Assembly (NCBI GenBank): GCA_002841825.1
Contig: PHAZ01000003.1
Coordinates: 3,039-67,038 of the forward strand
Source of the DNA: Deltaproteobacteria bacterium HGW-Deltaproteobacteria-22
GTDB lineage: Bacteria > Myxococcota_A > Polyangia > HGW-17
Length of the DNA: 64,000 bases
Reading direction: 5' to 3'
The notes beneath the pieces were generated by a model. The model did no database searches and was not told where the DNA came from. It saw only the letters and a program-made list of their open reading frames with translations. The translations under genes and the position numbers were made by a program. This document shows positions 1-64,000 of the stretch, in pieces (positions within the stretch are counted from its first letter, which is position 1; every line of letters starts with the position of its first letter).

Positions 1-1894
1 TCTCCATCAAGGTGTCGTAGATGTCGGCCAGCTTCCAGTGAAGCTCCTTGCGGACGGCGTCGTCGGTGGCCAGGTCGATCTTCTTTTCGTAGACCGAGAG
101 CAGGTCTTCCCACTGCTGGCGGGACTGGTAAATGCGCTCGAGGGCGTCCAGGGCGGGCTCGCTGGCATCGTCGATCTCGAGGATCTTCAAGTTGGTGGCC
201 AGCGCCTTCTCGGGCTGCTGGAGCTGGTTTTCCTGGGCCGAGGCGACCACGAGCATCAACTGCATCGCCACGTCCGGATTGGAACAGGCTTCGTAGGCGC
301 TCTCGTAGGCTGCCACGAGCTGGCTCCAGCCGTTGTCCACGGCGCCGGCGAGGCGTTCGCAGGCCTCGCGCAGCGGATCCAGGTCGGGCCCCAGTTTGAA
401 CGCAGCGACGAACCAGCGGAAGGCGCTCTCGCGGTCCTTCAGGTGTTCGTCGAAGATGCGGGCCAGTGCCTCGATGCGGTCGCGCTTGAGCTCGTCGTCC
501 TCGGTGTGGGAGATGCGGATCTCCAGGACCGTGGGCAGCTTCTTGAACTGCTGGGCCTCCTCGTACAGGGCGATCAGGGCCTCGGCGGCCTGCAGGTTGG
601 AGTCCTCAACCTCAAGCACCTTTTCGTAGGCCTTCATGGCGCGGTCGGACTTGTTCAGGTCGGCGTGCCAGATGCGGGCCTCCCGGAACAGCAGATCGAT
701 TTTTTTCGTCGTGTCGGCTTCGCCGTCGGACTGCTTGGCGATGATGCGGATGTACTCCTCCAGTTTTTCCCACTGGCGGAACAGACCCTCCAGTTCGTCG
801 AATTCGCCGGTGTCCACCAGCAGTTTCTTGAGGGCGTCCTGGGCGCGGCGATTCTCGGGCTCCAGGTTGAGCAGCATGCGCCAGATCTCGACGGCGCCGG
901 ACGGGTTATCGAGCTTCTCCTGGATCGTGGGCGCCAGCTTCATGCAGACGGCTGCCTGCCGGACGGGGTCGGTGACCAGGTCCAGCAGCTGGCGGTCAAT
1001 ATCCACCATCTTTTCCCAGTTTTTCTCGCGCTCGTAAAGTTGCTCGAGGTTCTCCAGCGCCTCGACAGAGCCCGGATCCACAGCCAGCACTTCCTCCCAC
1101 AGGGAGATCAGCAGCTCGGGCTTCTTCACGCGGGAGGCCGCCATCTTGGCGATCTCCAGCGTCTTCTCGGCGCGGGCATCGCCATCGGTGATGAAATCGA
1201 GCTCCCGCTTGTGCAGGGCGATCAGGCTCTCGAAGTCCCGTCCCTGTTCATACATTTCCTTGAGGCTCGAGATGGCCTCGCCGTTCTGGGGATCGAGCTC
1301 GAGGAGGGCTTCGTAGGCCTTTGCGGCCTCGCGCTTGTTGTGCAATTTGTCATTGTACAGCCGGGCAATCTCCAGTTGAACCTCGGCCTTGCGCTCTGCC
1401 TCGGCGATGGACTCGAGTCGTTCCTGGTAGAGCTTCACGAGGTCAGGCCAGCGGGACATGCCGGAGATGATCTCCACGAGAGCGCTGAAGGCGATCTCGT
1501 CGGAGGGGGTGATCGAGAGGATTTTCTTGTAGGCGTCGACCACCTTCGGCATCAGTTTCATCTGGTCGCGAAGCACCGGGATCGTGATGTGGAGCAGCTG
1601 CGCCTTCTCCTCGATCATCTCGTCGGGGAGACGCTTGGAGACGTCGTTGAGGGAGTCGACATACTGGTTCCAGCGGGCCGCGTCCTTGTACATCTTGGCG
1701 AGCGCCAGACGCGGGCCGATGGCCGTCTCGGAGGCCTTGACAGCCCGGGTCCAGGCGTCCATGGCGCGGGGCAGGTTGCCCTCGGCTTCGAAGGCCTGCG
1801 CCTTGCCGACCCACTCATTGACCGCGTCTTCAAAAGTCTCGTCCAATTGGATGATCAGATCTTCAATGATATATTCAGCCACGGGAACCTCCAT
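1..1894 (-). CDS. TPR-repeat protein (partial; 3' end runs off the window start)
   Basis: Absent from the ORF track because it has no stop in the window. The reverse complement from ATG 1894 reads MEVPVAEYIIEDLIIQLDETFEDAVNEWVGKAQAFEAEGNLPRAMDAWTRAVKA... and stays open to base 1. It has repeated ~34-aa helical A/L/Y/W-rich units (e.g. ALDALERIYQSRQQWEDLLSVYEKKI) and GC-rich third positions. The listed + ORF 38..1966 is its mirror image. Confidence 0.8.
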   Translation of the reverse strand, partial: MEVPVAEYIIEDLIIQLDETFEDAVNEWVGKAQAFEAEGNLPRAMDAWTRAVKASETAIGPRLALAKMYKDAARWNQYVDSLNDVSKRLPDEMIEEKAQLLHITIPVLRDQMKLMPKVVDAYKKILSITPSDEIAFSALVEIISGMSRWPDLVKLYQERLESIAEAERKAEVQLEIARLYNDKLHNKREAAKAYEALLELDPQNGEAISSLKEMYEQGRDFESLIALHKRELDFITDGDARAEKTLEIAKMAASRVKKPELLISLWEEVLAVDPGSVEALENLEQLYEREKNWEKMVDIDRQLLDLVTDPVRQAAVCMKLAPTIQEKLDNPSGAVEIWRMLLNLEPENRRAQDALKKLLVDTGEFDELEGLFRQWEKLEEYIRIIAKQSDGEADTTKKIDLLFREARIWHADLNKSDRAMKAYEKVLEVEDSNLQAAEALIALYEEAQQFKKLPTVLEIRISHTEDDELKRDRIEALARIFDEHLKDRESAFRWFVAAFKLGPDLDPLREACERLAGAVDNGWSQLVAAYESAYEACSNPDVAMQLMLVVASAQENQLQQPEKALATNLKILEIDDASEPALDALERIYQSRQQWEDLLSVYEKKIDLATDDAVRKELHWKLADIYDTLME

Positions 1895-1989
1895 CGGGGA
1901 AGTGCAGGTTACAAAAACCAAAAACGCAGGTTAATTCAGGAAATCACAAGGCAAAACCTTCGGTAATGCAGGGTTTCGCGAAACCGAGT

Positions 1990-3234
1990 TTATAACATGT
2001 TGACCTTTGCAGGACAACGGAAAAACCTCCTGCGCAACCCTGAAATCACAAGGGCTGGTCCGAGGAGAAATGGAAGATTGATTGTAGTATGTCTTGAGGC
2101 GGGAGAGCGGCAAGCACAGGATGTGGAGTCGCCGGCGGCCGTAATGTCAGGGTCGCCATCCCCGGCGACGTCTCCGGAGAGGTCCGTGGTGTCGGGGAGA
2201 TCCCCGTCCCCGGTGTCGATGTCGGCGTCCGGCACGCCGCCGTCGGGCCCCTCGGCAGGTTCGGGGATGCATCCGGGCTCCCAGGAGCCTGTGGCGGTTT
2301 CGAGCCATTGGCAGACATATTCATTTCTGCAGCCCGTCCCCGGGAACAGATCACTCGAGCATCCGGCCACGCAGGTGTCGCCGTCGTCCGTGCGCATGCA
2401 CACGGTGCCCGAGTAACCTGTACCGGGATGGTCCGGGCAGGCGCTTACGCAGGTGCCTGAACAGGTGCCGCCGGGCCATGTCAACAGGCAGATCGCATTC
2501 TCGTAGCGGCAGTCTTCGTCCTCCGAGCAGGCAGCGCCGATCCAGTTCTCATTGGGCACGAAGGCGTCGGAACAGGTACGGCCGGAGTCGTCCGGTTCCA
2601 GGGTCTGTTCTTCCCAGATCGTGGCTTCGAGCGCAGGGTTGCAGATCCCGGCGAACGGGTCGATCCGGACGTATTGCAGGTCCTGCACCTCAAAATACAG
2701 CCCCTCGGCCACGGCCGCGCCCGTGGCGCCCGAGAGGCCCAGCACGGCCCCGCATTCCACGGTGTCGCCGGTGGTCACGGTCGCCTCGAGCAGGTTGGCA
2801 TAGAGGGTTCGCAAGCCAAACGGATGTTCCAGCAGCACCCAGTTTCCCCAGCCGCCCTGACAGGCCGGATCCTCTGAACTGCAGTCGCCGTGAAGGTCCA
2901 GCACCAGCCCTCCGGCGGCCGCATGGATCAGGGTTCCCGTGGGGCATTGATAATAAATACCTTGACTGTCTTCCTGCGCATCGGGACCGTTGGCTTCACA
3001 GTCGAAGCGACACCCGGCGCCGGTCTGACCGTGCAGGCAGGAGGCGCCGCCGTGGGAAGGGAAATGCCGGATGAAGCCGACATCGACGGGTCGCCGGAAG
3101 GTGTTTCCGGCGTGGGCGGGATCGGGCCCCGCGAAGGAGGCTCCAAGGAGGGCCACCGACAGGAGGAGCGGTCCGGTCAGGAGACGGAGGACTCCATGTG
3201 CCGTGGGGGAAATCACTCGTATTTCACTTTCCAT
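1990..3234 (-). CDS. Secreted LytM/M23-fold protein with apparently degenerate active site, Cys-rich C-terminal half and GC-TM-RRR-type tail
   Basis: 414-aa ORF with signal peptide VLRLLTGPLLLSVALLGASFA. M23-like core: GTLIHAAAGGLVLDL...WVLLEHPFGLRTLYANL...GDTVECGAVLGLSGATG...GLYFEV. Tail is SCACRS + hydrophobic stretch + RRR. An alternative start at GTG 3216 would form a GTGA overlap with the upstream stop. Confidence 0.7.
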   Translation of the reverse strand: MESEIRVISPTAHGVLRLLTGPLLLSVALLGASFAGPDPAHAGNTFRRPVDVGFIRHFPSHGGASCLHGQTGAGCRFDCEANGPDAQEDSQGIYYQCPTGTLIHAAAGGLVLDLHGDCSSEDPACQGGWGNWVLLEHPFGLRTLYANLLEATVTTGDTVECGAVLGLSGATGAAVAEGLYFEVQDLQYVRIDPFAGICNPALEATIWEEQTLEPDDSGRTCSDAFVPNENWIGAACSEDEDCRYENAICLLTWPGGTCSGTCVSACPDHPGTGYSGTVCMRTDDGDTCVAGCSSDLFPGTGCRNEYVCQWLETATGSWEPGCIPEPAEGPDGGVPDADIDTGDGDLPDTTDLSGDVAGDGDPDITAAGDSTSCACRSPASRHTTINLPFLLGPALVISGLRRRFFRCPAKVNML

Positions 3235-4565
3235 CCCAATTGGAAGAGACGCAGATCACCGGCATTCTGGATGGGTGATATTTTTTCATGGCTTAGTTTG
3301 TTAAACCACGATTCCATCTGCTCCCGCACCGATGACTTCTCGACGAGAAACCGGTCCATGTGGATGCGCCGGAGCCAGGTCTCGATCCGTCCGATGTCAC
3401 TGATGCCGGTCTGCCACTCGACCTCCAGCTCCTCGAGCATGCGTGCCGGCAGCAGCACGTGCTCGCCGGGCAGCGGGAATCCGCCGAAGTGCTGCGGCGC
3501 CGCCAGCGGACGCAGGGACAGCAGCAGGGCGTTGCTCAGCAGCAGCGAACTGAGGATGGTCATCTGGGTGCGGTCGGACTGGCCGGCCTCCATCAGTTGG
3601 CTTACCGTCAGGCGGCCGTCGATCCGTCCGAAGAGCTCCATGTCGATGTTCGCCGGCAGCGGCTGGTAGCGCCACCGCGCCACGGGATGGGGCACGAGGA
3701 ACATGCCCGAGGCGATGTTGACGGAGGCCTCCACGATGCCAGAGGTCAGGCGGGCCAGGCCGCTGGACATCAGGTCGCTGAACGAGAACGGAGGCAGGAA
3801 TTCGGGGATCTGGATGGCCTCCTCCTTGAACACATACTCGCCATCAAGCCACTCGAACACATCGAGCAGCTTGATGGCCCATTGGCGGGAGAGCGCCGCA
3901 ACCAGCTCATCCTCTGTCAGCAGGTTCATCCGGACCAGCGCCTGCCCCTGCAGGATGGACTCGGCGTTCATCTTCTTGACGCTCTCTTCGCATGCGGAGG
4001 CCGGAATGACGTTCTCGTCGACGAGCATGCGCCCGAGGAGCTCCTTGGATTTGTTGGACTTCACCTGCAGGGGGAAGCCCGACAGGAAGGTGACCATCTT
4101 CTTGATTTTTTCAGTCTTCAGGTAAAGGTTTCCGGTCATCTGGTGGGAGTGGATCGCCGAAAGCAGGGCGACCCATGAAGCCGGCTCGATCTTGCCCCGC
4201 GAGGCAGGGCGCTCCGGCACCAGTTTCGACAGGTCCACCTGCTGCGTCCGGTTGACGGTGCCCTGACCGGCCCGCTTCTCCATCTCGCCGATGTACAGGA
4301 TCTCGCTGCCGGACTCGATGAAACGCTGCCAGGATTCCTTGCCCAGCGGAAAACGCGAGAGGAAGACCACGGGGCCGATCTCCTTCCGCCAGCGGTCGAG
4401 CATTTCGGCCTGGGAGCAGATCGGGTGCATCAGATCCACGTATACGTCGCCCCGGGGTGCCTCCTTCGGTTGCGTGCCCATCCTGCACATTACGGCCGGT
4501 TTCATCCAGGGCTGCCCGAAGAGCTCCTCGTCCAGGGTGATCACGTAAAAAGACTTGTTCTGCAT
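3213..4565 (-). CDS. DUF4388 domain-containing protein
   Basis: Track ORF 3213..4601. I prefer ATG 4565 (GGAG about 9 nt upstream; MQNKSFYVITL...). The segment MTGNLYLKTEKIKKMVTFLSGFPLQVKSNKSKELLGRMLV fits the DUF4388 pattern common in Myxococcota. The rest is unassigned. Confidence 0.6.
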   Translation of the reverse strand: MQNKSFYVITLDEELFGQPWMKPAVMCRMGTQPKEAPRGDVYVDLMHPICSQAEMLDRWRKEIGPVVFLSRFPLGKESWQRFIESGSEILYIGEMEKRAGQGTVNRTQQVDLSKLVPERPASRGKIEPASWVALLSAIHSHQMTGNLYLKTEKIKKMVTFLSGFPLQVKSNKSKELLGRMLVDENVIPASACEESVKKMNAESILQGQALVRMNLLTEDELVAALSRQWAIKLLDVFEWLDGEYVFKEEAIQIPEFLPPFSFSDLMSSGLARLTSGIVEASVNIASGMFLVPHPVARWRYQPLPANIDMELFGRIDGRLTVSQLMEAGQSDRTQMTILSSLLLSNALLLSLRPLAAPQHFGGFPLPGEHVLLPARMLEELEVEWQTGISDIGRIETWLRRIHMDRFLVEKSSVREQMESWFNKLSHEKISPIQNAGDLRLFQLGWKVKYE

Positions 4566-4669
4566 GTATTTTCGCTCCGTCCAGAGTCTCAGGCCCATCA
4601 CTATACACCATGGTTTTTTGCAGGTACAGGTGCTTTTGCGTCATAAGTGAAGTCGTTATGGAGGGATTC

Positions 4670-6355
4670 ATGCGCGCATTCGTCGCCGGAATCATCTGGC
4701 TTACATGTTGTTTCATTGTGGCGCCCTCATGGGCCAACTCGATCCAGTTGACCTCGAAGGGCAATCCGGGCTGCCTTTCCGCGGCCGAAGAGGCGGCCTC
4801 CGATTTTCCGCCTCCACCGGCGGACACCGGACCGTCAGCCCTGCCGCCCAATCCGGATCTGGCTCCGCCTTCCCCGGATGTCATCCGCTCGGCCATCGAG
4901 GCGGGCTTTGTCCGGATTCCGCGCAAGGGGAGCTGGTTCCGCAGTTACTCGGCTGCAAAGCCGGCCCGCGTGTTCGACACGCCCTCTTCCAAGGGGCTGG
5001 AGCTGGGGCGCATCGAGCCGCGATCGCGCCTGCCGCTTGCGGGCTACGCTGCGGTCAAGGGCAGTGGCTGCAGGGAAGGCTGGCTTCGGCTGGGCCTCTC
5101 GGCATGGGTCTGCCTGTCCGCGTTTGCGCCGGACAAGGAGCTTCCGGCCCTCGACCTGCTGCCGCTGATCCCGGAGAACAGTCTGTTGCCGGGACAGTAC
5201 GCCTACGTGCGCCTGGGCGGGGCCCCCTGGTATCCGAGCCGCGAGGCCGCCAAGCAGAAGAAGCCCGGCGGAACGCATCCGGCCGGCTTCTACCTGCAGT
5301 TCAAGCGTTTCGTGAAGATCGACGGGATCAACTACTGGAAGACCGACAAGAATCAGTACGTGCCGATCGATCAGATCGCCCGGCACATTCCCTCGACCTT
5401 CTCGGGCGTTCCCGTGGACGCCTCGCGGCGCCTGCCGCTGGCCTTTCCGGTGCGCAAGGGCAAGAACCGCGAGAACGTGCCGATCCCGGTCTACGATCGG
5501 CCCGGTGGATCGGTCATCGGTCAGGCGGCGCCGCGCGCGCCGTTGTCGATTCTGGGTGAGAAGAAGGTGGGACGATCGACGTTCTATCGCGTGGAGGCGT
5601 GCCGCTGGATCGCCGAGCGGGACGTGGCCGCGGCGTTTTCCACGGTCGTGCCCGCAGGCGTGCGCAAGGGAGAGAAGTGGCTCGACATCAACCTGAGCCG
5701 GCAGACCCTGGTGGCCTACGTCGAGAACCGGCCCGTCTACGCGACCGCGATCTCCTCGGGCAAGGAAGGCTACCAGACCAAGTCGGGCATCTTCCGCATC
5801 TATTGGAAGGTGACCGAGACGGACATGAAGAACGAGGTCGGCGCCGACGAGCAGTACCTGGCCTCTTCGGTGCCCTGGTCGATGTTCTTCTGGAAGGGAC
5901 AGGCGCTGCACGGCGCGTACTGGCACGACGACTTCGGCATCCCCAAGAGCCACGGCTGCGTCAACCTCGCGCCGCTGGATGCCCGCTACCTGTTTGAGTG
6001 GGCGTCCCCGTCGATTCCGGTCGGTGCGGCCTACGTCTGGTCGGGAGAAAACCGCCCGGGGATCGTGGTGCAGATCCGCAATGCCGACGACGACTCCCCG
6101 ATGGTCTTCGGCTATGCGCGTTCGTTCGTCCCGGCAGACCGCATGCAGGCCATGGACCAGGCCTGGGAGAAAAAACTGGCCGCCCAGAGCCTGGAGGCGC
6201 TGGCCGCCTTCGAGAAGGAAAAGAACGAGACCACAGGGGAAATGAAATCTCCCGCGTCCACCGCACCGTCCACCGCGCCGTCCACCGTGCGAGCCCGCCG
6301 GGATGTCCCCGCGTCGAAGAAGGTCCCCGCGACCATGAAGAACGCCGGAAGATAA
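4670..6355 (+). CDS. L,D-transpeptidase (YkuD domain) family protein, secreted
   Basis: Track ORF 4610..6355. ATG 4670 has GGAGGG 5 nt upstream and yields signal peptide MRAFVAGIIWLTCCFIVAPSWA. Catalytic domain: SGIFRIYWK...ALHGAYWHDDFGIPKSHGCVNLAPLDARYLFEW (His...SHGC motif). The C-terminal tail is Ala/Pro/Ser-rich (STAPSTAPS). Confidence 0.8.
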   Translation: MRAFVAGIIWLTCCFIVAPSWANSIQLTSKGNPGCLSAAEEAASDFPPPPADTGPSALPPNPDLAPPSPDVIRSAIEAGFVRIPRKGSWFRSYSAAKPARVFDTPSSKGLELGRIEPRSRLPLAGYAAVKGSGCREGWLRLGLSAWVCLSAFAPDKELPALDLLPLIPENSLLPGQYAYVRLGGAPWYPSREAAKQKKPGGTHPAGFYLQFKRFVKIDGINYWKTDKNQYVPIDQIARHIPSTFSGVPVDASRRLPLAFPVRKGKNRENVPIPVYDRPGGSVIGQAAPRAPLSILGEKKVGRSTFYRVEACRWIAERDVAAAFSTVVPAGVRKGEKWLDINLSRQTLVAYVENRPVYATAISSGKEGYQTKSGIFRIYWKVTETDMKNEVGADEQYLASSVPWSMFFWKGQALHGAYWHDDFGIPKSHGCVNLAPLDARYLFEWASPSIPVGAAYVWSGENRPGIVVQIRNADDDSPMVFGYARSFVPADRMQAMDQAWEKKLAAQSLEALAAFEKEKNETTGEMKSPASTAPSTAPSTVRARRDVPASKKVPATMKNAGR

Positions 6356-6381
6356 GAAAAAGAGGGAAGAAATCCGACCCG

Positions 6382-6864
6382 TCAGCGGACCCGGAGCAGG
6401 GCATCGCGGACCTGGGCGTCGAGTACGTCGCTGGTGACGTGGCCGGAGGTGAGCGTGAGGATGCGATCGCGGGAGTCGAGCAGGAAGGTCACCGGCACCT
6501 CGCGGATGTGACGCCCGCACATGCCGAACCGGGGATCATGCACGACGCGGAACGGAGGCTTCTCGGCCATGACCCACTCATCCACGACCTTCCGGTCCGG
6601 ATCGGTGAACACCACGATGAACTGTGCCCGTCTGCCGTCGAACCGGGAGGACACCTTCATGAAGCGACTCCACTGGGCCTGGGACTTGAGGGACCAGGTG
6701 GTGAACACGCCCACGACGCGGACCTTTGCGTCGGCGTAGAGGTAGGCAGGAAGGGCCGAACAGGGGATGGGCTTTTCGAGCCGGCCCGCCACGGCAGGCC
6801 TGGCCGGCCTGCAACCCGCCAGTCCGATCATTCCCGTAATAGCAAGCAAGAAAAAATGGCGCAT
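6382..6864 (-). CDS. Thioredoxin-fold (TlpA/redoxin-like) lipoprotein lacking the CxxC cysteines
   Basis: 160 aa with lipobox LAGC. Redoxin-like strand/helix pattern: VVGVFTTW-SLKS-QAQW, FIVVFTDPD, PFRVVHDP, VPVTFLLD. The position of W-C-x-x-C reads W-S-L-K-S. Confidence 0.55.
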   Translation of the reverse strand: MRHFFLLAITGMIGLAGCRPARPAVAGRLEKPIPCSALPAYLYADAKVRVVGVFTTWSLKSQAQWSRFMKVSSRFDGRRAQFIVVFTDPDRKVVDEWVMAEKPPFRVVHDPRFGMCGRHIREVPVTFLLDSRDRILTLTSGHVTSDVLDAQVRDALLRVR

Positions 6865-6868
6865 GGGG

Positions 6869-7822
6869 CTAGCGTGTGCAGTGGGCGCCGATGTCCAACT
6901 GGGCGCCCCGACCGGTGCAGCGGGTGAAGCCGAGCTCGGTGCAGTTGACGAGGAAGTACGTGCCGTCGAGGCAGACCCTGGCGGTGAAGTCGTCGAGGCA
7001 GTCCTCCTCGCCGAGCTCGCACTCGGTGCCGGCGGCGTTGCAGGAAGGGCCGTTGACCGTCATCACGCAGGTCTTGTTCCCCGGGAGCTGGGAGCAGTCC
7101 ACCTGCTGCACGACACCCAGTCCGCTGCAGTCGGTCTTGAGGTTGCCGCTGCAGGTGCCTTCGTACTCCGCGGGATCGCACTGGGCGCCCTCGCCCATGC
7201 AGAAGGGCTGGAACACGTTTTCTTCGGTCTGGAGCAGGGTGCAGGGCAATCCCATGACGGTGCAGTCGGTGGTGTTGATGTAGCCGTTGGCGCAGACCCG
7301 CTGCTTGTCCCCGTCGCACAGCGGCTCGTACTCGCCTTCGGTGCAGGTGTTGAGCGAGCACTGCGGATTGCCGTCGTCGCCCATGACGCAGGTCATGCCG
7401 CTGTCACGGCAGTTCATCGCGTACATCTGGCGGTTGAAGGAGTCGCACCAGTACCGGACGTCGCCTTCGCAGCGGCCCTTGTTCGTGGAAGGATCACACG
7501 TGACGGGCAGGGCGCCGTTTCCGAAGCACTGCTTGACGGTCGTGCAGTTGCCTTCGGCGGCGAGCACGCAGCTGTAGATCTCGTTCCAGATCGCCTGCTG
7601 GTTCTCCACCGCGGTCTGCTCGTAGTGGGAGGTCACGCACGGCGAGATGTAGCCCAGCGGCATCACGTCGCAGGCATCGCGGATCAGGCAGGCGTTGAGC
7701 ACCTCGGCATAGCCGAGCAGTTGGTTGTTGTTGGTGTTGTTCGTGGTCTTCTTCTTGGAGTCCGAGCAGGAGACCAGCCAAACGGGGATAACAATCAGGA
7801 AAAGAAGAAAAGTACGTTTCAT
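6869..7822 (-). CDS. Cysteine-rich lipoprotein, function unknown
   Basis: Track ORF 6869..7861. The ATG at 7822 gives MKRTFLLFLIVIPVWLVSC (lipobox). It has about 36 Cys in repeated C-x-G-[DN]...C...C...G..C modules and a poly-Asn/Thr linker. Confidence 0.7.
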   Translation of the reverse strand: MKRTFLLFLIVIPVWLVSCSDSKKKTTNNTNNNQLLGYAEVLNACLIRDACDVMPLGYISPCVTSHYEQTAVENQQAIWNEIYSCVLAAEGNCTTVKQCFGNGALPVTCDPSTNKGRCEGDVRYWCDSFNRQMYAMNCRDSGMTCVMGDDGNPQCSLNTCTEGEYEPLCDGDKQRVCANGYINTTDCTVMGLPCTLLQTEENVFQPFCMGEGAQCDPAEYEGTCSGNLKTDCSGLGVVQQVDCSQLPGNKTCVMTVNGPSCNAAGTECELGEEDCLDDFTARVCLDGTYFLVNCTELGFTRCTGRGAQLDIGAHCTR

Positions 7823-7976
7823 GGGGGAGGAATAATAGTCGGATCCACCCCCCCAAAGCAAGCGGGGATTCCAGGTTCCTTCGTTTGACCGTGGACTTTT
7901 GGACGACCATCGGCTATAAACTCAGGCCCGGCAGCGGAGGGACAGACGCCCCCGGCCGTCCAGTGAGGTGGTGACC

Positions 7977-8282
7977 ATGGCATATTATTGTTTCAAATGC
8001 GGCAACGAAGTCGAGTTCGCCGTCAAGGGCGGCATCATGGTTGGTCGCCTCGACGCCTGTGAACACTGCGGTGCGAACCTGCACTGCTGCAAGAACTGCG
8101 TGTTCTACGATCCGGGCCTGCACAACCAGTGCCGCGAGCCCCACACGGAGTTCATCCGCGACCGCGAGGAGCCGAACTTCTGCAGCAGCTACGAGTTCCG
8201 CAATGACGACACGGCCCCCAAAAAGGTCTCCCTCGACGCCGCCAAGTCCAAACTGGCGGATCTGTTCAAAAATCTCAAATAG
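7977..8282 (+). CDS. Small zinc-ribbon protein, function unknown
   Basis: ATG 7977 is preceded by GAGGTGG. MAYYCFKCGNEVEF...CEHCGANLHCCKNCVFYD...C has multiple CxxC pairs. Third positions are GC-rich. Confidence 0.6.
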   Translation: MAYYCFKCGNEVEFAVKGGIMVGRLDACEHCGANLHCCKNCVFYDPGLHNQCREPHTEFIRDREEPNFCSSYEFRNDDTAPKKVSLDAAKSKLADLFKNLK

Positions 8283-8405
8283 GCGGAAAAGTCCGCAACT
8301 TCCCGCTGGCCGGGACGATAATGGTTGCCGTGAGGTGAAGACGCCCTGTCGCGCTCGTTTCTTGTCGCGCAACAGGGATCCGGGTCTGCACTTTCAGGAG
8401 ATCCC

Positions 8406-8720
8406 ATGCGTGTTGAGCTGCCGCCCCCCCGTCAAGAGACCCTTCGCCCGCAGGACGTGAGCCGTCGCACCCCGGTGCGGACCGCCCGTCCCGGCCCGGT
8501 GCCCGGAAAAACCCCGTTCGAGCGCGTCTGCGTGGAGTTGATGGCCTCCGAGCGCGCCGTGCAGACGGTGATCCTGCGGCTGCAGTCGGGGCGTCAACTG
8601 TCCCCGGGCCAGCTGCTCGAAGCGCAGATGGCGGTGTACCACAACCTGCAGCGTGTGGAGTTCCTCTCGAAGTGCCTGCAGGCCGCCCAGAGCACGCTGC
8701 AGCAACTGCGGCAGGGGTAG
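8406..8720 (+). CDS. Hypothetical small protein with helical C-terminus
   Basis: AGGAG lies 6 nt upstream of the ATG and GC3 is very high. The N-terminus is Pro/Arg-rich and disordered. The C-terminal heptad-like helix is LLEAQMAVYHNLQRVEFLSKCLQAAQSTLQQLRQG. The gene sits directly upstream of the tolQ-like gene. Confidence 0.5.
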   Translation: MRVELPPPRQETLRPQDVSRRTPVRTARPGPVPGKTPFERVCVELMASERAVQTVILRLQSGRQLSPGQLLEAQMAVYHNLQRVEFLSKCLQAAQSTLQQLRQG

Positions 8721-8799
8721 GGGCTCCAACCAAGGCCCCAACCAGCCATTGACCGGAAGGAGCGCTTCCATTATACAGGGGGGGGAGTTTTCACCACCG

Positions 8800-9507
8800 A
8801 TGAACCACCTGATCCTGCTTGCCGCCCAGACCGAAAAACTGGATATCATCAAAATGATTCTCGCTGCGCGTGGACTGATCCTGCTGGATCTGATCGTCCT
8901 GCTCGCGTTCTCGGTGCTGACCTGGTACATCATCGTGTACAAGGGTCTCTTCTATTACCGCTCGAACCGCAACAACGAGGCGTTCCTGAACATGTTCCGC
9001 TCCGGCGCGACGCTGGATCAGGTCCACCAGTACTGCGAGTCCAATCCCGCCTGTCCCCTGGGCAATGTGTTCTCGGCAGGGTTCCGCGAGCTCGTGAAGA
9101 TCAAGGCCCGTGAGGAGTCCGGCGAGTCCGGCACAGGTTCGATCACCTCGGCCAATCTCGAGCGCTCGCTGCGCCGCTCGGCCATGGTGGAGATCACCAA
9201 TCTCGAGAACCAGCTGCCGCTGCTGGCCACGATCTCGGCCACCGCGCCGTTTCTGGGGCTGTTCGGCACCGTCTGGGGCATCATGGAGAGCTTCTCCACC
9301 ATCGGGTCCCTGGGCAACACCACCCTGGCGACGGTGGCCCCGGGCATCGTCGACGCGCTCGTGACCACGGCCCTGGGACTGATCGCGGCGATCCCGGCCA
9401 CGATCGCCTACAACCACTTCCTGCGCAAGGTCCGGCTGCACGTGGCGGACATCGAGTCGTTCGCCAACGACTTCCAGAACATCGCGCACCGCAAGTTCCT
9501 GCAGTAA
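8800..9507 (+). CDS. MotA/TolQ/ExbB family proton-channel protein
   Basis: Track ORF 8653..9507. ATG 8800 gives MNHLILLAAQTEKLDIIKMILAARGLILLDLIVLL. The family signature is present: LATISATAPFLGLFGTVWGIMESF...VAPGIVDALVTTALGLIAAIPATIAYNHF. Confidence 0.85.
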   Translation: MNHLILLAAQTEKLDIIKMILAARGLILLDLIVLLAFSVLTWYIIVYKGLFYYRSNRNNEAFLNMFRSGATLDQVHQYCESNPACPLGNVFSAGFRELVKIKAREESGESGTGSITSANLERSLRRSAMVEITNLENQLPLLATISATAPFLGLFGTVWGIMESFSTIGSLGNTTLATVAPGIVDALVTTALGLIAAIPATIAYNHFLRKVRLHVADIESFANDFQNIAHRKFLQ

Positions 9508-9521
9508 TCGGGTTAGTTGCG

Positions 9522-9959
9522 ATGAATCTGAACTATCAACCCCCGAACCATCCCATCGCTGAGATGAACCTCACTCCGCTGGTGGACGTGATGATGGTGC
9601 TGATGATCATCTTCATGGTCACCAGCCCCATCGATCCCACCGGCATCGACCTCACGCTCCCGGACGCGCAGAGCGCCCCGGTGCCGCGCGCGCCAGACAC
9701 GCTGGTGGTGGCCATGGACGCCGAGCTCCGCATCCGCGCGGCCGTCGGCGAGGAGCCTGCGCGGGAGGCCACGCTCGAGACCCTTCCGGCGGTGCTGCAG
9801 AAGCATTTTCCCGGGCGCGTCAAGGCCCACGTGAAGGCGGACCGCTCCCTCACCGTGCAGGACTTCATGACGCTGCTGGTGCGGCTCAACGCCTCCGGCA
9901 TCACCCAGATCGGCATCCTCGCCGAGCCTCTCCCCGAGGAGAAGACCGACCGGCGGTGA
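9522..9959 (+). CDS. ExbD/TolR family protein
   Basis: 145 aa. AEMNLTPLVDVMMVLMIIFMV is the single TM helix with the conserved Asp. The gene starts 15 nt after the TolQ-like gene. Confidence 0.85.
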   Translation: MNLNYQPPNHPIAEMNLTPLVDVMMVLMIIFMVTSPIDPTGIDLTLPDAQSAPVPRAPDTLVVAMDAELRIRAAVGEEPAREATLETLPAVLQKHFPGRVKAHVKADRSLTVQDFMTLLVRLNASGITQIGILAEPLPEEKTDRR

Positions 9960-10065
9960 CGTTTCCGTTGGAAGCGGCACCGGCCTGGCATGAGCCGGGC
10001 GATCCGCAGACCGACCGTCTTCCACCTGTGGTGCCCTGGACGGGCGCCGGATCATCAGGAAACCC

Positions 10066-12435
10066 ATGAAGATCGCTCTGTTCGGCGTGACCACCCATAA
10101 CCTGAAGGACATCGACGTCGAGATCCCCTGGGGGAAGATCACCGCCATCGTCGGGGTGTCGGGCTCGGGCAAGAGCTCCCTGGCCCACGACACGCTCTAT
10201 GTGGAGGGGCAACTGCGGTACCTCGAGACCCTGTCTTTGCGAATGCGCCCCTGGTTCTCCGGCAGGCTGATCCGGCCGCAGGTGCGCTGGGCCTCGGGGC
10301 TCTCCCCCACGGTGCTGGTGTCCCAGAAGTCACAGACCTGGGCCGACGCCACCTGTGTCTCCGACGCGCTGGAGACCTCCCATCACCTGCGTTTCCTTTT
10401 CACGCACCTGGGGATCGTCCGATGTCCGGAATGCGGGCTCGAGGTGCGCGCCTCGGACATCGCCGACGTGGCGGCCTTCTGCGCCGAGCTGCCCTTGGGG
10501 ACGCGCCTGTGGGTGACGGCCCCGTTTTCTCGCGAACTCGACGAGGAACTGCTGCGCGACCTGCTGGAGACCGGCTTCACGCGGGTGTTCGCCGGGGACC
10601 AGGAGTACGATCTCGAGGAGCCCGGGCAGCAGCCGTCCGGGCCGTTCTCGGTCGTGGTGGACCGCGTCGTCACCCGTGAGGGGCAGCAGTCCCGGCTGGC
10701 GGGCTCCGTGGAGCAGGCCTTCCGCATCGCCGGCGGACAGGTGCAGATCCGCACCGCCGAGGGGGTGACCGCCTTCTCGACCCGCCCGCAGTGCACCGGC
10801 TGCGGCCGCGTGTTCGCCCGCAAGACGCCGCGGCTGTTCTCGCGGGATCCCGAGACCGGTGGCGGCTGTCCGTCCTGCGGGGGGAACCGCCTCGTCGAAG
10901 GGCAGGTCTGCGCTGCCTGCGGTGGCAGCGGTCACTCCGACGAACTGGCAGCCTACTCCGTCTCCGGCGTGAGCTGGCCCGCCTGGCAGGAGTTGACCGT
11001 CGACGAGGCGCTGGCCCAGTGCCGCGGTGTCCTGGATGCCCAGGCCGATCCGCACCGGCTCGCGGCGGCCAGCTCCCTGATCGCCCCCATCGAGCGTCGT
11101 CTGCGTTTCCTGGCCGACCTGGATCTGGGCGGTTTGCGGCTTTCTCGTCCGATGAACACCCTCTCCCACGGACAGACCCAGTTCGTCCGCCTCTCGGCCC
11201 ATCTGGCCGGCGAGCTCTCGGGCGTGACGACGATCCTGGACGAGCCGGGGATGGGCCTCGCCCGCGACGAAAAGACCAAACTGAAGGGGATCTTCGAGCG
11301 CCTGATCGATCAGAAGAACACCGTCGTCCTCGTCGAGCATGATCCGGAGTTGATCGCCCTGTGCGATCATGTCATCGAGCTGGGTCCGGGCGCCGGCGAG
11401 CTCGGCGGAGAGGTCCTGTACGCCGGGGACCGTGCAGGTCTTGCCGCCTGCCCGGAGAGCCGGATCTCCCCGTGGCTGATGGATTTTTCAGGCATGCCTC
11501 CCGCCGTCGAGCGACCCGCTCCGGAAGCCATGCTGCGTTTTCCCGAGGTCACGGTGCGTGAGCTCACCTTCGACGAGGTGGCGCTGCCGTTTTCCCGGTG
11601 GACGGTGCTGACCGGTCCGATGGCTTGCGGGAAGTCCACGTTTCTGACCGCGGTCGCCGCCGCCCAGGGGCGCCTCGTGGCGGCCCAGAGGACCCGCAAC
11701 AGTCGGGCCGAAGTCGCCACCGGTGGCGGGTTCTTTCCCGGGGGCGTGAAGATGCTCGATGAACTCTCGTTCCCGCGCACGCCGCACTCCCACGTGGCCT
11801 CGCTGTGCGGCATCTGGGACGTCCTGCGCCGCTGGTACGCCCAGCTGCCCCTGGCCAAAGCCCGCGGCTACGACGCGGCGCGCTTCTCGACCACCCGGGC
11901 CGGCGACGGGCGCTGCCTGCGCTGCTCGGGCACCGGGGAGATCCTGGTGGACACCGGCGGGCTGTCCCAGCTGGCCACGGTCTGTCCGCTGTGCGAGGGC
12001 CGCCGCTACACGCCCCAGACGCTGGAGATCACCTGGCGTGGCTACTCCATCGCCGACGTGCTCGCACACACCGTGCGCGAGGCCCTGGGCCTGTTCTCCC
12101 ACTTCCCCGAGATCTCCTCCCGGCTCACCCTGCTGTCCGAGGTCGGTCTGGAATACCTGCGCCTGGGGCAGCCCTCGCGCTCGCTCTCGGGCGGGGAGAT
12201 GCAGCGCCTCGCGCTGGCGCGGGAATTGGTCTCAAAGCAACCGTCATGCTTCCTGCTCGACGAGCCCCTGGGTGGCCTGCACCCCGACGACGTCGTGCAT
12301 CTGGTGCGCCTGTTCCAGCGCCTGGTCGATCAGGGTCACACGCTGATCACCGTCGATCACACCGGCTGGCTCATCCCCTGCGCGGATCTGCACCTTCGCC
12401 TGCACCGCGCCGGCGACCGCGTCTCGTTCATTTAA
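10066..12435 (+). CDS. UvrA-family ABC ATPase paralogue (short, divergent)
   Basis: 789 aa. N-terminus: GVTTHNLKDIDVEIPWGKITAIVGVSGSGKSSLAHDTLYVEGQLRYLE. Zn modules: CPECG, CTGCG, CPSCGG...CAACGGSG, CLRCSGTG...CPLCEGRRY. Second ATPase: GPMACGKST, LSGGEMQRLALAREL, FLLDEPLGGLH. The first signature is degenerate (LSHGQTQ). Confidence 0.8.
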   Translation: MKIALFGVTTHNLKDIDVEIPWGKITAIVGVSGSGKSSLAHDTLYVEGQLRYLETLSLRMRPWFSGRLIRPQVRWASGLSPTVLVSQKSQTWADATCVSDALETSHHLRFLFTHLGIVRCPECGLEVRASDIADVAAFCAELPLGTRLWVTAPFSRELDEELLRDLLETGFTRVFAGDQEYDLEEPGQQPSGPFSVVVDRVVTREGQQSRLAGSVEQAFRIAGGQVQIRTAEGVTAFSTRPQCTGCGRVFARKTPRLFSRDPETGGGCPSCGGNRLVEGQVCAACGGSGHSDELAAYSVSGVSWPAWQELTVDEALAQCRGVLDAQADPHRLAAASSLIAPIERRLRFLADLDLGGLRLSRPMNTLSHGQTQFVRLSAHLAGELSGVTTILDEPGMGLARDEKTKLKGIFERLIDQKNTVVLVEHDPELIALCDHVIELGPGAGELGGEVLYAGDRAGLAACPESRISPWLMDFSGMPPAVERPAPEAMLRFPEVTVRELTFDEVALPFSRWTVLTGPMACGKSTFLTAVAAAQGRLVAAQRTRNSRAEVATGGGFFPGGVKMLDELSFPRTPHSHVASLCGIWDVLRRWYAQLPLAKARGYDAARFSTTRAGDGRCLRCSGTGEILVDTGGLSQLATVCPLCEGRRYTPQTLEITWRGYSIADVLAHTVREALGLFSHFPEISSRLTLLSEVGLEYLRLGQPSRSLSGGEMQRLALARELVSKQPSCFLLDEPLGGLHPDDVVHLVRLFQRLVDQGHTLITVDHTGWLIPCADLHLRLHRAGDRVSFI

Positions 12436-12442
12436 ACTGAAA

Positions 12443-13837
12443 CTACATCGGCTGCAGCAGGTCGATGTCGGGGCGGGCCTTCTCCAGGATCTCGGCCGCG
12501 AGACGGTTCTGGGTCTCCACGACCTTCACCTCGTCGACGTTCACCAGGCGGCCTTCGGAGACGACCTTCTTTCCGTTGACGAACACGGTATGGGCCCGCG
12601 TGCGCGAGTTGCAGAACAAAAGCGCGGCGACCGGATCCGACAGGGCGCCGGCGTAGGCGATGTCGAGCATGTCGAAGCAGGCCAGATCGGCCAGATACCC
12701 CGGCGCGATGGCCCCCAGCTCGTCGTCCCAGCCCAGCACCTGCGCCGAGCCCCGGGTGGCGATCTCCAGCGCGTCGAGGGCGGACACGGCGCCCACGCCG
12801 TGGGGTCCGATCCGGTGCACGAACAGGGCCAGGCGGGCCTCGGCGAGCATGTCCGAGGCGTCGTTGGAGGCCGACCCATCCACGGCCAGGCCCACGCGGG
12901 CACCCGCGGCGCGCAGATCCACCACGCGGGCGATGCCCGAACCCAGCCGCAGATTGGAGGTGGGGCAGTGCGCCACGCCGGTGTGCGTGCGGCCCAGCAG
13001 GGCGATCTCCTCGTCGTTGAACCAGATGCCGTGGGCATACCACACGTCGTCGCCGACCCAGTCCACGCTCTCCATGTAGGCCAGCGGGCGCTTCCCGAGG
13101 GTCTGGACGCAGAAGTCATCCTCGTCCTGGGTCTCGGCCAGGTGCGTGTGCAGGCGGACCTTGTGCCGGCGGGCCAGGGCCGCGCTCTGGGAGAGCAGCT
13201 CCGAGGTCACCGAGAAGGGCGAGCAGGGCGCCAGCGCCACGCGCAGCATGGCACCGGGCTTCGGATCGTGGCACTTCCGGATGAAGTCTTCCGAGGCGCG
13301 CAGGATCTCGTCCTCGGTCTGGACCACGTCGTCGGGGGGCAGGCCGCCCTTGCTCACCCCGCGCGACATCGAGCCGCGGGTGGGGTAGAAGCGCATGCCG
13401 AGCCCGGCGGCCGCCCGCACCTCGGCGTCGAGGATCTCGTTGCCGTACCCCTTCGGGAACAGATAGTGGTGGTCGGCCGCGCAGGTGCAGCCCGTCAGCA
13501 GCAGCTCGCCCAGGCCCGTGGTCGCGGCCGAGTGCACGGCCTCGGGCGTGATGTGGCGCCAGCCCTGGTACAGGTTGATCAGCCAGTCGAAGAGCTTGAC
13601 GTTCTGCACGCGCGGGACGTTGCGGAACAGGGTCTGGTACAGGTGATGATGCGTGTTGATCATGCCCGGGATCACCACCAGGCGACGGCCGTCGATGACC
13701 TCGTCGGCTTCATCGGCCAGGCCGACGCCCACCTTGGCGACGCGGTTGCCCTCGATGAGGATGTCGGCGTTTTTCAACACGGTTCGGGCGGCGTCCATCG
13801 TGGCCACCGCCATGCAGTTGCGAATCAGCACGGACAT
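12443..13837 (-). CDS. Amidohydrolase of the 8-oxoguanine deaminase / guanine-deaminase-like family
   Basis: Track ORF 12443..14338; ATG 13837 gives MSVLIRNCMAVATMD. Motifs: PGMINTHHHLYQTL, LLLTGCTCAADHHYLFP, ALAPCSPFSVT, VRLHTHLAETQDEDDFC, GVAHCPTSNLRLGSG, GLAVDGSASND. As I remember it, the pattern closely follows the characterised Pseudomonas 8-oxoguanine deaminase. Confidence 0.8.
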   Translation of the reverse strand: MSVLIRNCMAVATMDAARTVLKNADILIEGNRVAKVGVGLADEADEVIDGRRLVVIPGMINTHHHLYQTLFRNVPRVQNVKLFDWLINLYQGWRHITPEAVHSAATTGLGELLLTGCTCAADHHYLFPKGYGNEILDAEVRAAAGLGMRFYPTRGSMSRGVSKGGLPPDDVVQTEDEILRASEDFIRKCHDPKPGAMLRVALAPCSPFSVTSELLSQSAALARRHKVRLHTHLAETQDEDDFCVQTLGKRPLAYMESVDWVGDDVWYAHGIWFNDEEIALLGRTHTGVAHCPTSNLRLGSGIARVVDLRAAGARVGLAVDGSASNDASDMLAEARLALFVHRIGPHGVGAVSALDALEIATRGSAQVLGWDDELGAIAPGYLADLACFDMLDIAYAGALSDPVAALLFCNSRTRAHTVFVNGKKVVSEGRLVNVDEVKVVETQNRLAAEILEKARPDIDLLQPM

Positions 13838-14006
13838 GACGAATCCTTCCGGTTGCAGGTCGGTGCCGCGCATGGGAAACTCCGCATCACGCAAGCACTT
13901 TCTTCGATACAGAAAATACGGGTGACCCACTTTTCCGTCAACGGTTTTTTTCGGTCCCCCGCGTCCGCATTGACACGGAGCCCTCCTCCATGGATAGTAC
14001 CCGGCC

Positions 14007-14315
14007 ATGCTGCTGCGTTTCTTCCGTCGTACCCTGGCCAGGCTCCGTAGCCGATCCGTCGATCCGGCCGAGCGCGATCGCGTCTTCCGGACCGTCGAGG
14101 CTGCCTTCTCCCGCCTCATGCCCGGCTTCACGGGGACCGCCTCCGACGTGCTGGCCCTGTACCGGGACCGTCTGGTCGTGCGCATCGAGTTCCAGGATCC
14201 GTCCGGGGACATCACGCCCCCGCACCGTGCCTGGTTCTCCGTCACCCGCGACACCCTGGTCGCCAGCCGCCTGCCCGATTTCGAAGGAATCAAGTACGAC
14301 GAAATCTGGGAGTAA
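14007..14315 (+). CDS. Hypothetical protein
   Basis: 102-aa ORF with strongly GC-biased third positions. It fills the gap between the divergent amidohydrolase and the NUDIX gene. No recognisable motif. Confidence 0.5.
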   Translation: MLLRFFRRTLARLRSRSVDPAERDRVFRTVEAAFSRLMPGFTGTASDVLALYRDRLVVRIEFQDPSGDITPPHRAWFSVTRDTLVASRLPDFEGIKYDEIWE

Positions 14316-14330
14316 GAAGAGGTTACAGCT

Positions 14331-14891
14331 TTGACCACGGGGAATTTCGTTTACTGCCCGCAATGCGCCACGGCCCTGGTCGAACGTCAGGAGCAAGAGG
14401 ACGGCGGGCTCAAGGTTCGCCTCCGCTGCCCGGCCTGCGACTGGACCCACTGGAACAACCCCACGCCGGTGCTGGCGGCCATCGTGGAGGTGGACGGCAA
14501 GGTCCTGCTGGCGCGCAACGCCGCCTGGACACACCGGAGGTTTGCGCTGATCACCGGCTTCATGGAGGCCGGCGAGTCACCCGAGCAGGGCATCGCCCGC
14601 GAGATCGCCGAGGAGACCAACCTGGTGGCCGACGAGATCACCCTGCTGGCCGTGCACGACTTCCAGCGCCAGAACCAGATCATCATCACCTACCATGCGC
14701 GCTGTCACGGTGAGGTGCGCCTGTCTCCCGAGCTGGCCGAGTACGGCCTGTTTGCGCCCGAAGACGTGAAGTGCTGGCGCTCCGGAACCGGCCTGGCGCT
14801 GGCAGGGTGGCTGCGCAGCCGCGGCCACGAGCCCGAGTTCGTGGAGTTCCCGGCCGCCCCGCCCCCGGAGCCGCCCAGTCAGGGGACTTAA
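14331..14891 (+). CDS. NUDIX hydrolase with N-terminal zinc ribbon (NudC-like architecture)
   Basis: TTG start with GAGG upstream. CPQC...CPAC zinc ribbon, then the Nudix box GFMEAGESPEQGIAREIAEETNL. Confidence 0.8.
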   Translation: MTTGNFVYCPQCATALVERQEQEDGGLKVRLRCPACDWTHWNNPTPVLAAIVEVDGKVLLARNAAWTHRRFALITGFMEAGESPEQGIAREIAEETNLVADEITLLAVHDFQRQNQIIITYHARCHGEVRLSPELAEYGLFAPEDVKCWRSGTGLALAGWLRSRGHEPEFVEFPAAPPPEPPSQGT

Positions 14892-14901
14892 CCGTCATTT
14901 T

Positions 14902-15120
14902 CCGGACACATACGAGATTTCACCGGACAAATACGAGATTTCACCGGACACATACGAGATTTCACCGGACAAATACGAGATTTCGCCGGACAAATACGAG
15001 ATTTCGCCGGACACATACAAGATTTTCCCGGACACATACAAGATTTTCCCGGACACATACGAGATTTTCCCGGACACATACGAGATTTCGCCGGACAATT
15101 ACGAGATTTCACCGGACAGG
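14902..15120. repeat. 21-bp tandem repeat array, 10 full copies plus a partial copy
   Basis: Read directly. The unit CCGGACACATACGAGATTTCA repeats head-to-tail from 14902 to 15111, followed by a 9-bp partial copy. Variants occur at unit positions 8, 9, 13 and 19-21. Neighbouring copies 4=5 and 6=7 are identical. The array lies in the gap between the convergent NUDIX stop (14891) and WG-repeat gene stop (15267). Confidence 0.95.
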
Positions 15121-15266
15121 ACCGTCGTTTTTCTGCAGATCTGACCACGCTTGGGTCTTCCTGCAGATGAACCGTCAGCCGGTGCGTAAATGCACCGAAA
15201 GCCTGAGGAAAGCACAATTTGTGGCAAACTGAGGGCGTGGCGAGAGCCTCGGCATCAATCGTTCCG

Positions 15267-18200
15267 TCATAATACGCGGAGGAGCCCGAACCGGGGTCGC
15301 ACGAGCGTCTTCGCCGTCTGATTGACGAAGGGTTCGATCCAGTCAAAGCGCGGCTTTGCGATGAACTCTCCGGATGGGTTCACCAGACCCCATTTTCCGC
15401 CGCGACAGCGCATCATGGATATGCGCATGCAGTGGCCGCCCTCGTTGATCCGGGCCACGCCTTCCCGGAAACGGGAGATGAAGCCGTAGTTCAGCGGCAA
15501 CAGGGTCTTTCCTCCGACCTGGACCAGCCCCCAGGTGCCGAAGGCGCGGTCCGGATCGGAGGGATCCATCCGCATGACCCGTGCGGCTCCTTCCTGTGGC
15601 GTGCATACCTGATCGTACTGCACCGGGACGAGGATCCGACCCTGGAGATCCACCAGGCCGATCTTTCCTGCATCATCCACGACGGCGAGGGTGCCCGCAT
15701 CGAAGAGACCGGGTCTTCTGCAGTCCGAATCCTGCTGTGGGTATTCTTCGAAGGAACGATTTCCAAATTTGAATCGGCGGTATTTCGGTGCGATGACGGT
15801 CCTTCCGGTGAAGTCCAGCAGGGACATCCGATCGCAGACCGGATCCTGGTTTGTGATTCTGCAGGAGACCCCGACGGCCGCCCAGGGGCCGAAAATCGCG
15901 AACAGCGCATCGAATGACGGTGGAATCAGCATCCCCCGCGATGGGCTGAAGAGTCCCCATTTTCCACCCTTGCATTCCGGTTCTTCCCTGTCGATCTTTT
16001 TCCAGATGCAACCTGAATTGACCCAGTAGGTCCCGGCGAAAAAGGGTCGCACGGCGTCAAAGGCCGGTCCCCGTTCTTCCTTCTTCCGGGCGTCGACCAT
16101 CCGGAACTTCGTCTGGTATGCCCTGGTCATTGGTGGATTGGCCGGTGGGAGGCCGTCGGTCCGCTCCACTTCCCACGTAGCCATCACGTCCTTTTCAGCG
16201 GCGCCCTCCGAAAACAGGACCTGCCCCTCAGGAGAGAGGACGCCGAAGCGATTCCGGGCACAGGTCTTTTGCGGAAGGCCGCAGGATTCGGCGAAGAGGA
16301 TATGGCCGTCAGCGGCGGGTTCGAGGGCGGCATAGGAGCCGGGGAGGTCGGAGAGCGGTTCCAGTTTCTTCAGTTTCCAGTTCGCCTTGGACATGTCCCC
16401 GCAGCCGGACGCGCACAGGCCGATAAGACCTTCACCGAGCCTGCGGATCTCCTGGTATTTCAAGGGCAGGGCGAATCGGCCGGTCGGATCCGTCACGCCC
16501 ATCTTTCCTTCACGTGTCACCCTCAGCAAATGGTCGTTGAGCGGCAGGATCTCCGAAAAAACCGGGGCCAGGACGACCGGTCCCCGCGTGTCGACCAGAC
16601 CCATCTTTTCCTCTTTTTTCACGATCCAGAGGGTTTCATGCCAGGGTGTGATCTCCTGATAATTCATTGGAATGAGGAACCGCCCAAGAAGATCGATCAG
16701 ACCCGTCTTGCCGCCTTTTTCAACGAGGATCTCCTTGAGGCCATGAAATTCGTATTTGTCGCATTCGTTAATGAACATGTAGACTTTTGCCAGTTCACGA
16801 TCGGATGGCCTGGAATCCCAGTAAGCGGGTTCGGCCTCCTCTTGAAAAAATGGCCTGTGGTCAAAAAATGGAAGAAAGTTGACCGGAAAAGCTCCATCAC
16901 GCCGCAGCCATTCTCGGTTCTTTTTTTCCAGTTCGGGATCCTGTTCCGTTTCATCTGGTGACTGGTCGGCATCAGCGGCCAATGCGTCTTCGTCTGGAGC
17001 CTCTCCGGCCGGAGTCTTCTGTGGAGGGCTGTCAGGGCGGTACTCTCCGGCTGTGGTGATCGTCCCCGTCTCTCCGAAGGTCTGATGGAAGAACAGGGTG
17101 CGTCCGCGGGAGTCGCGGTCCAGTTGGACCTCACAGAGCCGTGAGAAGACACGTCCGGCGGCCATGATCGGAGCCACGATCTGTCGTCCGTCGGCATCCA
17201 TGAACCCCCATAGTTTTCCATTGCGGACCGGTGCGAGCCGGCCGTTGAAGTCCCCCACCTGATCCACTCCGGAAAGATGCAGGGTGACTCCCGCAGCGTT
17301 TTTGCAGAAAATCCGACCGTCCCCGGACCGGACCACCGTTTCGCAGGCGCTGCCTCGGGGACCGTGGATCGGGAACACGGGATCATACCGGTTACAGTGT
17401 CCATAATAATTGAAGTCGTCATCGTTGCCCGGGCGGGTCGCCCGTTTGGCGTCAGGGACCTTGCCGGTCATCAGGCGGTTCTTCTGGACTTCGAACAGCG
17501 CCAGATCGCTGGTCAGCGGCACCCGGATGCGGCCGTCGGGGCCGGTCAGGCCGCACGCCTTTCTGCAGGCACCCAAGGCATCGCAAATGGTATTGCAGAA
17601 CATGAAATGGCCGCGGGCAAGCTCCACGATTTCTTTCTGTTCGGGAGGCAGCACCCATTTTCCCTGCAGATCCAGCAGTCCCCATTTTCCGCCATTGCAT
17701 TCATGATCGCAACAGTTGACGACTTGATCGTGGCAGCCGATCTGAACGGTGGCGAATCCACCCGAGTAGGCGTCGCAGTGGTCCACCGCCGGGGTCTTCA
17801 CCCACTTTCCAAGTTGATCGACATAGCCCCACTTGCCGCCGGAGACGTAATCGAAACTAAATGGATTATCTGATGCTTTCCCCCCCACGTTCACACAGGC
17901 CCTGCCCTCGGAGAAGTCGCGGCCTCCGGCGAACTGTGGTGCGATCACGATCCGCCCGGAGAGGTCGAGATACCCGGTCTTGTCATCACGAACGAAACGG
18001 ACGCGCCCCTCGGCGGGATCGGACAGTGCCTGATGAACGGCCGGGATCAGGACACGGCCGTTTCCGTCGAGCAGACCGTGCCGGCCACCCCAGATACCGA
18101 TGAGCGACCAGAAACGGCCGTTGACGGTTCGAAACCACGCAGTGGATCCCTTTCCGGATGTCCGGCGGACTTCATGGTACTTCAGCGGGACCACCTGGAC

Positions 18201-18446
18201 GCCGTCGATGCCCAGGCGACCTTCGAACGTATCCGAAAAGATGGAGAAATGACCGGCTTCCCATCGATTGGAGGCCACCGCTGTGAACGCCGCTGGTTCC
18301 ACCAGGACCGAACCCCGGATCGATACATCGGTCGTGTTTTTCGATGGCTTTTCCTTGTTGTTTTTCTGTGTTTCCGGTTTGACGGGATGACAGGAGAGCC
18401 ACATGCAGGGGAGGATGGCCAGAAAACAACTGCGGAAGAAGGTCAT
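15267..18446 (-). CDS. Large WG-repeat (KWG) lipoprotein
   Basis: Track ORF 15267..18491. ATG 18446 gives MTFFRSCFLAILPCMWLSC (lipobox). There are many WG-type repeats: GKWGYVDQLGKWV, GKWGLLDLQGKWVLPP, GKMGVTDPTGRFALPLKYQEI, GKIGLVDLQGRILVPVQYDQV, GKWGLVNPSGEFIAKPRFDWI. GC is visibly lower than in the neighbours. Confidence 0.8.
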   Translation of the reverse strand: MTFFRSCFLAILPCMWLSCHPVKPETQKNNKEKPSKNTTDVSIRGSVLVEPAAFTAVASNRWEAGHFSIFSDTFEGRLGIDGVQVVPLKYHEVRRTSGKGSTAWFRTVNGRFWSLIGIWGGRHGLLDGNGRVLIPAVHQALSDPAEGRVRFVRDDKTGYLDLSGRIVIAPQFAGGRDFSEGRACVNVGGKASDNPFSFDYVSGGKWGYVDQLGKWVKTPAVDHCDAYSGGFATVQIGCHDQVVNCCDHECNGGKWGLLDLQGKWVLPPEQKEIVELARGHFMFCNTICDALGACRKACGLTGPDGRIRVPLTSDLALFEVQKNRLMTGKVPDAKRATRPGNDDDFNYYGHCNRYDPVFPIHGPRGSACETVVRSGDGRIFCKNAAGVTLHLSGVDQVGDFNGRLAPVRNGKLWGFMDADGRQIVAPIMAAGRVFSRLCEVQLDRDSRGRTLFFHQTFGETGTITTAGEYRPDSPPQKTPAGEAPDEDALAADADQSPDETEQDPELEKKNREWLRRDGAFPVNFLPFFDHRPFFQEEAEPAYWDSRPSDRELAKVYMFINECDKYEFHGLKEILVEKGGKTGLIDLLGRFLIPMNYQEITPWHETLWIVKKEEKMGLVDTRGPVVLAPVFSEILPLNDHLLRVTREGKMGVTDPTGRFALPLKYQEIRRLGEGLIGLCASGCGDMSKANWKLKKLEPLSDLPGSYAALEPAADGHILFAESCGLPQKTCARNRFGVLSPEGQVLFSEGAAEKDVMATWEVERTDGLPPANPPMTRAYQTKFRMVDARKKEERGPAFDAVRPFFAGTYWVNSGCIWKKIDREEPECKGGKWGLFSPSRGMLIPPSFDALFAIFGPWAAVGVSCRITNQDPVCDRMSLLDFTGRTVIAPKYRRFKFGNRSFEEYPQQDSDCRRPGLFDAGTLAVVDDAGKIGLVDLQGRILVPVQYDQVCTPQEGAARVMRMDPSDPDRAFGTWGLVQVGGKTLLPLNYGFISRFREGVARINEGGHCMRISMMRCRGGKWGLVNPSGEFIAKPRFDWIEPFVNQTAKTLVRPRFGLLRVL

Positions 18447-18556
18447 CGGATGATTTCTCCAATCCTGACACTCTTTCAAAAATGGTTTCAATTGTCCAGT
18501 GCAAAATATACGTTCCTGAAGGTCAGGAAAAACGCGTTGGACGATGGAGGGGGCTT

Positions 18557-19384
18557 TTACAGGTTGTATTCGTTGGCGTTGAGGCAGAAGGGGCAGGTGA
18601 TGCGGGCCGGGTAGCCGACGTAGGGGACAGGGAGCTTGTGGTGGCAGGAGCCGCAGTCGATGGAGGAGCGCAGATCCTTTTTATCGGCCTTCGGGAACAG
18701 GTCGACATCGGAGTGGTCCTCGTCGTCCATGATCGCGGGCCGGGCGCCGGAGGTGCGGGCGACGGGGCCCGATGGGCCGCTCTCGGAGGCCGACGCGGGG
18801 ACGGCCGGGACGGCTGCAGGTTCTTCGGCTTCCTCGGCGGGGCTCTCCTGGGCGGCCTCGCCGGCGTCGTCTTCGCGCACGAGCGGGGCGGCCACGGAGA
18901 CCTCGTCCATGACGAACTCGCCGGAGCTGGTCTGACCGAGAGTGACCTCGCCGCCGACCAGCATGGAACCGGATACATCGGCCTGCGCGGGCTCGGAGGA
19001 ACCGGCGCCGATCTCCAGTTCACCGGCGGCCAGCTCACCGACGACCATTTCTCCGGAGGAAATCTCGCCGGAGACGGCCTTGTCGGGGGTCTCAACGTCC
19101 TTCTCCGTGAAGGAGGGCGCCGCCATGCCGAAGACCGTCGGCTTGTGATCGGACCTGTCCTTGTTTTTCTTTTTATCCTTTTTACTTGGATGATGCTCGG
19201 GTTTGGGCTCCGGTTCGGGTTTGGGCTCCGGTTCGGGGACCCGATCCTCCTCGGGCAGGGTCTCGGGTTCCGGCGCAAGGTTGTCGGATGGGCTGTCATC
19301 GACGACAGGTTGCTCGCCCGATACCGTTTGAATCTCACCGGTATCCGCTTTCTTGCCGCCGAAAATCTTGCTGAAAAATCCCAC
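18557..19384 (-). CDS. Acidic, largely disordered protein with C-terminal zinc ribbon
   Basis: 275 aa. N-terminus is MGFFSKIFGGKK. It has PEPEPK repeats and long D/E/S/G-rich stretches. The C-terminus is DCGSCHHKLPVPYVGYPARITCPFCLNANEY (CxxC...CxxC). Confidence 0.6.
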   Translation of the reverse strand: MGFFSKIFGGKKADTGEIQTVSGEQPVVDDSPSDNLAPEPETLPEEDRVPEPEPKPEPEPKPEHHPSKKDKKKNKDRSDHKPTVFGMAAPSFTEKDVETPDKAVSGEISSGEMVVGELAAGELEIGAGSSEPAQADVSGSMLVGGEVTLGQTSSGEFVMDEVSVAAPLVREDDAGEAAQESPAEEAEEPAAVPAVPASASESGPSGPVARTSGARPAIMDDEDHSDVDLFPKADKKDLRSSIDCGSCHHKLPVPYVGYPARITCPFCLNANEYNL

Positions 19385-19455
19385 GGGCCACCTCCTTCAG
19401 TGAGCAGGATTATGTCTCATTTTTCATGACAAGAAAAGGGGGTCGGCGCGTTTTT

Positions 19456-21108
19456 TCAGGTTTCGGTGGTGGAAGCGGGGATGATCAGGCGCATGACGGT
19501 CCCGCTGGCGTCGGATCGCGCCAGCGTCAGCCGGCCGCCGTGGGCCATCAGGATGTGGCCGGCCACCGCCAGGCCGAGCCCGGTGCCGGAGTTTTTCGTT
19601 GAAACGAAGGGCTCGAATATTTTTTCCTGCATGTCCAGAGGAATCCCTGGGCCGGGGTCCTCCACGTCCACCTGCACCTCCACGGTGTTGGAGACCAGGG
19701 AGATTCTCACCCAGGTGCCGGGTGCGGCCTGGACCGCGTTGATGATCAGGTTCAGCAGCACCTGGCGCAGACCGCCCGGATCGAACTGGATCGCGCAGGT
19801 GCCGGGCAGCTCCAGGTCGAAGCGGGTGCCCGCGTTCTTCGGATCGGCCTCGCACAGCATGACGGTCTCCTGGAGGAACTCCACGAGGTCCAGGTTCTCC
19901 ACGCGGGGCTTTTTCTGGGAGGTATAGACCCGCAGTTCGGAGATCAGGTCGTTGAGCCGCCGGATTTCGCGGAAGACGATGTCGAAGAGCTCCCGGTTTT
20001 CCGGCTCCTGCGAGGTCATCGACGGGCGCAGAAGCTCCAGGGAGCCCGCGATGGAGGTGAGCGGGTTGCGGATCTCGTGGGCGATGCTGGCGGTCAGCCG
20101 GCCGATGGCGGCCAGCTTCTCCTGCTGGGCGAGATCCCGCTCCAGCCGGGACACCTCGCTGCGGTTGCGGATGACCACGATCGAGCCGGAGGTCTGCTCC
20201 TGGACCATCAGGTCCTGCACGGACACCTCCAGTTCGAGGACCTGGGAACCATGGTTCAGGCGGGTCCGCAGGGAGGTGGGCTTCTGGGTGACCCAGCCGG
20301 CGAGCTCGGGGGAAAGGTTCTCCATGGTTATGCCGACCTCGATGTTGGCACCCATCAGGGTGCGGAAGGCGGGATTGACGTCCAGGACCATGCCCTCCCG
20401 GGACACACAGCAGATGCCGTCGTTGAGGGAGCGCAGGATGTCCTGGTGCCGGTTGAACAGGAGCTGGATCTGGCGGTCCTTCCTCACGTTGGCCTGTTCG
20501 GCCCGGGACAGGTGCCGGGCCAGCAGGATCGAAAGGGCCGACACCGCGGCCATGGCGCTGATGTTGAGGCTCAGCCGGGCGGCCAGCACCGACGCGGACA
20601 ACTGGTCAGGGACGATCCCGGCGCCGGGGAGCGACGGCAGCCAGCCGGTCTTGCCGGCGATGGAGACGGCGGCGTAACTGAGGATCGACAGGAAGGTGAT
20701 CGAGCCGGCCCAGAAGGCGGGCATGGCCATCGCCGAGGAGATGATGCCCACCATGAACAGGATCGTGTACGGCGAGTACGCGCCCCCTGTGACGTGCACC
20801 AGCGCGGAGGTCACCAGGGTGTCGCAGATGACGGTGCCCAGGAAAATCCAGTGCAGTTTGCTGTGGCCCCGGCGCAGGATCGCCAGGAGCCCCAGCAGGG
20901 TGGCGTACTCGAAGATGACCAGCCCCATCACGAGGCGCGCCACGAGGGTGGCCGCCGCATGGGGCCTTGGAGCCACGAGGTAGGCGATGGCCGAGCCGAC
21001 CAGGATGAAACTGATCAGCAGGAACTTCATGATGGAGAGCTGGAGGATCCGGTGGTCCCGGAGGGCCGAAGCACCGGCCGAGGACTCCCACGACAGCGGG
21101 TTGTTCAC
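19456..21108 (-). CDS. Sensor histidine kinase, PilS-like architecture (about 6 TM, PAS, HisKA, HATPase)
   Basis: 550 aa. The GTG start overlaps the pilC stop (GTGA). The N-terminus has about six hydrophobic helices. H-box: LAAIGRLTASIAHEIRNPLTSI. ATPase: NLIINAVQA...DPGPGIP...GTGLGLAV. Confidence 0.85.
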   Translation of the reverse strand: MNNPLSWESSAGASALRDHRILQLSIMKFLLISFILVGSAIAYLVAPRPHAAATLVARLVMGLVIFEYATLLGLLAILRRGHSKLHWIFLGTVICDTLVTSALVHVTGGAYSPYTILFMVGIISSAMAMPAFWAGSITFLSILSYAAVSIAGKTGWLPSLPGAGIVPDQLSASVLAARLSLNISAMAAVSALSILLARHLSRAEQANVRKDRQIQLLFNRHQDILRSLNDGICCVSREGMVLDVNPAFRTLMGANIEVGITMENLSPELAGWVTQKPTSLRTRLNHGSQVLELEVSVQDLMVQEQTSGSIVVIRNRSEVSRLERDLAQQEKLAAIGRLTASIAHEIRNPLTSIAGSLELLRPSMTSQEPENRELFDIVFREIRRLNDLISELRVYTSQKKPRVENLDLVEFLQETVMLCEADPKNAGTRFDLELPGTCAIQFDPGGLRQVLLNLIINAVQAAPGTWVRISLVSNTVEVQVDVEDPGPGIPLDMQEKIFEPFVSTKNSGTGLGLAVAGHILMAHGGRLTLARSDASGTVMRLIIPASTTET

Positions 21109-22331
21109 TTCAGGTTTTCCGTCTTGCCGGCCATGCTGAAGATCGGCATGTACATCGCGATCATGACGGTGCCGATGCTTCCGCCGAGCACGACCATCAT
21201 CAGCGGCTCGATCATGGCGGTCATGCCCTCCACGGCGACGTCGACCTCATCTTCGTAGAAGTCCGCGATCTTGTTGAGCATGGTGTCCAGCGCGCCGGTC
21301 TGCTCGCCGACGCCGACCATCTGGACGACCATGTGCGGGAAGATCTTCGTTTGCGCCAGGGGCTCGACGATGTTGCGACCCTCGGCGATCTGGGACCGCA
21401 CGGTCATCAGGGCCTTTTCGATGACCATGTTGCCGGCGGCCTTGGAGACGATCTCGAGGGCGTCAAGGATCGGGACGCCCGAGGCCAGCAGCGTGCCCAT
21501 GGTGCGCGTGAACCGGGCCACGGCGATCTTTTTGAGGACCGGGCCGAGGATGGGCGCGTTGAGCATGCCCATGTGCAGGTAGTATCTCCCCTTCGGGAGA
21601 CGCCAGGCCACGATGAACCCGACGATGATCGCGAAGAAGATGCCGAAGATCGGCGTGGCGTGGGCCAGGGCCCAGCGGCTGGTGTCGATCACTTTCTGGG
21701 TCAGGCCCGGCAGCTGGCCGCCCATGCCCGCGAACATCGTCTCGAAGGTCGGGATGACCTTGAAAAGCAGACCCCACATCGATCCGAGGAAGACCACGAT
21801 GAGGATGATCGGATAGTTCAGGGCCGAACGGATGCGGCGCTTGAGCTTGGATTCCTTTTCGATCTGGATCGCGAGCCGGTTCATGATCGTGTCGAGGATG
21901 CCGCCGATCTCGCCCGCCCTGACGAGGTTGACGAACAGGGCATCGAAGGCCTTGGGATGGTAGGACAGCGCCTCGGAGAAGGTGGTGCCCTGCTCGACGC
22001 GCTCCTTGACGTCGAACAGGATTTTTCCGAAGTACTTGTTCTCGGAGGTCGTCGCGAGGATGTCCAGCGCCTGGACCAGCGGCAGACCGGAGTCGATCAT
22101 CGTGGCGAACTGGCGCGTGAAGATCATCAGGTCCCGCGGGGGGATGCCGCCGATGTTGATGTCGAGCTTGCCCAGGTCCTCGAGCTTGAACGGCTTTTTC
22201 TCGGTCATCCGCGAGACGGAGATGCCCTGATTGTTGAGCGTGCTGAAGGCAAGCTGCTCGCTGGCCGCGACGATCGTGCCCTTCTTCAGGGTTCCGTCCT
22301 TGGCTTTTCCTTCGTATAAATATTTTGCCAT
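21105..22331 (-). CDS. pilC: Type IV pilus assembly platform protein PilC (GspF family)
   Basis: Track ORF ends at 22337 (GTG). ATG 22331 has AGAGG upstream and gives MAKYLYEGKAKDGTLKKGTI. GspF repeats: FTRQFATMIDSGLPLVQAL and FTRTMGTLLASGVPILDAL. Confidence 0.9.
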   Translation of the reverse strand: MAKYLYEGKAKDGTLKKGTIVAASEQLAFSTLNNQGISVSRMTEKKPFKLEDLGKLDINIGGIPPRDLMIFTRQFATMIDSGLPLVQALDILATTSENKYFGKILFDVKERVEQGTTFSEALSYHPKAFDALFVNLVRAGEIGGILDTIMNRLAIQIEKESKLKRRIRSALNYPIILIVVFLGSMWGLLFKVIPTFETMFAGMGGQLPGLTQKVIDTSRWALAHATPIFGIFFAIIVGFIVAWRLPKGRYYLHMGMLNAPILGPVLKKIAVARFTRTMGTLLASGVPILDALEIVSKAAGNMVIEKALMTVRSQIAEGRNIVEPLAQTKIFPHMVVQMVGVGEQTGALDTMLNKIADFYEDEVDVAVEGMTAMIEPLMMVVLGGSIGTVMIAMYMPIFSMAGKTENLK

Positions 22332-22477
22332 TGGCACCTCTTTGCCGGTCGATTTCCTCCGGAAAAACCGGATTGCACATAATATTGTTTAAACAACTTG
22401 AAAAATCAAGAAAACACATGAAAGAATGAATGGCAACGAACCACGGATCGTCTTGGCGACGTTCAGGAGAACCCATC

Positions 22478-22936
22478 ATGAAACAGTTCACATTTTTCTT
22501 GTTGTTTATTCTGGTCTCGGGTTCCGGCATCGGCCGTGCCGGGGCCCAGGTCGCCGGAAAGACCCATCTGCTCTTTTCCGCGGGTCCGACGACCTCCTAC
22601 ACGCCAAACATCCTGGAGATCTCCTCCGTGGAAAACCGGAAGATCACCGGCAAGGTTCATTTGCAATTTAGCATCGGTCCCCAGGGCCGTGCTCCGCAGG
22701 AATGGGAAAAGACACATGTCCTCCCCTTCTCGGCGACCGCGGATGCGGAGACGGGCAAGGTCGTGTTCGTGGTTGAGGTGCCCCAGGGCATCCGCAAGCT
22801 GCGCTTTGCCTTCTCGGGATATTTTTTCTCCGGCGGAGGATTCGCCGGGATCTACTCGATCGACGGCAAGGAGCGCGGCGCCTTCTTCACCCGGGCGATG
22901 ACGAAGCCGGCGACCCAGCTCATCAAGGAGATTTGA
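22478..22936 (+). CDS. Secreted hypothetical protein
   Basis: Track ORF 22430..22936. ATG 22478 gives signal peptide MKQFTFFLLFILVSGSGIGRAGA. No recognisable domain. Confidence 0.55.
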   Translation: MKQFTFFLLFILVSGSGIGRAGAQVAGKTHLLFSAGPTTSYTPNILEISSVENRKITGKVHLQFSIGPQGRAPQEWEKTHVLPFSATADAETGKVVFVVEVPQGIRKLRFAFSGYFFSGGGFAGIYSIDGKERGAFFTRAMTKPATQLIKEI

Positions 22937-23040
22937 AAGGCACAGCTTGCAAATGCTGATGGCCCGCACTATCTTTGTGTCAGCGCCCCCCGACAGGGGC
23001 AATGACTGAACCTCTCAACCGTTTTCAGAAGGAGTTTCCC

Positions 23041-23157
23041 ATGGCCCGCAAATGTTCGTACTGCCGTCATACCGAATGCGACCGCTGCCTCGCCGAGCAG
23101 AAACGCGGCAAGGCCGGCTACTGCTGCCAGTGTCACCGCACCAACGTGATGCAGTAA
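23041..23157 (+). CDS. Candidate 38-aa cysteine-rich small protein
   Basis: AAGGAG lies 7-8 nt upstream of ATG 23041. The product is MARKCSYCRHTECDRCLAEQKRGKAGYCCQCHRTNVMQ, with 7 Cys arranged CxxC...CxxC...CCxC. It is the internal start of track ORF 22975..23157. Confidence 0.4.
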   Translation: MARKCSYCRHTECDRCLAEQKRGKAGYCCQCHRTNVMQ

Positions 23158-23181
23158 GGATCCTGATCAGCAGGGTCCAAG

Positions 23182-25077
23182 TCACGTCTCCCGGTCCACC
23201 GCTTCCTTCATCTGCACTTCCCAGAAATTCCGGTACCTGCCATCGGGCAGGGACATCAGTTCCGCGTGGGTCCCCGCCTCGGCGACCCGGCCGTCGGCGA
23301 TCAGGACGATCCGGTCGGCCTTGCGTGCCGCCGGGAGGCGATGCGTGACCAGGATGACGATGCGACCGCGCTTGTGTTCGTGCAGCAGCTCCAGGACAGC
23401 CTGCTCGCGCAGGGCATCGAGCTGGTTGGTGCCCTCGTCCAGGATCAGCACCGGCCTCGCCTGCAGCAGGGCGCGGGCCAGCACCAGCAGTTGCGCCTGC
23501 CCGCCCGAGGGCGTCACGTCCTCGCCCAGCGCGGCGTCGAGCCCGCCGGGCCAGGACCGCACGGTCGCGGCCACGTCCAGGCGCTCCAGCAGTCCGTAGA
23601 TGTGTGCGTCGGAAGGGATCGGATCGCACCCGAAGGTCAGGTTCTCCCGGATGGTGAAGCTCTCCATCAGGAAAGGCGTCTGCGCGGACAGGCTGATCCG
23701 GGACCGCACCGAGGCGGCGGTGAGCTCCGAGAGCGGCTCCCCCGACCACAGGATCCTGCCCCCCCCGGGATCGTGATGGCGGTTCAGCAGGCGCAGCAGG
23801 GTCGTCTTCCCGGCCCCGTTGGCGCCGACGACCGCCGTGAGGGAGTCGCGCCCGAAACGGACGCTCAGCTCGTCAAGCACCTTCACCGGGGCGGCCGGCT
23901 CCTCGAGCAGGGCCTCCCAGTCCCGCAGGATCCCGCGGTCGGTCTTCCAGGCCTCGCGTCGGTCGAGGCGGCTCTTGAGCTCCCTGACGAGATAGGCGAT
24001 GTACTCACGCTCCCCCTGGCCGAGCACCGGATAGGAGAAGGAGACGCGGTCGAGGACGAGCTCGGAAGGGTCCTGCGCGGGCCGGATGCCGTCGGTGGCG
24101 AGGGTGCCCTGCTGACCCCAGAAGAACCGCCACTGAAGGATGATCGACGACAGGCGCGCCCACTCACCGGCCTGCTCGTGGAGTTGGGCCAGGGCGGCCA
24201 CCAGGGCCGCCGACCACGCCGTGAGCATCACGAAGGAGCCGATGGACAACTCTCCGGCGAGCACGCGCAGGCCCAGCAGCGACGCGACGGCCGCGGTCAG
24301 CAGCCATCCGACGATCGAGAACAGCCACTGGTACCAGGCGCCGATCCGCTCCTGTCCGACGGTCAGGCCCAGCGCCTGCTCCCGGCGCTCCCAGTAGGTC
24401 GTGCGGATCTGCTCCTGGCCCCCCAGCGCCAGCACCTGGTGATAATGGTATCGCAGCAGGAACATCATCTCGCGGATGCCGGCCATCCGCCGCTCGCGGT
24501 AGAGGCGGTAGGTGTTCTCGCGCCGGATGCGGCGGCGCAGCACCAGAATCTGGAGCAGGCTTCCGGCGACCAGGAAGACGACCACGCGCCAGTCGAACCA
24601 CAGCAGGAGCGGCAGCACGCCGGCGATCCAAACCAGGCTGCGGCCGCCCTGCCGGAAGAACTGGAACATGTCCCAGGGCAGGTGACTAATCTCAAAGAAC
24701 ATGTACACCAGCTTGCGGTTGCGGGGGTTCTCCAGAAATCCAACGTCCAGCCGGGCCATGCGATCGTAGATGGCGCGGTCCATGTCCATGACCAGGCGTT
24801 CCTGGCCCCGGGCGTCGGCAACGCGGGAGAGCGCGCCGCAGGCCGAAGAAAAGAGCTGGACCGCCAGGAGCAGGCCCGTGGCCACCAGGAACATGCGCAG
24901 GGGAGAATCCACGACCAGGCCCAGCGCGTCGAGCTGGCGCTTGACGAGCACGGGCGCGACGACCACGGCCAGGGCCTCCGCCAGCGCCAGGGCGATCAGG
25001 CCCGCCAGCAGCGGCCAACGGCGCTTGAGCAGCGCCAGGAGGAAAGGCCCGAAGGCGGGCCCGGAGAACTCACGCAT
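23182..25077 (-). CDS. ABC exporter, fused permease/ATPase (MsbA-like type)
   Basis: 631 aa with an N-terminal 6-TM domain. Walker A GANGAGKTT, signature PSGGQAQ, Walker B VLILDEGT, H-loop VTHR. There is an extra ~45-aa segment between the first NBD strand and Walker A. Confidence 0.85.
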   Translation of the reverse strand: MREFSGPAFGPFLLALLKRRWPLLAGLIALALAEALAVVVAPVLVKRQLDALGLVVDSPLRMFLVATGLLLAVQLFSSACGALSRVADARGQERLVMDMDRAIYDRMARLDVGFLENPRNRKLVYMFFEISHLPWDMFQFFRQGGRSLVWIAGVLPLLLWFDWRVVVFLVAGSLLQILVLRRRIRRENTYRLYRERRMAGIREMMFLLRYHYHQVLALGGQEQIRTTYWERREQALGLTVGQERIGAWYQWLFSIVGWLLTAAVASLLGLRVLAGELSIGSFVMLTAWSAALVAALAQLHEQAGEWARLSSIILQWRFFWGQQGTLATDGIRPAQDPSELVLDRVSFSYPVLGQGEREYIAYLVRELKSRLDRREAWKTDRGILRDWEALLEEPAAPVKVLDELSVRFGRDSLTAVVGANGAGKTTLLRLLNRHHDPGGGRILWSGEPLSELTAASVRSRISLSAQTPFLMESFTIRENLTFGCDPIPSDAHIYGLLERLDVAATVRSWPGGLDAALGEDVTPSGGQAQLLVLARALLQARPVLILDEGTNQLDALREQAVLELLHEHKRGRIVILVTHRLPAARKADRIVLIADGRVAEAGTHAELMSLPDGRYRNFWEVQMKEAVDRET

Positions 25078-26788
25078 CCAGGCATCGCCTTGGCCAGGCG
25101 AGCTCCCGGGACTCGGGGTCCAGCTCGCCCAGCACCCGGACCTGGAACCGGCACTCCGCCGAGATCTCCTGGTCCGCGAGCAGGTCTGCGGTCTGCTTGA
25201 ACACTTTTTTGTCCTTCACGAAAGCCGCCAGAAGCAGGCGGGTCTCGATGGTGGGGGTGTAGTCGCCGTCGGTCTCCAGTTCGTCGGCGAGGCGCTGCTC
25301 ACAGACCAGCGCCGCCTGCGCCGCCTCCTCCAACCGGTCGCATCCGACGAGGGCCATGGTCCCGACGAACTTCGTCCAGGAGGCGTCGTTTCCATGTTGC
25401 TCGGCCAGCTCCACCGCCATGAGGGCGTCTTCCCAGCGCTCGGCCCCGCACAACAGCAGCGCACCCAGGAAATAGGCCCCCGGGTGGTCCGAGTCGAGCT
25501 TGACCGCGGCCTCCACGGCCGCGATGCCGTCGTCCAAGGCGTTGGTGGCCAGGCATACGCCGGCGAAGGCGAGCAGGAATTCCTGTCGTTCCTGCCGCTC
25601 GTGCTTCTTGCCCTTCCCGCCGGGCAGGCCTGCGGCGATCGTGCGTCCCAGCGCCAGCGCGGTCACGTTGTCACCCCGTCCCTCCGCGATACGGAAGGCC
25701 AGCAGGTCCAGCACCGGATCCTCATGTGACCTGCGGGCGTCGGCGAGATCAGCCTGCGCCCGGTCCCAGTCGCCGTAGGCGATGCGCAGGCGCAGCCGGT
25801 TCGCGATCAGGCCGAGGTTGTCGGGCTCCAGCCGCAGCGCGACCTCCACCAGGCCCACGGCGTGCTCGAAATCGTCGACCCGGTTGTACCAGCGCGCCAG
25901 ATCCTCGATCCGTGCCGCCACCGGATCGTCCGCGGTCACCGTCCGCATCAGGGTGACCCCGGCCACGGGCTCCAGGTTCTGCAGGTACGTCTCCAGTTGC
26001 CTGGCCAGTTGTCGTGCCTTGGGTCGCACCGCGATCGCAGAGTCCTTCTGCGCGGGACGGTCGACGGCCCAGATCCGCAGCCGTCGCGCCAGCTCGGCTT
26101 CGCAGGTCCAGAGATCTGCCGGATCGACGATCACGGAGAGCACCGCCTGCAGCACCGGACCGAGCTGGTCATCGGCATACCAGCCGTACAGTTCGGTGGG
26201 CACGTCCACCATCATGCCCGCGGACCGGGCCGGGATCGCCGTTGAGGCGCCGTCGGCGGAGAGATGGAACCAGGTCCCCGGCTTTCCGTAGGAGAGTCCG
26301 TGCAGTGATGCGGGCCAGGGGAAATCGCGCAAGAGTCCGGCGAGTTCGAGGGGATCGGCCAGGTTGCGCAGCTCGAGCGGAAAGTGGAACGCTTCGTCGA
26401 GGGACTCTGGGACATCGGACAGGCGCCAGGTGCCGGAGTCCTCCGGGACGGCCTGCACGCACGAATGGGACACGCCGCGGTTCCGGGCAAAGCCGGTGGC
26501 CGTCCTGAAGCTCGAGGCACCCGGACAAAGGATGATGCGGGGATGATCCCCGAAGTCGAGGAGGGTCCACTCGTGGCGCATGCCCGTCTCGGCGGGATCA
26601 TGTCCCCAGTGGCGGGGAAGCCATGGGCGAATGCCGTAAGCGCCCCCGAGCCAGGAGGCCGCGTGCAGCAGAAACCGCGGATCCTCGAGCCAGATCAGGG
26701 GCGCGGCGGCGCCAGGGAACAGCAGGTCCAGCGGCAGGGGTTTTCCGAAGTGCAAGGGATGGAGATAGACAAAGGTCAGTGATTGCAT
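25070..26788 (-). CDS. Hypothetical protein: unknown N-terminal domain plus TPR-like C-terminal half
   Basis: 572 aa. Its stop overlaps the ABC exporter start by 8 nt. The C-terminal half has TPR-like helical pairs (e.g. HAVGLVEVALRLEPDNLGLIANRLRLRIAYGDWDRAQADL). No signal peptide. Confidence 0.6.
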   Translation of the reverse strand: MQSLTFVYLHPLHFGKPLPLDLLFPGAAAPLIWLEDPRFLLHAASWLGGAYGIRPWLPRHWGHDPAETGMRHEWTLLDFGDHPRIILCPGASSFRTATGFARNRGVSHSCVQAVPEDSGTWRLSDVPESLDEAFHFPLELRNLADPLELAGLLRDFPWPASLHGLSYGKPGTWFHLSADGASTAIPARSAGMMVDVPTELYGWYADDQLGPVLQAVLSVIVDPADLWTCEAELARRLRIWAVDRPAQKDSAIAVRPKARQLARQLETYLQNLEPVAGVTLMRTVTADDPVAARIEDLARWYNRVDDFEHAVGLVEVALRLEPDNLGLIANRLRLRIAYGDWDRAQADLADARRSHEDPVLDLLAFRIAEGRGDNVTALALGRTIAAGLPGGKGKKHERQERQEFLLAFAGVCLATNALDDGIAAVEAAVKLDSDHPGAYFLGALLLCGAERWEDALMAVELAEQHGNDASWTKFVGTMALVGCDRLEEAAQAALVCEQRLADELETDGDYTPTIETRLLLAAFVKDKKVFKQTADLLADQEISAECRFQVRVLGELDPESRELAWPRRCLDA

Positions 26789-27026
26789 GGCGGCACTCTA
26801 GCACAGTCGCGTGCGGGTTGAATCCTCGAAATCGTTCGCCCCGGGACCGTATCATCACGGCTCGGGGACTGCCCGATTCCATTATCGGTTCCGAGGGGAT
26901 CCGGTTGCGGGAAAAATGCAAAAACGCACTGGACGCGGAAGGGGTGATTCTGGTACGAGGCGGAAGAGTTCCCCGAAACCGGCGGCGCCGCCGCGTCCGG
27001 TGAGGGGACGGTCAGGAATTTATACT

Positions 27027-27431
27027 ATGTCCACATCCTCCCTGCAATCCTCGTCCGAACAGCCCGTCTGGAAGAGGCATCTGCGCAAGCTCGTGGCGCT
27101 GGCGATCCTGCTGGCAGGTCTTGGCTGGGTGGTGTCGCGTCACCTGGACCGCCCGGCGAGACACAAGGTGGATCTGCAGGTCCGGGTCTCCCCCGAAGTG
27201 TTCGGCGGCGGCGGCGACCTGGTGATGTTCATCGACGATGCCCGGGGGGAGACCGTCTGGACGTTCCGCGGACGCCTGTCCGAGCCGATCCGCGTGTTCG
27301 ATCCGCTGCTGGTCCCCGGCCGGTACGAGGCTGTGGCCGAGTGGCGCTCCGGCGAGGAAAAACGCTTCACAGTCAAAGTTCAGTTCGTCTCACCTGGTCC
27401 TGATGTAAAAATACAAATCCCGGGAAGTTGA
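27027..27431 (+). CDS. Membrane-anchored hypothetical protein
   Basis: Track ORF 26811..27431. ATG 27027 gives MSTSSLQSSSEQPVWKRHLRKLVALAILLAGLGWVV (single TM), followed by a beta-rich domain. Confidence 0.5.
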   Translation: MSTSSLQSSSEQPVWKRHLRKLVALAILLAGLGWVVSRHLDRPARHKVDLQVRVSPEVFGGGGDLVMFIDDARGETVWTFRGRLSEPIRVFDPLLVPGRYEAVAEWRSGEEKRFTVKVQFVSPGPDVKIQIPGS

Positions 27432-27499
27432 TCTATTTCCCTCATTGACAAAAAGAGCCGTAGAAGGCTATGCTGTCGGCCACCTGCAAGGAGGTCTCG

Positions 27500-29905
<2,406 letters not shown>

Positions 29906-29984
29906 AATCTCCCGGACTCCATTCCTCTGTGGCCTCGTCCCGGATTCGCGTTATACTGTTCCGCGGTATCGGGGGTTTATTGAT

Positions 29985-31991
29985 ATGAAACGCCACTGGT
30001 GGTTCCTCTTCCTCATTGTGGGCCTTGTCCTCGGATGCGAGCGGCCCGACCCCGTCGACGGGTACGATCCCGACGGCGCCGTGAACAATCATCCTGACAG
30101 CGACATCCCCGATCCGTTCCGTGTGACCCTGGTTGAGCCCGGCCACGGCCCTGTGGAGGGCGGCACCGACGTCACCATCCGCGGTTTCGGCTTCACCGAG
30201 AACATGCGGGTCGCGTTCGGCGGACGCTTCTCTGATCCCACACAGGTGATCACCGTCTCCCCAACGCGGCTGCTGGCCCGAGTGCCCGCCGGCGAAATCG
30301 GCACCGTCGAGGTGAAGTTGATCGAGAACTCCGGCAAGGAGGCTTATCTGGGCAACGCGTTCACCTACGACAGGTTCTCCATCGATCCCCCTTCGGGCTC
30401 GGTCACCGGCGGCACCTTCGTGCGCATCTCCAGCCCCGCCGGTGAGTTGGAGGACACGGACCGGTTCTTCCTCGGCGAGCAGGAACTGACCGACCTGCAC
30501 GTGGTCACGGCCTCCACGGCCACGGGCCGCACGCCGCCGTCCCAGCCCGGCTCGGTGACGTTGCGCGTGGAGAAGATCGACGCCCAGAACCTGCTGGTGG
30601 CCGACGCCTTCGCCTATTACGATACCACTGACCCAGCATACGGTGGTCTCGGCGGCGGTCCCCTCGACGGGGCGCTGACGGTCACGGTGCTCAACACCTA
30701 CGGCCGTGTCCCGGTGGCCGACGCCTTCGTCCTGCTGGGCACGGGCGCCTTCAGCCCGTATTCTGGCCGCACCGACGAGAACGGGCAGATCACGTTCTCC
30801 GATCCCGCCCTGCGTGGCCGGCAGGTCCTGACCGTGGCCAAGGAGGAGTTCATCTCCACCTCCGTGGTGGGCTTCGACGCCAAAAATGCGACGATCTTCC
30901 TCGAGCCGGTGATCCCGCCTTCGGATCCCAACAATGGGCAGATCCCCTCCACGCCCAAGACCGTATATGCCCAGGTCGCCGGCGCCGTGGACTTCAAGGA
31001 CGCCGAGTTCGAGTACTCCTGCAACTGGAACCGGCAGGTGCCGTCCCCGGCTCCGGCGGGGTACCGGCGGGCGGTCCGCGTCTTCCAGACCCTGCGGTCC
31101 TGGAACATCGCCGCGCCAGCCAGCTACACCGTCTACGACACCGACACCTGCGTCGACGGCTTCGGCATTCCCATGCTGTTCGCGGTGTGGCCGGGCGCCT
31201 TCGCGCTGGTGGGCATCGCCGGCTACGAGAAGGACGACCGTTCGGACTTCATCCCGGTGGCCTATGGTGTCACCCGGCGGCTCGTGGTGGGGCCCGCCGA
31301 GACACTCAACACCAAGGTGGTCATCGAGTACCAGCTCGGCAACCGGCAGAACGTGAGCCTGGTCAACGCGCCGCCGCTGGTGCCCGAGACAGGCCCCTCC
31401 CAGTACCGGTGCCGGCTGTTCGTCAACATCGGCGCCGACGGCTATGTGGTGCTCAATGACACCGTGCAGACCACCGACGCCACGCCGCAGTTCACCTACG
31501 AGAAGCAGATGTTCATGGTGGGGCCGCTGGCCGACGCCCAGTTCGCGTTGATGGCCGACGCCCACAATTACGGGCAGTATCCCTTCTCGCAGGTGTTCCT
31601 GACGCGCTTCGAGGACAACCCGGTGATCGTGGACCAGTTCCTGGGCATCCCCAGGCCGCTGGCCCCCACGTCCACCGAGCCCGTGCTCAACGACCGCTTC
31701 TCGTTCACTCCGAGCCCGGTGACCCAGCCCACGTTCCATATCGTCAAGATCAACACCTTCCCCAAGGGCGACGCCTGGTGGCGGCTGTACGTGAACGGGC
31801 CGATCTCCACCTTCGTCCTGCCGGACCTGAGCGGCTTCACCGGGGTTCCCGGCAAGCCGGCGGGCTGGCTCTACTGGCATGTGCAGTCTGTGCTCGTGCC
31901 GGACCTGTCGTTCGACGACTTCACCTACCGGTATCTCGGCGAGAAATACTGGACCTCCACGGCTGCCGACGGAAGCCTGTTCACCTTCTGA
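29985..31991 (+). CDS. IPT/TIG domain lipoprotein
   Basis: Track ORF 29886..31991. ATG 29985 gives MKRHWWFLFLIVGLVLGC (lipobox). IPT/TIG units: VTLVEPGHGPVEGGTDVTIRGFGFTENMRVAFGG and IDPPSGSVTGGTFVRI. The remainder is a large unassigned beta-rich region. Confidence 0.7.
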   Translation: MKRHWWFLFLIVGLVLGCERPDPVDGYDPDGAVNNHPDSDIPDPFRVTLVEPGHGPVEGGTDVTIRGFGFTENMRVAFGGRFSDPTQVITVSPTRLLARVPAGEIGTVEVKLIENSGKEAYLGNAFTYDRFSIDPPSGSVTGGTFVRISSPAGELEDTDRFFLGEQELTDLHVVTASTATGRTPPSQPGSVTLRVEKIDAQNLLVADAFAYYDTTDPAYGGLGGGPLDGALTVTVLNTYGRVPVADAFVLLGTGAFSPYSGRTDENGQITFSDPALRGRQVLTVAKEEFISTSVVGFDAKNATIFLEPVIPPSDPNNGQIPSTPKTVYAQVAGAVDFKDAEFEYSCNWNRQVPSPAPAGYRRAVRVFQTLRSWNIAAPASYTVYDTDTCVDGFGIPMLFAVWPGAFALVGIAGYEKDDRSDFIPVAYGVTRRLVVGPAETLNTKVVIEYQLGNRQNVSLVNAPPLVPETGPSQYRCRLFVNIGADGYVVLNDTVQTTDATPQFTYEKQMFMVGPLADAQFALMADAHNYGQYPFSQVFLTRFEDNPVIVDQFLGIPRPLAPTSTEPVLNDRFSFTPSPVTQPTFHIVKINTFPKGDAWWRLYVNGPISTFVLPDLSGFTGVPGKPAGWLYWHVQSVLVPDLSFDDFTYRYLGEKYWTSTAADGSLFTF

Positions 31992-31997
31992 GGTCAC

Positions 31998-33911
31998 GTG
32001 ACACGATCCCGCCTTCTCAACATCCTGTCGATCCTGTGCTGGGTCGTTGTCGCGCCCGCGGCGCTGACGACCGCCTGCGACTCCACGACCACCAAGCCTG
32101 CCCTGTGTGAGGTCGACCGCATCTACTGCGCCGCCGGCGTGCAGGCCACCTGCACCCATCCGGCCGGGCAATACGCCTTCATCGACTGCGCTTCGGCCGG
32201 ACAGACCTGCGTGCCGGATCTGGGCTGCCGTGTGTGCGTGCCGGACCAGTGGGTCTGTGACGGCGCCCACGTGGCCCTGTGCTCGGCGGACGGGCGCACC
32301 ATGGAGCCTCGCGCCCAGTGCGACACCGATGCGGGCTGGGTGTGCTCCCAGGGACGCTGCGTGCACGCCTGCTCCCAGGCTGCCGCCGACCGCTCGTATC
32401 TGGGATGCGAGTACTGGGCCGTGGACCTCGACAACGCCAAGGTCTCCTCGGGCAACGCCGCCGCCCAGCAGTTCGCTGTGGTGATCTCCAACACCTCGCT
32501 TCTGACCGCGCGGGTCATCGTCGAGGTCGACGACGCGCCCCCGAACTGGCCCGTTCAGTTGCGGGAGGTCGCCCGCACCGAGGTGCCCCCCGAGGGGCTG
32601 CGCGTGCTGTCGCTGCCCTCGCGCGAGGTGGACGGCTCCCCCCTGGGCTCCTGGGACGTCGGCACCCACTCGGCGCTGTCCACGCGGGCGTTCCGCGTCA
32701 CGTCCTCGGCGCCCATCGTCGCGTACCAGTTCAACCCGCTGGAGAACGTCGACGTGTTCTCCAACGACGCCAGCATCCTGTTCCCGAAGAACGCGCTGGA
32801 CTCCGACTACCTCGTGCTCTCGTGGCCCCAGACCATCGCCGACACCAACGATCCCAACAACGACTTCGCCCAGCACCTGCGTGCCTTCGTGACGATCGTG
32901 GCCACCGAGCCCGGCACGAACGTGACCGTCACGCCCAGCGCGCGCATCCTCGGCGACGGGCTCGACATCCCGGCAGCCGAGGCAGGCCAGACCTTCACCG
33001 TGGACATGCACGAGTTCATGGTGCTCAACCTCGAGACCGACGGGTTCCAGGCGGACCTGACCGGCACTCGGATCGTGGCCGACCGGCCCATCGTGGTGTT
33101 CTCGGGATCCGAGGCCTCCGACGTGCCGTTATGGGATTTCTTCGCCGAACGCTACTGCTGCGCGGACCACCTCGAGCACCAGCAGTTTCCGCTGTCGGCC
33201 GCAGGCACGAAGTTCGTCGCCGCCCGCGTCGCGCCCCGCACCCCCGCGGTGTCGGCCGCCGGCGGAGGCTGCGCGATCATCGAGGAGAGCGACCTGTTCC
33301 GGGTGCTCGCGCTCTACGACGGCACCACGGTCTTCACTTCCATGCCGGCCCCGGACGACTACTTCTTCCTGAACCGCGGGCAGATCGTCGATCTGACGCC
33401 GTTCTGCGACATGATCATCGAATCGGACAAGCCCCTGTTCGTGGGCCAGTTCCTGCGCGGGCAGGGCACCACGGGCATCCCCATCGACCTGCCCGGGGGC
33501 GATCCCTCCTTCATCATGGTGCCGCCTGTGGAGCAGTGGCGCGACACCTACGTCTTCCTGACACCGGACAAGTACGCCTTTGATTTCATCACCATCGCGG
33601 CGCCCCAGGGCACCACGATCCAGCTCGACTACCAGTCGATCCACGATTACGACTGCGTGCAGCGGGCGGCGGCCTGCACCACCGGCGTGGATTCAGGTCC
33701 GCAGTACGACGTCTTCCAGTGCCAGTTGTCCTTCCCCCGGGTGTACCCCGACCGACCTCCCGGCCAGAACGTCGATCCGGGCTCCCAGAACGACGGGTAC
33801 CACGTGCTGCGCGCGGATCGCCCCGTGATGCTGCTGGTCTCGGGCTTCGACAAGCACGTCTCCTACGGCTACGTCGGTGGCATGAACATGACCCGCATCA
33901 ACGTGCAGTGA
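31998..33911 (+). CDS. IgGFc-binding-protein-N-terminal-like domain lipoprotein with Cys-rich N-terminal module
   Basis: Starts 6 nt after the IPT gene. Lipobox LTTAC. The pattern matches the bacterial IgGFc_binding family: GCEYWAVDL, AVVISN, VTSSAPIVAYQFNP, ADLTGTRIVADRPIVVFSGSE, GGDPSFIMVPPVEQWRDTYVF, VSYGYVGG. Confidence 0.7.
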   Translation: MTRSRLLNILSILCWVVVAPAALTTACDSTTTKPALCEVDRIYCAAGVQATCTHPAGQYAFIDCASAGQTCVPDLGCRVCVPDQWVCDGAHVALCSADGRTMEPRAQCDTDAGWVCSQGRCVHACSQAAADRSYLGCEYWAVDLDNAKVSSGNAAAQQFAVVISNTSLLTARVIVEVDDAPPNWPVQLREVARTEVPPEGLRVLSLPSREVDGSPLGSWDVGTHSALSTRAFRVTSSAPIVAYQFNPLENVDVFSNDASILFPKNALDSDYLVLSWPQTIADTNDPNNDFAQHLRAFVTIVATEPGTNVTVTPSARILGDGLDIPAAEAGQTFTVDMHEFMVLNLETDGFQADLTGTRIVADRPIVVFSGSEASDVPLWDFFAERYCCADHLEHQQFPLSAAGTKFVAARVAPRTPAVSAAGGGCAIIEESDLFRVLALYDGTTVFTSMPAPDDYFFLNRGQIVDLTPFCDMIIESDKPLFVGQFLRGQGTTGIPIDLPGGDPSFIMVPPVEQWRDTYVFLTPDKYAFDFITIAAPQGTTIQLDYQSIHDYDCVQRAAACTTGVDSGPQYDVFQCQLSFPRVYPDRPPGQNVDPGSQNDGYHVLRADRPVMLLVSGFDKHVSYGYVGGMNMTRINVQ

Positions 33912-33989
33912 GTCCGGCGCAGCATGCGGATTGACAATAAATTTCTAATAGTAACAATTTTATTATACTGTTCCTGTGAGTCTCAAGGT

Positions 33990-34014
33990 GCTCCGGTCTC
34001 CTCGGAGCTTTTTT
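33990..34014 (+). terminator. Candidate rho-independent terminator
   Basis: GCTCCG (33990-33995), loop GTCTCCT, CGGAGC (34003-34008), then TTTTTT (34009-34014), 79 nt after the stop at 33911. The stem is short (6 bp). Confidence 0.35.
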
Positions 34015-34419
34015 CTGGTGGAACCCCTGGGTTCCCTGCTCACGGTCCGGACCTTCGTGCCCGAGGGACTTCCGGTGCAGGAACGTGATGTAAAATTTTT
34101 TAACCATGAAAATCGTCAGGTCCGGGTGGTTCACGTTGAATATGGTGAACGTGTGAATTGTTTCGACGGATGCCACACCCATCATGTGACCTGCACCCGG
34201 GACCAAGCACCGGACCGCGGCTGTTGCGTCGATCAAAGGTTTCGCGCACGGGGACGAAAAACTTTTTTGTAAGTTCCTCGAACCTATGATAACGTGGCTG
34301 CGCCTGATTGTATTGGGTGACTCCGGGTGTGGAATGGTGTTTTCTTTCACGCCCAGGGTGGCCCGTTGTTTCGGGGTTTGGTAGAAAATGATCGTTCGCA
34401 GTACGTTAGGAGCCAGCAG

Positions 34420-35334
<915 letters not shown>

Positions 35335-35372
35335 GCGCCGGCCGATGCCGGCCGAGGTGTTGAGGCTGTCAC

Positions 35373-36206
35373 ATGCAGATCACTTTCTGGGGCGTTCGCG
35401 CGCTCGTTCCCTCTCCCGGCCAGGAGACCACCGTCACCGGCGGTAACACGCTCTGCATCACGGTGCGCGGCGTCGCCGGCGAGACGCTCGTGGTCGACGC
35501 GGGCACCGGCATCACGACCTGGGGCCGCAGCATCCTCTCGGGCGACTATGGCCGCGGGCAGGGCGAGCTCGATCTGTTCATCACGCATCCGCACTACGAT
35601 CACATCCAGGGCTTCCCGTTCTTTGTGCCTGCGTTCATCCCCGGCAACACGATCCGGCTCTACGGCAGCACCTACTGCAAGCGCACCATGGAGCAGGTCC
35701 TCGAGAGCCAGATGAACCCGATCTTCTCGCCGATCCAGAGCCTGAAGAACCTCAACTCCAACCTGCTGTTCCCGGACGTGAAGCCCGGAGACACCCTTTC
35801 GATCGGCGGCCTCGCCGTGCAACTGGAGACGCTCCCCCATGTGACCGAACAAGCCATGGGCGTGCGCGTCCGCGAGGGCGGCAAGACCGTGGTGATGGCC
35901 CCCGACGTCAACTACCCCGAGGGCGTCGTGCCCCCCGAGGCGCTGGCGTTCTTCCGCGACGCGGACCTGCTGGTCCACGACATCCGCTCCTTCGTGCCCG
36001 GCCTCGAGCGGCTGCACTCCCGCGAGGCCTTCAACGCCCGCGACGCGGTGGCCGCCGCCGCCGCCGCACACGTGAAGAAGCTCGTGCTCACACACTTCCA
36101 TTTCGACTCCACCGATCGCGAGCTCGATCAACTGCGCGAGAGCCTGGGGTACGATCATCCCTTCGAGATCGAGCTGGCCCGCGAAGGCTCCACCCTCTGG
36201 CTGTGA
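35373..36206 (+). CDS. MBL-fold metallo-hydrolase (tandem paralogue)
   Basis: MQITFWGVRALVPSPG...; LFITHPHYDHIQGFPFF; C-terminal LTHFH. The architecture matches the upstream gene. Confidence 0.8.
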   Translation: MQITFWGVRALVPSPGQETTVTGGNTLCITVRGVAGETLVVDAGTGITTWGRSILSGDYGRGQGELDLFITHPHYDHIQGFPFFVPAFIPGNTIRLYGSTYCKRTMEQVLESQMNPIFSPIQSLKNLNSNLLFPDVKPGDTLSIGGLAVQLETLPHVTEQAMGVRVREGGKTVVMAPDVNYPEGVVPPEALAFFRDADLLVHDIRSFVPGLERLHSREAFNARDAVAAAAAAHVKKLVLTHFHFDSTDRELDQLRESLGYDHPFEIELAREGSTLWL

Positions 36207-37147
36207 TGGAACATGAAGATTTCGGCCGTGGGTTCCTGATCCTCCCTGTTTTCCATTGTTGTTTAATCATTACCTTTCTGGTCTCAGTGCGCGTGGCCGA
36301 AGCGGCGCCTCCCGCGCCCGCGCAGGTGCCGTCACCGCCCCGGGGGCGCCAGACCCTGGCCATGCTCGACTTCAGCACCGCGCTGGGGGTGGAGGCGGCC
36401 CTGATGCGCGCCCAACTGCCGGCCACCTTCACCGTGCGCGCGGCCTCCCCGTTCGTGGTGGCTTCGGATCTCCCTCCGGTCGAGCTGGATCGTGTGATCG
36501 CGCAGACTTTGCTGCCGGCCCACCAGGCGCTCAACGTCCGCTATATCCGCCGCGCGCCGGTCGTACCGGTACGTGTGTATCTTTTTGCCGGACAGACCTC
36601 GCTGGCCGTGCTCAGCCGCATCCTCTGGAAGGACGACACCCCGCCCGTGTACGGCTACAGCCGCAAGGACCGGAACATGATGGTCATGGACATATCGACG
36701 GGCGGCGGCACCCTCGTCCACGAACTGACCCACGTGATGATGTGGGCGGATTTTCCGGCGGTTCCGAACTGGTTCAACGAGGGCCTCAGTTCCCTTCACG
36801 AGGCTGTCAAAATTTTTCCTGACCGGCTGCAGGGCCTGCCCAACTGGCGAGGAGGCGTCCTGCGCGAGGTCATCAGGAAGGGGCGTCTGCGCACCCTGTC
36901 CGAACTGGTGTCGGATCCGGACTTCTATGGGAAGAATTCGGATGTCAACTACGCCCATGCCCGCTATTTCTGCCTGTTCCTGCAGGATCGTTGCGATCTG
37001 AAGAGGTTCTACGAGCTCATGAAGGCAGCGTCGGGAACGGCGTCGCCGACAACGGCGCTGGTCCGCGCCGCGACCGTCTGCTCGGTCCCGGAGGCCCGCC
37101 TGGAGATGGAATTCCAGGCCTATCTGCCGAAATTGCTGGGACCGTAG
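36203..37147 (+). CDS. Secreted putative zinc metallopeptidase (HExxH; DUF1570-like)
   Basis: GTGA overlap with the preceding stop. Hydrophobic N-terminus with AEA cleavage-like site. Motif GGTLVHELTHVMMW followed by NWFNEGLSSLHE. Confidence 0.5.
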   Translation: MMEHEDFGRGFLILPVFHCCLIITFLVSVRVAEAAPPAPAQVPSPPRGRQTLAMLDFSTALGVEAALMRAQLPATFTVRAASPFVVASDLPPVELDRVIAQTLLPAHQALNVRYIRRAPVVPVRVYLFAGQTSLAVLSRILWKDDTPPVYGYSRKDRNMMVMDISTGGGTLVHELTHVMMWADFPAVPNWFNEGLSSLHEAVKIFPDRLQGLPNWRGGVLREVIRKGRLRTLSELVSDPDFYGKNSDVNYAHARYFCLFLQDRCDLKRFYELMKAASGTASPTTALVRAATVCSVPEARLEMEFQAYLPKLLGP

Positions 37148-37186
37148 GCTTTCCCGGTTCACCATGAACCGCACGGCTGATGGGTC

Positions 37187-37858
37187 GTGTTGCCTTCGGT
37201 CCATAATCATGGTAGCACGGGATCCATGCACGTCGTCGATCTCCTGCGACTGGCCGTGACAGGCCTCCTCCTGTGGCTGCTGCGGCCGCATCTGGCCCTG
37301 ATCTGGCGGTTTGTCCAGCCGTCCCGGGTCCGGCACCGGATCAAACCCGGAGACGGGAACATCACCGGCTTCTGGGGCGAGACGATGGCCCGGCTGGGCT
37401 TCGTCCATCTGGGACGCCGCGAGGAAGTGATCTACGGCCTCGAGCGACGCGTTTACCAGGTGTTCTTCCATGAGGACGGCGTGTTCGCGGACCTGCCCGA
37501 AGCCGCCCTCGATTCCAAATCGAAGCGTCCTCCGGTGGGACTGTACCTGACGACAGTGCTGCCTCAGACGTTGTTCCTGATGACCAAGCGCGTGGGTCAG
37601 GAGACCACGCGCGGCCTGTATGTCTCGCAGAGATCCTCGGGCACGGTCACCGAGATGCTGCGCGCGCACCGGGCCACGCTGATGCGGCTGGGCCTCGGGC
37701 AGCGGGTGGAGGAGCCCGGGACGCTGCAAAGGCGCAGTGAGATCTTCTCCCTGTGGCATCAGGACCACGCGCGGGTGGAGCTGCGGTATTTTGCGGTGTT
37801 GTCGATCGTGTTGACTGTGATCGTGGGCGGATTTCTCGTCCGGATGTGGATGATCTGA
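37187..37858 (+). CDS. Hypothetical membrane protein
   Basis: 223 aa with an N-terminal TM (LLRLAVTGLLLWLL) and a C-terminal TM (YFAVLSIVLTVIVGGFLV). High GC3. The start is uncertain. Confidence 0.5.
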   Translation: MLPSVHNHGSTGSMHVVDLLRLAVTGLLLWLLRPHLALIWRFVQPSRVRHRIKPGDGNITGFWGETMARLGFVHLGRREEVIYGLERRVYQVFFHEDGVFADLPEAALDSKSKRPPVGLYLTTVLPQTLFLMTKRVGQETTRGLYVSQRSSGTVTEMLRAHRATLMRLGLGQRVEEPGTLQRRSEIFSLWHQDHARVELRYFAVLSIVLTVIVGGFLVRMWMI

Positions 37859-37859
37859 G

Positions 37860-38146
37860 ATGTGGTATGCGGCGGCTGAGGGAAGCCTGACCCTCGAGAT
37901 CAAGGTGTTTCCCAAGAGCCCGCACAGCCGGCTTGGCCCCGTCGACGGTGGTCGGCTCCAGGTGCGGATCCACGCGGCGCCCGAGGACGGGGCCGCCAAC
38001 GCGGCGGTTGTGGGTTCGGGGTGCCCCAGCGCGCGGTGACGATCCTGCTGGGGCAGACGTCGCGCATGAAGTCGGTCCGGATCACGGGTTCCTCGGTGGA
38101 CCCTGCTTTTCTGGAAGAAGGTTCTGTTGATGTCAAATCCAAATAG
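37860..38146 (+). pseudogene. DUF167 (YggU-family) gene interrupted by a frameshift
   Basis: The frame from ATG 37860 reads MWYAAAEGSLTLEIKVFPKSPHSRLGPVDGGRLQVRIHAAPEDGAANAAVVGSG, then hits a stop at 38037-38039. The family continues in another frame: VPQRAVTILLGQTSRMKSVRITGSSVDP...*, ending with TAG at 38144-38146. The linker between the ANAA and VP motifs is about 5 residues shorter than in E. coli YggU. Confidence 0.65.
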
Positions 38147-39668
38147 ATTCTTTTTTCTTTCCTTTCTTTCATGGTTGTTCCTGCTGTCCTCCTGCCAGGA
38201 GACGTACCAGTTGCGATTCGAGCTGGTGACGCCCGCCGGGTTCGATCTGCAGCAGGACGTCGCCCGGCTGGTGATCTCGGCCGGGGAACAGACCCGCGTG
38301 GTGACGTGCACGTCCGCGGACTGCCCCTTTGACGTGAAGTTCTCCTTCACCGAGGGTGAGACCTCGCGGGTGAGCGTGCACGGCTATGATGCAGACTCCC
38401 AGTTGGTGGCGGCCGGCTATTCGCCGTCGTTCGTGGCCGTCGACGGAGGCCTGGACCTGGCTCTCTTTCTCGGGCCCATCGACCGTGGCTCGACGATCGA
38501 TGCGTTGTTCGAGGCTGCGCCGCTGGACGCCGCGCTGGCGCCGCTGCTCACCTCCGACGACGGAGCGCTCACCTCCAACGTGGGCACGCTCATCTTCGGC
38601 GGCCGGGAGGGCGAGACCGGCGACGCGACCCCGGTGGACGAGGTGTGGTTCTATGATCCATATCTGCTGTCGCTGGTGTCCCTTGCGCCGCTGACCATCC
38701 CGCTGGCGGAACCGGCGATCATGGATCTGCGGGACGGCAACTTCCTGCTTTTCGGCGGCCGGACCACCGGCGGGACGATCTCGGGTGCGATGCTGTTCTA
38801 TGCGACCTCGTCGGTGCAGGCGGCGGGCTCGCACGTGATCTCGCTGCCGGCCGAGACCGCACCGGTCCCGACCGCGGGGGCCCGGACCGTGGAGCTCGGG
38901 CCGTTCGACGGCCTGTTCGACCAGGCCACCGGTACGTACCTGCTCGACGCCTTCCTGATGCTTTCCGGTGAGACCGTGGACGGCTCCGAGGCGCCCATCA
39001 CGTGGGTGCTGGTCTACTACAGCCTGGCCTCGGCCACGACGACCATCGTCACCCGGCCGACCGGCCTGACCCTTCCACAGGGCGTGCATGCGCAGGCCGT
39101 GAGGCTCGACGACACCATCGTGCGGGTATTCCTGCCCGAGGTTCGGCAGTTCCTGACGGCGGCAGTGGACGTGGGCACCGAGGGGCTCGAGTTCCGCCTC
39201 GATCCAATGGATGCGCCAGGATTGCCGGTGCGCAGTGGATGGAGGCTCCTGCCGTTGGGGGATCGCCTTCTGGCGGTGGCCGGCCGGGACGATCAGGGCC
39301 GCTGCACGGGCGAGATCTACGATGTGGATCCCGTCGGGCAGACCCTGCGCGGCCTCGATTCGCGCAACAGTCACTGCGAAAGCGCGCTGGTGCGCATGGG
39401 GGCGCTGGTCCTGGAGGTCGGCGGTGTGGACGCCGAAGAGGGCCTGCACGGCGCCACGGCCTGGCCCTGGACGCTGGGAGACGGGGGCCTGTCGTTGCAG
39501 GGTCCGGTCTCGATCCCCCTTGCACGGGAACGCATCCGGCCGCAGGTGTTCGTGATGCCCACTGGCGCGGTGGCGGTGTATGGCGGCCTGGTTCAGGCCG
39601 GCGGCAGTCCCGAGGCATCCCTGGAGTTGATCATCCTGGATCCCAGAAAGAGCCAGGAACCGAAATAG
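38130..39668 (+). CDS. Lipoprotein with Kelch-like beta-propeller repeats (tentative)
   Basis: MSNPNRFFFLSFLSWLFLLSSC (lipobox). Recurrent motifs LIFGGREGETG...EVWFYDP, LLFGGRTTGG, LLAVAGRDDQG...IYDVDP and AVAVYGG suggest Kelch-type blades. Confidence 0.5.
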   Translation: MSNPNRFFFLSFLSWLFLLSSCQETYQLRFELVTPAGFDLQQDVARLVISAGEQTRVVTCTSADCPFDVKFSFTEGETSRVSVHGYDADSQLVAAGYSPSFVAVDGGLDLALFLGPIDRGSTIDALFEAAPLDAALAPLLTSDDGALTSNVGTLIFGGREGETGDATPVDEVWFYDPYLLSLVSLAPLTIPLAEPAIMDLRDGNFLLFGGRTTGGTISGAMLFYATSSVQAAGSHVISLPAETAPVPTAGARTVELGPFDGLFDQATGTYLLDAFLMLSGETVDGSEAPITWVLVYYSLASATTTIVTRPTGLTLPQGVHAQAVRLDDTIVRVFLPEVRQFLTAAVDVGTEGLEFRLDPMDAPGLPVRSGWRLLPLGDRLLAVAGRDDQGRCTGEIYDVDPVGQTLRGLDSRNSHCESALVRMGALVLEVGGVDAEEGLHGATAWPWTLGDGGLSLQGPVSIPLARERIRPQVFVMPTGAVAVYGGLVQAGGSPEASLELIILDPRKSQEPK

Positions 39669-39725
39669 TTGGACATCGCGCCGCTTTTGGGCGGCGCCAA
39701 CCTCTCACTGCAAAGGAGCGACCCG

Positions 39726-41186
39726 ATGAGCGACGTGATTTCCCAGTTGGAACCCAAGCATGTGTGGAAGTACTTCACCAAGATGACCTCCATTCCCCAC
39801 CAGTCCAAGAACGAGGCTGAGATCGGCCGCTGGCTGCAGTTGGTCGGGAAGGAGCACAACCTGGAGATGAGGACCGACGAGGTCGGCAACATCGTCCTGT
39901 GCGTTCCGGCGACGCCCGGCCACGAGAACGCACCGATCGTGATCCTGCAGGGTCACATGGACATGGTGTGCGAGGCCAACAACGACTCCAAGCACGACTT
40001 CGCCAAGGATCCGCTCAAGCTGCAGGTCAACGGCGAGTGGTTGTCGGCCACGGGCACCACGCTCGGAGCGGACAACGGCGTCGGCCTGGCCGCGGCGCTG
40101 GCGCTGCTCGATGATCCGACGGCCGTGCACGGACCGCTGGAGATCCTGGCCACCATGGACGAGGAGACCGGCATGACCGGCGCCTTCAATCTGAAGACCG
40201 AGTTCCTGAAGGGCCGGATGATGTTGAACCTGGACTCCGAAGAGGACGGGGCGATCTACGTCGGGTGCGCCGGCGGTGCCGACGTGAAGGCGTTCTTCGA
40301 CACCACGTCCGTGCCGGCTGCGGCGGGCTCCGTGATGCTGGAAGTCGGCGTCGGCGGCCTGCGGGGTGGCCACTCGGGCCTGAACATCATCGAGAACCGC
40401 GCCAACGCCCTGCGGATGCTCGCGCGCGTGCTCAAGAACCTGCAGCAAATGGGTGTGGAGTTCACGCTCACCAGCCTGTCCGGTGGTTCGGCGCACAACG
40501 CCATCCCGCGTGAGGCGACCGCCGGCGTGGTCCTGGGCGAAGCCCATGCGGCCCGCGCCAAGGAACTGATTGAGAAGCGCTTCACCGCGATGCGCGCCGA
40601 GTACGGCAAGCGCGAGACGCGCATGAGCCTGATATGCAACGATCGCGGCGCCTTCTCCGGTTCCGTGTGGGGCGCGGCCAAGGCCGCCTCCCTGGTGGAC
40701 TTCATGCTGCTGGTGCCCAACGGCGCGCTCACCATGAGCCAGGATCTGCCGAACCTCGTGGAGAGCTCGTGCAACCTCGCGACCGTCAAGAGCGACGGGG
40801 ACCGCGTGATCGTGCACCTCTCGTGCCGCTCCTCGGTTCAGCCGGTCATCCCTGAGATCCAGGAGACCATCGCCATCGCCGCGGTCCGTTCGGGCGCACG
40901 CGCCGAGCTGGGCGAGGGCTATCCCGCCTGGCAGCCCGACATGGACAGCCCGCTGCTGGCGACCGCCAAGGGCGTGTTCGAGGAGGTCTTCGGACGCATC
41001 CCTGAGATCAAGGCGATCCACGCCGGTCTCGAGTGCGGTATCATCGGCGAGAAGTTCCCCGGCATCCGGATGATCTCCTTCGGACCCGAGATCCACGGTG
41101 CCCACAGCCCCGAAGAGAAAGTCCACATCCCTTCTGTGGACCGCTTCTATCGCGCGCTGTGCGGCATCCTGAAGAACCTCGCCTGA
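39726..41186 (+). CDS. pepD: Aminoacyl-histidine dipeptidase (Xaa-His dipeptidase, M20C)
   Basis: Track ORF 39669..41186. ATG 39726 has AAAGGAG upstream. LEPKHVWKYFTKMTSIPHQSKNE, ILQGHMDMVCE, GTTLGADNGVGLAAAL, TMDEETGMTGA, HAGLECG. Confidence 0.9.
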   Translation: MSDVISQLEPKHVWKYFTKMTSIPHQSKNEAEIGRWLQLVGKEHNLEMRTDEVGNIVLCVPATPGHENAPIVILQGHMDMVCEANNDSKHDFAKDPLKLQVNGEWLSATGTTLGADNGVGLAAALALLDDPTAVHGPLEILATMDEETGMTGAFNLKTEFLKGRMMLNLDSEEDGAIYVGCAGGADVKAFFDTTSVPAAAGSVMLEVGVGGLRGGHSGLNIIENRANALRMLARVLKNLQQMGVEFTLTSLSGGSAHNAIPREATAGVVLGEAHAARAKELIEKRFTAMRAEYGKRETRMSLICNDRGAFSGSVWGAAKAASLVDFMLLVPNGALTMSQDLPNLVESSCNLATVKSDGDRVIVHLSCRSSVQPVIPEIQETIAIAAVRSGARAELGEGYPAWQPDMDSPLLATAKGVFEEVFGRIPEIKAIHAGLECGIIGEKFPGIRMISFGPEIHGAHSPEEKVHIPSVDRFYRALCGILKNLA

Positions 41187-41282
41187 TCCTTGTCACGCGG
41201 AAGAACCTCGCGTGATCTGGCGGCTCGACATTTCATTTCAGCCTGCTAAGATTGGCTCGACCCGTCCACCAAGGAGTCGAGC

Positions 41283-42707
41283 ATGAAAACAATCGTGTAC
41301 CTCTGGATTACGCTGTCGCTTGCGCTGCCCGCCCACGCGGCCTCCCCCGATCCGGACTGGCCGGATCTGTTTCCGGTCGCAGGTGAACCGCAGAACGGGT
41401 TCCCGTCTTGGTACGAGCGGTTCATCCATGTCATGGTGAACCGGTCACGCGCCGATCCGCCCGTGGATCTGGCTGCCTGCATCAACAGCGGGGCCTGTCC
41501 CGACGGCGTGTGCTTCCCGACCCCGCTCCCCGCGATGGGGTGGGACTACAACCTGGCCCGCGCGGCGCGGTTCCACGCGGCCAACCTGACCGCCACCGGC
41601 TGCGGCATGATGCATAACTCGCCGTGCCAGCTGGTGTCGAACATCAGCGACCTGTACCCGGGATCCTGCGACGGATCGGCCGCCTGCGCCTGTTCTGGAG
41701 GCACGGCCTCGTGCTCGGGAGGCAACGACTTCGCCTCGCGCCTGTCGCTGTTCGGCGCCTCCCCCCGGGCGGAGAACATCGCGTGGCTGGGCGACCCGTT
41801 CGACGTGTTCTACGCCTGGCTGCACGAGAACACCAGCACCGGCACCTGCGCCTGGAGCATGGAGAACGGCCACCGCTGGAACATCCTCGGCGACGCCGGG
41901 ACGATCGGGGTGGGCGGTCAGGGTGGCTACACCGTTCAGGACTTCTCCTACGGCGGTCCCTCCACGAAGCTGGTCGTGGGCGCCCACTATCCAGAGAGCG
42001 GATCGAGCGTGGACTTCTACGTCTCCTGGTACGACACGGCGGCCCCGTCGCTGGCCACTGTGGACGTCGACGGCACCTGCACCCCGATGACCGTGGAGCG
42101 CGGCACCGGCGGCAACGTGGTCTACAAGATCACGCAGGCCGTCGGCGCGGGTTGTCACCGCTATGCCTTCGTGTTCAAAACCTCCGGGGGCACGCGCGAA
42201 CGCTTCCCTTCCACTGGCGCCTTCGGCATCGGCTGCGGTGAGGACTGGACCGTCGATCCGCTGGCAGAGGGCGCCGGTTGTGACTGCACACCGTCCTGTG
42301 ACGGAAGGTCCTGCGGCGACAACGGCTGCGGCGGCTCCTGCGGCGAGTGCACAGCGCCGCTGACCTGCTCGATCGCGTTCGCCTGCGCCTGCCCGACGGG
42401 GACCGAGGACTGCTCCGGCGCGTGCGCGGACCTGCAGACCGACGAGGCCCATTGCGGCACCTGCGGCAACGCCTGCACCGGACAACAGAACTGCATCTCC
42501 GGCGAATGTTCCACGGATCCCGAGCCCGATGCCGGCACCGACACCGACACCGATGTCGACCATGAACCCGGTAACGCCAAGGGTGACGACTGTTCCTGCC
42601 GTGCCGGCACCTCCGGTTCGCCGGCGGGTGGTTTTCCGATCCTGCTGCTGCTGGGGGTCCTGGGTTTCCTGCGCGTGCGGAGTCTCCCTCGCCGGAGGAC
42701 GATATGA
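41283..42707 (+). CDS. Secreted CAP/SCP-domain protein with Cys-rich modules and GC-TM-RRR-type tail
   Basis: Signal peptide MKTIVYLWITLSLALPAHA. CAP pattern: VNRSRADPP, WDYNLARAARFHAANL, ENIAW, AWLHE, GHRWNIL. Cys-rich stretch: CDGRSCGDNGCGGSCGEC..., CGTCGNAC. Tail: DDCSCRAG...FPILLLLGVLGFL...RRR. Confidence 0.75.
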   Translation: MKTIVYLWITLSLALPAHAASPDPDWPDLFPVAGEPQNGFPSWYERFIHVMVNRSRADPPVDLAACINSGACPDGVCFPTPLPAMGWDYNLARAARFHAANLTATGCGMMHNSPCQLVSNISDLYPGSCDGSAACACSGGTASCSGGNDFASRLSLFGASPRAENIAWLGDPFDVFYAWLHENTSTGTCAWSMENGHRWNILGDAGTIGVGGQGGYTVQDFSYGGPSTKLVVGAHYPESGSSVDFYVSWYDTAAPSLATVDVDGTCTPMTVERGTGGNVVYKITQAVGAGCHRYAFVFKTSGGTRERFPSTGAFGIGCGEDWTVDPLAEGAGCDCTPSCDGRSCGDNGCGGSCGECTAPLTCSIAFACACPTGTEDCSGACADLQTDEAHCGTCGNACTGQQNCISGECSTDPEPDAGTDTDTDVDHEPGNAKGDDCSCRAGTSGSPAGGFPILLLLGVLGFLRVRSLPRRRTI

Positions 42708-43366
42708 CCGTTTTATATCGATTATTGTTGATATTTTCCGTGATCTTGTTCTCAGGATGCCGCGGCACCCGTGAGACCGTCGTGACCGAACCTCCGGGCA
42801 AGGCGGCGCCGCCTCCGTCCGTGACCACGCCCGCCAGGGCCACGGGTCCGTTCAGGTGGGACGGCTTCGCCCTGGGCGACACCTTCGACACCGTGATGTC
42901 CCGGGCACCCTATGACAACCCGTGCGATGACGACGCCGTGGATGGCCGCGCCCGCCGTTTCATGGTCTACGGCGCGCTGCCCTGCCGCGACCGGGTCTTC
43001 CCGGAGGACACGACGGTGTTCTTCTTCATCGAGCACACCGAGGATCGTGCCCAGTCCCTGGCCACGAAGATCGTCGCGTTCGGCTACCTGCACGGCTCGT
43101 ACTTCAACACGCGCACGACGTTCCCCCTGGCCACCGGCGAGGAGATCGGGCGGGTGCGTTCGGTGCTGGGTGCGATGCGGGGCTCGTTCACGCTCGAGCG
43201 CAAGGACCGGTCCCTGCTCGTGGAACGCTATGATGGCGACCTTCACGTGTTGATCAAGGACGGTCACGCCTTCGGTTATGTCTTCGGACCCATGCCCGAC
43301 GATCCTCTCAACGAGCAGTGGCGGGGCATCATGCAGATGGCCGTCCGCTACACCCCGATGGATTGA
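42704..43366 (+). CDS. Lipoprotein, function unknown
   Basis: ATGA overlap with the CAP gene stop. MTVLYRLLLIFSVILFSGC (lipobox). No recognisable domain. Confidence 0.6.
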   Translation: MTVLYRLLLIFSVILFSGCRGTRETVVTEPPGKAAPPPSVTTPARATGPFRWDGFALGDTFDTVMSRAPYDNPCDDDAVDGRARRFMVYGALPCRDRVFPEDTTVFFFIEHTEDRAQSLATKIVAFGYLHGSYFNTRTTFPLATGEEIGRVRSVLGAMRGSFTLERKDRSLLVERYDGDLHVLIKDGHAFGYVFGPMPDDPLNEQWRGIMQMAVRYTPMD

Positions 43367-45307
43367 TTATTCTTCCGAACCCATGAACAGCACGGGCAGC
43401 CCGCTGCCGTCGAGAAACAGGGCGTCAACCAGGCCGTTGCCGTCAGCGTCGAGCAGCACCAGGGCGGTCATGTTCTCGCAGTCCAGCCCGAACACAGGGG
43501 TGACGTCGATGAAGCCGCCTGCACCATCGGCTTCGAACAGACGGCACAGCCCGTCTGCGGCGGTCACGAAGAGGTCCGCCAGTCCGTCGAGGTTGGCGTC
43601 GGCGGTCACTGCGTCACGGCCGTCTCCGCGCGAGATCGGCAGGCAGGCGATGGTGTCGTTGAAGAAACTCCCCCGGCCATCGTGGATCAGGCACTGGTCC
43701 TGGCCCGATCCCACCGCGACGAGGTCGAGGTCGCCGTCGAAGTCGACGTCCAGGGGCACGAGCCGCCGGATCCGTCCGACGGGCAGCGGGATCTGTCCGG
43801 CCTCGCTCCAGTCGCCGGTTTCGCCGGCGCCCAGGACGAGATGGAGCAGCGCGTTCTCACCCGTCTTCGCGGTGGTGAAGGCGGCGTCGGCGGGCTCGAG
43901 CCCGTCGATGAGGGTCCAGACCGTGGAGGTGACCTCGTCGGAGGCCCAGATCGGAGTGATCGGCCGTTCGAAGTCGGTGACGCCGTACCGCCCGGCGACC
44001 GGCCCGGTCACGATCAGGTTGTCGACGAAAAGCGCGCCGGTGGCGGGGCCGGATTCGATGGGAGTGAGGGTGAGCTCGAGGGCGGTCGCCGGAAGGTCGA
44101 ACACACCGTTGCCGTCCCCCCCCGAGGGCAGCCATCCAGAGACCTGCGTGGCCTCGAGCGTGCCCCAGGAGGCCGTGGTGAGGGCCGCCCCTGAATGGGA
44201 GAATCGCTCGCCGGAGGCATCCACCAGAGCCAGCGAGAGCGTGTGGCCGGAGGCGTCGCCGTAAAACTCGAAACGCACGGACTGGGGGATCCAGGTCAGC
44301 TCCGGCAGCGGGAACGAGACGCGCAGCGTGGTGCGGACGACCGTGAAGTCGTATTCGAGGCGGCCAGAGGCCTTGCCGCCGGCGGATTGCTCCGTGGAGG
44401 AGGAAAAGGAGCCGATGGCACCCTCGACGTCGGCGGTGACGGGGCGGGTCACGTCCGCGGCCTCGCCAACGGCCTCGTCGAGCTGGAACGCGCTGCCCGT
44501 GTTGCGCAGCACCATCAACTGGCGAAGGCTGGGCACGTCGGGCCGGGAGCGCCAGGTGAGCAGGCTCGTTTTTCCGTCCGCGTCCGGAGGCAGCGGGATC
44601 AGGTCGTAGCAGGTGCTGAAGCTCGAACGCAGATCGAGCGCGGTGGTCACGAAGGAGCCGTCGGAGGCGAAGTCCAGGCGGGAGTCGGCGGTCCCGGGCT
44701 TTCCGCACAGGAGGATCTCGGCGGCCCCGTCGGCGTCGAAGTCGCCGGAGACGAGCGCGGAGAAGCGACCGTCGAGCACGGCCGAGGCATCCAGCGTCTC
44801 GGTCCAGGTGAAGCGCCCCTGACCCTGGTTGAGCGCAAGACGGAAAGCCCCGTCCGTGGTCAGGGCAGCCACGTCGGGTGCGCCATCGAGGTTGGCGTCG
44901 AGGCCGGCCAGGGCCATCAACGGGCCAGACGGGGATGCGGGGATGGCGCCGGGTGCGGGATCGTAGCGCAATACGACGGGCGTCATCGACAGGGCGTTCT
45001 TCCGGATGTCGGCGCCCTTCGTGGTCCGCACGGTGACGTCATAGGTGCCGGCGACGCCGGTGGGGGTCACGATTTCCAGACGGCTCCCTGTCGCGGAGCG
45101 CACCTCGGCGGGCCAGACACCGAGCAGCACCTGTGCGTCGGCGTCGAAGTTTTTACCGTCAATCACGACGACATGGCCACCCGCAGCGGAGACCGTCGCA
45201 GGCTCCACCTTCTGGATTTCGGGCTTGCCGTCGGAGCCGCAGCCCGCGGCGAACCATGCGGCGGCGGTGATGAACAGGGAGAGGGGAATGAACCGGAAGG
45301 ACATCAT
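43367..45307 (-). CDS. IPT/TIG + FG-GAP (integrin-alpha-like/VCBS) repeat lipoprotein
   Basis: 646 aa with lipobox AAGC. IPT: IQKVEPATVSAAGGHVVVIDGKNF. FG-GAP Ca-binding loops: DANLDGAPDVAAL, GDFDADGAAEILL, DVDFDGDLDLVAV, DANLDGLADLFV, DADGNGLVDALFL. The start overlaps the upstream stop (ATGA). Confidence 0.8.
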   Translation of the reverse strand: MMSFRFIPLSLFITAAAWFAAGCGSDGKPEIQKVEPATVSAAGGHVVVIDGKNFDADAQVLLGVWPAEVRSATGSRLEIVTPTGVAGTYDVTVRTTKGADIRKNALSMTPVVLRYDPAPGAIPASPSGPLMALAGLDANLDGAPDVAALTTDGAFRLALNQGQGRFTWTETLDASAVLDGRFSALVSGDFDADGAAEILLCGKPGTADSRLDFASDGSFVTTALDLRSSFSTCYDLIPLPPDADGKTSLLTWRSRPDVPSLRQLMVLRNTGSAFQLDEAVGEAADVTRPVTADVEGAIGSFSSSTEQSAGGKASGRLEYDFTVVRTTLRVSFPLPELTWIPQSVRFEFYGDASGHTLSLALVDASGERFSHSGAALTTASWGTLEATQVSGWLPSGGDGNGVFDLPATALELTLTPIESGPATGALFVDNLIVTGPVAGRYGVTDFERPITPIWASDEVTSTVWTLIDGLEPADAAFTTAKTGENALLHLVLGAGETGDWSEAGQIPLPVGRIRRLVPLDVDFDGDLDLVAVGSGQDQCLIHDGRGSFFNDTIACLPISRGDGRDAVTADANLDGLADLFVTAADGLCRLFEADGAGGFIDVTPVFGLDCENMTALVLLDADGNGLVDALFLDGSGLPVLFMGSEE

Positions 45308-47304
45308 TTCCCCTCCGTGTCACAGGCGTCGCCGAGGCCGTCCTCGTCGGAGTCGAGCTGGTCCGGGTTGGACAGGTCCGGGCAGTTGTCGCAGGCGTTT
45401 CCGCGGTCGAATGCGGACACGAAGCCGCTCTCGCACCAGAAGGCGCGCGGGGTGTCGCAGTCGAAGTCGTTCCACAGGCCGGAGTCGGCGTAGAGTCCGC
45501 CGCAATCCTCGATTCCGCCGCTGTCGTTGGGTTCGCCCTCGGCCCACGGCGTCCAGGTCGGCGTGGTGCTGTCGATCCAGAGGAAGGTGCCCTCCGTCTC
45601 GAGGTCGGACATCCCGATGAAGGCCGAACCGACCATGTGCGCGACCAGGAAGGCGTTCTCCGCTTCGGATCCGATGATGACCAGGCGGGCCTGCAGGGTC
45701 TCGCAGAAGGACCTCGCTTCGCCGAAGGTCCGTGGCGTCTCGCAGAACAGGTACGCCGAATCCGTTCCGAGGTGCAGCGCGCAGCCGGTGCGGGCCGCGC
45801 AGGAGGCGGCGTTGGCGCAGGAGAAGTGCATCCAGTCGGTGTTCTCCTGGTTCGGGTTGGACAATTCGGGACAGTTGTCCAGCGTGTCGGAGACGCCGTC
45901 GCCGTCGAAGTCGTCGGTCTGGGACTGGTGCACGTAGACCGCTGGATAGCCGGTGGCGGGGAAGAACCACCACGCCGGAGGTCCGTCAGCGCCGTCCAGG
46001 GGAGAGAACAGTGCGCCGGAGGTGGGAACAGGATGCCAGGCCGACGCAGTGTAGTCATAGAAGCGGCCGTCGGGATCGTTCCGCAGATAGATCAGTCGAC
46101 CGTCCGTCCGCGTCAGGAAAAGATCCGGGCGGGAGTCTCCGTCCGGATCGGCGATCTGGACCGACACCGAGGACACAGTGCCCAGCCGTGTGAGGCTCTG
46201 GTCCTCGAAAGCGCCGTCGGCGCGCTGGTACCAGAGGCGCGTGCGGAGGGCGTCGGGAATCACCAGATCCATGCGGGTGTCGCCGTCGAGATCGACGGCC
46301 ACGGGTTGCGTGGTGAAGATGGCTGTCTCACGGGGCAGCGCCGCCACGGCCGCTTCAAGGAACGCGCAGTTTCCGTCGTTGAGGAACAGGCGGGGCCCCT
46401 GCGGCGTGGTCAGGAAGAGGTCCGTGTCCATGTCCGCGTCAAAGTCGGCTGCAGCCACCCCGTACAAGGAGGGACCCTCGAGGGGAAAGGCCTCAGGGGT
46501 CCGGTCGGTGAACTGTCCATCTGGACTGCCGGTGAAGATGCGCAGAGGTTTGGCCGCCGTCGTGGTGATCAGGCCGGCGATCAGGTCGTCGGCACCGTCA
46601 CCGTTGCAGTCCATCGGCTTGACCCAGGCGAGGCCTGCCAGCGTCTCGGGAGCGGTCACGGATTGTGGCGGGTTCTCCGAGTTCCATACGATTGTGGCAT
46701 CACCAGTCGCCGCCAACTCGAGACGGTCCAGCGTGCCGTCGCCATCGAAATCACCGGCGGCCAGCCCTGCGAAATCGCCGGGCGCCACCGTCTCGATGCG
46801 GAAGCGGCCGGAGTCATCGGGAACGATCCGGAACAGGCCCTCTGCCGCGGCGATCCAATAGTAGGAACCCCCGTCGCTGCGGGTTTGTCCGGTCAGGAGG
46901 CTTCGCACGGTCAGCGGGCGCAGATCGTCCACGGAGAGCGTCGTGACCGGCTGGTAGTCCAGGATCCGGCCGAGGAAGCGCCAGGCGCCGGGCGCCGTGT
47001 AGGTGTGGCTTTTGGACTCCAGGACCAGGTCCGCCAGGCCGCCTTCGGGCACGGCGGGGGTCGTCACCGTGAGGCGATCGATGGTCTTCTCCACGATGGT
47101 CCTGGCATGGGAACCAAACCGGACCTTGACCACGCTGTCGAGATCGCGGCCTTCGATGACGACGGTCTGGCCCCCGTCGATGGTGGACCAGTTGGGGAAC
47201 CAGCCGCTCACCTCGAAGGCCCGGCCCGCATCGTTGCCGGAGCAGGCTACCAGAAGGGAGAGGATCAGGTTCGGGACGATGCTGCGGAAGAAAGCGCGCT
47301 TCAT
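45304..47304 (-). CDS. IPT/TIG + FG-GAP repeat + thrombospondin type-3 repeat + C-type lectin domain lipoprotein
   Basis: 666 aa with lipobox LVAC. FG-GAP loops: GDFDGDGTLDRL, DCNGDGADDLIAG, ADFDADMDTDLFL, DLDGDTRMDLVI, DPDGDSRPDLFL. TSP3: DGDGVSDTLDNCPELSNPNQ and DNCPDLSNPDQLDSDEDGLGDACD. CTLD: FCE...LVIIGSEAENAF...WIGMSD-like...EPND...EDC...WNDFDC...FWCE. Confidence 0.8.
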   Translation of the reverse strand: MKRAFFRSIVPNLILSLLVACSGNDAGRAFEVSGWFPNWSTIDGGQTVVIEGRDLDSVVKVRFGSHARTIVEKTIDRLTVTTPAVPEGGLADLVLESKSHTYTAPGAWRFLGRILDYQPVTTLSVDDLRPLTVRSLLTGQTRSDGGSYYWIAAAEGLFRIVPDDSGRFRIETVAPGDFAGLAAGDFDGDGTLDRLELAATGDATIVWNSENPPQSVTAPETLAGLAWVKPMDCNGDGADDLIAGLITTTAAKPLRIFTGSPDGQFTDRTPEAFPLEGPSLYGVAAADFDADMDTDLFLTTPQGPRLFLNDGNCAFLEAAVAALPRETAIFTTQPVAVDLDGDTRMDLVIPDALRTRLWYQRADGAFEDQSLTRLGTVSSVSVQIADPDGDSRPDLFLTRTDGRLIYLRNDPDGRFYDYTASAWHPVPTSGALFSPLDGADGPPAWWFFPATGYPAVYVHQSQTDDFDGDGVSDTLDNCPELSNPNQENTDWMHFSCANAASCAARTGCALHLGTDSAYLFCETPRTFGEARSFCETLQARLVIIGSEAENAFLVAHMVGSAFIGMSDLETEGTFLWIDSTTPTWTPWAEGEPNDSGGIEDCGGLYADSGLWNDFDCDTPRAFWCESGFVSAFDRGNACDNCPDLSNPDQLDSDEDGLGDACDTEGK

Positions 47305-47346
47305 GGAAAACTCCAGTTCATGGAACCCATCGCATCGGGTTGCGGA

Positions 47347-48888
47347 TCAGGACCGCAGACGGCGGCGGCGCCAGCCGATCCAGGCCAGCGGCAGCAGGAT
47401 TGGCGGCCAGAGAAAGGTCGTTCCCCCCGTGCGGCCGGTCCGGCAGGCGCAGCCATCGTCTGCCACGGTGGACGTGCGTGGACCCTCAGGCAGAGGCTGG
47501 GAAGCCGGCAGGACCAGCACGGAGAAGTCGACGTTCGGGGAGGGGCAGCGCAGCCATCCGGCAATGCCGGAGACCAGTTGGAGTCGCGCGTCCAGGGACC
47601 CGGCGGGGTTGTCGGGCGTGTGGAAGGTGAACTCGAAGAGGCCCCGCGAGCCGGGGGGCACGTCGGTCAGCAGCAGGGACGGAATCGAGAACGCATACCA
47701 GGAGTCGTCGAGCCAGTCCACGGAACCTTCGAGGTGATCACGGGGGATCTCCAGCCACAGGCTGCCCGCGGTCCACGTCTCCGTGCCGGTGTTTTCAAAC
47801 GCGACCCAGCCGGTGAAGCGCTCCCCGGGAGAGGTGGCCTGGGGAACTCCGGTGTCGATCAGGCGGGCCGACCACGGCGGCGGCGGATCGCCCATTTCCT
47901 GCGGGTAGCCGTCGTCGGCCACGCCCGTGCAGTCGTCGTCGATCAGATCACACCGTTCAGGGCGCGGCTCGTAGATCCGCACGCAGGCCAGGCAGCCGTC
48001 GGCGCAGCGCCTCCGTCCCTCCGCGCAGGGTCCGGGCTCGCCGGTTTCACAGACGGCCTGTCCGCCGTCGGGGTCGGGACCCCAGCAGCTGCCCCAGTCC
48101 GGCCACTGGCAGGAGCCCGTGCAGGTGCGGGACTGGGAGCCGCAGTCACAGCAGGCCTGCGTCTGCGTCTGTCCCGGGGAGCATGGGCCCTCGCCCGAAC
48201 AACCGCTCCAGCCACCCCAATAACAGTTCGATCCGCAGGTGCGGGAGCGGGACCCGCAGTTGCCGCAGCCCTGGTTTTCGACCTGTCCGGGACTGCACTC
48301 GCAGGTGGTCTCGCAGGTGGCCGACGGTATCGGGTGCGGGTAGGAACCCTGGCCGACCCACCAGCTCGTGGACTGGGAGCAGCCGCCGGCGAACGGATCA
48401 ATGCTGGTCCCGTTGACCCGGAAGCCCAGGTGCAGGTGCGGCCCTGTGGAGCTGCCCGAACTGGCCGAATTTCCCAGGTACTGGCCGCAGGAGACGTTTT
48501 GTCCCACGCCCACGGCGATGGAGTCCAGTTGCATGTGGCAGAACAGCGAGACAGTGCCGTCGAGGTGGTCGACCTTCACGTAGTTGCCGCAGGATCCACC
48601 GCAGGTGTTGCCGTAATAGCCGTAGTTGGCGCAGCCGTTGTAGGTGGCCGTCACGCGTCCGGCCGCCGAGGCCAGCACACCGGTTCCCAGCGACAGGGGG
48701 AAGTCCGTGCCGGTGTGCGTGTTGTAGCAGACGCCGCCGCAGCCGTAGTCGACGCAGCCCGAGGCGCTGCCGTTGTGGTCGAAGCCGTAGTTCACGCCGA
48801 TCGACGCGGAGAAGGGCCGTCGCAGCTTGGCACCCTGCGCCGCAGGCACGGAAATGAGGAGGGTCAGGAGAATCGCGAGGGCTCTCAT
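47347..48888 (-). CDS. Secreted M23 (LytM) metalloendopeptidase with Cys/Trp-rich modules and GC-TM-RRR-type tail
   Basis: 513 aa with signal peptide MRALAILLTLLISVPAAQG. Intact M23 ligands: HTGTDF, CHMQ, GPHLHLGF. Two modules of the form C.PGQ...C..CGS.SRTC...C.W..W..C. MopE-like CDLIDDDCTG. Tail: DDGCACRTG...LWPPILLPLAWIGW-RRRR. Confidence 0.85.
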   Translation of the reverse strand: MRALAILLTLLISVPAAQGAKLRRPFSASIGVNYGFDHNGSASGCVDYGCGGVCYNTHTGTDFPLSLGTGVLASAAGRVTATYNGCANYGYYGNTCGGSCGNYVKVDHLDGTVSLFCHMQLDSIAVGVGQNVSCGQYLGNSASSGSSTGPHLHLGFRVNGTSIDPFAGGCSQSTSWWVGQGSYPHPIPSATCETTCECSPGQVENQGCGNCGSRSRTCGSNCYWGGWSGCSGEGPCSPGQTQTQACCDCGSQSRTCTGSCQWPDWGSCWGPDPDGGQAVCETGEPGPCAEGRRRCADGCLACVRIYEPRPERCDLIDDDCTGVADDGYPQEMGDPPPPWSARLIDTGVPQATSPGERFTGWVAFENTGTETWTAGSLWLEIPRDHLEGSVDWLDDSWYAFSIPSLLLTDVPPGSRGLFEFTFHTPDNPAGSLDARLQLVSGIAGWLRCPSPNVDFSVLVLPASQPLPEGPRTSTVADDGCACRTGRTGGTTFLWPPILLPLAWIGWRRRRLRS

Positions 48889-49808
48889 GGGTTCACCTCC
48901 TGATCAGCCAGCGGGACCAGGGAGCGGCCGTCGTGGACCAGGATCCTGCCCTGTGTCACGACCGGGAACCGGGCGCCGGGCCAGTGACCGGTGGTGGCAC
49001 CGTCCGCGGAGATCCGGTAGACGCCTGCGTCGTTCTCGAAGACGAAGCCCTTTTCGGCCCACAAGGGGCCGCGCCGACCGTCGGGAAAGGGCGCGAGCCG
49101 GCTGGAGTGCACCGGGGTGCCGTCCGCAGGGAGCGTCGCGTTGGTGATGCGCCGGGTTGTCCCTCCGGCCGACGGGATCACGGCCAGGGAAGGATAGCCG
49201 CCGAGGGAACTGACAAAGACAATCTCCTTCCCGTCTGGTGAGAAGGCTGGCCCCGCCACGGAGCCGTTTTCATTCGTCAGGCGCAGGATCTCGCGGGTGT
49301 CGAGCCGGATCCGGTACAGGTCCATCTCCGGGATGGGGCCGGCAGTGTAGGCGATGTACACTCCGTCCGGCGAAAAACCAAAGCCCGGGAACACGTCCGT
49401 GGCCAGCTTCGAGACCTGCGCCGACCGTGCGTCCCAGAGGATCAGTCCACCGCCTGCGTCGAGCATGGCGACCTGCGTGCGGTCCTTGTCCTCGAAGATG
49501 CGCACATCCTGGACCGGTCCGGCGACAGGAAGGGGACGGCTTTCCCCGGCCGAGTCCACAAGCACCGCGTTGTACAGGGCTCGCACGGTGGTCCGCTCCG
49601 GCGCGGGCAGGGCCATGCCGTACACGCGCAGGCCGGTCTCCGGCGAGAGTTCGACCAACTTCCAGCCGTCCGGCTCCAGGCCGTCCACCCCGGCGGAGAC
49701 GAAGGCGGCGGACGGACTTCCCACCGGTGCGGGGTCGGCTGTTCCGCAGGCCGGGAAAAGGAAAAAACTGGACAACAGGACGGACAGGAGGAGGTGGACC
49801 CGCTTCAT
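48885..49808 (-). CDS. TolB-like (PD40 repeat) beta-propeller lipoprotein
   Basis: 307 aa with lipobox FPAC. PD40-type repeats: FSPDGVYIAYT and FSPDGKEIVFVS. The stop overlaps the M23 start (ATGA). Confidence 0.7.
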   Translation of the reverse strand: MKRVHLLLSVLLSSFFLFPACGTADPAPVGSPSAAFVSAGVDGLEPDGWKLVELSPETGLRVYGMALPAPERTTVRALYNAVLVDSAGESRPLPVAGPVQDVRIFEDKDRTQVAMLDAGGGLILWDARSAQVSKLATDVFPGFGFSPDGVYIAYTAGPIPEMDLYRIRLDTREILRLTNENGSVAGPAFSPDGKEIVFVSSLGGYPSLAVIPSAGGTTRRITNATLPADGTPVHSSRLAPFPDGRRGPLWAEKGFVFENDAGVYRISADGATTGHWPGARFPVVTQGRILVHDGRSLVPLADQEVNP

Positions 49809-49949
49809 GAGGCACTCCAGAACAGATCTGAACAGGAAGTTGTTGTCGCACAGTAAACAATCATGGCCATTAAGTATACCTGTCTGACCAAGACGAATCC
49901 ATCGGTCAATCGGATGATATTCAGATTAGAATGGTTCTGTGCCGGCCGC

Positions 49950-50060
49950 TGCGGGGACAAAACGGTGGACGCCGGCGACGGCGAGCAGTGCGACGACCTG
50001 GACTTCGGCGGAGCGACCTGTGAAACGCTGGGCTTCTATCAGGCAGTAACGGTTTGCGGC
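49950..50060 (+). pseudogene. Orphan single copy (relic) of the Myxococcus-type cysteine-rich repeat
   Basis: Within track ORF 49863..50087. CGDKTVDAGDGEQCDDLDFGGATCETLGFYQAVTVC aligns with the 48-aa units of the 62194..63414 protein (CGDG....E.CDG..LGGQ.C...GF.GG.L.C). No signal peptide or lipobox. The ORF runs into the 3' end of mraY. Confidence 0.45.
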
Positions 50061-50067
50061 GATCTAC

Positions 50068-51192
<1,125 letters not shown>

Positions 51193-51225
51193 GTTCGGTC
51201 GTACTCCGGAGGTGTCAAAACGGGA

Positions 51226-53160
51226 TCAGGTGCGCAGGGCCACGAGCGCGGAGTTGAGGCGGTGCACCGTCTTCGGATCCGAGCCCTCGAAGTAGTAGCG
51301 CAGGACCGCATCGGTGCCGGACGCACGCAGCTCGAACCAGGCGCCGTCGAACTCGAGGAAGGAGCCGTCCTGCGCCCAGAAGGCGTTGTGGATCGCCGGG
51401 AAGTCCGGGTCCTTCAGGTCGTTGCGCAGGCGGGAGGTGGCCGCTTCGGGCGTCATGACCGTGAGCCCGCGGAAGTAGGAGACCAGCGATTCCTTGTGCA
51501 CATTGGCAGCCTGCTGGGCCGCACGCCGAGCGTCGCCCTGGAGGCTCTCGTCGTAAAGCGTGATGTCCTGGCGCTCGTAGGCCGCGTATGGAATCGGATA
51601 CCGCGCCAGCAGATCCATGTACCACTGCGCGAACGAGTAGCCGGTCTTGTGCAGCCGGGCTGCGGCCAGCAGGGTGAACAGGCCCACCTGGAAGCCGTCC
51701 TTCTCCTTGAGCGCGAGCGATGCGCTGGAGGTGTCATGGTTCTTCACCCAGTCGAGGGTGCCCATGGCAGCTCCACCGCTCTCCTCGGCCATCATCAGGA
51801 ACCGGGGTTTGTGCCCCAGTTGCCGGACGCGGCCGGTAGCTTCCGTGAAGGTGACCTCGACGGCCCCCTCGAGCAGTTGGCGCTGCACCGAGGCGACCAG
51901 TTCACCGAAGTACTTGAAGCCCACAGGCACCAGGACGGTGCCGATCCTCGCGCCATGCTCCGAGGCGATCCGTTCGGCCACGGCCAGGATCGAGCGCGAC
52001 GTGGGGTAGGTGATTGCGGCGACGAAATCATACTTTTCCAGCAGCCCGGCCTCTCCCAGCGCCTGCATGCGAAGCGCCGTGAGCAGGAAATAAATCTGGT
52101 TGGGCTTGAAGTACACCAGACAGTTCGTCTCGTCGAGCAGGTCAACCTCCAGGGCCGCGTCCCGGGCCCGATCGGCCAGCGCCGCCGGTGCCGTCGTCAC
52201 GATGTTGAAGCGGTCGCCGTCGGGATCCCAGATGAACACGATGTCGGCGGCACCCTGCGTGAGGAGATCCTGGGCTCCGATGTGCTTGTAGATCTGCCAC
52301 TTGCCCGGATCCACGCCGTGGTTGACCCCGTCAAGCTGGCCGATGCCGTGATAGTCTTCACTTTCCGCCTCGAACAGGAAGGTGATGCCCCGGTCGTCCA
52401 TGGGAAAGTCCAGCATCCCGAAGATGCGCCGCGCGGCGGCACCCATCGAGCCTCCCTCGGTGCAGATCGCGACCTTCAGACCGCCGATCAGCGCCTGACG
52501 GATCGTGTCGATGCCTTCCGGATCCATGAGCTTGCCCAGGGATTCCACGTAGGCCGGCAGTGGGTCGAAGTCGTGGCGGATGTGCGGGTCATGGGCTGAA
52601 GCCAGGGAAATCTCGAGGCCGTCGGTGCAGATCGTCGAGGTGAGCTCGCGGACCCGGGCCTGGATCTCGCTGGCCATGCTCAACAGTTGCATGCCGTGCT
52701 CGTCCATGGGTTTCCATCCGCCCTTGTAGCTCTGGGAGTGGCTCGCCGTGAAGTTCTCGCCCCCGCCGAGTCCGTAATGGAACACGCCGAACGAACTCAT
52801 CCAGATCGGGGTGGTCCTGGCGCTCCCTCCCTGCAGGTGGACCGTGATGCCCGCGGCCGCGTAGATGCGTGCGCACAGGTCGATGAATTTCTGGGTGTGC
52901 GGCCGGACCTCGCCGCCGATGTGCAGGCTCGTGATGCCGTGCTTTCTGGCGACGTCGACCCGGGCCGTGGCGATGATGCCCATCGTGATCGCCGAGAACG
53001 GCACCTTCGTGGAGAAGAAGTCCTGCGGATCAAGCAGGTCCCGGTAGCCGGCGGTGCCCAGCGCGAAGCCGGCCCCCCATTCTCCAAGGCGGGCCTCGAC
53101 GGCCAGGGCAGGGGTGATTGTCAGCAACTCGGGTTCGGTTCCAAACGGAGTGAACAGCAT
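51226..53160 (-). CDS. Alpha-D-phosphohexomutase superfamily protein (atypically long)
   Basis: Track ORF 51226..53250; ATG 53160 gives MLFTPFGTEPE. The four family loops appear in order: FTASHSQ (phosphoserine), WDPDGDRFN (metal), AEESGG (sugar), RASGTD (phosphate). Confidence 0.8.
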   Translation of the reverse strand: MLFTPFGTEPELLTITPALAVEARLGEWGAGFALGTAGYRDLLDPQDFFSTKVPFSAITMGIIATARVDVARKHGITSLHIGGEVRPHTQKFIDLCARIYAAAGITVHLQGGSARTTPIWMSSFGVFHYGLGGGENFTASHSQSYKGGWKPMDEHGMQLLSMASEIQARVRELTSTICTDGLEISLASAHDPHIRHDFDPLPAYVESLGKLMDPEGIDTIRQALIGGLKVAICTEGGSMGAAARRIFGMLDFPMDDRGITFLFEAESEDYHGIGQLDGVNHGVDPGKWQIYKHIGAQDLLTQGAADIVFIWDPDGDRFNIVTTAPAALADRARDAALEVDLLDETNCLVYFKPNQIYFLLTALRMQALGEAGLLEKYDFVAAITYPTSRSILAVAERIASEHGARIGTVLVPVGFKYFGELVASVQRQLLEGAVEVTFTEATGRVRQLGHKPRFLMMAEESGGAAMGTLDWVKNHDTSSASLALKEKDGFQVGLFTLLAAARLHKTGYSFAQWYMDLLARYPIPYAAYERQDITLYDESLQGDARRAAQQAANVHKESLVSYFRGLTVMTPEAATSRLRNDLKDPDFPAIHNAFWAQDGSFLEFDGAWFELRASGTDAVLRYYFEGSDPKTVHRLNSALVALRT

Positions 53161-53309
53161 GGTGCGCGCATCCTTTTGCGTGGGTGGAAAACCTCGAAGA
53201 GTCGTCCCCTTTTCGGAGCCGAAAATACCATTGGCTGGATCAGTGTGCAAATCTATTGTGGGAAGGTCGGCCGCCGGCGGGGGGCCGGTCTCATGGGCTG
53301 GTTTTGGGC

Positions 53310-54140
53310 TCAGGGCAGGATGCGAAGCGGCGTCAGGCGCAGCAGCACCGGGATGACCGCCATGGAGGTGACGATTCCGTAGTGGTCGTACTGGGACTTG
53401 ACGTAGAGCAGGCGGCTCTTCTTCTCGCGGGAGGAAAAGCCGGTGTAGTCAGCGGGAATGCCCGTTCGTGTCACGGCAAACGAGAACTCCTTGGTGAACT
53501 GGCGGGTCTGCGTGTCGGTATCGGAGGTCACCAGGATCATGCGACGGTTCTTGGCGCGCGCTCCGGTGGCGATGAATTCCTTGAACTCGTTGAAGCCGCC
53601 GTACATCGCGTCGAGCAGGATGATCTGCTTGAGCAGCCGGTTGTCGGTCCATCCGCGCACGGTGCGGAAGCCGCCGCTGTGGGCGATGACGACCGTCTCG
53701 CCGTCGGGCAGGCGGATGTTGGCGGCCTGGACCGACTTCTTCAGTTGTGACAGGGAGTTCCACACCACGGACTCGTCCTTGCCCGAGGGGCAGGCCGGCA
53801 CGATGAACAGCGCATTCTGGCGGCTCTTCTGGAACTGCTCGGCGAGTTTGTGGTCCACGAAGGCCTTGTCTACGGTGGTGTGGTAGCCATGCAGGTACAC
53901 GACGATGCCGGCGGTCTTGCGGACGTAGCCCTTGGGAACCCAGACGTGGACCGAACCCATCTTCGGATAGTTGATCTTGAAGTGCCGTCCGCCCTGTAAA
54001 GATTTTTCAATGGCAGCCCCGGATGGTTTGATGGCCGCAGCCTGGGCCTCTGCGCGAGAGAAAGGCGTAATAGTGATAAATATAAAAGTAAATGCTGTAA
54101 AAAAAACGTATTGTAAAAAATAATAATGAAATCGGGTCAT
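53310..54140 (-). CDS. Secreted alpha/beta-hydrolase-like protein (tentative)
   Basis: Track ORF 53310..54170. ATG 54140 gives MTRFHYYFLQYVFFTAFTFIFITITPFSRAEA (signal/anchor). VVYLHGYH and the nucleophile-elbow-like VVIAHSGG are present. Confidence 0.5.
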   Translation of the reverse strand: MTRFHYYFLQYVFFTAFTFIFITITPFSRAEAQAAAIKPSGAAIEKSLQGGRHFKINYPKMGSVHVWVPKGYVRKTAGIVVYLHGYHTTVDKAFVDHKLAEQFQKSRQNALFIVPACPSGKDESVVWNSLSQLKKSVQAANIRLPDGETVVIAHSGGFRTVRGWTDNRLLKQIILLDAMYGGFNEFKEFIATGARAKNRRMILVTSDTDTQTRQFTKEFSFAVTRTGIPADYTGFSSREKKSRLLYVKSQYDHYGIVTSMAVIPVLLRLTPLRILP

Positions 54141-54269
54141 GGCCGGTGTCTCAATCGTACCGTAGTGCAAAACGGCCGATAGCGCAAGAAGACGAAAAGT
54201 CTCCGGAAAATTTCAGGGAAAATGAAAAAATCTGTCCTGACCGGAAAAAACCGGCATGATTTGGCGGAG

Positions 54270-54656
54270 TCAGTTCAGTTTTTCCGCAAAGGCCAGCATG
54301 TGGCCATCGGGGTCGAGGCAGTAGGAGGCGCGGTGTCCCCACGGGCGTTCCTTCATGGAGTTGATTTCAATACCGCCAAGGGCCAGCGCGCGAAAGTGGT
54401 AGTCACGGGCCCCAGAGACCAGCAGGTAAAGTTCGGCGCGCGGAATCTGGTCTGCCAGGAACGGGTCGGGCAGCTTTTCTCCGAGGAGATTCTTGATGCC
54501 CTGCACAGGCATCAGACCCAGGACACCCCCGGACGGGAGGTCGAATTCGGTCATGCCAGGCTCGTGCAGTCTGGGATCCAACTGAAGAAGCTCCTTGTAA
54601 AAACGGGCGCTCCTCCACTGGTCGCGCACATACAAGATAAAGATGGCTTCCTTCAT
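54270..54656 (-). CDS. VOC/glyoxalase-family protein
   Basis: Track ORF 54270..54863. ATG 54656 gives MKEAIFILYVRDQWRSARFYKELL... and ...RPWGHRASYCLDPDGHMLAFAE, a typical VOC beta-alpha-beta-beta-beta pattern. Confidence 0.7.
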   Translation of the reverse strand: MKEAIFILYVRDQWRSARFYKELLQLDPRLHEPGMTEFDLPSGGVLGLMPVQGIKNLLGEKLPDPFLADQIPRAELYLLVSGARDYHFRALALGGIEINSMKERPWGHRASYCLDPDGHMLAFAEKLN

Positions 54657-54907
54657 GACAGGGCTCCTTGGGGCGGGAACCGCTCCCCCTTGACATATAA
54701 ACACTAACCCAATTACAGGACAATTGCACCAGAAAAAGTGACCCGAAGACAGAAAGAAAGGCCGCTGATTGCATAAAAAAAACCGCCTTGCGGAATTTCG
54801 GGATTTCCAGCATAGTTTCAGGCTCGGAGCGCGGCAGGGACTCCCAGCCGCCACCCCGGGCATGTGTTTTCCGCACGTACCCCGGGTCCCGTCTGGAGAA
54901 ACCGGAA

Positions 54908-55693
54908 ATGCAGTGGCTGACCTGGAACGTGAACGGCATACGCGCAGTACATAAAAAGGGTTTTCTGGACTTCTTCCAGCGGGTTGCGCCCGACGTGCTG
55001 TGCATTCAGGAGACCAAGGCCCAGCCGGACCAGGTCCCCGGGGAAATGTCGGACATCCCGGGTTATGGATTCCACATGCACAGCGCGCAGCGCAAGGGGT
55101 ACTCCGGGGTGGCCACCTGGACCCGGCAGGTTCCGCAGGAAGTGCGAGAGGGCGTGGGCGCGGCCGAGTTCGATGCGGAAGGGCGCGTGCTGGTGACCCG
55201 GCACGAAGATATTTATCTGTACAATATCTATTTTCCGAATGGCTCCGGCGGACCCGAGCGCCTGGAATACAAGAAGAACTTCTACTTTCATCTCCGGGAC
55301 GTGTTCGCGCGGCACATGGCGGCCGGCGAACCGCTGGTCGTATGCGGGGACTTCAACACCGCCCATGAGCCCATTGACCTGGCCAGGCCCAGGGAGAACG
55401 AGAAAAACTCCGGCTTCATGCCCGTGGAGCGGGAGTGGCTGGACACCTATTTTGCCCTGGGGCTTGTGGACATTTTCCGGCAACTACACCCCGGGGAACC
55501 GGGCCATTATTCCTGGTGGGACTACCGTTTCTCGGCCCGCGACCGCAACATCGGCTGGCGGATCGATTATTTCATGATCAGCCCGGACCTGGTGGACCGC
55601 GTCGAGGACTGCAGGATTCTTCCCGAGGTGACGGGTTCGGACCACTGTCCGGTGTTGCTGGCATTGCGCGACAATCCATCGTGGAAAGGGTGA
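54908..55693 (+). CDS. xth: Exodeoxyribonuclease III
   Basis: Track ORF 54788..55693. ATG 54908 gives MQWLTWNVNGIRA. Also LCIQETK, YSGVATW, VCGDFNTAHEPIDL, SWWDYR, RIDYFMIS, GSDHCPV. Confidence 0.9.
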   Translation: MQWLTWNVNGIRAVHKKGFLDFFQRVAPDVLCIQETKAQPDQVPGEMSDIPGYGFHMHSAQRKGYSGVATWTRQVPQEVREGVGAAEFDAEGRVLVTRHEDIYLYNIYFPNGSGGPERLEYKKNFYFHLRDVFARHMAAGEPLVVCGDFNTAHEPIDLARPRENEKNSGFMPVEREWLDTYFALGLVDIFRQLHPGEPGHYSWWDYRFSARDRNIGWRIDYFMISPDLVDRVEDCRILPEVTGSDHCPVLLALRDNPSWKG

Positions 55694-55700
55694 GTACGGC

Positions 55701-56522
55701 ATGAACGGAGATCTTCCCATTGGTGTGTTCGACTCCGGCGTGGGCGGCCTCACGGTCGTGCGCTCCTTGCGCGAGTCGCTTCCACACGAATCTTTCATCT
55801 ACCTGGGCGACACGGCCCGCGTGCCCTATGGAACCAAGAGTCCGGCCACGGTCGTGCGCTACTCGCTCAACAACGCCCGGTTCCTGCTTGCGCAGGGCAT
55901 CAAGATGCTCGTGGTGGCCTGCAACACGGCCTCAGCACATGCCATTCCCGCGCTGCAGAAGGAGTTGTCTATCCCGGTGGTTGGCGTGGTCGAGCCGGGC
56001 GCCCGGGCGGCGCTCTCGGCCACCCGCAATGGATGCATCGGTGTGATCGGCACCTACGGCACCGTGGAATCGGGGGCGTACCAGAAGGCCATTTCGGAGC
56101 TGCGCGACAAACTCAGGGTGGCCGCCGAGCCCTGTCCGCTGCTGGTGCCCCTGGCCGAGGAGGGCTGGCTCACCGGCGATGTGCCACGTCTGGTGGCCAC
56201 GGAGTATCTGGGGCGCCTGCATGCCCGGTTTCCCGAGGCGGACACGCTGGTGATGGGCTGCACACATTATCCGCTTTTCAGGGAGTTGATCGCCGAGGTC
56301 ACCACGGACCTGTTCGGGAGGGAAGTGGCGCTGATCGACTCCGGCATCGCCGCGACCGCGGAGGTGGCTCACCTGCTGCGCCGCCGCGAGATGGAGGCGC
56401 CCGGGGGCGTGAGTGGCACGCTGCGGGTCATGGTGACCGACAAGAGCCGCATCGACATCGTGGGCACCCGCTTCCTGGGCGAAGCGCTGACCGAGGTCTC
56501 CTCGGTGGATGTCACGGCATGA
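55701..56522 (+). CDS. murI: Glutamate racemase
   Basis: IGVFDSGVGGLTVV, YLGDTARVPYGTKS, LVVACNTAS, LVMGCTHYPL. Confidence 0.9.
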   Translation: MNGDLPIGVFDSGVGGLTVVRSLRESLPHESFIYLGDTARVPYGTKSPATVVRYSLNNARFLLAQGIKMLVVACNTASAHAIPALQKELSIPVVGVVEPGARAALSATRNGCIGVIGTYGTVESGAYQKAISELRDKLRVAAEPCPLLVPLAEEGWLTGDVPRLVATEYLGRLHARFPEADTLVMGCTHYPLFRELIAEVTTDLFGREVALIDSGIAATAEVAHLLRRREMEAPGGVSGTLRVMVTDKSRIDIVGTRFLGEALTEVSSVDVTA

Positions 56523-56547
56523 ACATCACGGAATTTCAGGTTATATC

Positions 56548-58344
56548 ATGACGCTGATCTGGTTTCTCGTCCTACTGGGGCCGCTGGTCTTTTTCCATGA
56601 ACTCGGGCACTTCCTCGCGGCCAAGGGCTTCGGGGTCAAGGTGCTCCGCTTCTCCCTGGGTTTCGGTCCGGTGCTCTTCAAGCGAAGGCGCGGCGAGACC
56701 GAGTACTGCCTGTCCGCGGTGCCGCTTGGAGGCTACGTCAGCATGATCGGCGAGGATCCCAACGAGGAGATGGCCGAGGAGGATCGTCATCGCACGCTCG
56801 CGGCGCTGCCGTACTGGAAGAAGATCATCGTGGTGGTCGCAGGTCCGTTCGTGAACCTGCTGCTGCCGGTGCTCTTCTACTTCGTGTACTTTCTGACCGT
56901 CACCCATGTATCTCCTCCGCTGCTGGGGACGGTGCTGCCGGGCATGGCCGCAGACCAGGCAGGGCTTCGCTCCGGCGATCTGGTGCTCGAGATTGACGGC
57001 GACGAGATCGACAGTTTCGACGAGTTTCGTCGCACGATCATGGACGCTCCCGGGGAGACGCTCTCGGTCAAGGTGGAGCGCCCCGGTTCGGGCACGATCC
57101 AGGTCAAGCTGGTGCCGACGCCGTCGGTGGGCAAGAATATGGTCGGCCTCCCCGCGAAGATCGGCCGTTCGGGCGTGTTCCTGCATGGGACGCTGGCCCG
57201 TGTGGGCCTTGTGAACACAGGCGGCGCGGCGTACCGGGCCGGGCTGCGCTCGGGTGATCGAATCCTGGGAGTGACCCAGGAGGGCGCCAGGCACCCGGTG
57301 CGGTTCTGGTCGGATTGGGAGAGCCTGCTGCCCAAGCTCGGGAAGGCCCCCCTCACCCTGCACGTGATCACGTTCGCGACGCCCTCTGAACAGGCGGTGC
57401 TCACTGCGGGCCAGGTCCGCGAACTCTCCTTCGAATCGGCCGCCGCGCTCTCCGACGTGCAGTCCGGGGAGCTGGTCGTCAGCCTCGTCACGAAAGGCTC
57501 GCCTGCGGACCGCTGGGGCGTGGCCGCCGGAGACCGGCTTGCCGGCCTGGAGATCCTGCCCGACGAGGCGCCGCTTGCGTCCTGCACGTTCGCGAAGAAG
57601 GCCATGTCCTCGTATGCCGAGTTTGAGGACCAGGTCGCACGTGCCGCTGGCCGGCGTCTGTGCCTGTCGGTGATCCGTCCCTCGGAGGACGGAGGGTGCA
57701 GGCGCACGCTTGTCCTGCGGCAGGACAAGTTCCAGAGCGTGGACCGCTTCGGCAACAAGCAGGTCACGTATGATTTCGGCATCTCCACGCTTCGCCAGCT
57801 GGACACGCCCGAGGACGTGCGGGTGAAGAACCGCTTTGTCTTCGCGGTGCGCGAGAGCCTCGTCACGACCTGGGAGATCACCTCGGGCATGGTGCTCGGC
57901 ATCGCCTACATGTTCACCGGTGAGGTGGACCGGGAGAACGTGGGCTCGGTGGTCATGATCGCGCAGATGGCCGAGGTTGCCGCAGAGCGCGGCTGGCTGT
58001 TTTTCCTGCAGATGATGGCGCTGATCTCGCTCAACCTGGCGCTGTTGAACCTGCTGCCGATCCCGATGCTCGACGGCGGCCATGTGCTGCTGTTCACGAT
58101 CGAGGCGATCCGGCGCCGGGATCTCGGGCTCAAGGCCCGCTCGATCATCACGTACATCGGCCTGGCCCTGATCCTGTCGTTGATGCTGTTCGGCATGCGA
58201 AACGATCTGGTGCGCTGTTTCCGCACGAAGCAGGAGACGCCTTCGCGCGTGGAGAACGCCGGCGACAAGGCCGAACAGAACCTGCAACTGTCTCCGCAGC
58301 CGGACCCGGCCAACCCGGCGCCGTGTCTGCCGGCGGAGGGTTGA
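56548..58344 (+). CDS. rseP: RIP metalloprotease RseP (site-2 protease, M50), long form with extended PDZ region
   Basis: Track ORF 56509..58344. ATG 56548 gives MTLIWFLVLLGPLVFFHELGHFLAAK (HExxH). PDZ-like GLRSGD motifs occur twice or more. C-terminal NLLPIPMLDGGH. At 598 aa it is longer than E. coli RseP. Confidence 0.9.
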   Translation: MTLIWFLVLLGPLVFFHELGHFLAAKGFGVKVLRFSLGFGPVLFKRRRGETEYCLSAVPLGGYVSMIGEDPNEEMAEEDRHRTLAALPYWKKIIVVVAGPFVNLLLPVLFYFVYFLTVTHVSPPLLGTVLPGMAADQAGLRSGDLVLEIDGDEIDSFDEFRRTIMDAPGETLSVKVERPGSGTIQVKLVPTPSVGKNMVGLPAKIGRSGVFLHGTLARVGLVNTGGAAYRAGLRSGDRILGVTQEGARHPVRFWSDWESLLPKLGKAPLTLHVITFATPSEQAVLTAGQVRELSFESAAALSDVQSGELVVSLVTKGSPADRWGVAAGDRLAGLEILPDEAPLASCTFAKKAMSSYAEFEDQVARAAGRRLCLSVIRPSEDGGCRRTLVLRQDKFQSVDRFGNKQVTYDFGISTLRQLDTPEDVRVKNRFVFAVRESLVTTWEITSGMVLGIAYMFTGEVDRENVGSVVMIAQMAEVAAERGWLFFLQMMALISLNLALLNLLPIPMLDGGHVLLFTIEAIRRRDLGLKARSIITYIGLALILSLMLFGMRNDLVRCFRTKQETPSRVENAGDKAEQNLQLSPQPDPANPAPCLPAEG

Positions 58345-58346
58345 GC

Positions 58347-59060
58347 ATGCGGATCCTGGCGCTGGACACGTCTTCGGAGCGGTTGCTGCTGTCGCTGGGT
58401 GATGGCGGCTCGGACGAGCCGGTGGCCGCCGTGGTCTCCACGGAGAAGAACCATGGTCCTGGACTGCTCTCGCACGTCGAGCGTCTCTTTGCGGGCCAGG
58501 ACCCGACGCGGGTGAACGCGATCGCCTGCGGCCGTGGCCCGGGTTCGTTCACAGGCATCCGCATCGGGCTCAGTTTTGCCAAGACCTTTGCGTATGTCCG
58601 TCGGATTCCGCTGTGCACGTTTGATCTGTTCGATCTGTACTTCACGCTCGCGGGGGCATCGGGTCCGGTTTGGGTGCTCGAGGATGCCCGTCGCGGGGAA
58701 TTGTACGTATCAGGCCGCATCGACGGATCGAACATGCGCGAGCCCGGGGTCACCACGCTCGAGGGGGTGCTGGAGACGGCGCCCGCCGGCGTGCGGTTCC
58801 TGGGCAGCGGCGCGCGGTTGCACCGGGCGCGACTGTTGGAGTGCTTCGGTGAGGCCTCCGTGGCCGACGCGGAGCGGTTGCCCGACGCCACGACCCTGCA
58901 CCGCGCTGCACTGCACCTGTATTTCGATGCCGGACCGTGCAATCCTGTGACTGCCGAGCCGCTGTATCTGCGTGCCTCGGACGCCGAGGTGAACCTGGCC
59001 TCCGGAAAGATCCGGTCATCCTGGAGCCGCGTGGTGCCCGGGCATCACCGGGAGGAGTAG
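58347..59060 (+). CDS. tsaB: tRNA t6A biosynthesis protein TsaB
   Basis: Track ORF 58323..59060. ATG 58347 gives MRILALDTSSERLLLSL...; IACGRGPGSFTGIRIGLSFAK. Confidence 0.8.
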   Translation: MRILALDTSSERLLLSLGDGGSDEPVAAVVSTEKNHGPGLLSHVERLFAGQDPTRVNAIACGRGPGSFTGIRIGLSFAKTFAYVRRIPLCTFDLFDLYFTLAGASGPVWVLEDARRGELYVSGRIDGSNMREPGVTTLEGVLETAPAGVRFLGSGARLHRARLLECFGEASVADAERLPDATTLHRAALHLYFDAGPCNPVTAEPLYLRASDAEVNLASGKIRSSWSRVVPGHHREE

Positions 59061-59062
59061 AC

Positions 59063-60043
59063 ATGAACTTCGAACAACCCGTGCTGCTCACCGGCGTCGC
59101 CGGCTTCATCGCCTCGCGCACCGCCCGTTTCCTGCTCGATGCCGGCGTTCAGGTGATCGGTGTGGACAACTGCAACGACTATTATGATGTGCGGCTCAAG
59201 CGCCGACGCCTGGAGGCGCTGATCGGACGGCCCGGCTTCACCTTCCACGAGCTCGACATCGAGAACCTGTCCGCGCTGAAGCTGGTCTTCGAGATCCATC
59301 GTCCCCGGTCGGTGCTCAACCTTGCTGCCCGGGCCGGTGTGGGCTACAGCCTGAAGAACCCGCACGTCTACCTGACCACCAACGCCAGCGGGACGCTGAA
59401 CCTGCTCGAGATGATGCGTGCCTTCGACGTGAAGAAGATGGTGCTCGCGAGCACCTCCTCTCTGTACGCGGGCCTGCCGATGCCCTTCTCGGAGTCGCTG
59501 CCGGTGAACACGCCGATCTCGCCGTATGCGGCGAGCAAGAAGGCCGCCGAGGTGATGGCATACTCCTATCACTTCCTGTTCGGGATGGACATCTCGATCG
59601 TGCGCTACTTCACCGTGTTCGGACCGGCCGGCCGGCCGGACATGAGCATCTACCGTTTCATCCAGTGGATCGAGCACGGGAGGAAGCTGGAACTGACCGG
59701 GGACGGCTCGCAGAGCCGGGATTTCACCTTCGTCGACGACATCGCCCGCGGTTCGATCGCCGCGCTGCGCCCGGTGGGATTTGAAGTGATCAACCTCGGG
59801 GGCGGCCGCAATCCGCGCACGATGATGGACGTGATCCACCACATCGAAAACTCCCTCGGAAAGTCCGCTGACATCCATCACCTGCCGATGCCCCCCGAAG
59901 ACATGCAGGCGACCTGGGCCGACATCGACAAGGCCGGCCGCCTGCTGGACTGGACCCCGGAAATCTCCCTCGAGGAGGGCCTGGACCGCACCATCGCCTG
60001 GCATCTTGAGAACCGTGAGTTTCTCGCGGGGCTCCGGATGTGA
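59063..60043 (+). CDS. NAD-dependent epimerase/dehydratase (UDP-glucuronate 4-epimerase-like)
   Basis: Track ORF 58937..60043. ATG 59063 gives MNFEQPVLLTGVAGFIASR (Rossmann). NCNDYYDVRLKRRRL, SSLYA, YAASKKA (YxxxK), RYFTVFGPAGRPDM. Confidence 0.8.
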   Translation: MNFEQPVLLTGVAGFIASRTARFLLDAGVQVIGVDNCNDYYDVRLKRRRLEALIGRPGFTFHELDIENLSALKLVFEIHRPRSVLNLAARAGVGYSLKNPHVYLTTNASGTLNLLEMMRAFDVKKMVLASTSSLYAGLPMPFSESLPVNTPISPYAASKKAAEVMAYSYHFLFGMDISIVRYFTVFGPAGRPDMSIYRFIQWIEHGRKLELTGDGSQSRDFTFVDDIARGSIAALRPVGFEVINLGGGRNPRTMMDVIHHIENSLGKSADIHHLPMPPEDMQATWADIDKAGRLLDWTPEISLEEGLDRTIAWHLENREFLAGLRM

Positions 60044-60058
60044 CGGCGGTCAGGCACG

Positions 60059-61570
60059 ATGAACACGAACCCTCCTGTCAGACCCGGCCCTTCGGATATT
60101 CCCGCCGAGATTCTGCGTGCGGCCCGGCTCGCGCCACTGCCGGTGTATCTGCGCGAGCTCTTCGGACGGCTTCCCGAAAGCCTCGAACTGACTGCCGAGC
60201 TGGGCAGCCTGGACGGTCCCCTCCCGCTGGCGGCCCGGCAGTTGCTCAAACTGTCGCTGTTCTCGGATCAACTGCACCTGCGTGCGGCGCGTCTGGTCGA
60301 CGGGATGGGTCTCCGTCTGGTCGTCTCACGCGGCATGAGGACATGGACGCCAGGAGACGGGGAGCTCACCCAGGGCATTGAATGCGTGGTGCAGGGCATC
60401 CTCGGAGCGCTTTTGTCCGTCACCGAATCGAGCTTGCTGCTGAGCCGCTTCGCCTTTCAGTCGTCGAACCTCGCGACGCTGAGCACCATCACCCGGTTCA
60501 TGCTCCGGTCCACCGACGAGGATCAGGCGATGCATGTGCTGTTGTCCGGCATCACGTCGGGATACTCACTGGGCTTCAACCGCGCCGCGCTCTTCGTATG
60601 GGACGAGGTCACGCAGCGCTTCGCCGGTTCCAAGGGCATCGGTCCCTTCGACGACACCGAGGCGCACCGCATATGGGAGGCCATCGAGATCGAGGACAAG
60701 GACATCGATGCGCTCATCCGCGACTACGACCGGCGTAACTTCGACACGCGCTTCCAGCAGCTGGTGCAGTCGATCACGCTCACCCCCGGGCCCGACGACG
60801 AAATCTGGCAGGCCCTTGGAGCGGACGGGCCGTTGCTGGTACGCCGGCCACGGGCGATCAATGAGGATCTGGCACGCCTGGACGTCCGTGACGAGTACGT
60901 CCTGGCCGTGCTCCGGCCGCATGGACGGATCCTGGGACTTGTCCTGGCCGACAACCGTCACAACCGGCTCCCGGTCTCCACCGACCAGTTCAGTCATTTC
61001 TCCTTCTTCATCGACCAGACCGCGCTCGTCTGGGAGAACCTCGCGCTGTTGCGGCGTGTCGAGGAGCTCGCCCGCGTGGACGGCCTCACGGGCACGCTCA
61101 ACCGCAGGGAGCTCGAGACCCGCCTCCGGACCGAACTGGCCCGCTGCCAGCGGCACGGACGACCCTGTTCGCTGATGATCGCCGATCTCGATTTCTTCAA
61201 GCAGGTCAACGACAGTGGTGGTCACGAGGCCGGGGACGAGGTCCTGCGACGGTTCGGCCGCCTGCTTCGCGACACCATGCGCGCCGACGACGTGGTGGGG
61301 CGTTACGGCGGGGACGAGTTCGTCGTGGTGCTGCCCGAGACCGGTCCGGACCAGCTGGGCAATTGTGCGATTCGCCTGGGCAATCTGGCAGCCGGCGCCG
61401 GCATCTCCCTGAGCATCGGAGGCGCCACCTGGCCAGCGGACTGCGCCGATCCCACAGGACTCGTCGGCGTCTCCGACGCCTGCCTCTATCAGGCCAAGCG
61501 CCAGGGACGGGGCCGGGCGTGCATCCCGGGCCGCGAGGCGGTCCCCTTCGACCCGATCAGCAAGGCGTGA
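60059..61570 (+). CDS. GAF-like sensor diguanylate cyclase (GGDEF) with I-site
   Basis: 503 aa. C-terminal GGDEF domain: DGLTGTLNRR...IADLDFFKQVND..GH.AGDEVL...RADDVVGRYGGDEF. RADD sits 5 residues before GGDEF, i.e. an RxxD I-site. Confidence 0.85.
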   Translation: MNTNPPVRPGPSDIPAEILRAARLAPLPVYLRELFGRLPESLELTAELGSLDGPLPLAARQLLKLSLFSDQLHLRAARLVDGMGLRLVVSRGMRTWTPGDGELTQGIECVVQGILGALLSVTESSLLLSRFAFQSSNLATLSTITRFMLRSTDEDQAMHVLLSGITSGYSLGFNRAALFVWDEVTQRFAGSKGIGPFDDTEAHRIWEAIEIEDKDIDALIRDYDRRNFDTRFQQLVQSITLTPGPDDEIWQALGADGPLLVRRPRAINEDLARLDVRDEYVLAVLRPHGRILGLVLADNRHNRLPVSTDQFSHFSFFIDQTALVWENLALLRRVEELARVDGLTGTLNRRELETRLRTELARCQRHGRPCSLMIADLDFFKQVNDSGGHEAGDEVLRRFGRLLRDTMRADDVVGRYGGDEFVVVLPETGPDQLGNCAIRLGNLAAGAGISLSIGGATWPADCADPTGLVGVSDACLYQAKRQGRGRACIPGREAVPFDPISKA

Positions 61571-61587
61571 AGCCGCCCGAGGCCCTG

Positions 61588-62145
61588 ATGTCCCCAGCGA
61601 TCCTCCTGACCCAGCTCCTGCCTTTGCTCGTGTTCCTGGTCGTCGACGCATTCGTGACCGACGTGCGGATCTCCATCCTGGCGGCCATCGTCTTCGCTGC
61701 AGGGCAGCTGGGGCTCAGTTGGCGCCGCACCCGGAAGATCGACTGGTTCGTCCTGCTCGACGTCGGTCTCATCGTCGCTCTCGGCGCGGTGTCGATCCTC
61801 TTCGAGGACGAACTTCTCTTCAAATTGAAGCCGGCCATTCTCGAAGGGCTCGCCGTGCTCCTGCTGGTCGCCCTGATCCTGGCCCCCGATCGGTTCCTGC
61901 TTTCGTACTTCGGCCGCCTGCTGCCCGCCGGCACCCTCGGCACGGAGGCGCTCGGACGGCTCAGGACGATGTTCGTGGCGATGTGCCTGCTCGTCTCCCT
62001 GCACGCCGTCGCGGTGATCATCTGCGCGCTGGCCGCCTCGAGACGGATCTGGGCCCTGGTGTCGGGCCCGGGTTTCTATCTGGTTTTTCTCCCCTTTCTG
62101 GCGGCCGGGCTCCTTCGCTATCTCAGGGCCCGGCGGCGCATTTGA
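61588..62145 (+). CDS. Polytopic inner-membrane protein, YciB/IspZ (septation protein A)-like
   Basis: Track ORF 61363..62145. ATG 61588 gives MSPAILLTQLLPLLVFLVVDAF. About five TM helices, with size and N-terminal pattern resembling YciB. Confidence 0.5.
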   Translation: MSPAILLTQLLPLLVFLVVDAFVTDVRISILAAIVFAAGQLGLSWRRTRKIDWFVLLDVGLIVALGAVSILFEDELLFKLKPAILEGLAVLLLVALILAPDRFLLSYFGRLLPAGTLGTEALGRLRTMFVAMCLLVSLHAVAVIICALAASRRIWALVSGPGFYLVFLPFLAAGLLRYLRARRRI

Positions 62146-62193
62146 CTTTCGGTCCATCCACTGGGATACTTGCATCGGACCGAGGAAGCCGCC

Positions 62194-63414
62194 ATGAACG
62201 CCAAAGACACATCCCTCCAACTTCGCAACGCCATGATCGTGAGCCTGCTGCTTGCCGTCATGACAGGCTGCGCGGGCTCGAAATCGGGTAGCCCGGTGTG
62301 CGGAAACAGTTGGCTTGACGACGGGGAGGAATGTGACACGGTCGACCTGGCCGGGCAGACCTGCGCGTCTCGCGGTTTTTCCGGTGGAACCCTGGCCTGC
62401 GCAGCAGATTGCACCTTCGACACCACGTCCTGCCTGCAGGGAAGCTGCGGGGACGGTGTCATCGGGGGGACCGAGCTCTGCGACGGCGCGGCCCTGGGCG
62501 GACAGAACTGCCGCCTGCTCGGTTTTTCCGGCGGCACGCTGGCCTGCAGCGCCGGGTGCACCTACGACACCGCCGGCTGCACTTCCTCGGGTTGCGGCAA
62601 CGGAATCATCGAGGCACCCGAGGTTTGCGACGGGTCCGAACTGGATGGACAGACCTGCGCCAGCCAGGGCTTCGACGGCGGCACGCTGGCCTGCGTCTTG
62701 GCCTGCGACGCCTTCGACACCTCGGGTTGTCACGCCTGCGGAGACGGGGCGATCAACGGCACCGAGTTGTGCGACGGAGCCGAGGTGGGGGGGCAGACCT
62801 GCACCAGCCTGGGCTTTTCCGGCGGGACTCTGGCCTGCGCGATCTCCTGCGGATCCTACGACACCGCCGGCTGCACCACCTGCGGCAACAACGCCAGGGA
62901 GGGCTCCGAGATCTGTGACGGCGCCGATCTGGGCGGGCAGACCTGCACCAGCCAGGGTTTTTCCGGCGGCACGCTGGCCTGTGCCGGCAACTGCGGCGCC
63001 CTGGACACCTCCGGTTGCTCCAATTGCGCCGGAACGATCCTGCGTTCGAACTGGAACGGCTACGACTACTGGAAGGTCCCCGTCGCCGGCGCGATGTCCG
63101 ATGCCAACGTGGCGGCAGCCTGCACGGGATGCGGCATGTCGGCGCCGTGCAGCGGTCCGTCCGGCTGCCAGTACAACGACGGCCTATGTCTCCAGACACA
63201 GAACGAGACCTCCTGCGGGAACCCGATGCTGGACCTCTCCAGCATCCTTTGCGGTTCTGCTCCATCATCATGTGCTGCTCTCTATGGTATTTATCAATAC
63301 ATGGGCTATACGTGGCTTTCCGGGAGCGCCTGTGGTGCGGAGAACGGCGAATGGTGTGCCGACGGAAATACCTACAGCGGCCGCTTTGCCCTCTGTGTGA
63401 TCGCCGCATATTGA
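62194..63414 (+). CDS. Lipoprotein with five Myxococcus-type cysteine-rich repeats and a Cys-rich C-terminal domain
   Basis: Track ORF 62170..63414. ATG 62194 gives MNAKDTSLQLRNAMIVSLLLAVMTGC (lipobox). Five 46-49-aa units: CG[DN]G...E.CDG..L.GQ.C.S.GF.GGTLAC...C...DT.GC. Confidence 0.8.
   Translation: MNAKDTSLQLRNAMIVSLLLAVMTGCAGSKSGSPVCGNSWLDDGEECDTVDLAGQTCASRGFSGGTLACAADCTFDTTSCLQGSCGDGVIGGTELCDGAALGGQNCRLLGFSGGTLACSAGCTYDTAGCTSSGCGNGIIEAPEVCDGSELDGQTCASQGFDGGTLACVLACDAFDTSGCHACGDGAINGTELCDGAEVGGQTCTSLGFSGGTLACAISCGSYDTAGCTTCGNNAREGSEICDGADLGGQTCTSQGFSGGTLACAGNCGALDTSGCSNCAGTILRSNWNGYDYWKVPVAGAMSDANVAAACTGCGMSAPCSGPSGCQYNDGLCLQTQNETSCGNPMLDLSSILCGSAPSSCAALYGIYQYMGYTWLSGSACGAENGEWCADGNTYSGRFALCVIAAY
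62299..63018 (+). repeat. Five in-frame tandem repeats of about 144 bp
   Basis: Counted from the translation: units of 49+49+48+48+46 aa = 240 aa = 720 nt. The DNA blocks are clearly similar (e.g. GGCGGCACGCTGGCCTGC recurs). Confidence 0.85.
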
Positions 63415-63559
63415 ACACCGGGATCCGTCATTGATGAGGTCCAAATCAGAATATTGAACTGCCCTTTGCGATCGTGCGTGAATTCGATTATAGTTACTTG
63501 TTCGACAAGCATCCCTGAAATCCGTTCCCGTAGTGGATGACTGTCAAACGGATAACACC

Positions 63560-64000
63560 ATGTCCGATCGGAAAAAGGATCCCTTGCTGGAAGCCTGCAT
63601 CGGCGACTATCAACTCACCCAGAAGCTCGGTTCAGGATCCCTTGGCACGACCTACCTTGCCCGCTCGCGTGAAGGGGGCCGTCGCATGGTGGTCAAGGTC
63701 ATGGCCGAACACGTCATCAAGGACACGGGCACGCCCGAGCGCTATCTGCAGCGGACGCGGTCGATCCAGCACCTGAAGCATCCCAATGTTGTCGAGTTGC
63801 TCGATTTTGATCAACTGGAGTCCGGTGAGTTCTACCTGTCCATGGAACACCTGGAGGGGGAGCCCTTTTCGATGCGCATGCAGCGGAAAAAGATTCGCCT
63901 CGCCGAGATGACGACCCTGCTTGAGCAGGTGTGCGATGTCTTGACACGTGGCCACTCCCGCAAGATCATCCATCGGAATCTCAAGCCTTCCAACATCTAT
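63560..64000 (+). CDS. Ser/Thr protein kinase-like protein, N-terminal part (partial; runs off the window end)
   Basis: Not in the ORF track because it has no stop. ATG 63560 gives MSDRKKDPLLEACIGDYQLTQKLGSGSLGTTYLARSREGGRRMVVKV...HPNVVELLDF...FYLSMEHLEGEPF...IIHRNLKPSNIY. The Gly loop and VxK lysine are present. The catalytic loop reads HRN instead of HRD. Confidence 0.8.
   Translation, partial: MSDRKKDPLLEACIGDYQLTQKLGSGSLGTTYLARSREGGRRMVVKVMAEHVIKDTGTPERYLQRTRSIQHLKHPNVVELLDFDQLESGEFYLSMEHLEGEPFSMRMQRKKIRLAEMTTLLEQVCDVLTRGHSRKIIHRNLKPSNIY

Follow-up and report, generated by a model that had tools for sequence, protein, structure and literature searches.

The locus considered here lies in HGW-Deltaproteobacteria-22, a groundwater metagenome-assembled genome (MAG) of 65% GC whose host is annotated as Myxococcota, and within a 64,000-nucleotide stretch of DNA (hereafter the window, in which a T2SS-F family gene is also present). 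Four genes follow one another on the minus strand: g1 (48885-49808, 307 aa), g2 (47347-48888, 513 aa), g3 (45304-47304, 666 aa) and g4 (43367-45307, 646 aa). With a GC3 of 0.84-0.87, against 0.6-0.7 in the shadow ORFs that overlap them, they are real genes bearing the coding signature of their genome. Direct reading of the junctions confirmed the coupling proposed in a preliminary description of this DNA: g1 and g2 share an ATGA stop/start overlap at 48885-48888 ('GGAGGtgaacccATGA'), g3 and g4 share another at 45304-45307 ('GGAGGGGaaATGA'), and between g2 and g3 there is a 42-nt spacer (47305-47346) holding a Shine-Dalgarno sequence, GGAG, 7 nt 5' of the g3 ATG. The sole long non-coding gap on the strand is the 259-nt intergenic region that separates g1 from mraY upstream of it (49809-50067), which is locally AT-richer, carries GGAG 8 nt 5' of the g1 ATG and is probably the promoter region of the operon; a sigma-70 consensus scan found no site. 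The mraY gene is bona fide (375 bits; cut-off 192) and lies on the same strand, and genes for glutamate racemase (murI) and an RseP-like protease are found nearby. All four products carry the export signals previously ascribed to them, namely lipoboxes in g1, g3 and g4 and a signal peptide plus tail in g2, and HMM searches upheld every domain call of that description with scores above the curated Pfam cut-offs.

The product of g1 is predicted to be a lipoprotein made of a single TolB-fold (PD40) beta-propeller: PD40 scores 43.6 bits, above its curated Pfam cut-off, the AF2 model reaches a pLDDT of 83.8 and a pTM of 0.81, and its best PDB folds in Foldseek are TolB propellers, at a TMq of 0.4-0.5. 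The lipobox that accompanies its signal peptide (49746-49808) reads LFPAC in the window, which is atypical, and the lipobox is canonical in most of 18 aligned homologues; the cysteine itself, Cys21, is invariant in 18/18, fused forms included. Likeness to the TolB of Tol-Pal extends to the propeller fold and the PD40 repeats, and to that degree the earlier label of 'TolB-like propeller' stands. Membership of the TolB family does not: TIGR02800 gives 55.3 bits over only ~80 residues against a cut-off of 343, and at ~100 aa shorter than TolB the protein has no room for the TolB N-terminal domain. A place in a Tol-Pal system was likewise rejected, as g1 encodes a lipoprotein whose neighbours are mraY, M23 and FG-GAP genes, with no tol or pal gene among them. 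It is also the fastest evolving of the four genes, with a dN/dS of 0.40-0.47 as compared to 0.07-0.21 for g2 and 0.04-0.07 for mraY.

In the g2 product a signal peptide (ending AQG|AK) precedes an M23 head, which is followed by a Cys-rich stalk, then by an Ig-like domain and lastly by a MYXO-CTERM anchor, with 34 cysteines in all. Its LytM-type catalytic domain (aa 57-165, 48394-48720) matches PF01551 at 73.4 bits against a cut-off of 28.7, and the zinc and catalytic residues H58, D62, H118, H151 and H153 (HxxxD, H, HxH) do not vary across 25 aligned homologues or in any metagenomic family member except those interrupted by a contig end. Among solved structures the domain comes closest to zoocin A (1.3e-20), with ShyA, lysostaphin and LytM next. 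The earlier reading of a catalytically intact enzyme therefore holds at the level of residues: g2 is predicted to be an M23 peptidoglycan endopeptidase, and strict invariance of its catalytic residues implies that the enzyme is under selection. Downstream, a repeat stalk (aa 192-330, 47899-48315) shows an invariant Cys pattern including CCDCG and a Cu-binding_MopE motif that at E = 1e-4 falls below the Pfam cut-off; the TraA repeat model, TIGR04201, has no match in this stalk. The Ig-like domain is of NBR1 type (aa ~340-470, 47479-47871), with a weak N_BRCA1_IG match (E = 0.029) that reaches 2.8e-9 in a homologue with the same module. At the C-terminus (...DDGCACRTGR...FLWPPILLPLAWIGWRRRRLRS) stands a tail of GCACR, a hydrophobic TM helix and the Arg-rich WRRRRLRS (aa 478-510, 47359-47457). 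Whilst TIGR03901, the MYXO-CTERM model, reaches 17.1 bits and so falls a little short of its cut-off of 20, the tripartite order of Cys, TM helix and Arg-rich end is kept across the g2 family and some homologues are labelled MYXO-CTERM by JGI. Together with the N-terminal signal, this tail gives g2 the predicted features of a MYXO-CTERM sorted protein, and g2 is probably anchored at the cell surface. Other heads occur on this stalk and anchor: among 43 relatives are CHAP (7), SpoIID (6), GH25 (2) and C39_2 (2), along with Amidase_6, VanY and NAGPA. Such interchange of peptidoglycan-hydrolase heads was counted in favour of an outward-directed role.

These features bear on a rival explanation for the locus: that it remodels the cell's own wall, as a DipM-, NlpD- or MepM-type autolysin with a TolB-like periplasmic protein, tied to mraY and murI. 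The proximity of mraY, murI and the RseP-like protease gene is as such an explanation would have it, as is the fold of g1, and the M23 domain does weakly match models of MepM, ShyA and DipM. All of the housekeeping equivalog models nevertheless score far below their cut-offs, as seen above for TolB, and a surface-sorting tail, a lectin, integrin-like partners and swappable lytic heads sit poorly with a periplasmic autolysin. The fast evolution of g1 is a further point against it, and the mraY/murI neighbourhood is kept only in the window's own clade, being absent from the five loci L089-L093. Taken together, we regard a housekeeping role as highly unlikely.

The two remaining genes encode lipoproteins (lipobox LLVAC in g3, FAAGC in g4) in which the IPT, FG-GAP, TSP type-3 and carbohydrate-recognition domains claimed at the outset were borne out. 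In g3 the order is TIG (aa 32-98, 47011-47211; 35.7 bits), an FG-GAP/VCBS propeller region of four stretches (aa ~130-450, 45955-46917; FG-GAP_3, 93 bits), TSP3, a C-type lectin domain (aa 524-625, 45430-45735; Lectin_C, 62 bits) and TSP3 again (TSP_3, 28.5 bits), and the TSP3 repeats also match the NCBIfam MtsC model locally. g4 has FG-GAP_3 (70.4 bits) and TIG (39.3 bits), its propeller being interrupted by an inserted domain of ~125 aa (aa ~310-436, 44000-44380) with ~8 predicted beta strands. This insertion matched nothing in Pfam even at E = 10, and to call it a carbohydrate-binding module would be a guess. AF2 modelled g4 poorly (pLDDT 55, pTM 0.36; block pLDDT ~46-73 over the inserted domain), and a seven-bladed fold for the propeller is putative. 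Ca-type loops of the form D-x-D-x-D-G can be read in both proteins (e.g. DFDGDGTLD in g3). Within the lectin domain, the sugar-binding residues of Ca-site-2 are present, namely EPN (residues 591-593, 45526-45534), E599 in IEDC (45502-45513) and WND (611-613, 45466-45474); all are kept in nine g3 homologues, with EPN or QPD according to lineage, and one homologue carries an extra fibrinogen-like domain. The best PDB relatives are sugar-binding animal domains (mannose receptor, collectins, MBP-A). The lectin domain retains its calcium- and sugar-binding residues, and glycan binding is predicted. Calcium-loop propellers beside Ig-like (TIG) domains recall integrin alpha and bacterial FG-GAP/VCBS proteins, and TSP3 repeats flanking a lectin domain recall thrombospondin/COMP, where the lectin-like domain is C-terminal; unlike the animal proteins among these, g3 and g4 are bacterial lipoproteins with no equivalent of a beta-subunit, and the g3 domain is an animal-type CRD with EPN or QPD.

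How far these genes belong together can be judged from their relatives, all of which are metagenomic. Of 37 distinct family members, 32 have a g1-like gene directly next to g2, lying upstream in 30 (usually overlapping or separated by <30 nt) and downstream or fused in two; five members whose upstream flank extends for 1 kb or more have no adjacent g1 but a full set of catalytic residues. As a control, 80 loci were taken from a genome-contig scan for generic M23 or MopE-motif matches, and only one of them, in a Deltaproteobacteria MAG, had a g1 match. No g1 match adjoins the GH25-headed paralogue, nor the C39_2-headed one (Peptidase_C39_2, L154), although this last case is uninformative because the gene sits 346 nt from a contig end. 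Absent beside both the GH25-headed paralogue and generic M23 genes, g1 would appear to be a partner specific to the M23 head.

The lectin pair is more loosely held. Both genes accompany the core at 7 of the 17 loci with enough flank to tell (7/10 in the full-length subfamily), in the order g1-g2-g3-g4 (the window, L003/5/7 and L094), g2·g1-g3-g4 (L090) or g3-g4-g1-g2 (L091, L093, L101 and L122). From their absence at the remaining 10 it follows that the pair is not required for core function, and one might suppose that g3 and g4 are mere neighbours of the hydrolase and propeller, functionally unlinked to them, particularly as adjacency within the window's own clade is uninformative, the whole neighbourhood there being syntenic. 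Against this, the pair adjoins the core in at least six independent, unrelated neighbourhoods and three gene orders, with reading frames usually overlapping or near-abutting; the surroundings differ from those of the window wherever called genes were inspected (L089-L093), and in two relatives FG-GAP/TIG is fused straight onto a g2-type stalk module. Chance proximity is thus very improbable. The conserved unit is best described, on the sequences compared, as modular and 2+2: a g1+g2 core with g3+g4 as a frequent but dispensable accessory pair. The preliminary interpretation is accordingly supported in its domains and its synteny, but not in its view of a fixed four-gene operon; its 'TolB-like' label holds, as noted, for the fold only, and its surface-exposed complex delivering a hydrolase to another cell is putative. 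Its statement that no described system could be recognised also stands: no characterised homologue of the locus was found, and PADLOC defence-system models had no match in g1-g4 at E <= 0.001.

One architectural parallel is TraA/TraB, which mediates outer-membrane exchange in Myxococcus xanthus: as in TraA, g2 combines a Sec signal, head, Cys-rich stalk and MYXO-CTERM anchor, a partner gene is encoded alongside, and glycan recognition is part of the system (PMC3325183). This likeness lends some weight to a reading in which the locus serves adhesion or recognition, for kin cohesion, aggregation or biofilm in the manner of TraAB or MtsC, with the lectin and integrin-like proteins in the lead and the M23 head trimming or binding the matrix or wall of sister cells. 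MYXO-CTERM proteins include both TraA and a cohesion protein named MstC (PMC11980579), the local MtsC match in g3 points the same way, and EPN/QPD switching resembles polymorphic recognition. The parallel has limits however: the TraA head is a PA14 lectin whereas that of g2 is a hydrolase, the lectin here resides on a separate FG-GAP lipoprotein, and TraB is an OmpA-domain partner whereas g1 is a propeller lipoprotein. With no PA14, TIGR04201 or OmpA match anywhere in g1-g4, identity with TraA/TraB was rejected. Adhesion as the primary role is also at odds with the invariance of the M23 catalytic residues in uninterrupted members, with sibling heads that are other peptidoglycan hydrolases rather than adhesins, and with a lectin pair that is dispensable at many loci; we consider it unlikely.

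A second set of parallels is enzymatic. Secreted bacteriolytic M23 peptidases such as zoocin A, lysostaphin, LasA and pseudoalterin, the last a T2SS-dependent predatory enzyme (PMC6962226), share with g2 a LytM-type domain with all zinc and catalytic residues. They are however released, with SH3b or other wall-targeting domains, whereas g2 is predicted to be lipid-tethered on a stalk and has extra disulfides in its M23 fold, a propeller partner and separate lectin proteins. In Bdellovibrio, Bd3459 and Bd3460 pair a predator peptidoglycan endopeptidase with a co-encoded self-protection protein (PMC4686830), and these, like hydrolase effector-immunity pairs, place a wall-cutting enzyme beside a small, tightly linked, fast-evolving and head-specific partner. 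By its tight linkage to the M23 gene in 32/37 members and its specificity for that head, g1 resembles the cognate partner in such a pair. The differences are that the Bdellovibrio protector is an ankyrin protein and g1 a beta-propeller whose inhibition of g2 is only putative, that no T6SS or other injection machinery lies adjacent, and that some g2 family members have no partner. The same components would also serve as ectoenzymes for nutrient scavenging, in which loose peptidoglycan and glycoconjugate debris is broken down and taken up with no contact killing. The groundwater origin of the MAG was counted in favour of this reading, and M23-rich Myxococcota bins have been reported from sludge (PMC11821767). 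A tightly coupled, fast-evolving, M23-head-specific propeller is harder to explain on these terms, and the switching of lectin specificity hints that variable cell surfaces are being recognised. These two points are not conclusive, and we hold scavenging to be quite improbable.

From the gene structure, domains, residues and conservation described above, we infer a surface location, a physical association, a role for g1 and a target, and propose that the locus encodes a lectin-guided, surface-tethered murein hydrolase module, specific to Myxococcota, for contact-dependent attack on the walls of other bacteria; we put the chances of this at about even. In this scheme g2 would leave the cytoplasm through Sec and stay in the inner membrane by means of its MYXO-CTERM helix, after which, by analogy with TraA, the tail cysteine would be lipidated, myxosortase would cut and the T2SS would transfer the protein to the surface, where the M23 head would be shown on its disulfide-rich stalk. 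MYXO-CTERM proteins are indeed surface-sorted by myxosortase and T2SS, and are mostly predicted adhesins or hydrolases (PMC11980579). Translationally coupled to g2, the head-specific g1 would most likely act as a latency or self-protection factor that spares the cell's own wall during periplasmic transit, or alternatively as a substrate-binding or positioning cofactor. The five g1-less but catalytically intact members weaken the reading of g1 as obligatory immunity, unless it is encoded elsewhere in those genomes. As an accessory adhesion pair, g3 and g4 would add a Ca-dependent lectin binding a target glycan, its specificity switching between EPN and QPD by lineage, with wall attack by contact, in predation or competition, as the net function. 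It must be weighed against this proposal that a surface-tethered enzyme reaches Gram-negative peptidoglycan only after the outer membrane has been breached.

Most of what is known about predation and social recognition in myxobacteria comes from Myxococcus xanthus and its Kil/Tad-like, T3SS*, T6SS and TraAB systems, and most of the Myxococcota phylum is uncultured. A bolder form of the proposal, which we offer tentatively and regard as less likely than not, is that the gene set, conserved yet uncharacterised, represents an undescribed contact-lysis apparatus of uncultured Myxococcota, differing from outer-membrane exchange as well as from the Tad-like Kil system, T3SS* and T6SS: a MYXO-CTERM stalk family with swappable hydrolase heads, in which the propeller may neutralise or gate the M23 enzyme and the lectin/integrin-like pair, in its EPN and QPD variants, may pick the target by its surface glycan. 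If true, this would provide a genetically simple and testable mechanism, in which a surface-tethered wall-cutting enzyme is combined with an enzyme-specific partner and with lectins that may set the target range, and would assign a definite function to a share of the MYXO-CTERM surface proteome, which is large and for the most part unstudied. New muralytic enzymes, and possibly inhibitors of them, could readily be sought in the stalk family with its swappable heads, and the EPN/QPD switch would offer a handle on whether glycan recognition decides who is attacked.

The preliminary description had placed a translationally coupled four-gene operon at 43367-49808, and four minus-strand open reading frames are found there: g1 (48885-49808, 307 aa), g2 (47347-48888, 513 aa), g3 (45304-47304, 666 aa) and g4 (43367-45307, 646 aa). 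Third-position GC of the four is 0.84-0.87, as in other real genes of the window (overall GC ~65%), against 0.6-0.7 in the shadow ORFs that overlap them. The junctions are as had been claimed, with ATGA overlaps at 48885-48888 and 45304-45307 and a 42-nt spacer at 47305-47346, and a GGAG-type ribosome-binding site precedes each start. A sigma-70 scan for the promoter consensus found none, and a terminator scan returned terminator-like sites at chance frequency; from their arrangement, g1-g4 are likely to form one transcript. In locus L001, whose contig is otherwise 100% identical to the window over these genes, the match to g3 begins at residue 83 and the gene is called at 582 aa (L001 5064-6818), a difference in the 5' end among assemblies that may be either strain variation or assembly error.

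The g1 sequence has an exact copy under Deltaproteobacteria bacterium HGW-Deltaproteobacteria-22 and near-identical ones in Myxococcota MAGs. In close relatives (MraY 92-97% identical) g1-g4 are kept, and their adjacency there is uninformative because the entire neighbourhood is also conserved; the evidence that does inform on their status as a unit comes from distant homologues of g2. This family is large, with more than 212 matches at E < 1e-10 in a word-indexed search and 206 representatives (50% identity) at E ≤ 1e-30 in an exhaustive search. Five distant members, picked blind to context, were inspected and a further 46 metagenomic loci, found by an N-terminal M23 sub-alignment, were added; both sets were searched with HMMs built for g1, g2, g3 and g4, and all relatives of the module are metagenomic. 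After collapsing at 90% identity, 37 members had 1 kb or more of sequence upstream of g2, and in 32 of them a g1-type propeller gene directly adjoins g2: upstream in 30, where most overlap g2 or lie fewer than 30 nt from it, and downstream in two. The negative control comprised 80 loci from a scan of genome contigs with the complete g2 alignment, the patterns of which were generic (the M23 SSGxSTGPHL motif and the MopE motif) and mostly gave unrelated M23 or MopE loci in Bacteroidota, Chloroflexota and Actinomycetota; just one of these 80, from a Deltaproteobacteria MAG, had a g1 match. The g3/g4 pair occurs in 7/17 members flanked on each side by 5 kb or more, and in 7/10 with a g2 that covers the whole head-stalk-anchor architecture. 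The four-gene operon as first described therefore holds in its g1-g2 half, with g3 and g4 as accessories: the conserved entity is a two-gene core (g1 and g2) with a frequent two-gene accessory (g3 and g4). That this pair stands beside the core by chance is unlikely, given that the module occurs in three permuted gene orders (g1-g2-g3-g4; g2·g1-g3-g4; g3-g4-g1-g2) and in unrelated contexts; at the distant loci L089-L093, where gene content was inspected, the flanking genes are unlike those of the window. Locus L098 carries a full-length g2 paralogue, about 50% identical, with no adjacent g1 or g3/g4 upstream; L094, from the same sample series, is a near-identical copy of the window locus, and the organisms of this series may hold both partnered and unpartnered copies of g2.

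The gene separated from g1 by a 259-nt gap is a bona fide mraY (TIGR00445, 375 bits), but its linkage to the module was rejected since the synteny is clade-local, and mraY lies outside the conserved unit. Within 50068-53250 it stands apart from any dcw cluster and sits downstream of an unusually long (674-aa) PGM/PMM-like protein whose best family matches fall far below cut-offs; the opposite strand nearby carries murI and a gene for an RseP-like M50 protease. At the other end, a 220-aa gene of no family (42704-43366) is convergent with g4, their stop codons abutting with no spacer, and is accompanied by a 474-aa MXAN_6577-like Cys-rich protein (41283-42707). Both genes are present in L003 and absent from L005 and L007, all loci of the window's own clade, and make 41283-43369 a variable insertion beside the module. 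Elsewhere in the window, envelope or surface genes encode a 1074-aa WG_beta_rep protein (15267-18491), a T2SS-F family member (21105-22337) and, in succession, a TIG-domain protein and one with an IgGFc_binding domain (29886-33911).

The head of g2 matches Peptidase_M23 above the curated Pfam cut-off, on a fold bearing additional conserved cysteines. Its catalytic residues are intact, as had been proposed: no family member without contig-end truncation departs from H58, D62, H118, H151 and H153. Among solved structures the head comes closest to the bacteriolysin zoocin A, with ShyA, lysostaphin and LytM next. The part behind it comprises a Cys-rich repeat region, where CCDCG is invariant, together with a MopE-like motif, an Ig-like domain (a weak match to N_BRCA1_IG in g2, 2.8e-9 in one homologue) and a sorting tail. 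The export signals described earlier, an N-terminal signal peptide and a C-terminal Cys/TM helix/RRRR tail, are present, the tail scoring 17.1 bits on the MYXO-CTERM model (cut-off 20). An RRP motif, near-invariant at the mature N-terminus of the family (g2 residues 23-25, window 48814-48822, 3-5 residues past the predicted cleavage site), might act as a latency plug or a sorting cue, or have a structural role. Housekeeping autolysis by g1 and g2 is disfavoured by the sorting tail, by equivalog scores far below thresholds and by an mraY context that is not conserved.

The stalk-anchor module of g2 (residues ~192-513, window 47347-48315) is common to proteins with other heads (P0141-P0303). Among 43 stalk relatives these are CHAP (7), SpoIID (6), M23 (3), GH25 (2) and Peptidase_C39_2 (2), further heads being Amidase_6, VanY, NAGPA and FG-GAP/TIG (2). 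Because at least 22 of the 43 carry recognised wall-hydrolase heads (NAGPA not counted), the group has the appearance of a tethered murein hydrolase family whose heads are interchangeable. Adhesion between kin is a possible role for the module but fits poorly with the strict conservation of catalysis in the M23 head and the lytic heads of sibling stalk proteins. The GH25-headed paralogue at L153 (5640-9731) has no g1 match beside it in the g1 HMM search, an absence suggesting that it is the M23 head, not the stalk, that g1 accompanies; the Peptidase_C39_2-headed paralogue of L154 likewise lacks a g1 match, an uninformative result as the gene lies 346 nt from the contig end. About 1.8 kb upstream of the L153 gene, on the opposite strand, a Rce1-like/CPBP protease gene, of the same enzyme family as myxosortase, adjoins a radical-SAM/SPASM gene.

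The propeller of g1 is borne out by Pfam PD40 above its curated cut-off and by a confident AF2 model of a single propeller (pLDDT 83.8, pTM 0.81), whose PDB neighbours are TolB propellers first, then S9-peptidase and tricorn propellers (TM 0.4-0.5). Its description as TolB-like survives at the level of the fold; g1 falls short of the TolB model and lacks the TolB N-terminal domain. Its lipobox is similarly qualified, being atypical in the window (LFPAC) with a Cys that is invariant in 18 homologues. With dN/dS of 0.40-0.47, against 0.07-0.21 for g2, 0.17-0.41 for g3, 0.21-0.35 for g4 and 0.04-0.07 for mraY, g1 is under weaker constraint than the other three genes. Single ORFs join the g2 and g1 parts in P0063, P0067, P0075 and P0078, as at L090 (10001-12661) and L108 (9926-13513), in the order M23, stalk, MYXO-CTERM helix with Arg-rich end, lipoprotein signal with lipobox, g1-type propeller. 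Both sorting signals lie between the parts, and a Rosetta-stone reading as physical fusion was accordingly rejected; as the MYXO-CTERM helix and lipoprotein signal are both retained, two mature proteins are expected, and the arrangement is a TM hairpin from which one polypeptide could be matured into two proteins. The joined ORFs support strict co-expression rather than physical fusion, read-through or assembly artefact being a possible origin.

In g3, TIG, FG-GAP_3 (four stretches), TSP_3 and Lectin_C all exceed Pfam curated cut-offs, as do TIG and FG-GAP_3 in g4, and both proteins have the lipoboxes attributed to them. The g3 lectin retains EPN591-593 (window 45526-45534), Glu599 and WND611-613, and among solved structures it most resembles the mannose receptor, collectins and MBP-A. 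In C-type lectins EPN is the mannose/GlcNAc-type motif and QPD the galactose-type; g3 homologues (including those of L091, L093 and L101) carry one or the other by lineage, QPD in L091 and L093, with WND and Glu invariant, and that of L093 has an extra Fibrinogen_C domain. For g4 the homologue search yielded only seven close orthologues, and the AF2 model built from them did not have the quality needed for a fold search. Its beta-rich insert of about 125 aa had no Pfam match, and a solved-structure search gave nothing beyond the TIG domain.

The components of g1-g4 are members of known families. Our literature search returned no paper combining MYXO-CTERM with M23, and nothing on the module among work on M23 and myxobacterial predation or on FG-GAP with lectin; neither M23 nor FG-GAP is among the domains abbreviated in the legend to a table of 35 M. 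xanthus MYXO-CTERM proteins. PADLOC gave no match either, and a defence-system reading was rejected on that ground. The earlier impression that no described system is recognisable is upheld, and neither the module nor the stalk family with its swappable heads seems to have been described so far. Among known kinds, the module comes closest to bacteriolytic hydrolases, whether tethered or secreted, and to MYXO-CTERM surface proteins of the TraA-like type.

For the mechanism we infer every functional step. MYXO-CTERM proteins undergo lipidation and cleavage by the myxosortase MrtX, and the T2SS brings them to display at the surface (PMC11980579), and TraA is built on the same head, stalk and anchor plan as g2 (PMC3325183); from this sorting and this plan, g2 would be a wall hydrolase tethered at the cell surface. 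Scavenging of debris is a possible alternative use. As a head-specific partner, g1 might attractively serve in self-protection during periplasmic transit, by analogy with Bdellovibrio Bd3459/Bd3460 (PMC4686830). Its tight coupling and fast evolution would fit such a role, which is weakened by the five g1-less members; these keep their catalytic residues, and the idea that g1-less M23 genes are catalytically dead was rejected. Beside this tethered hydrolase and its partner, g3 and g4 would act as optional lectin/integrin-like adhesins, binding glycans of the target.
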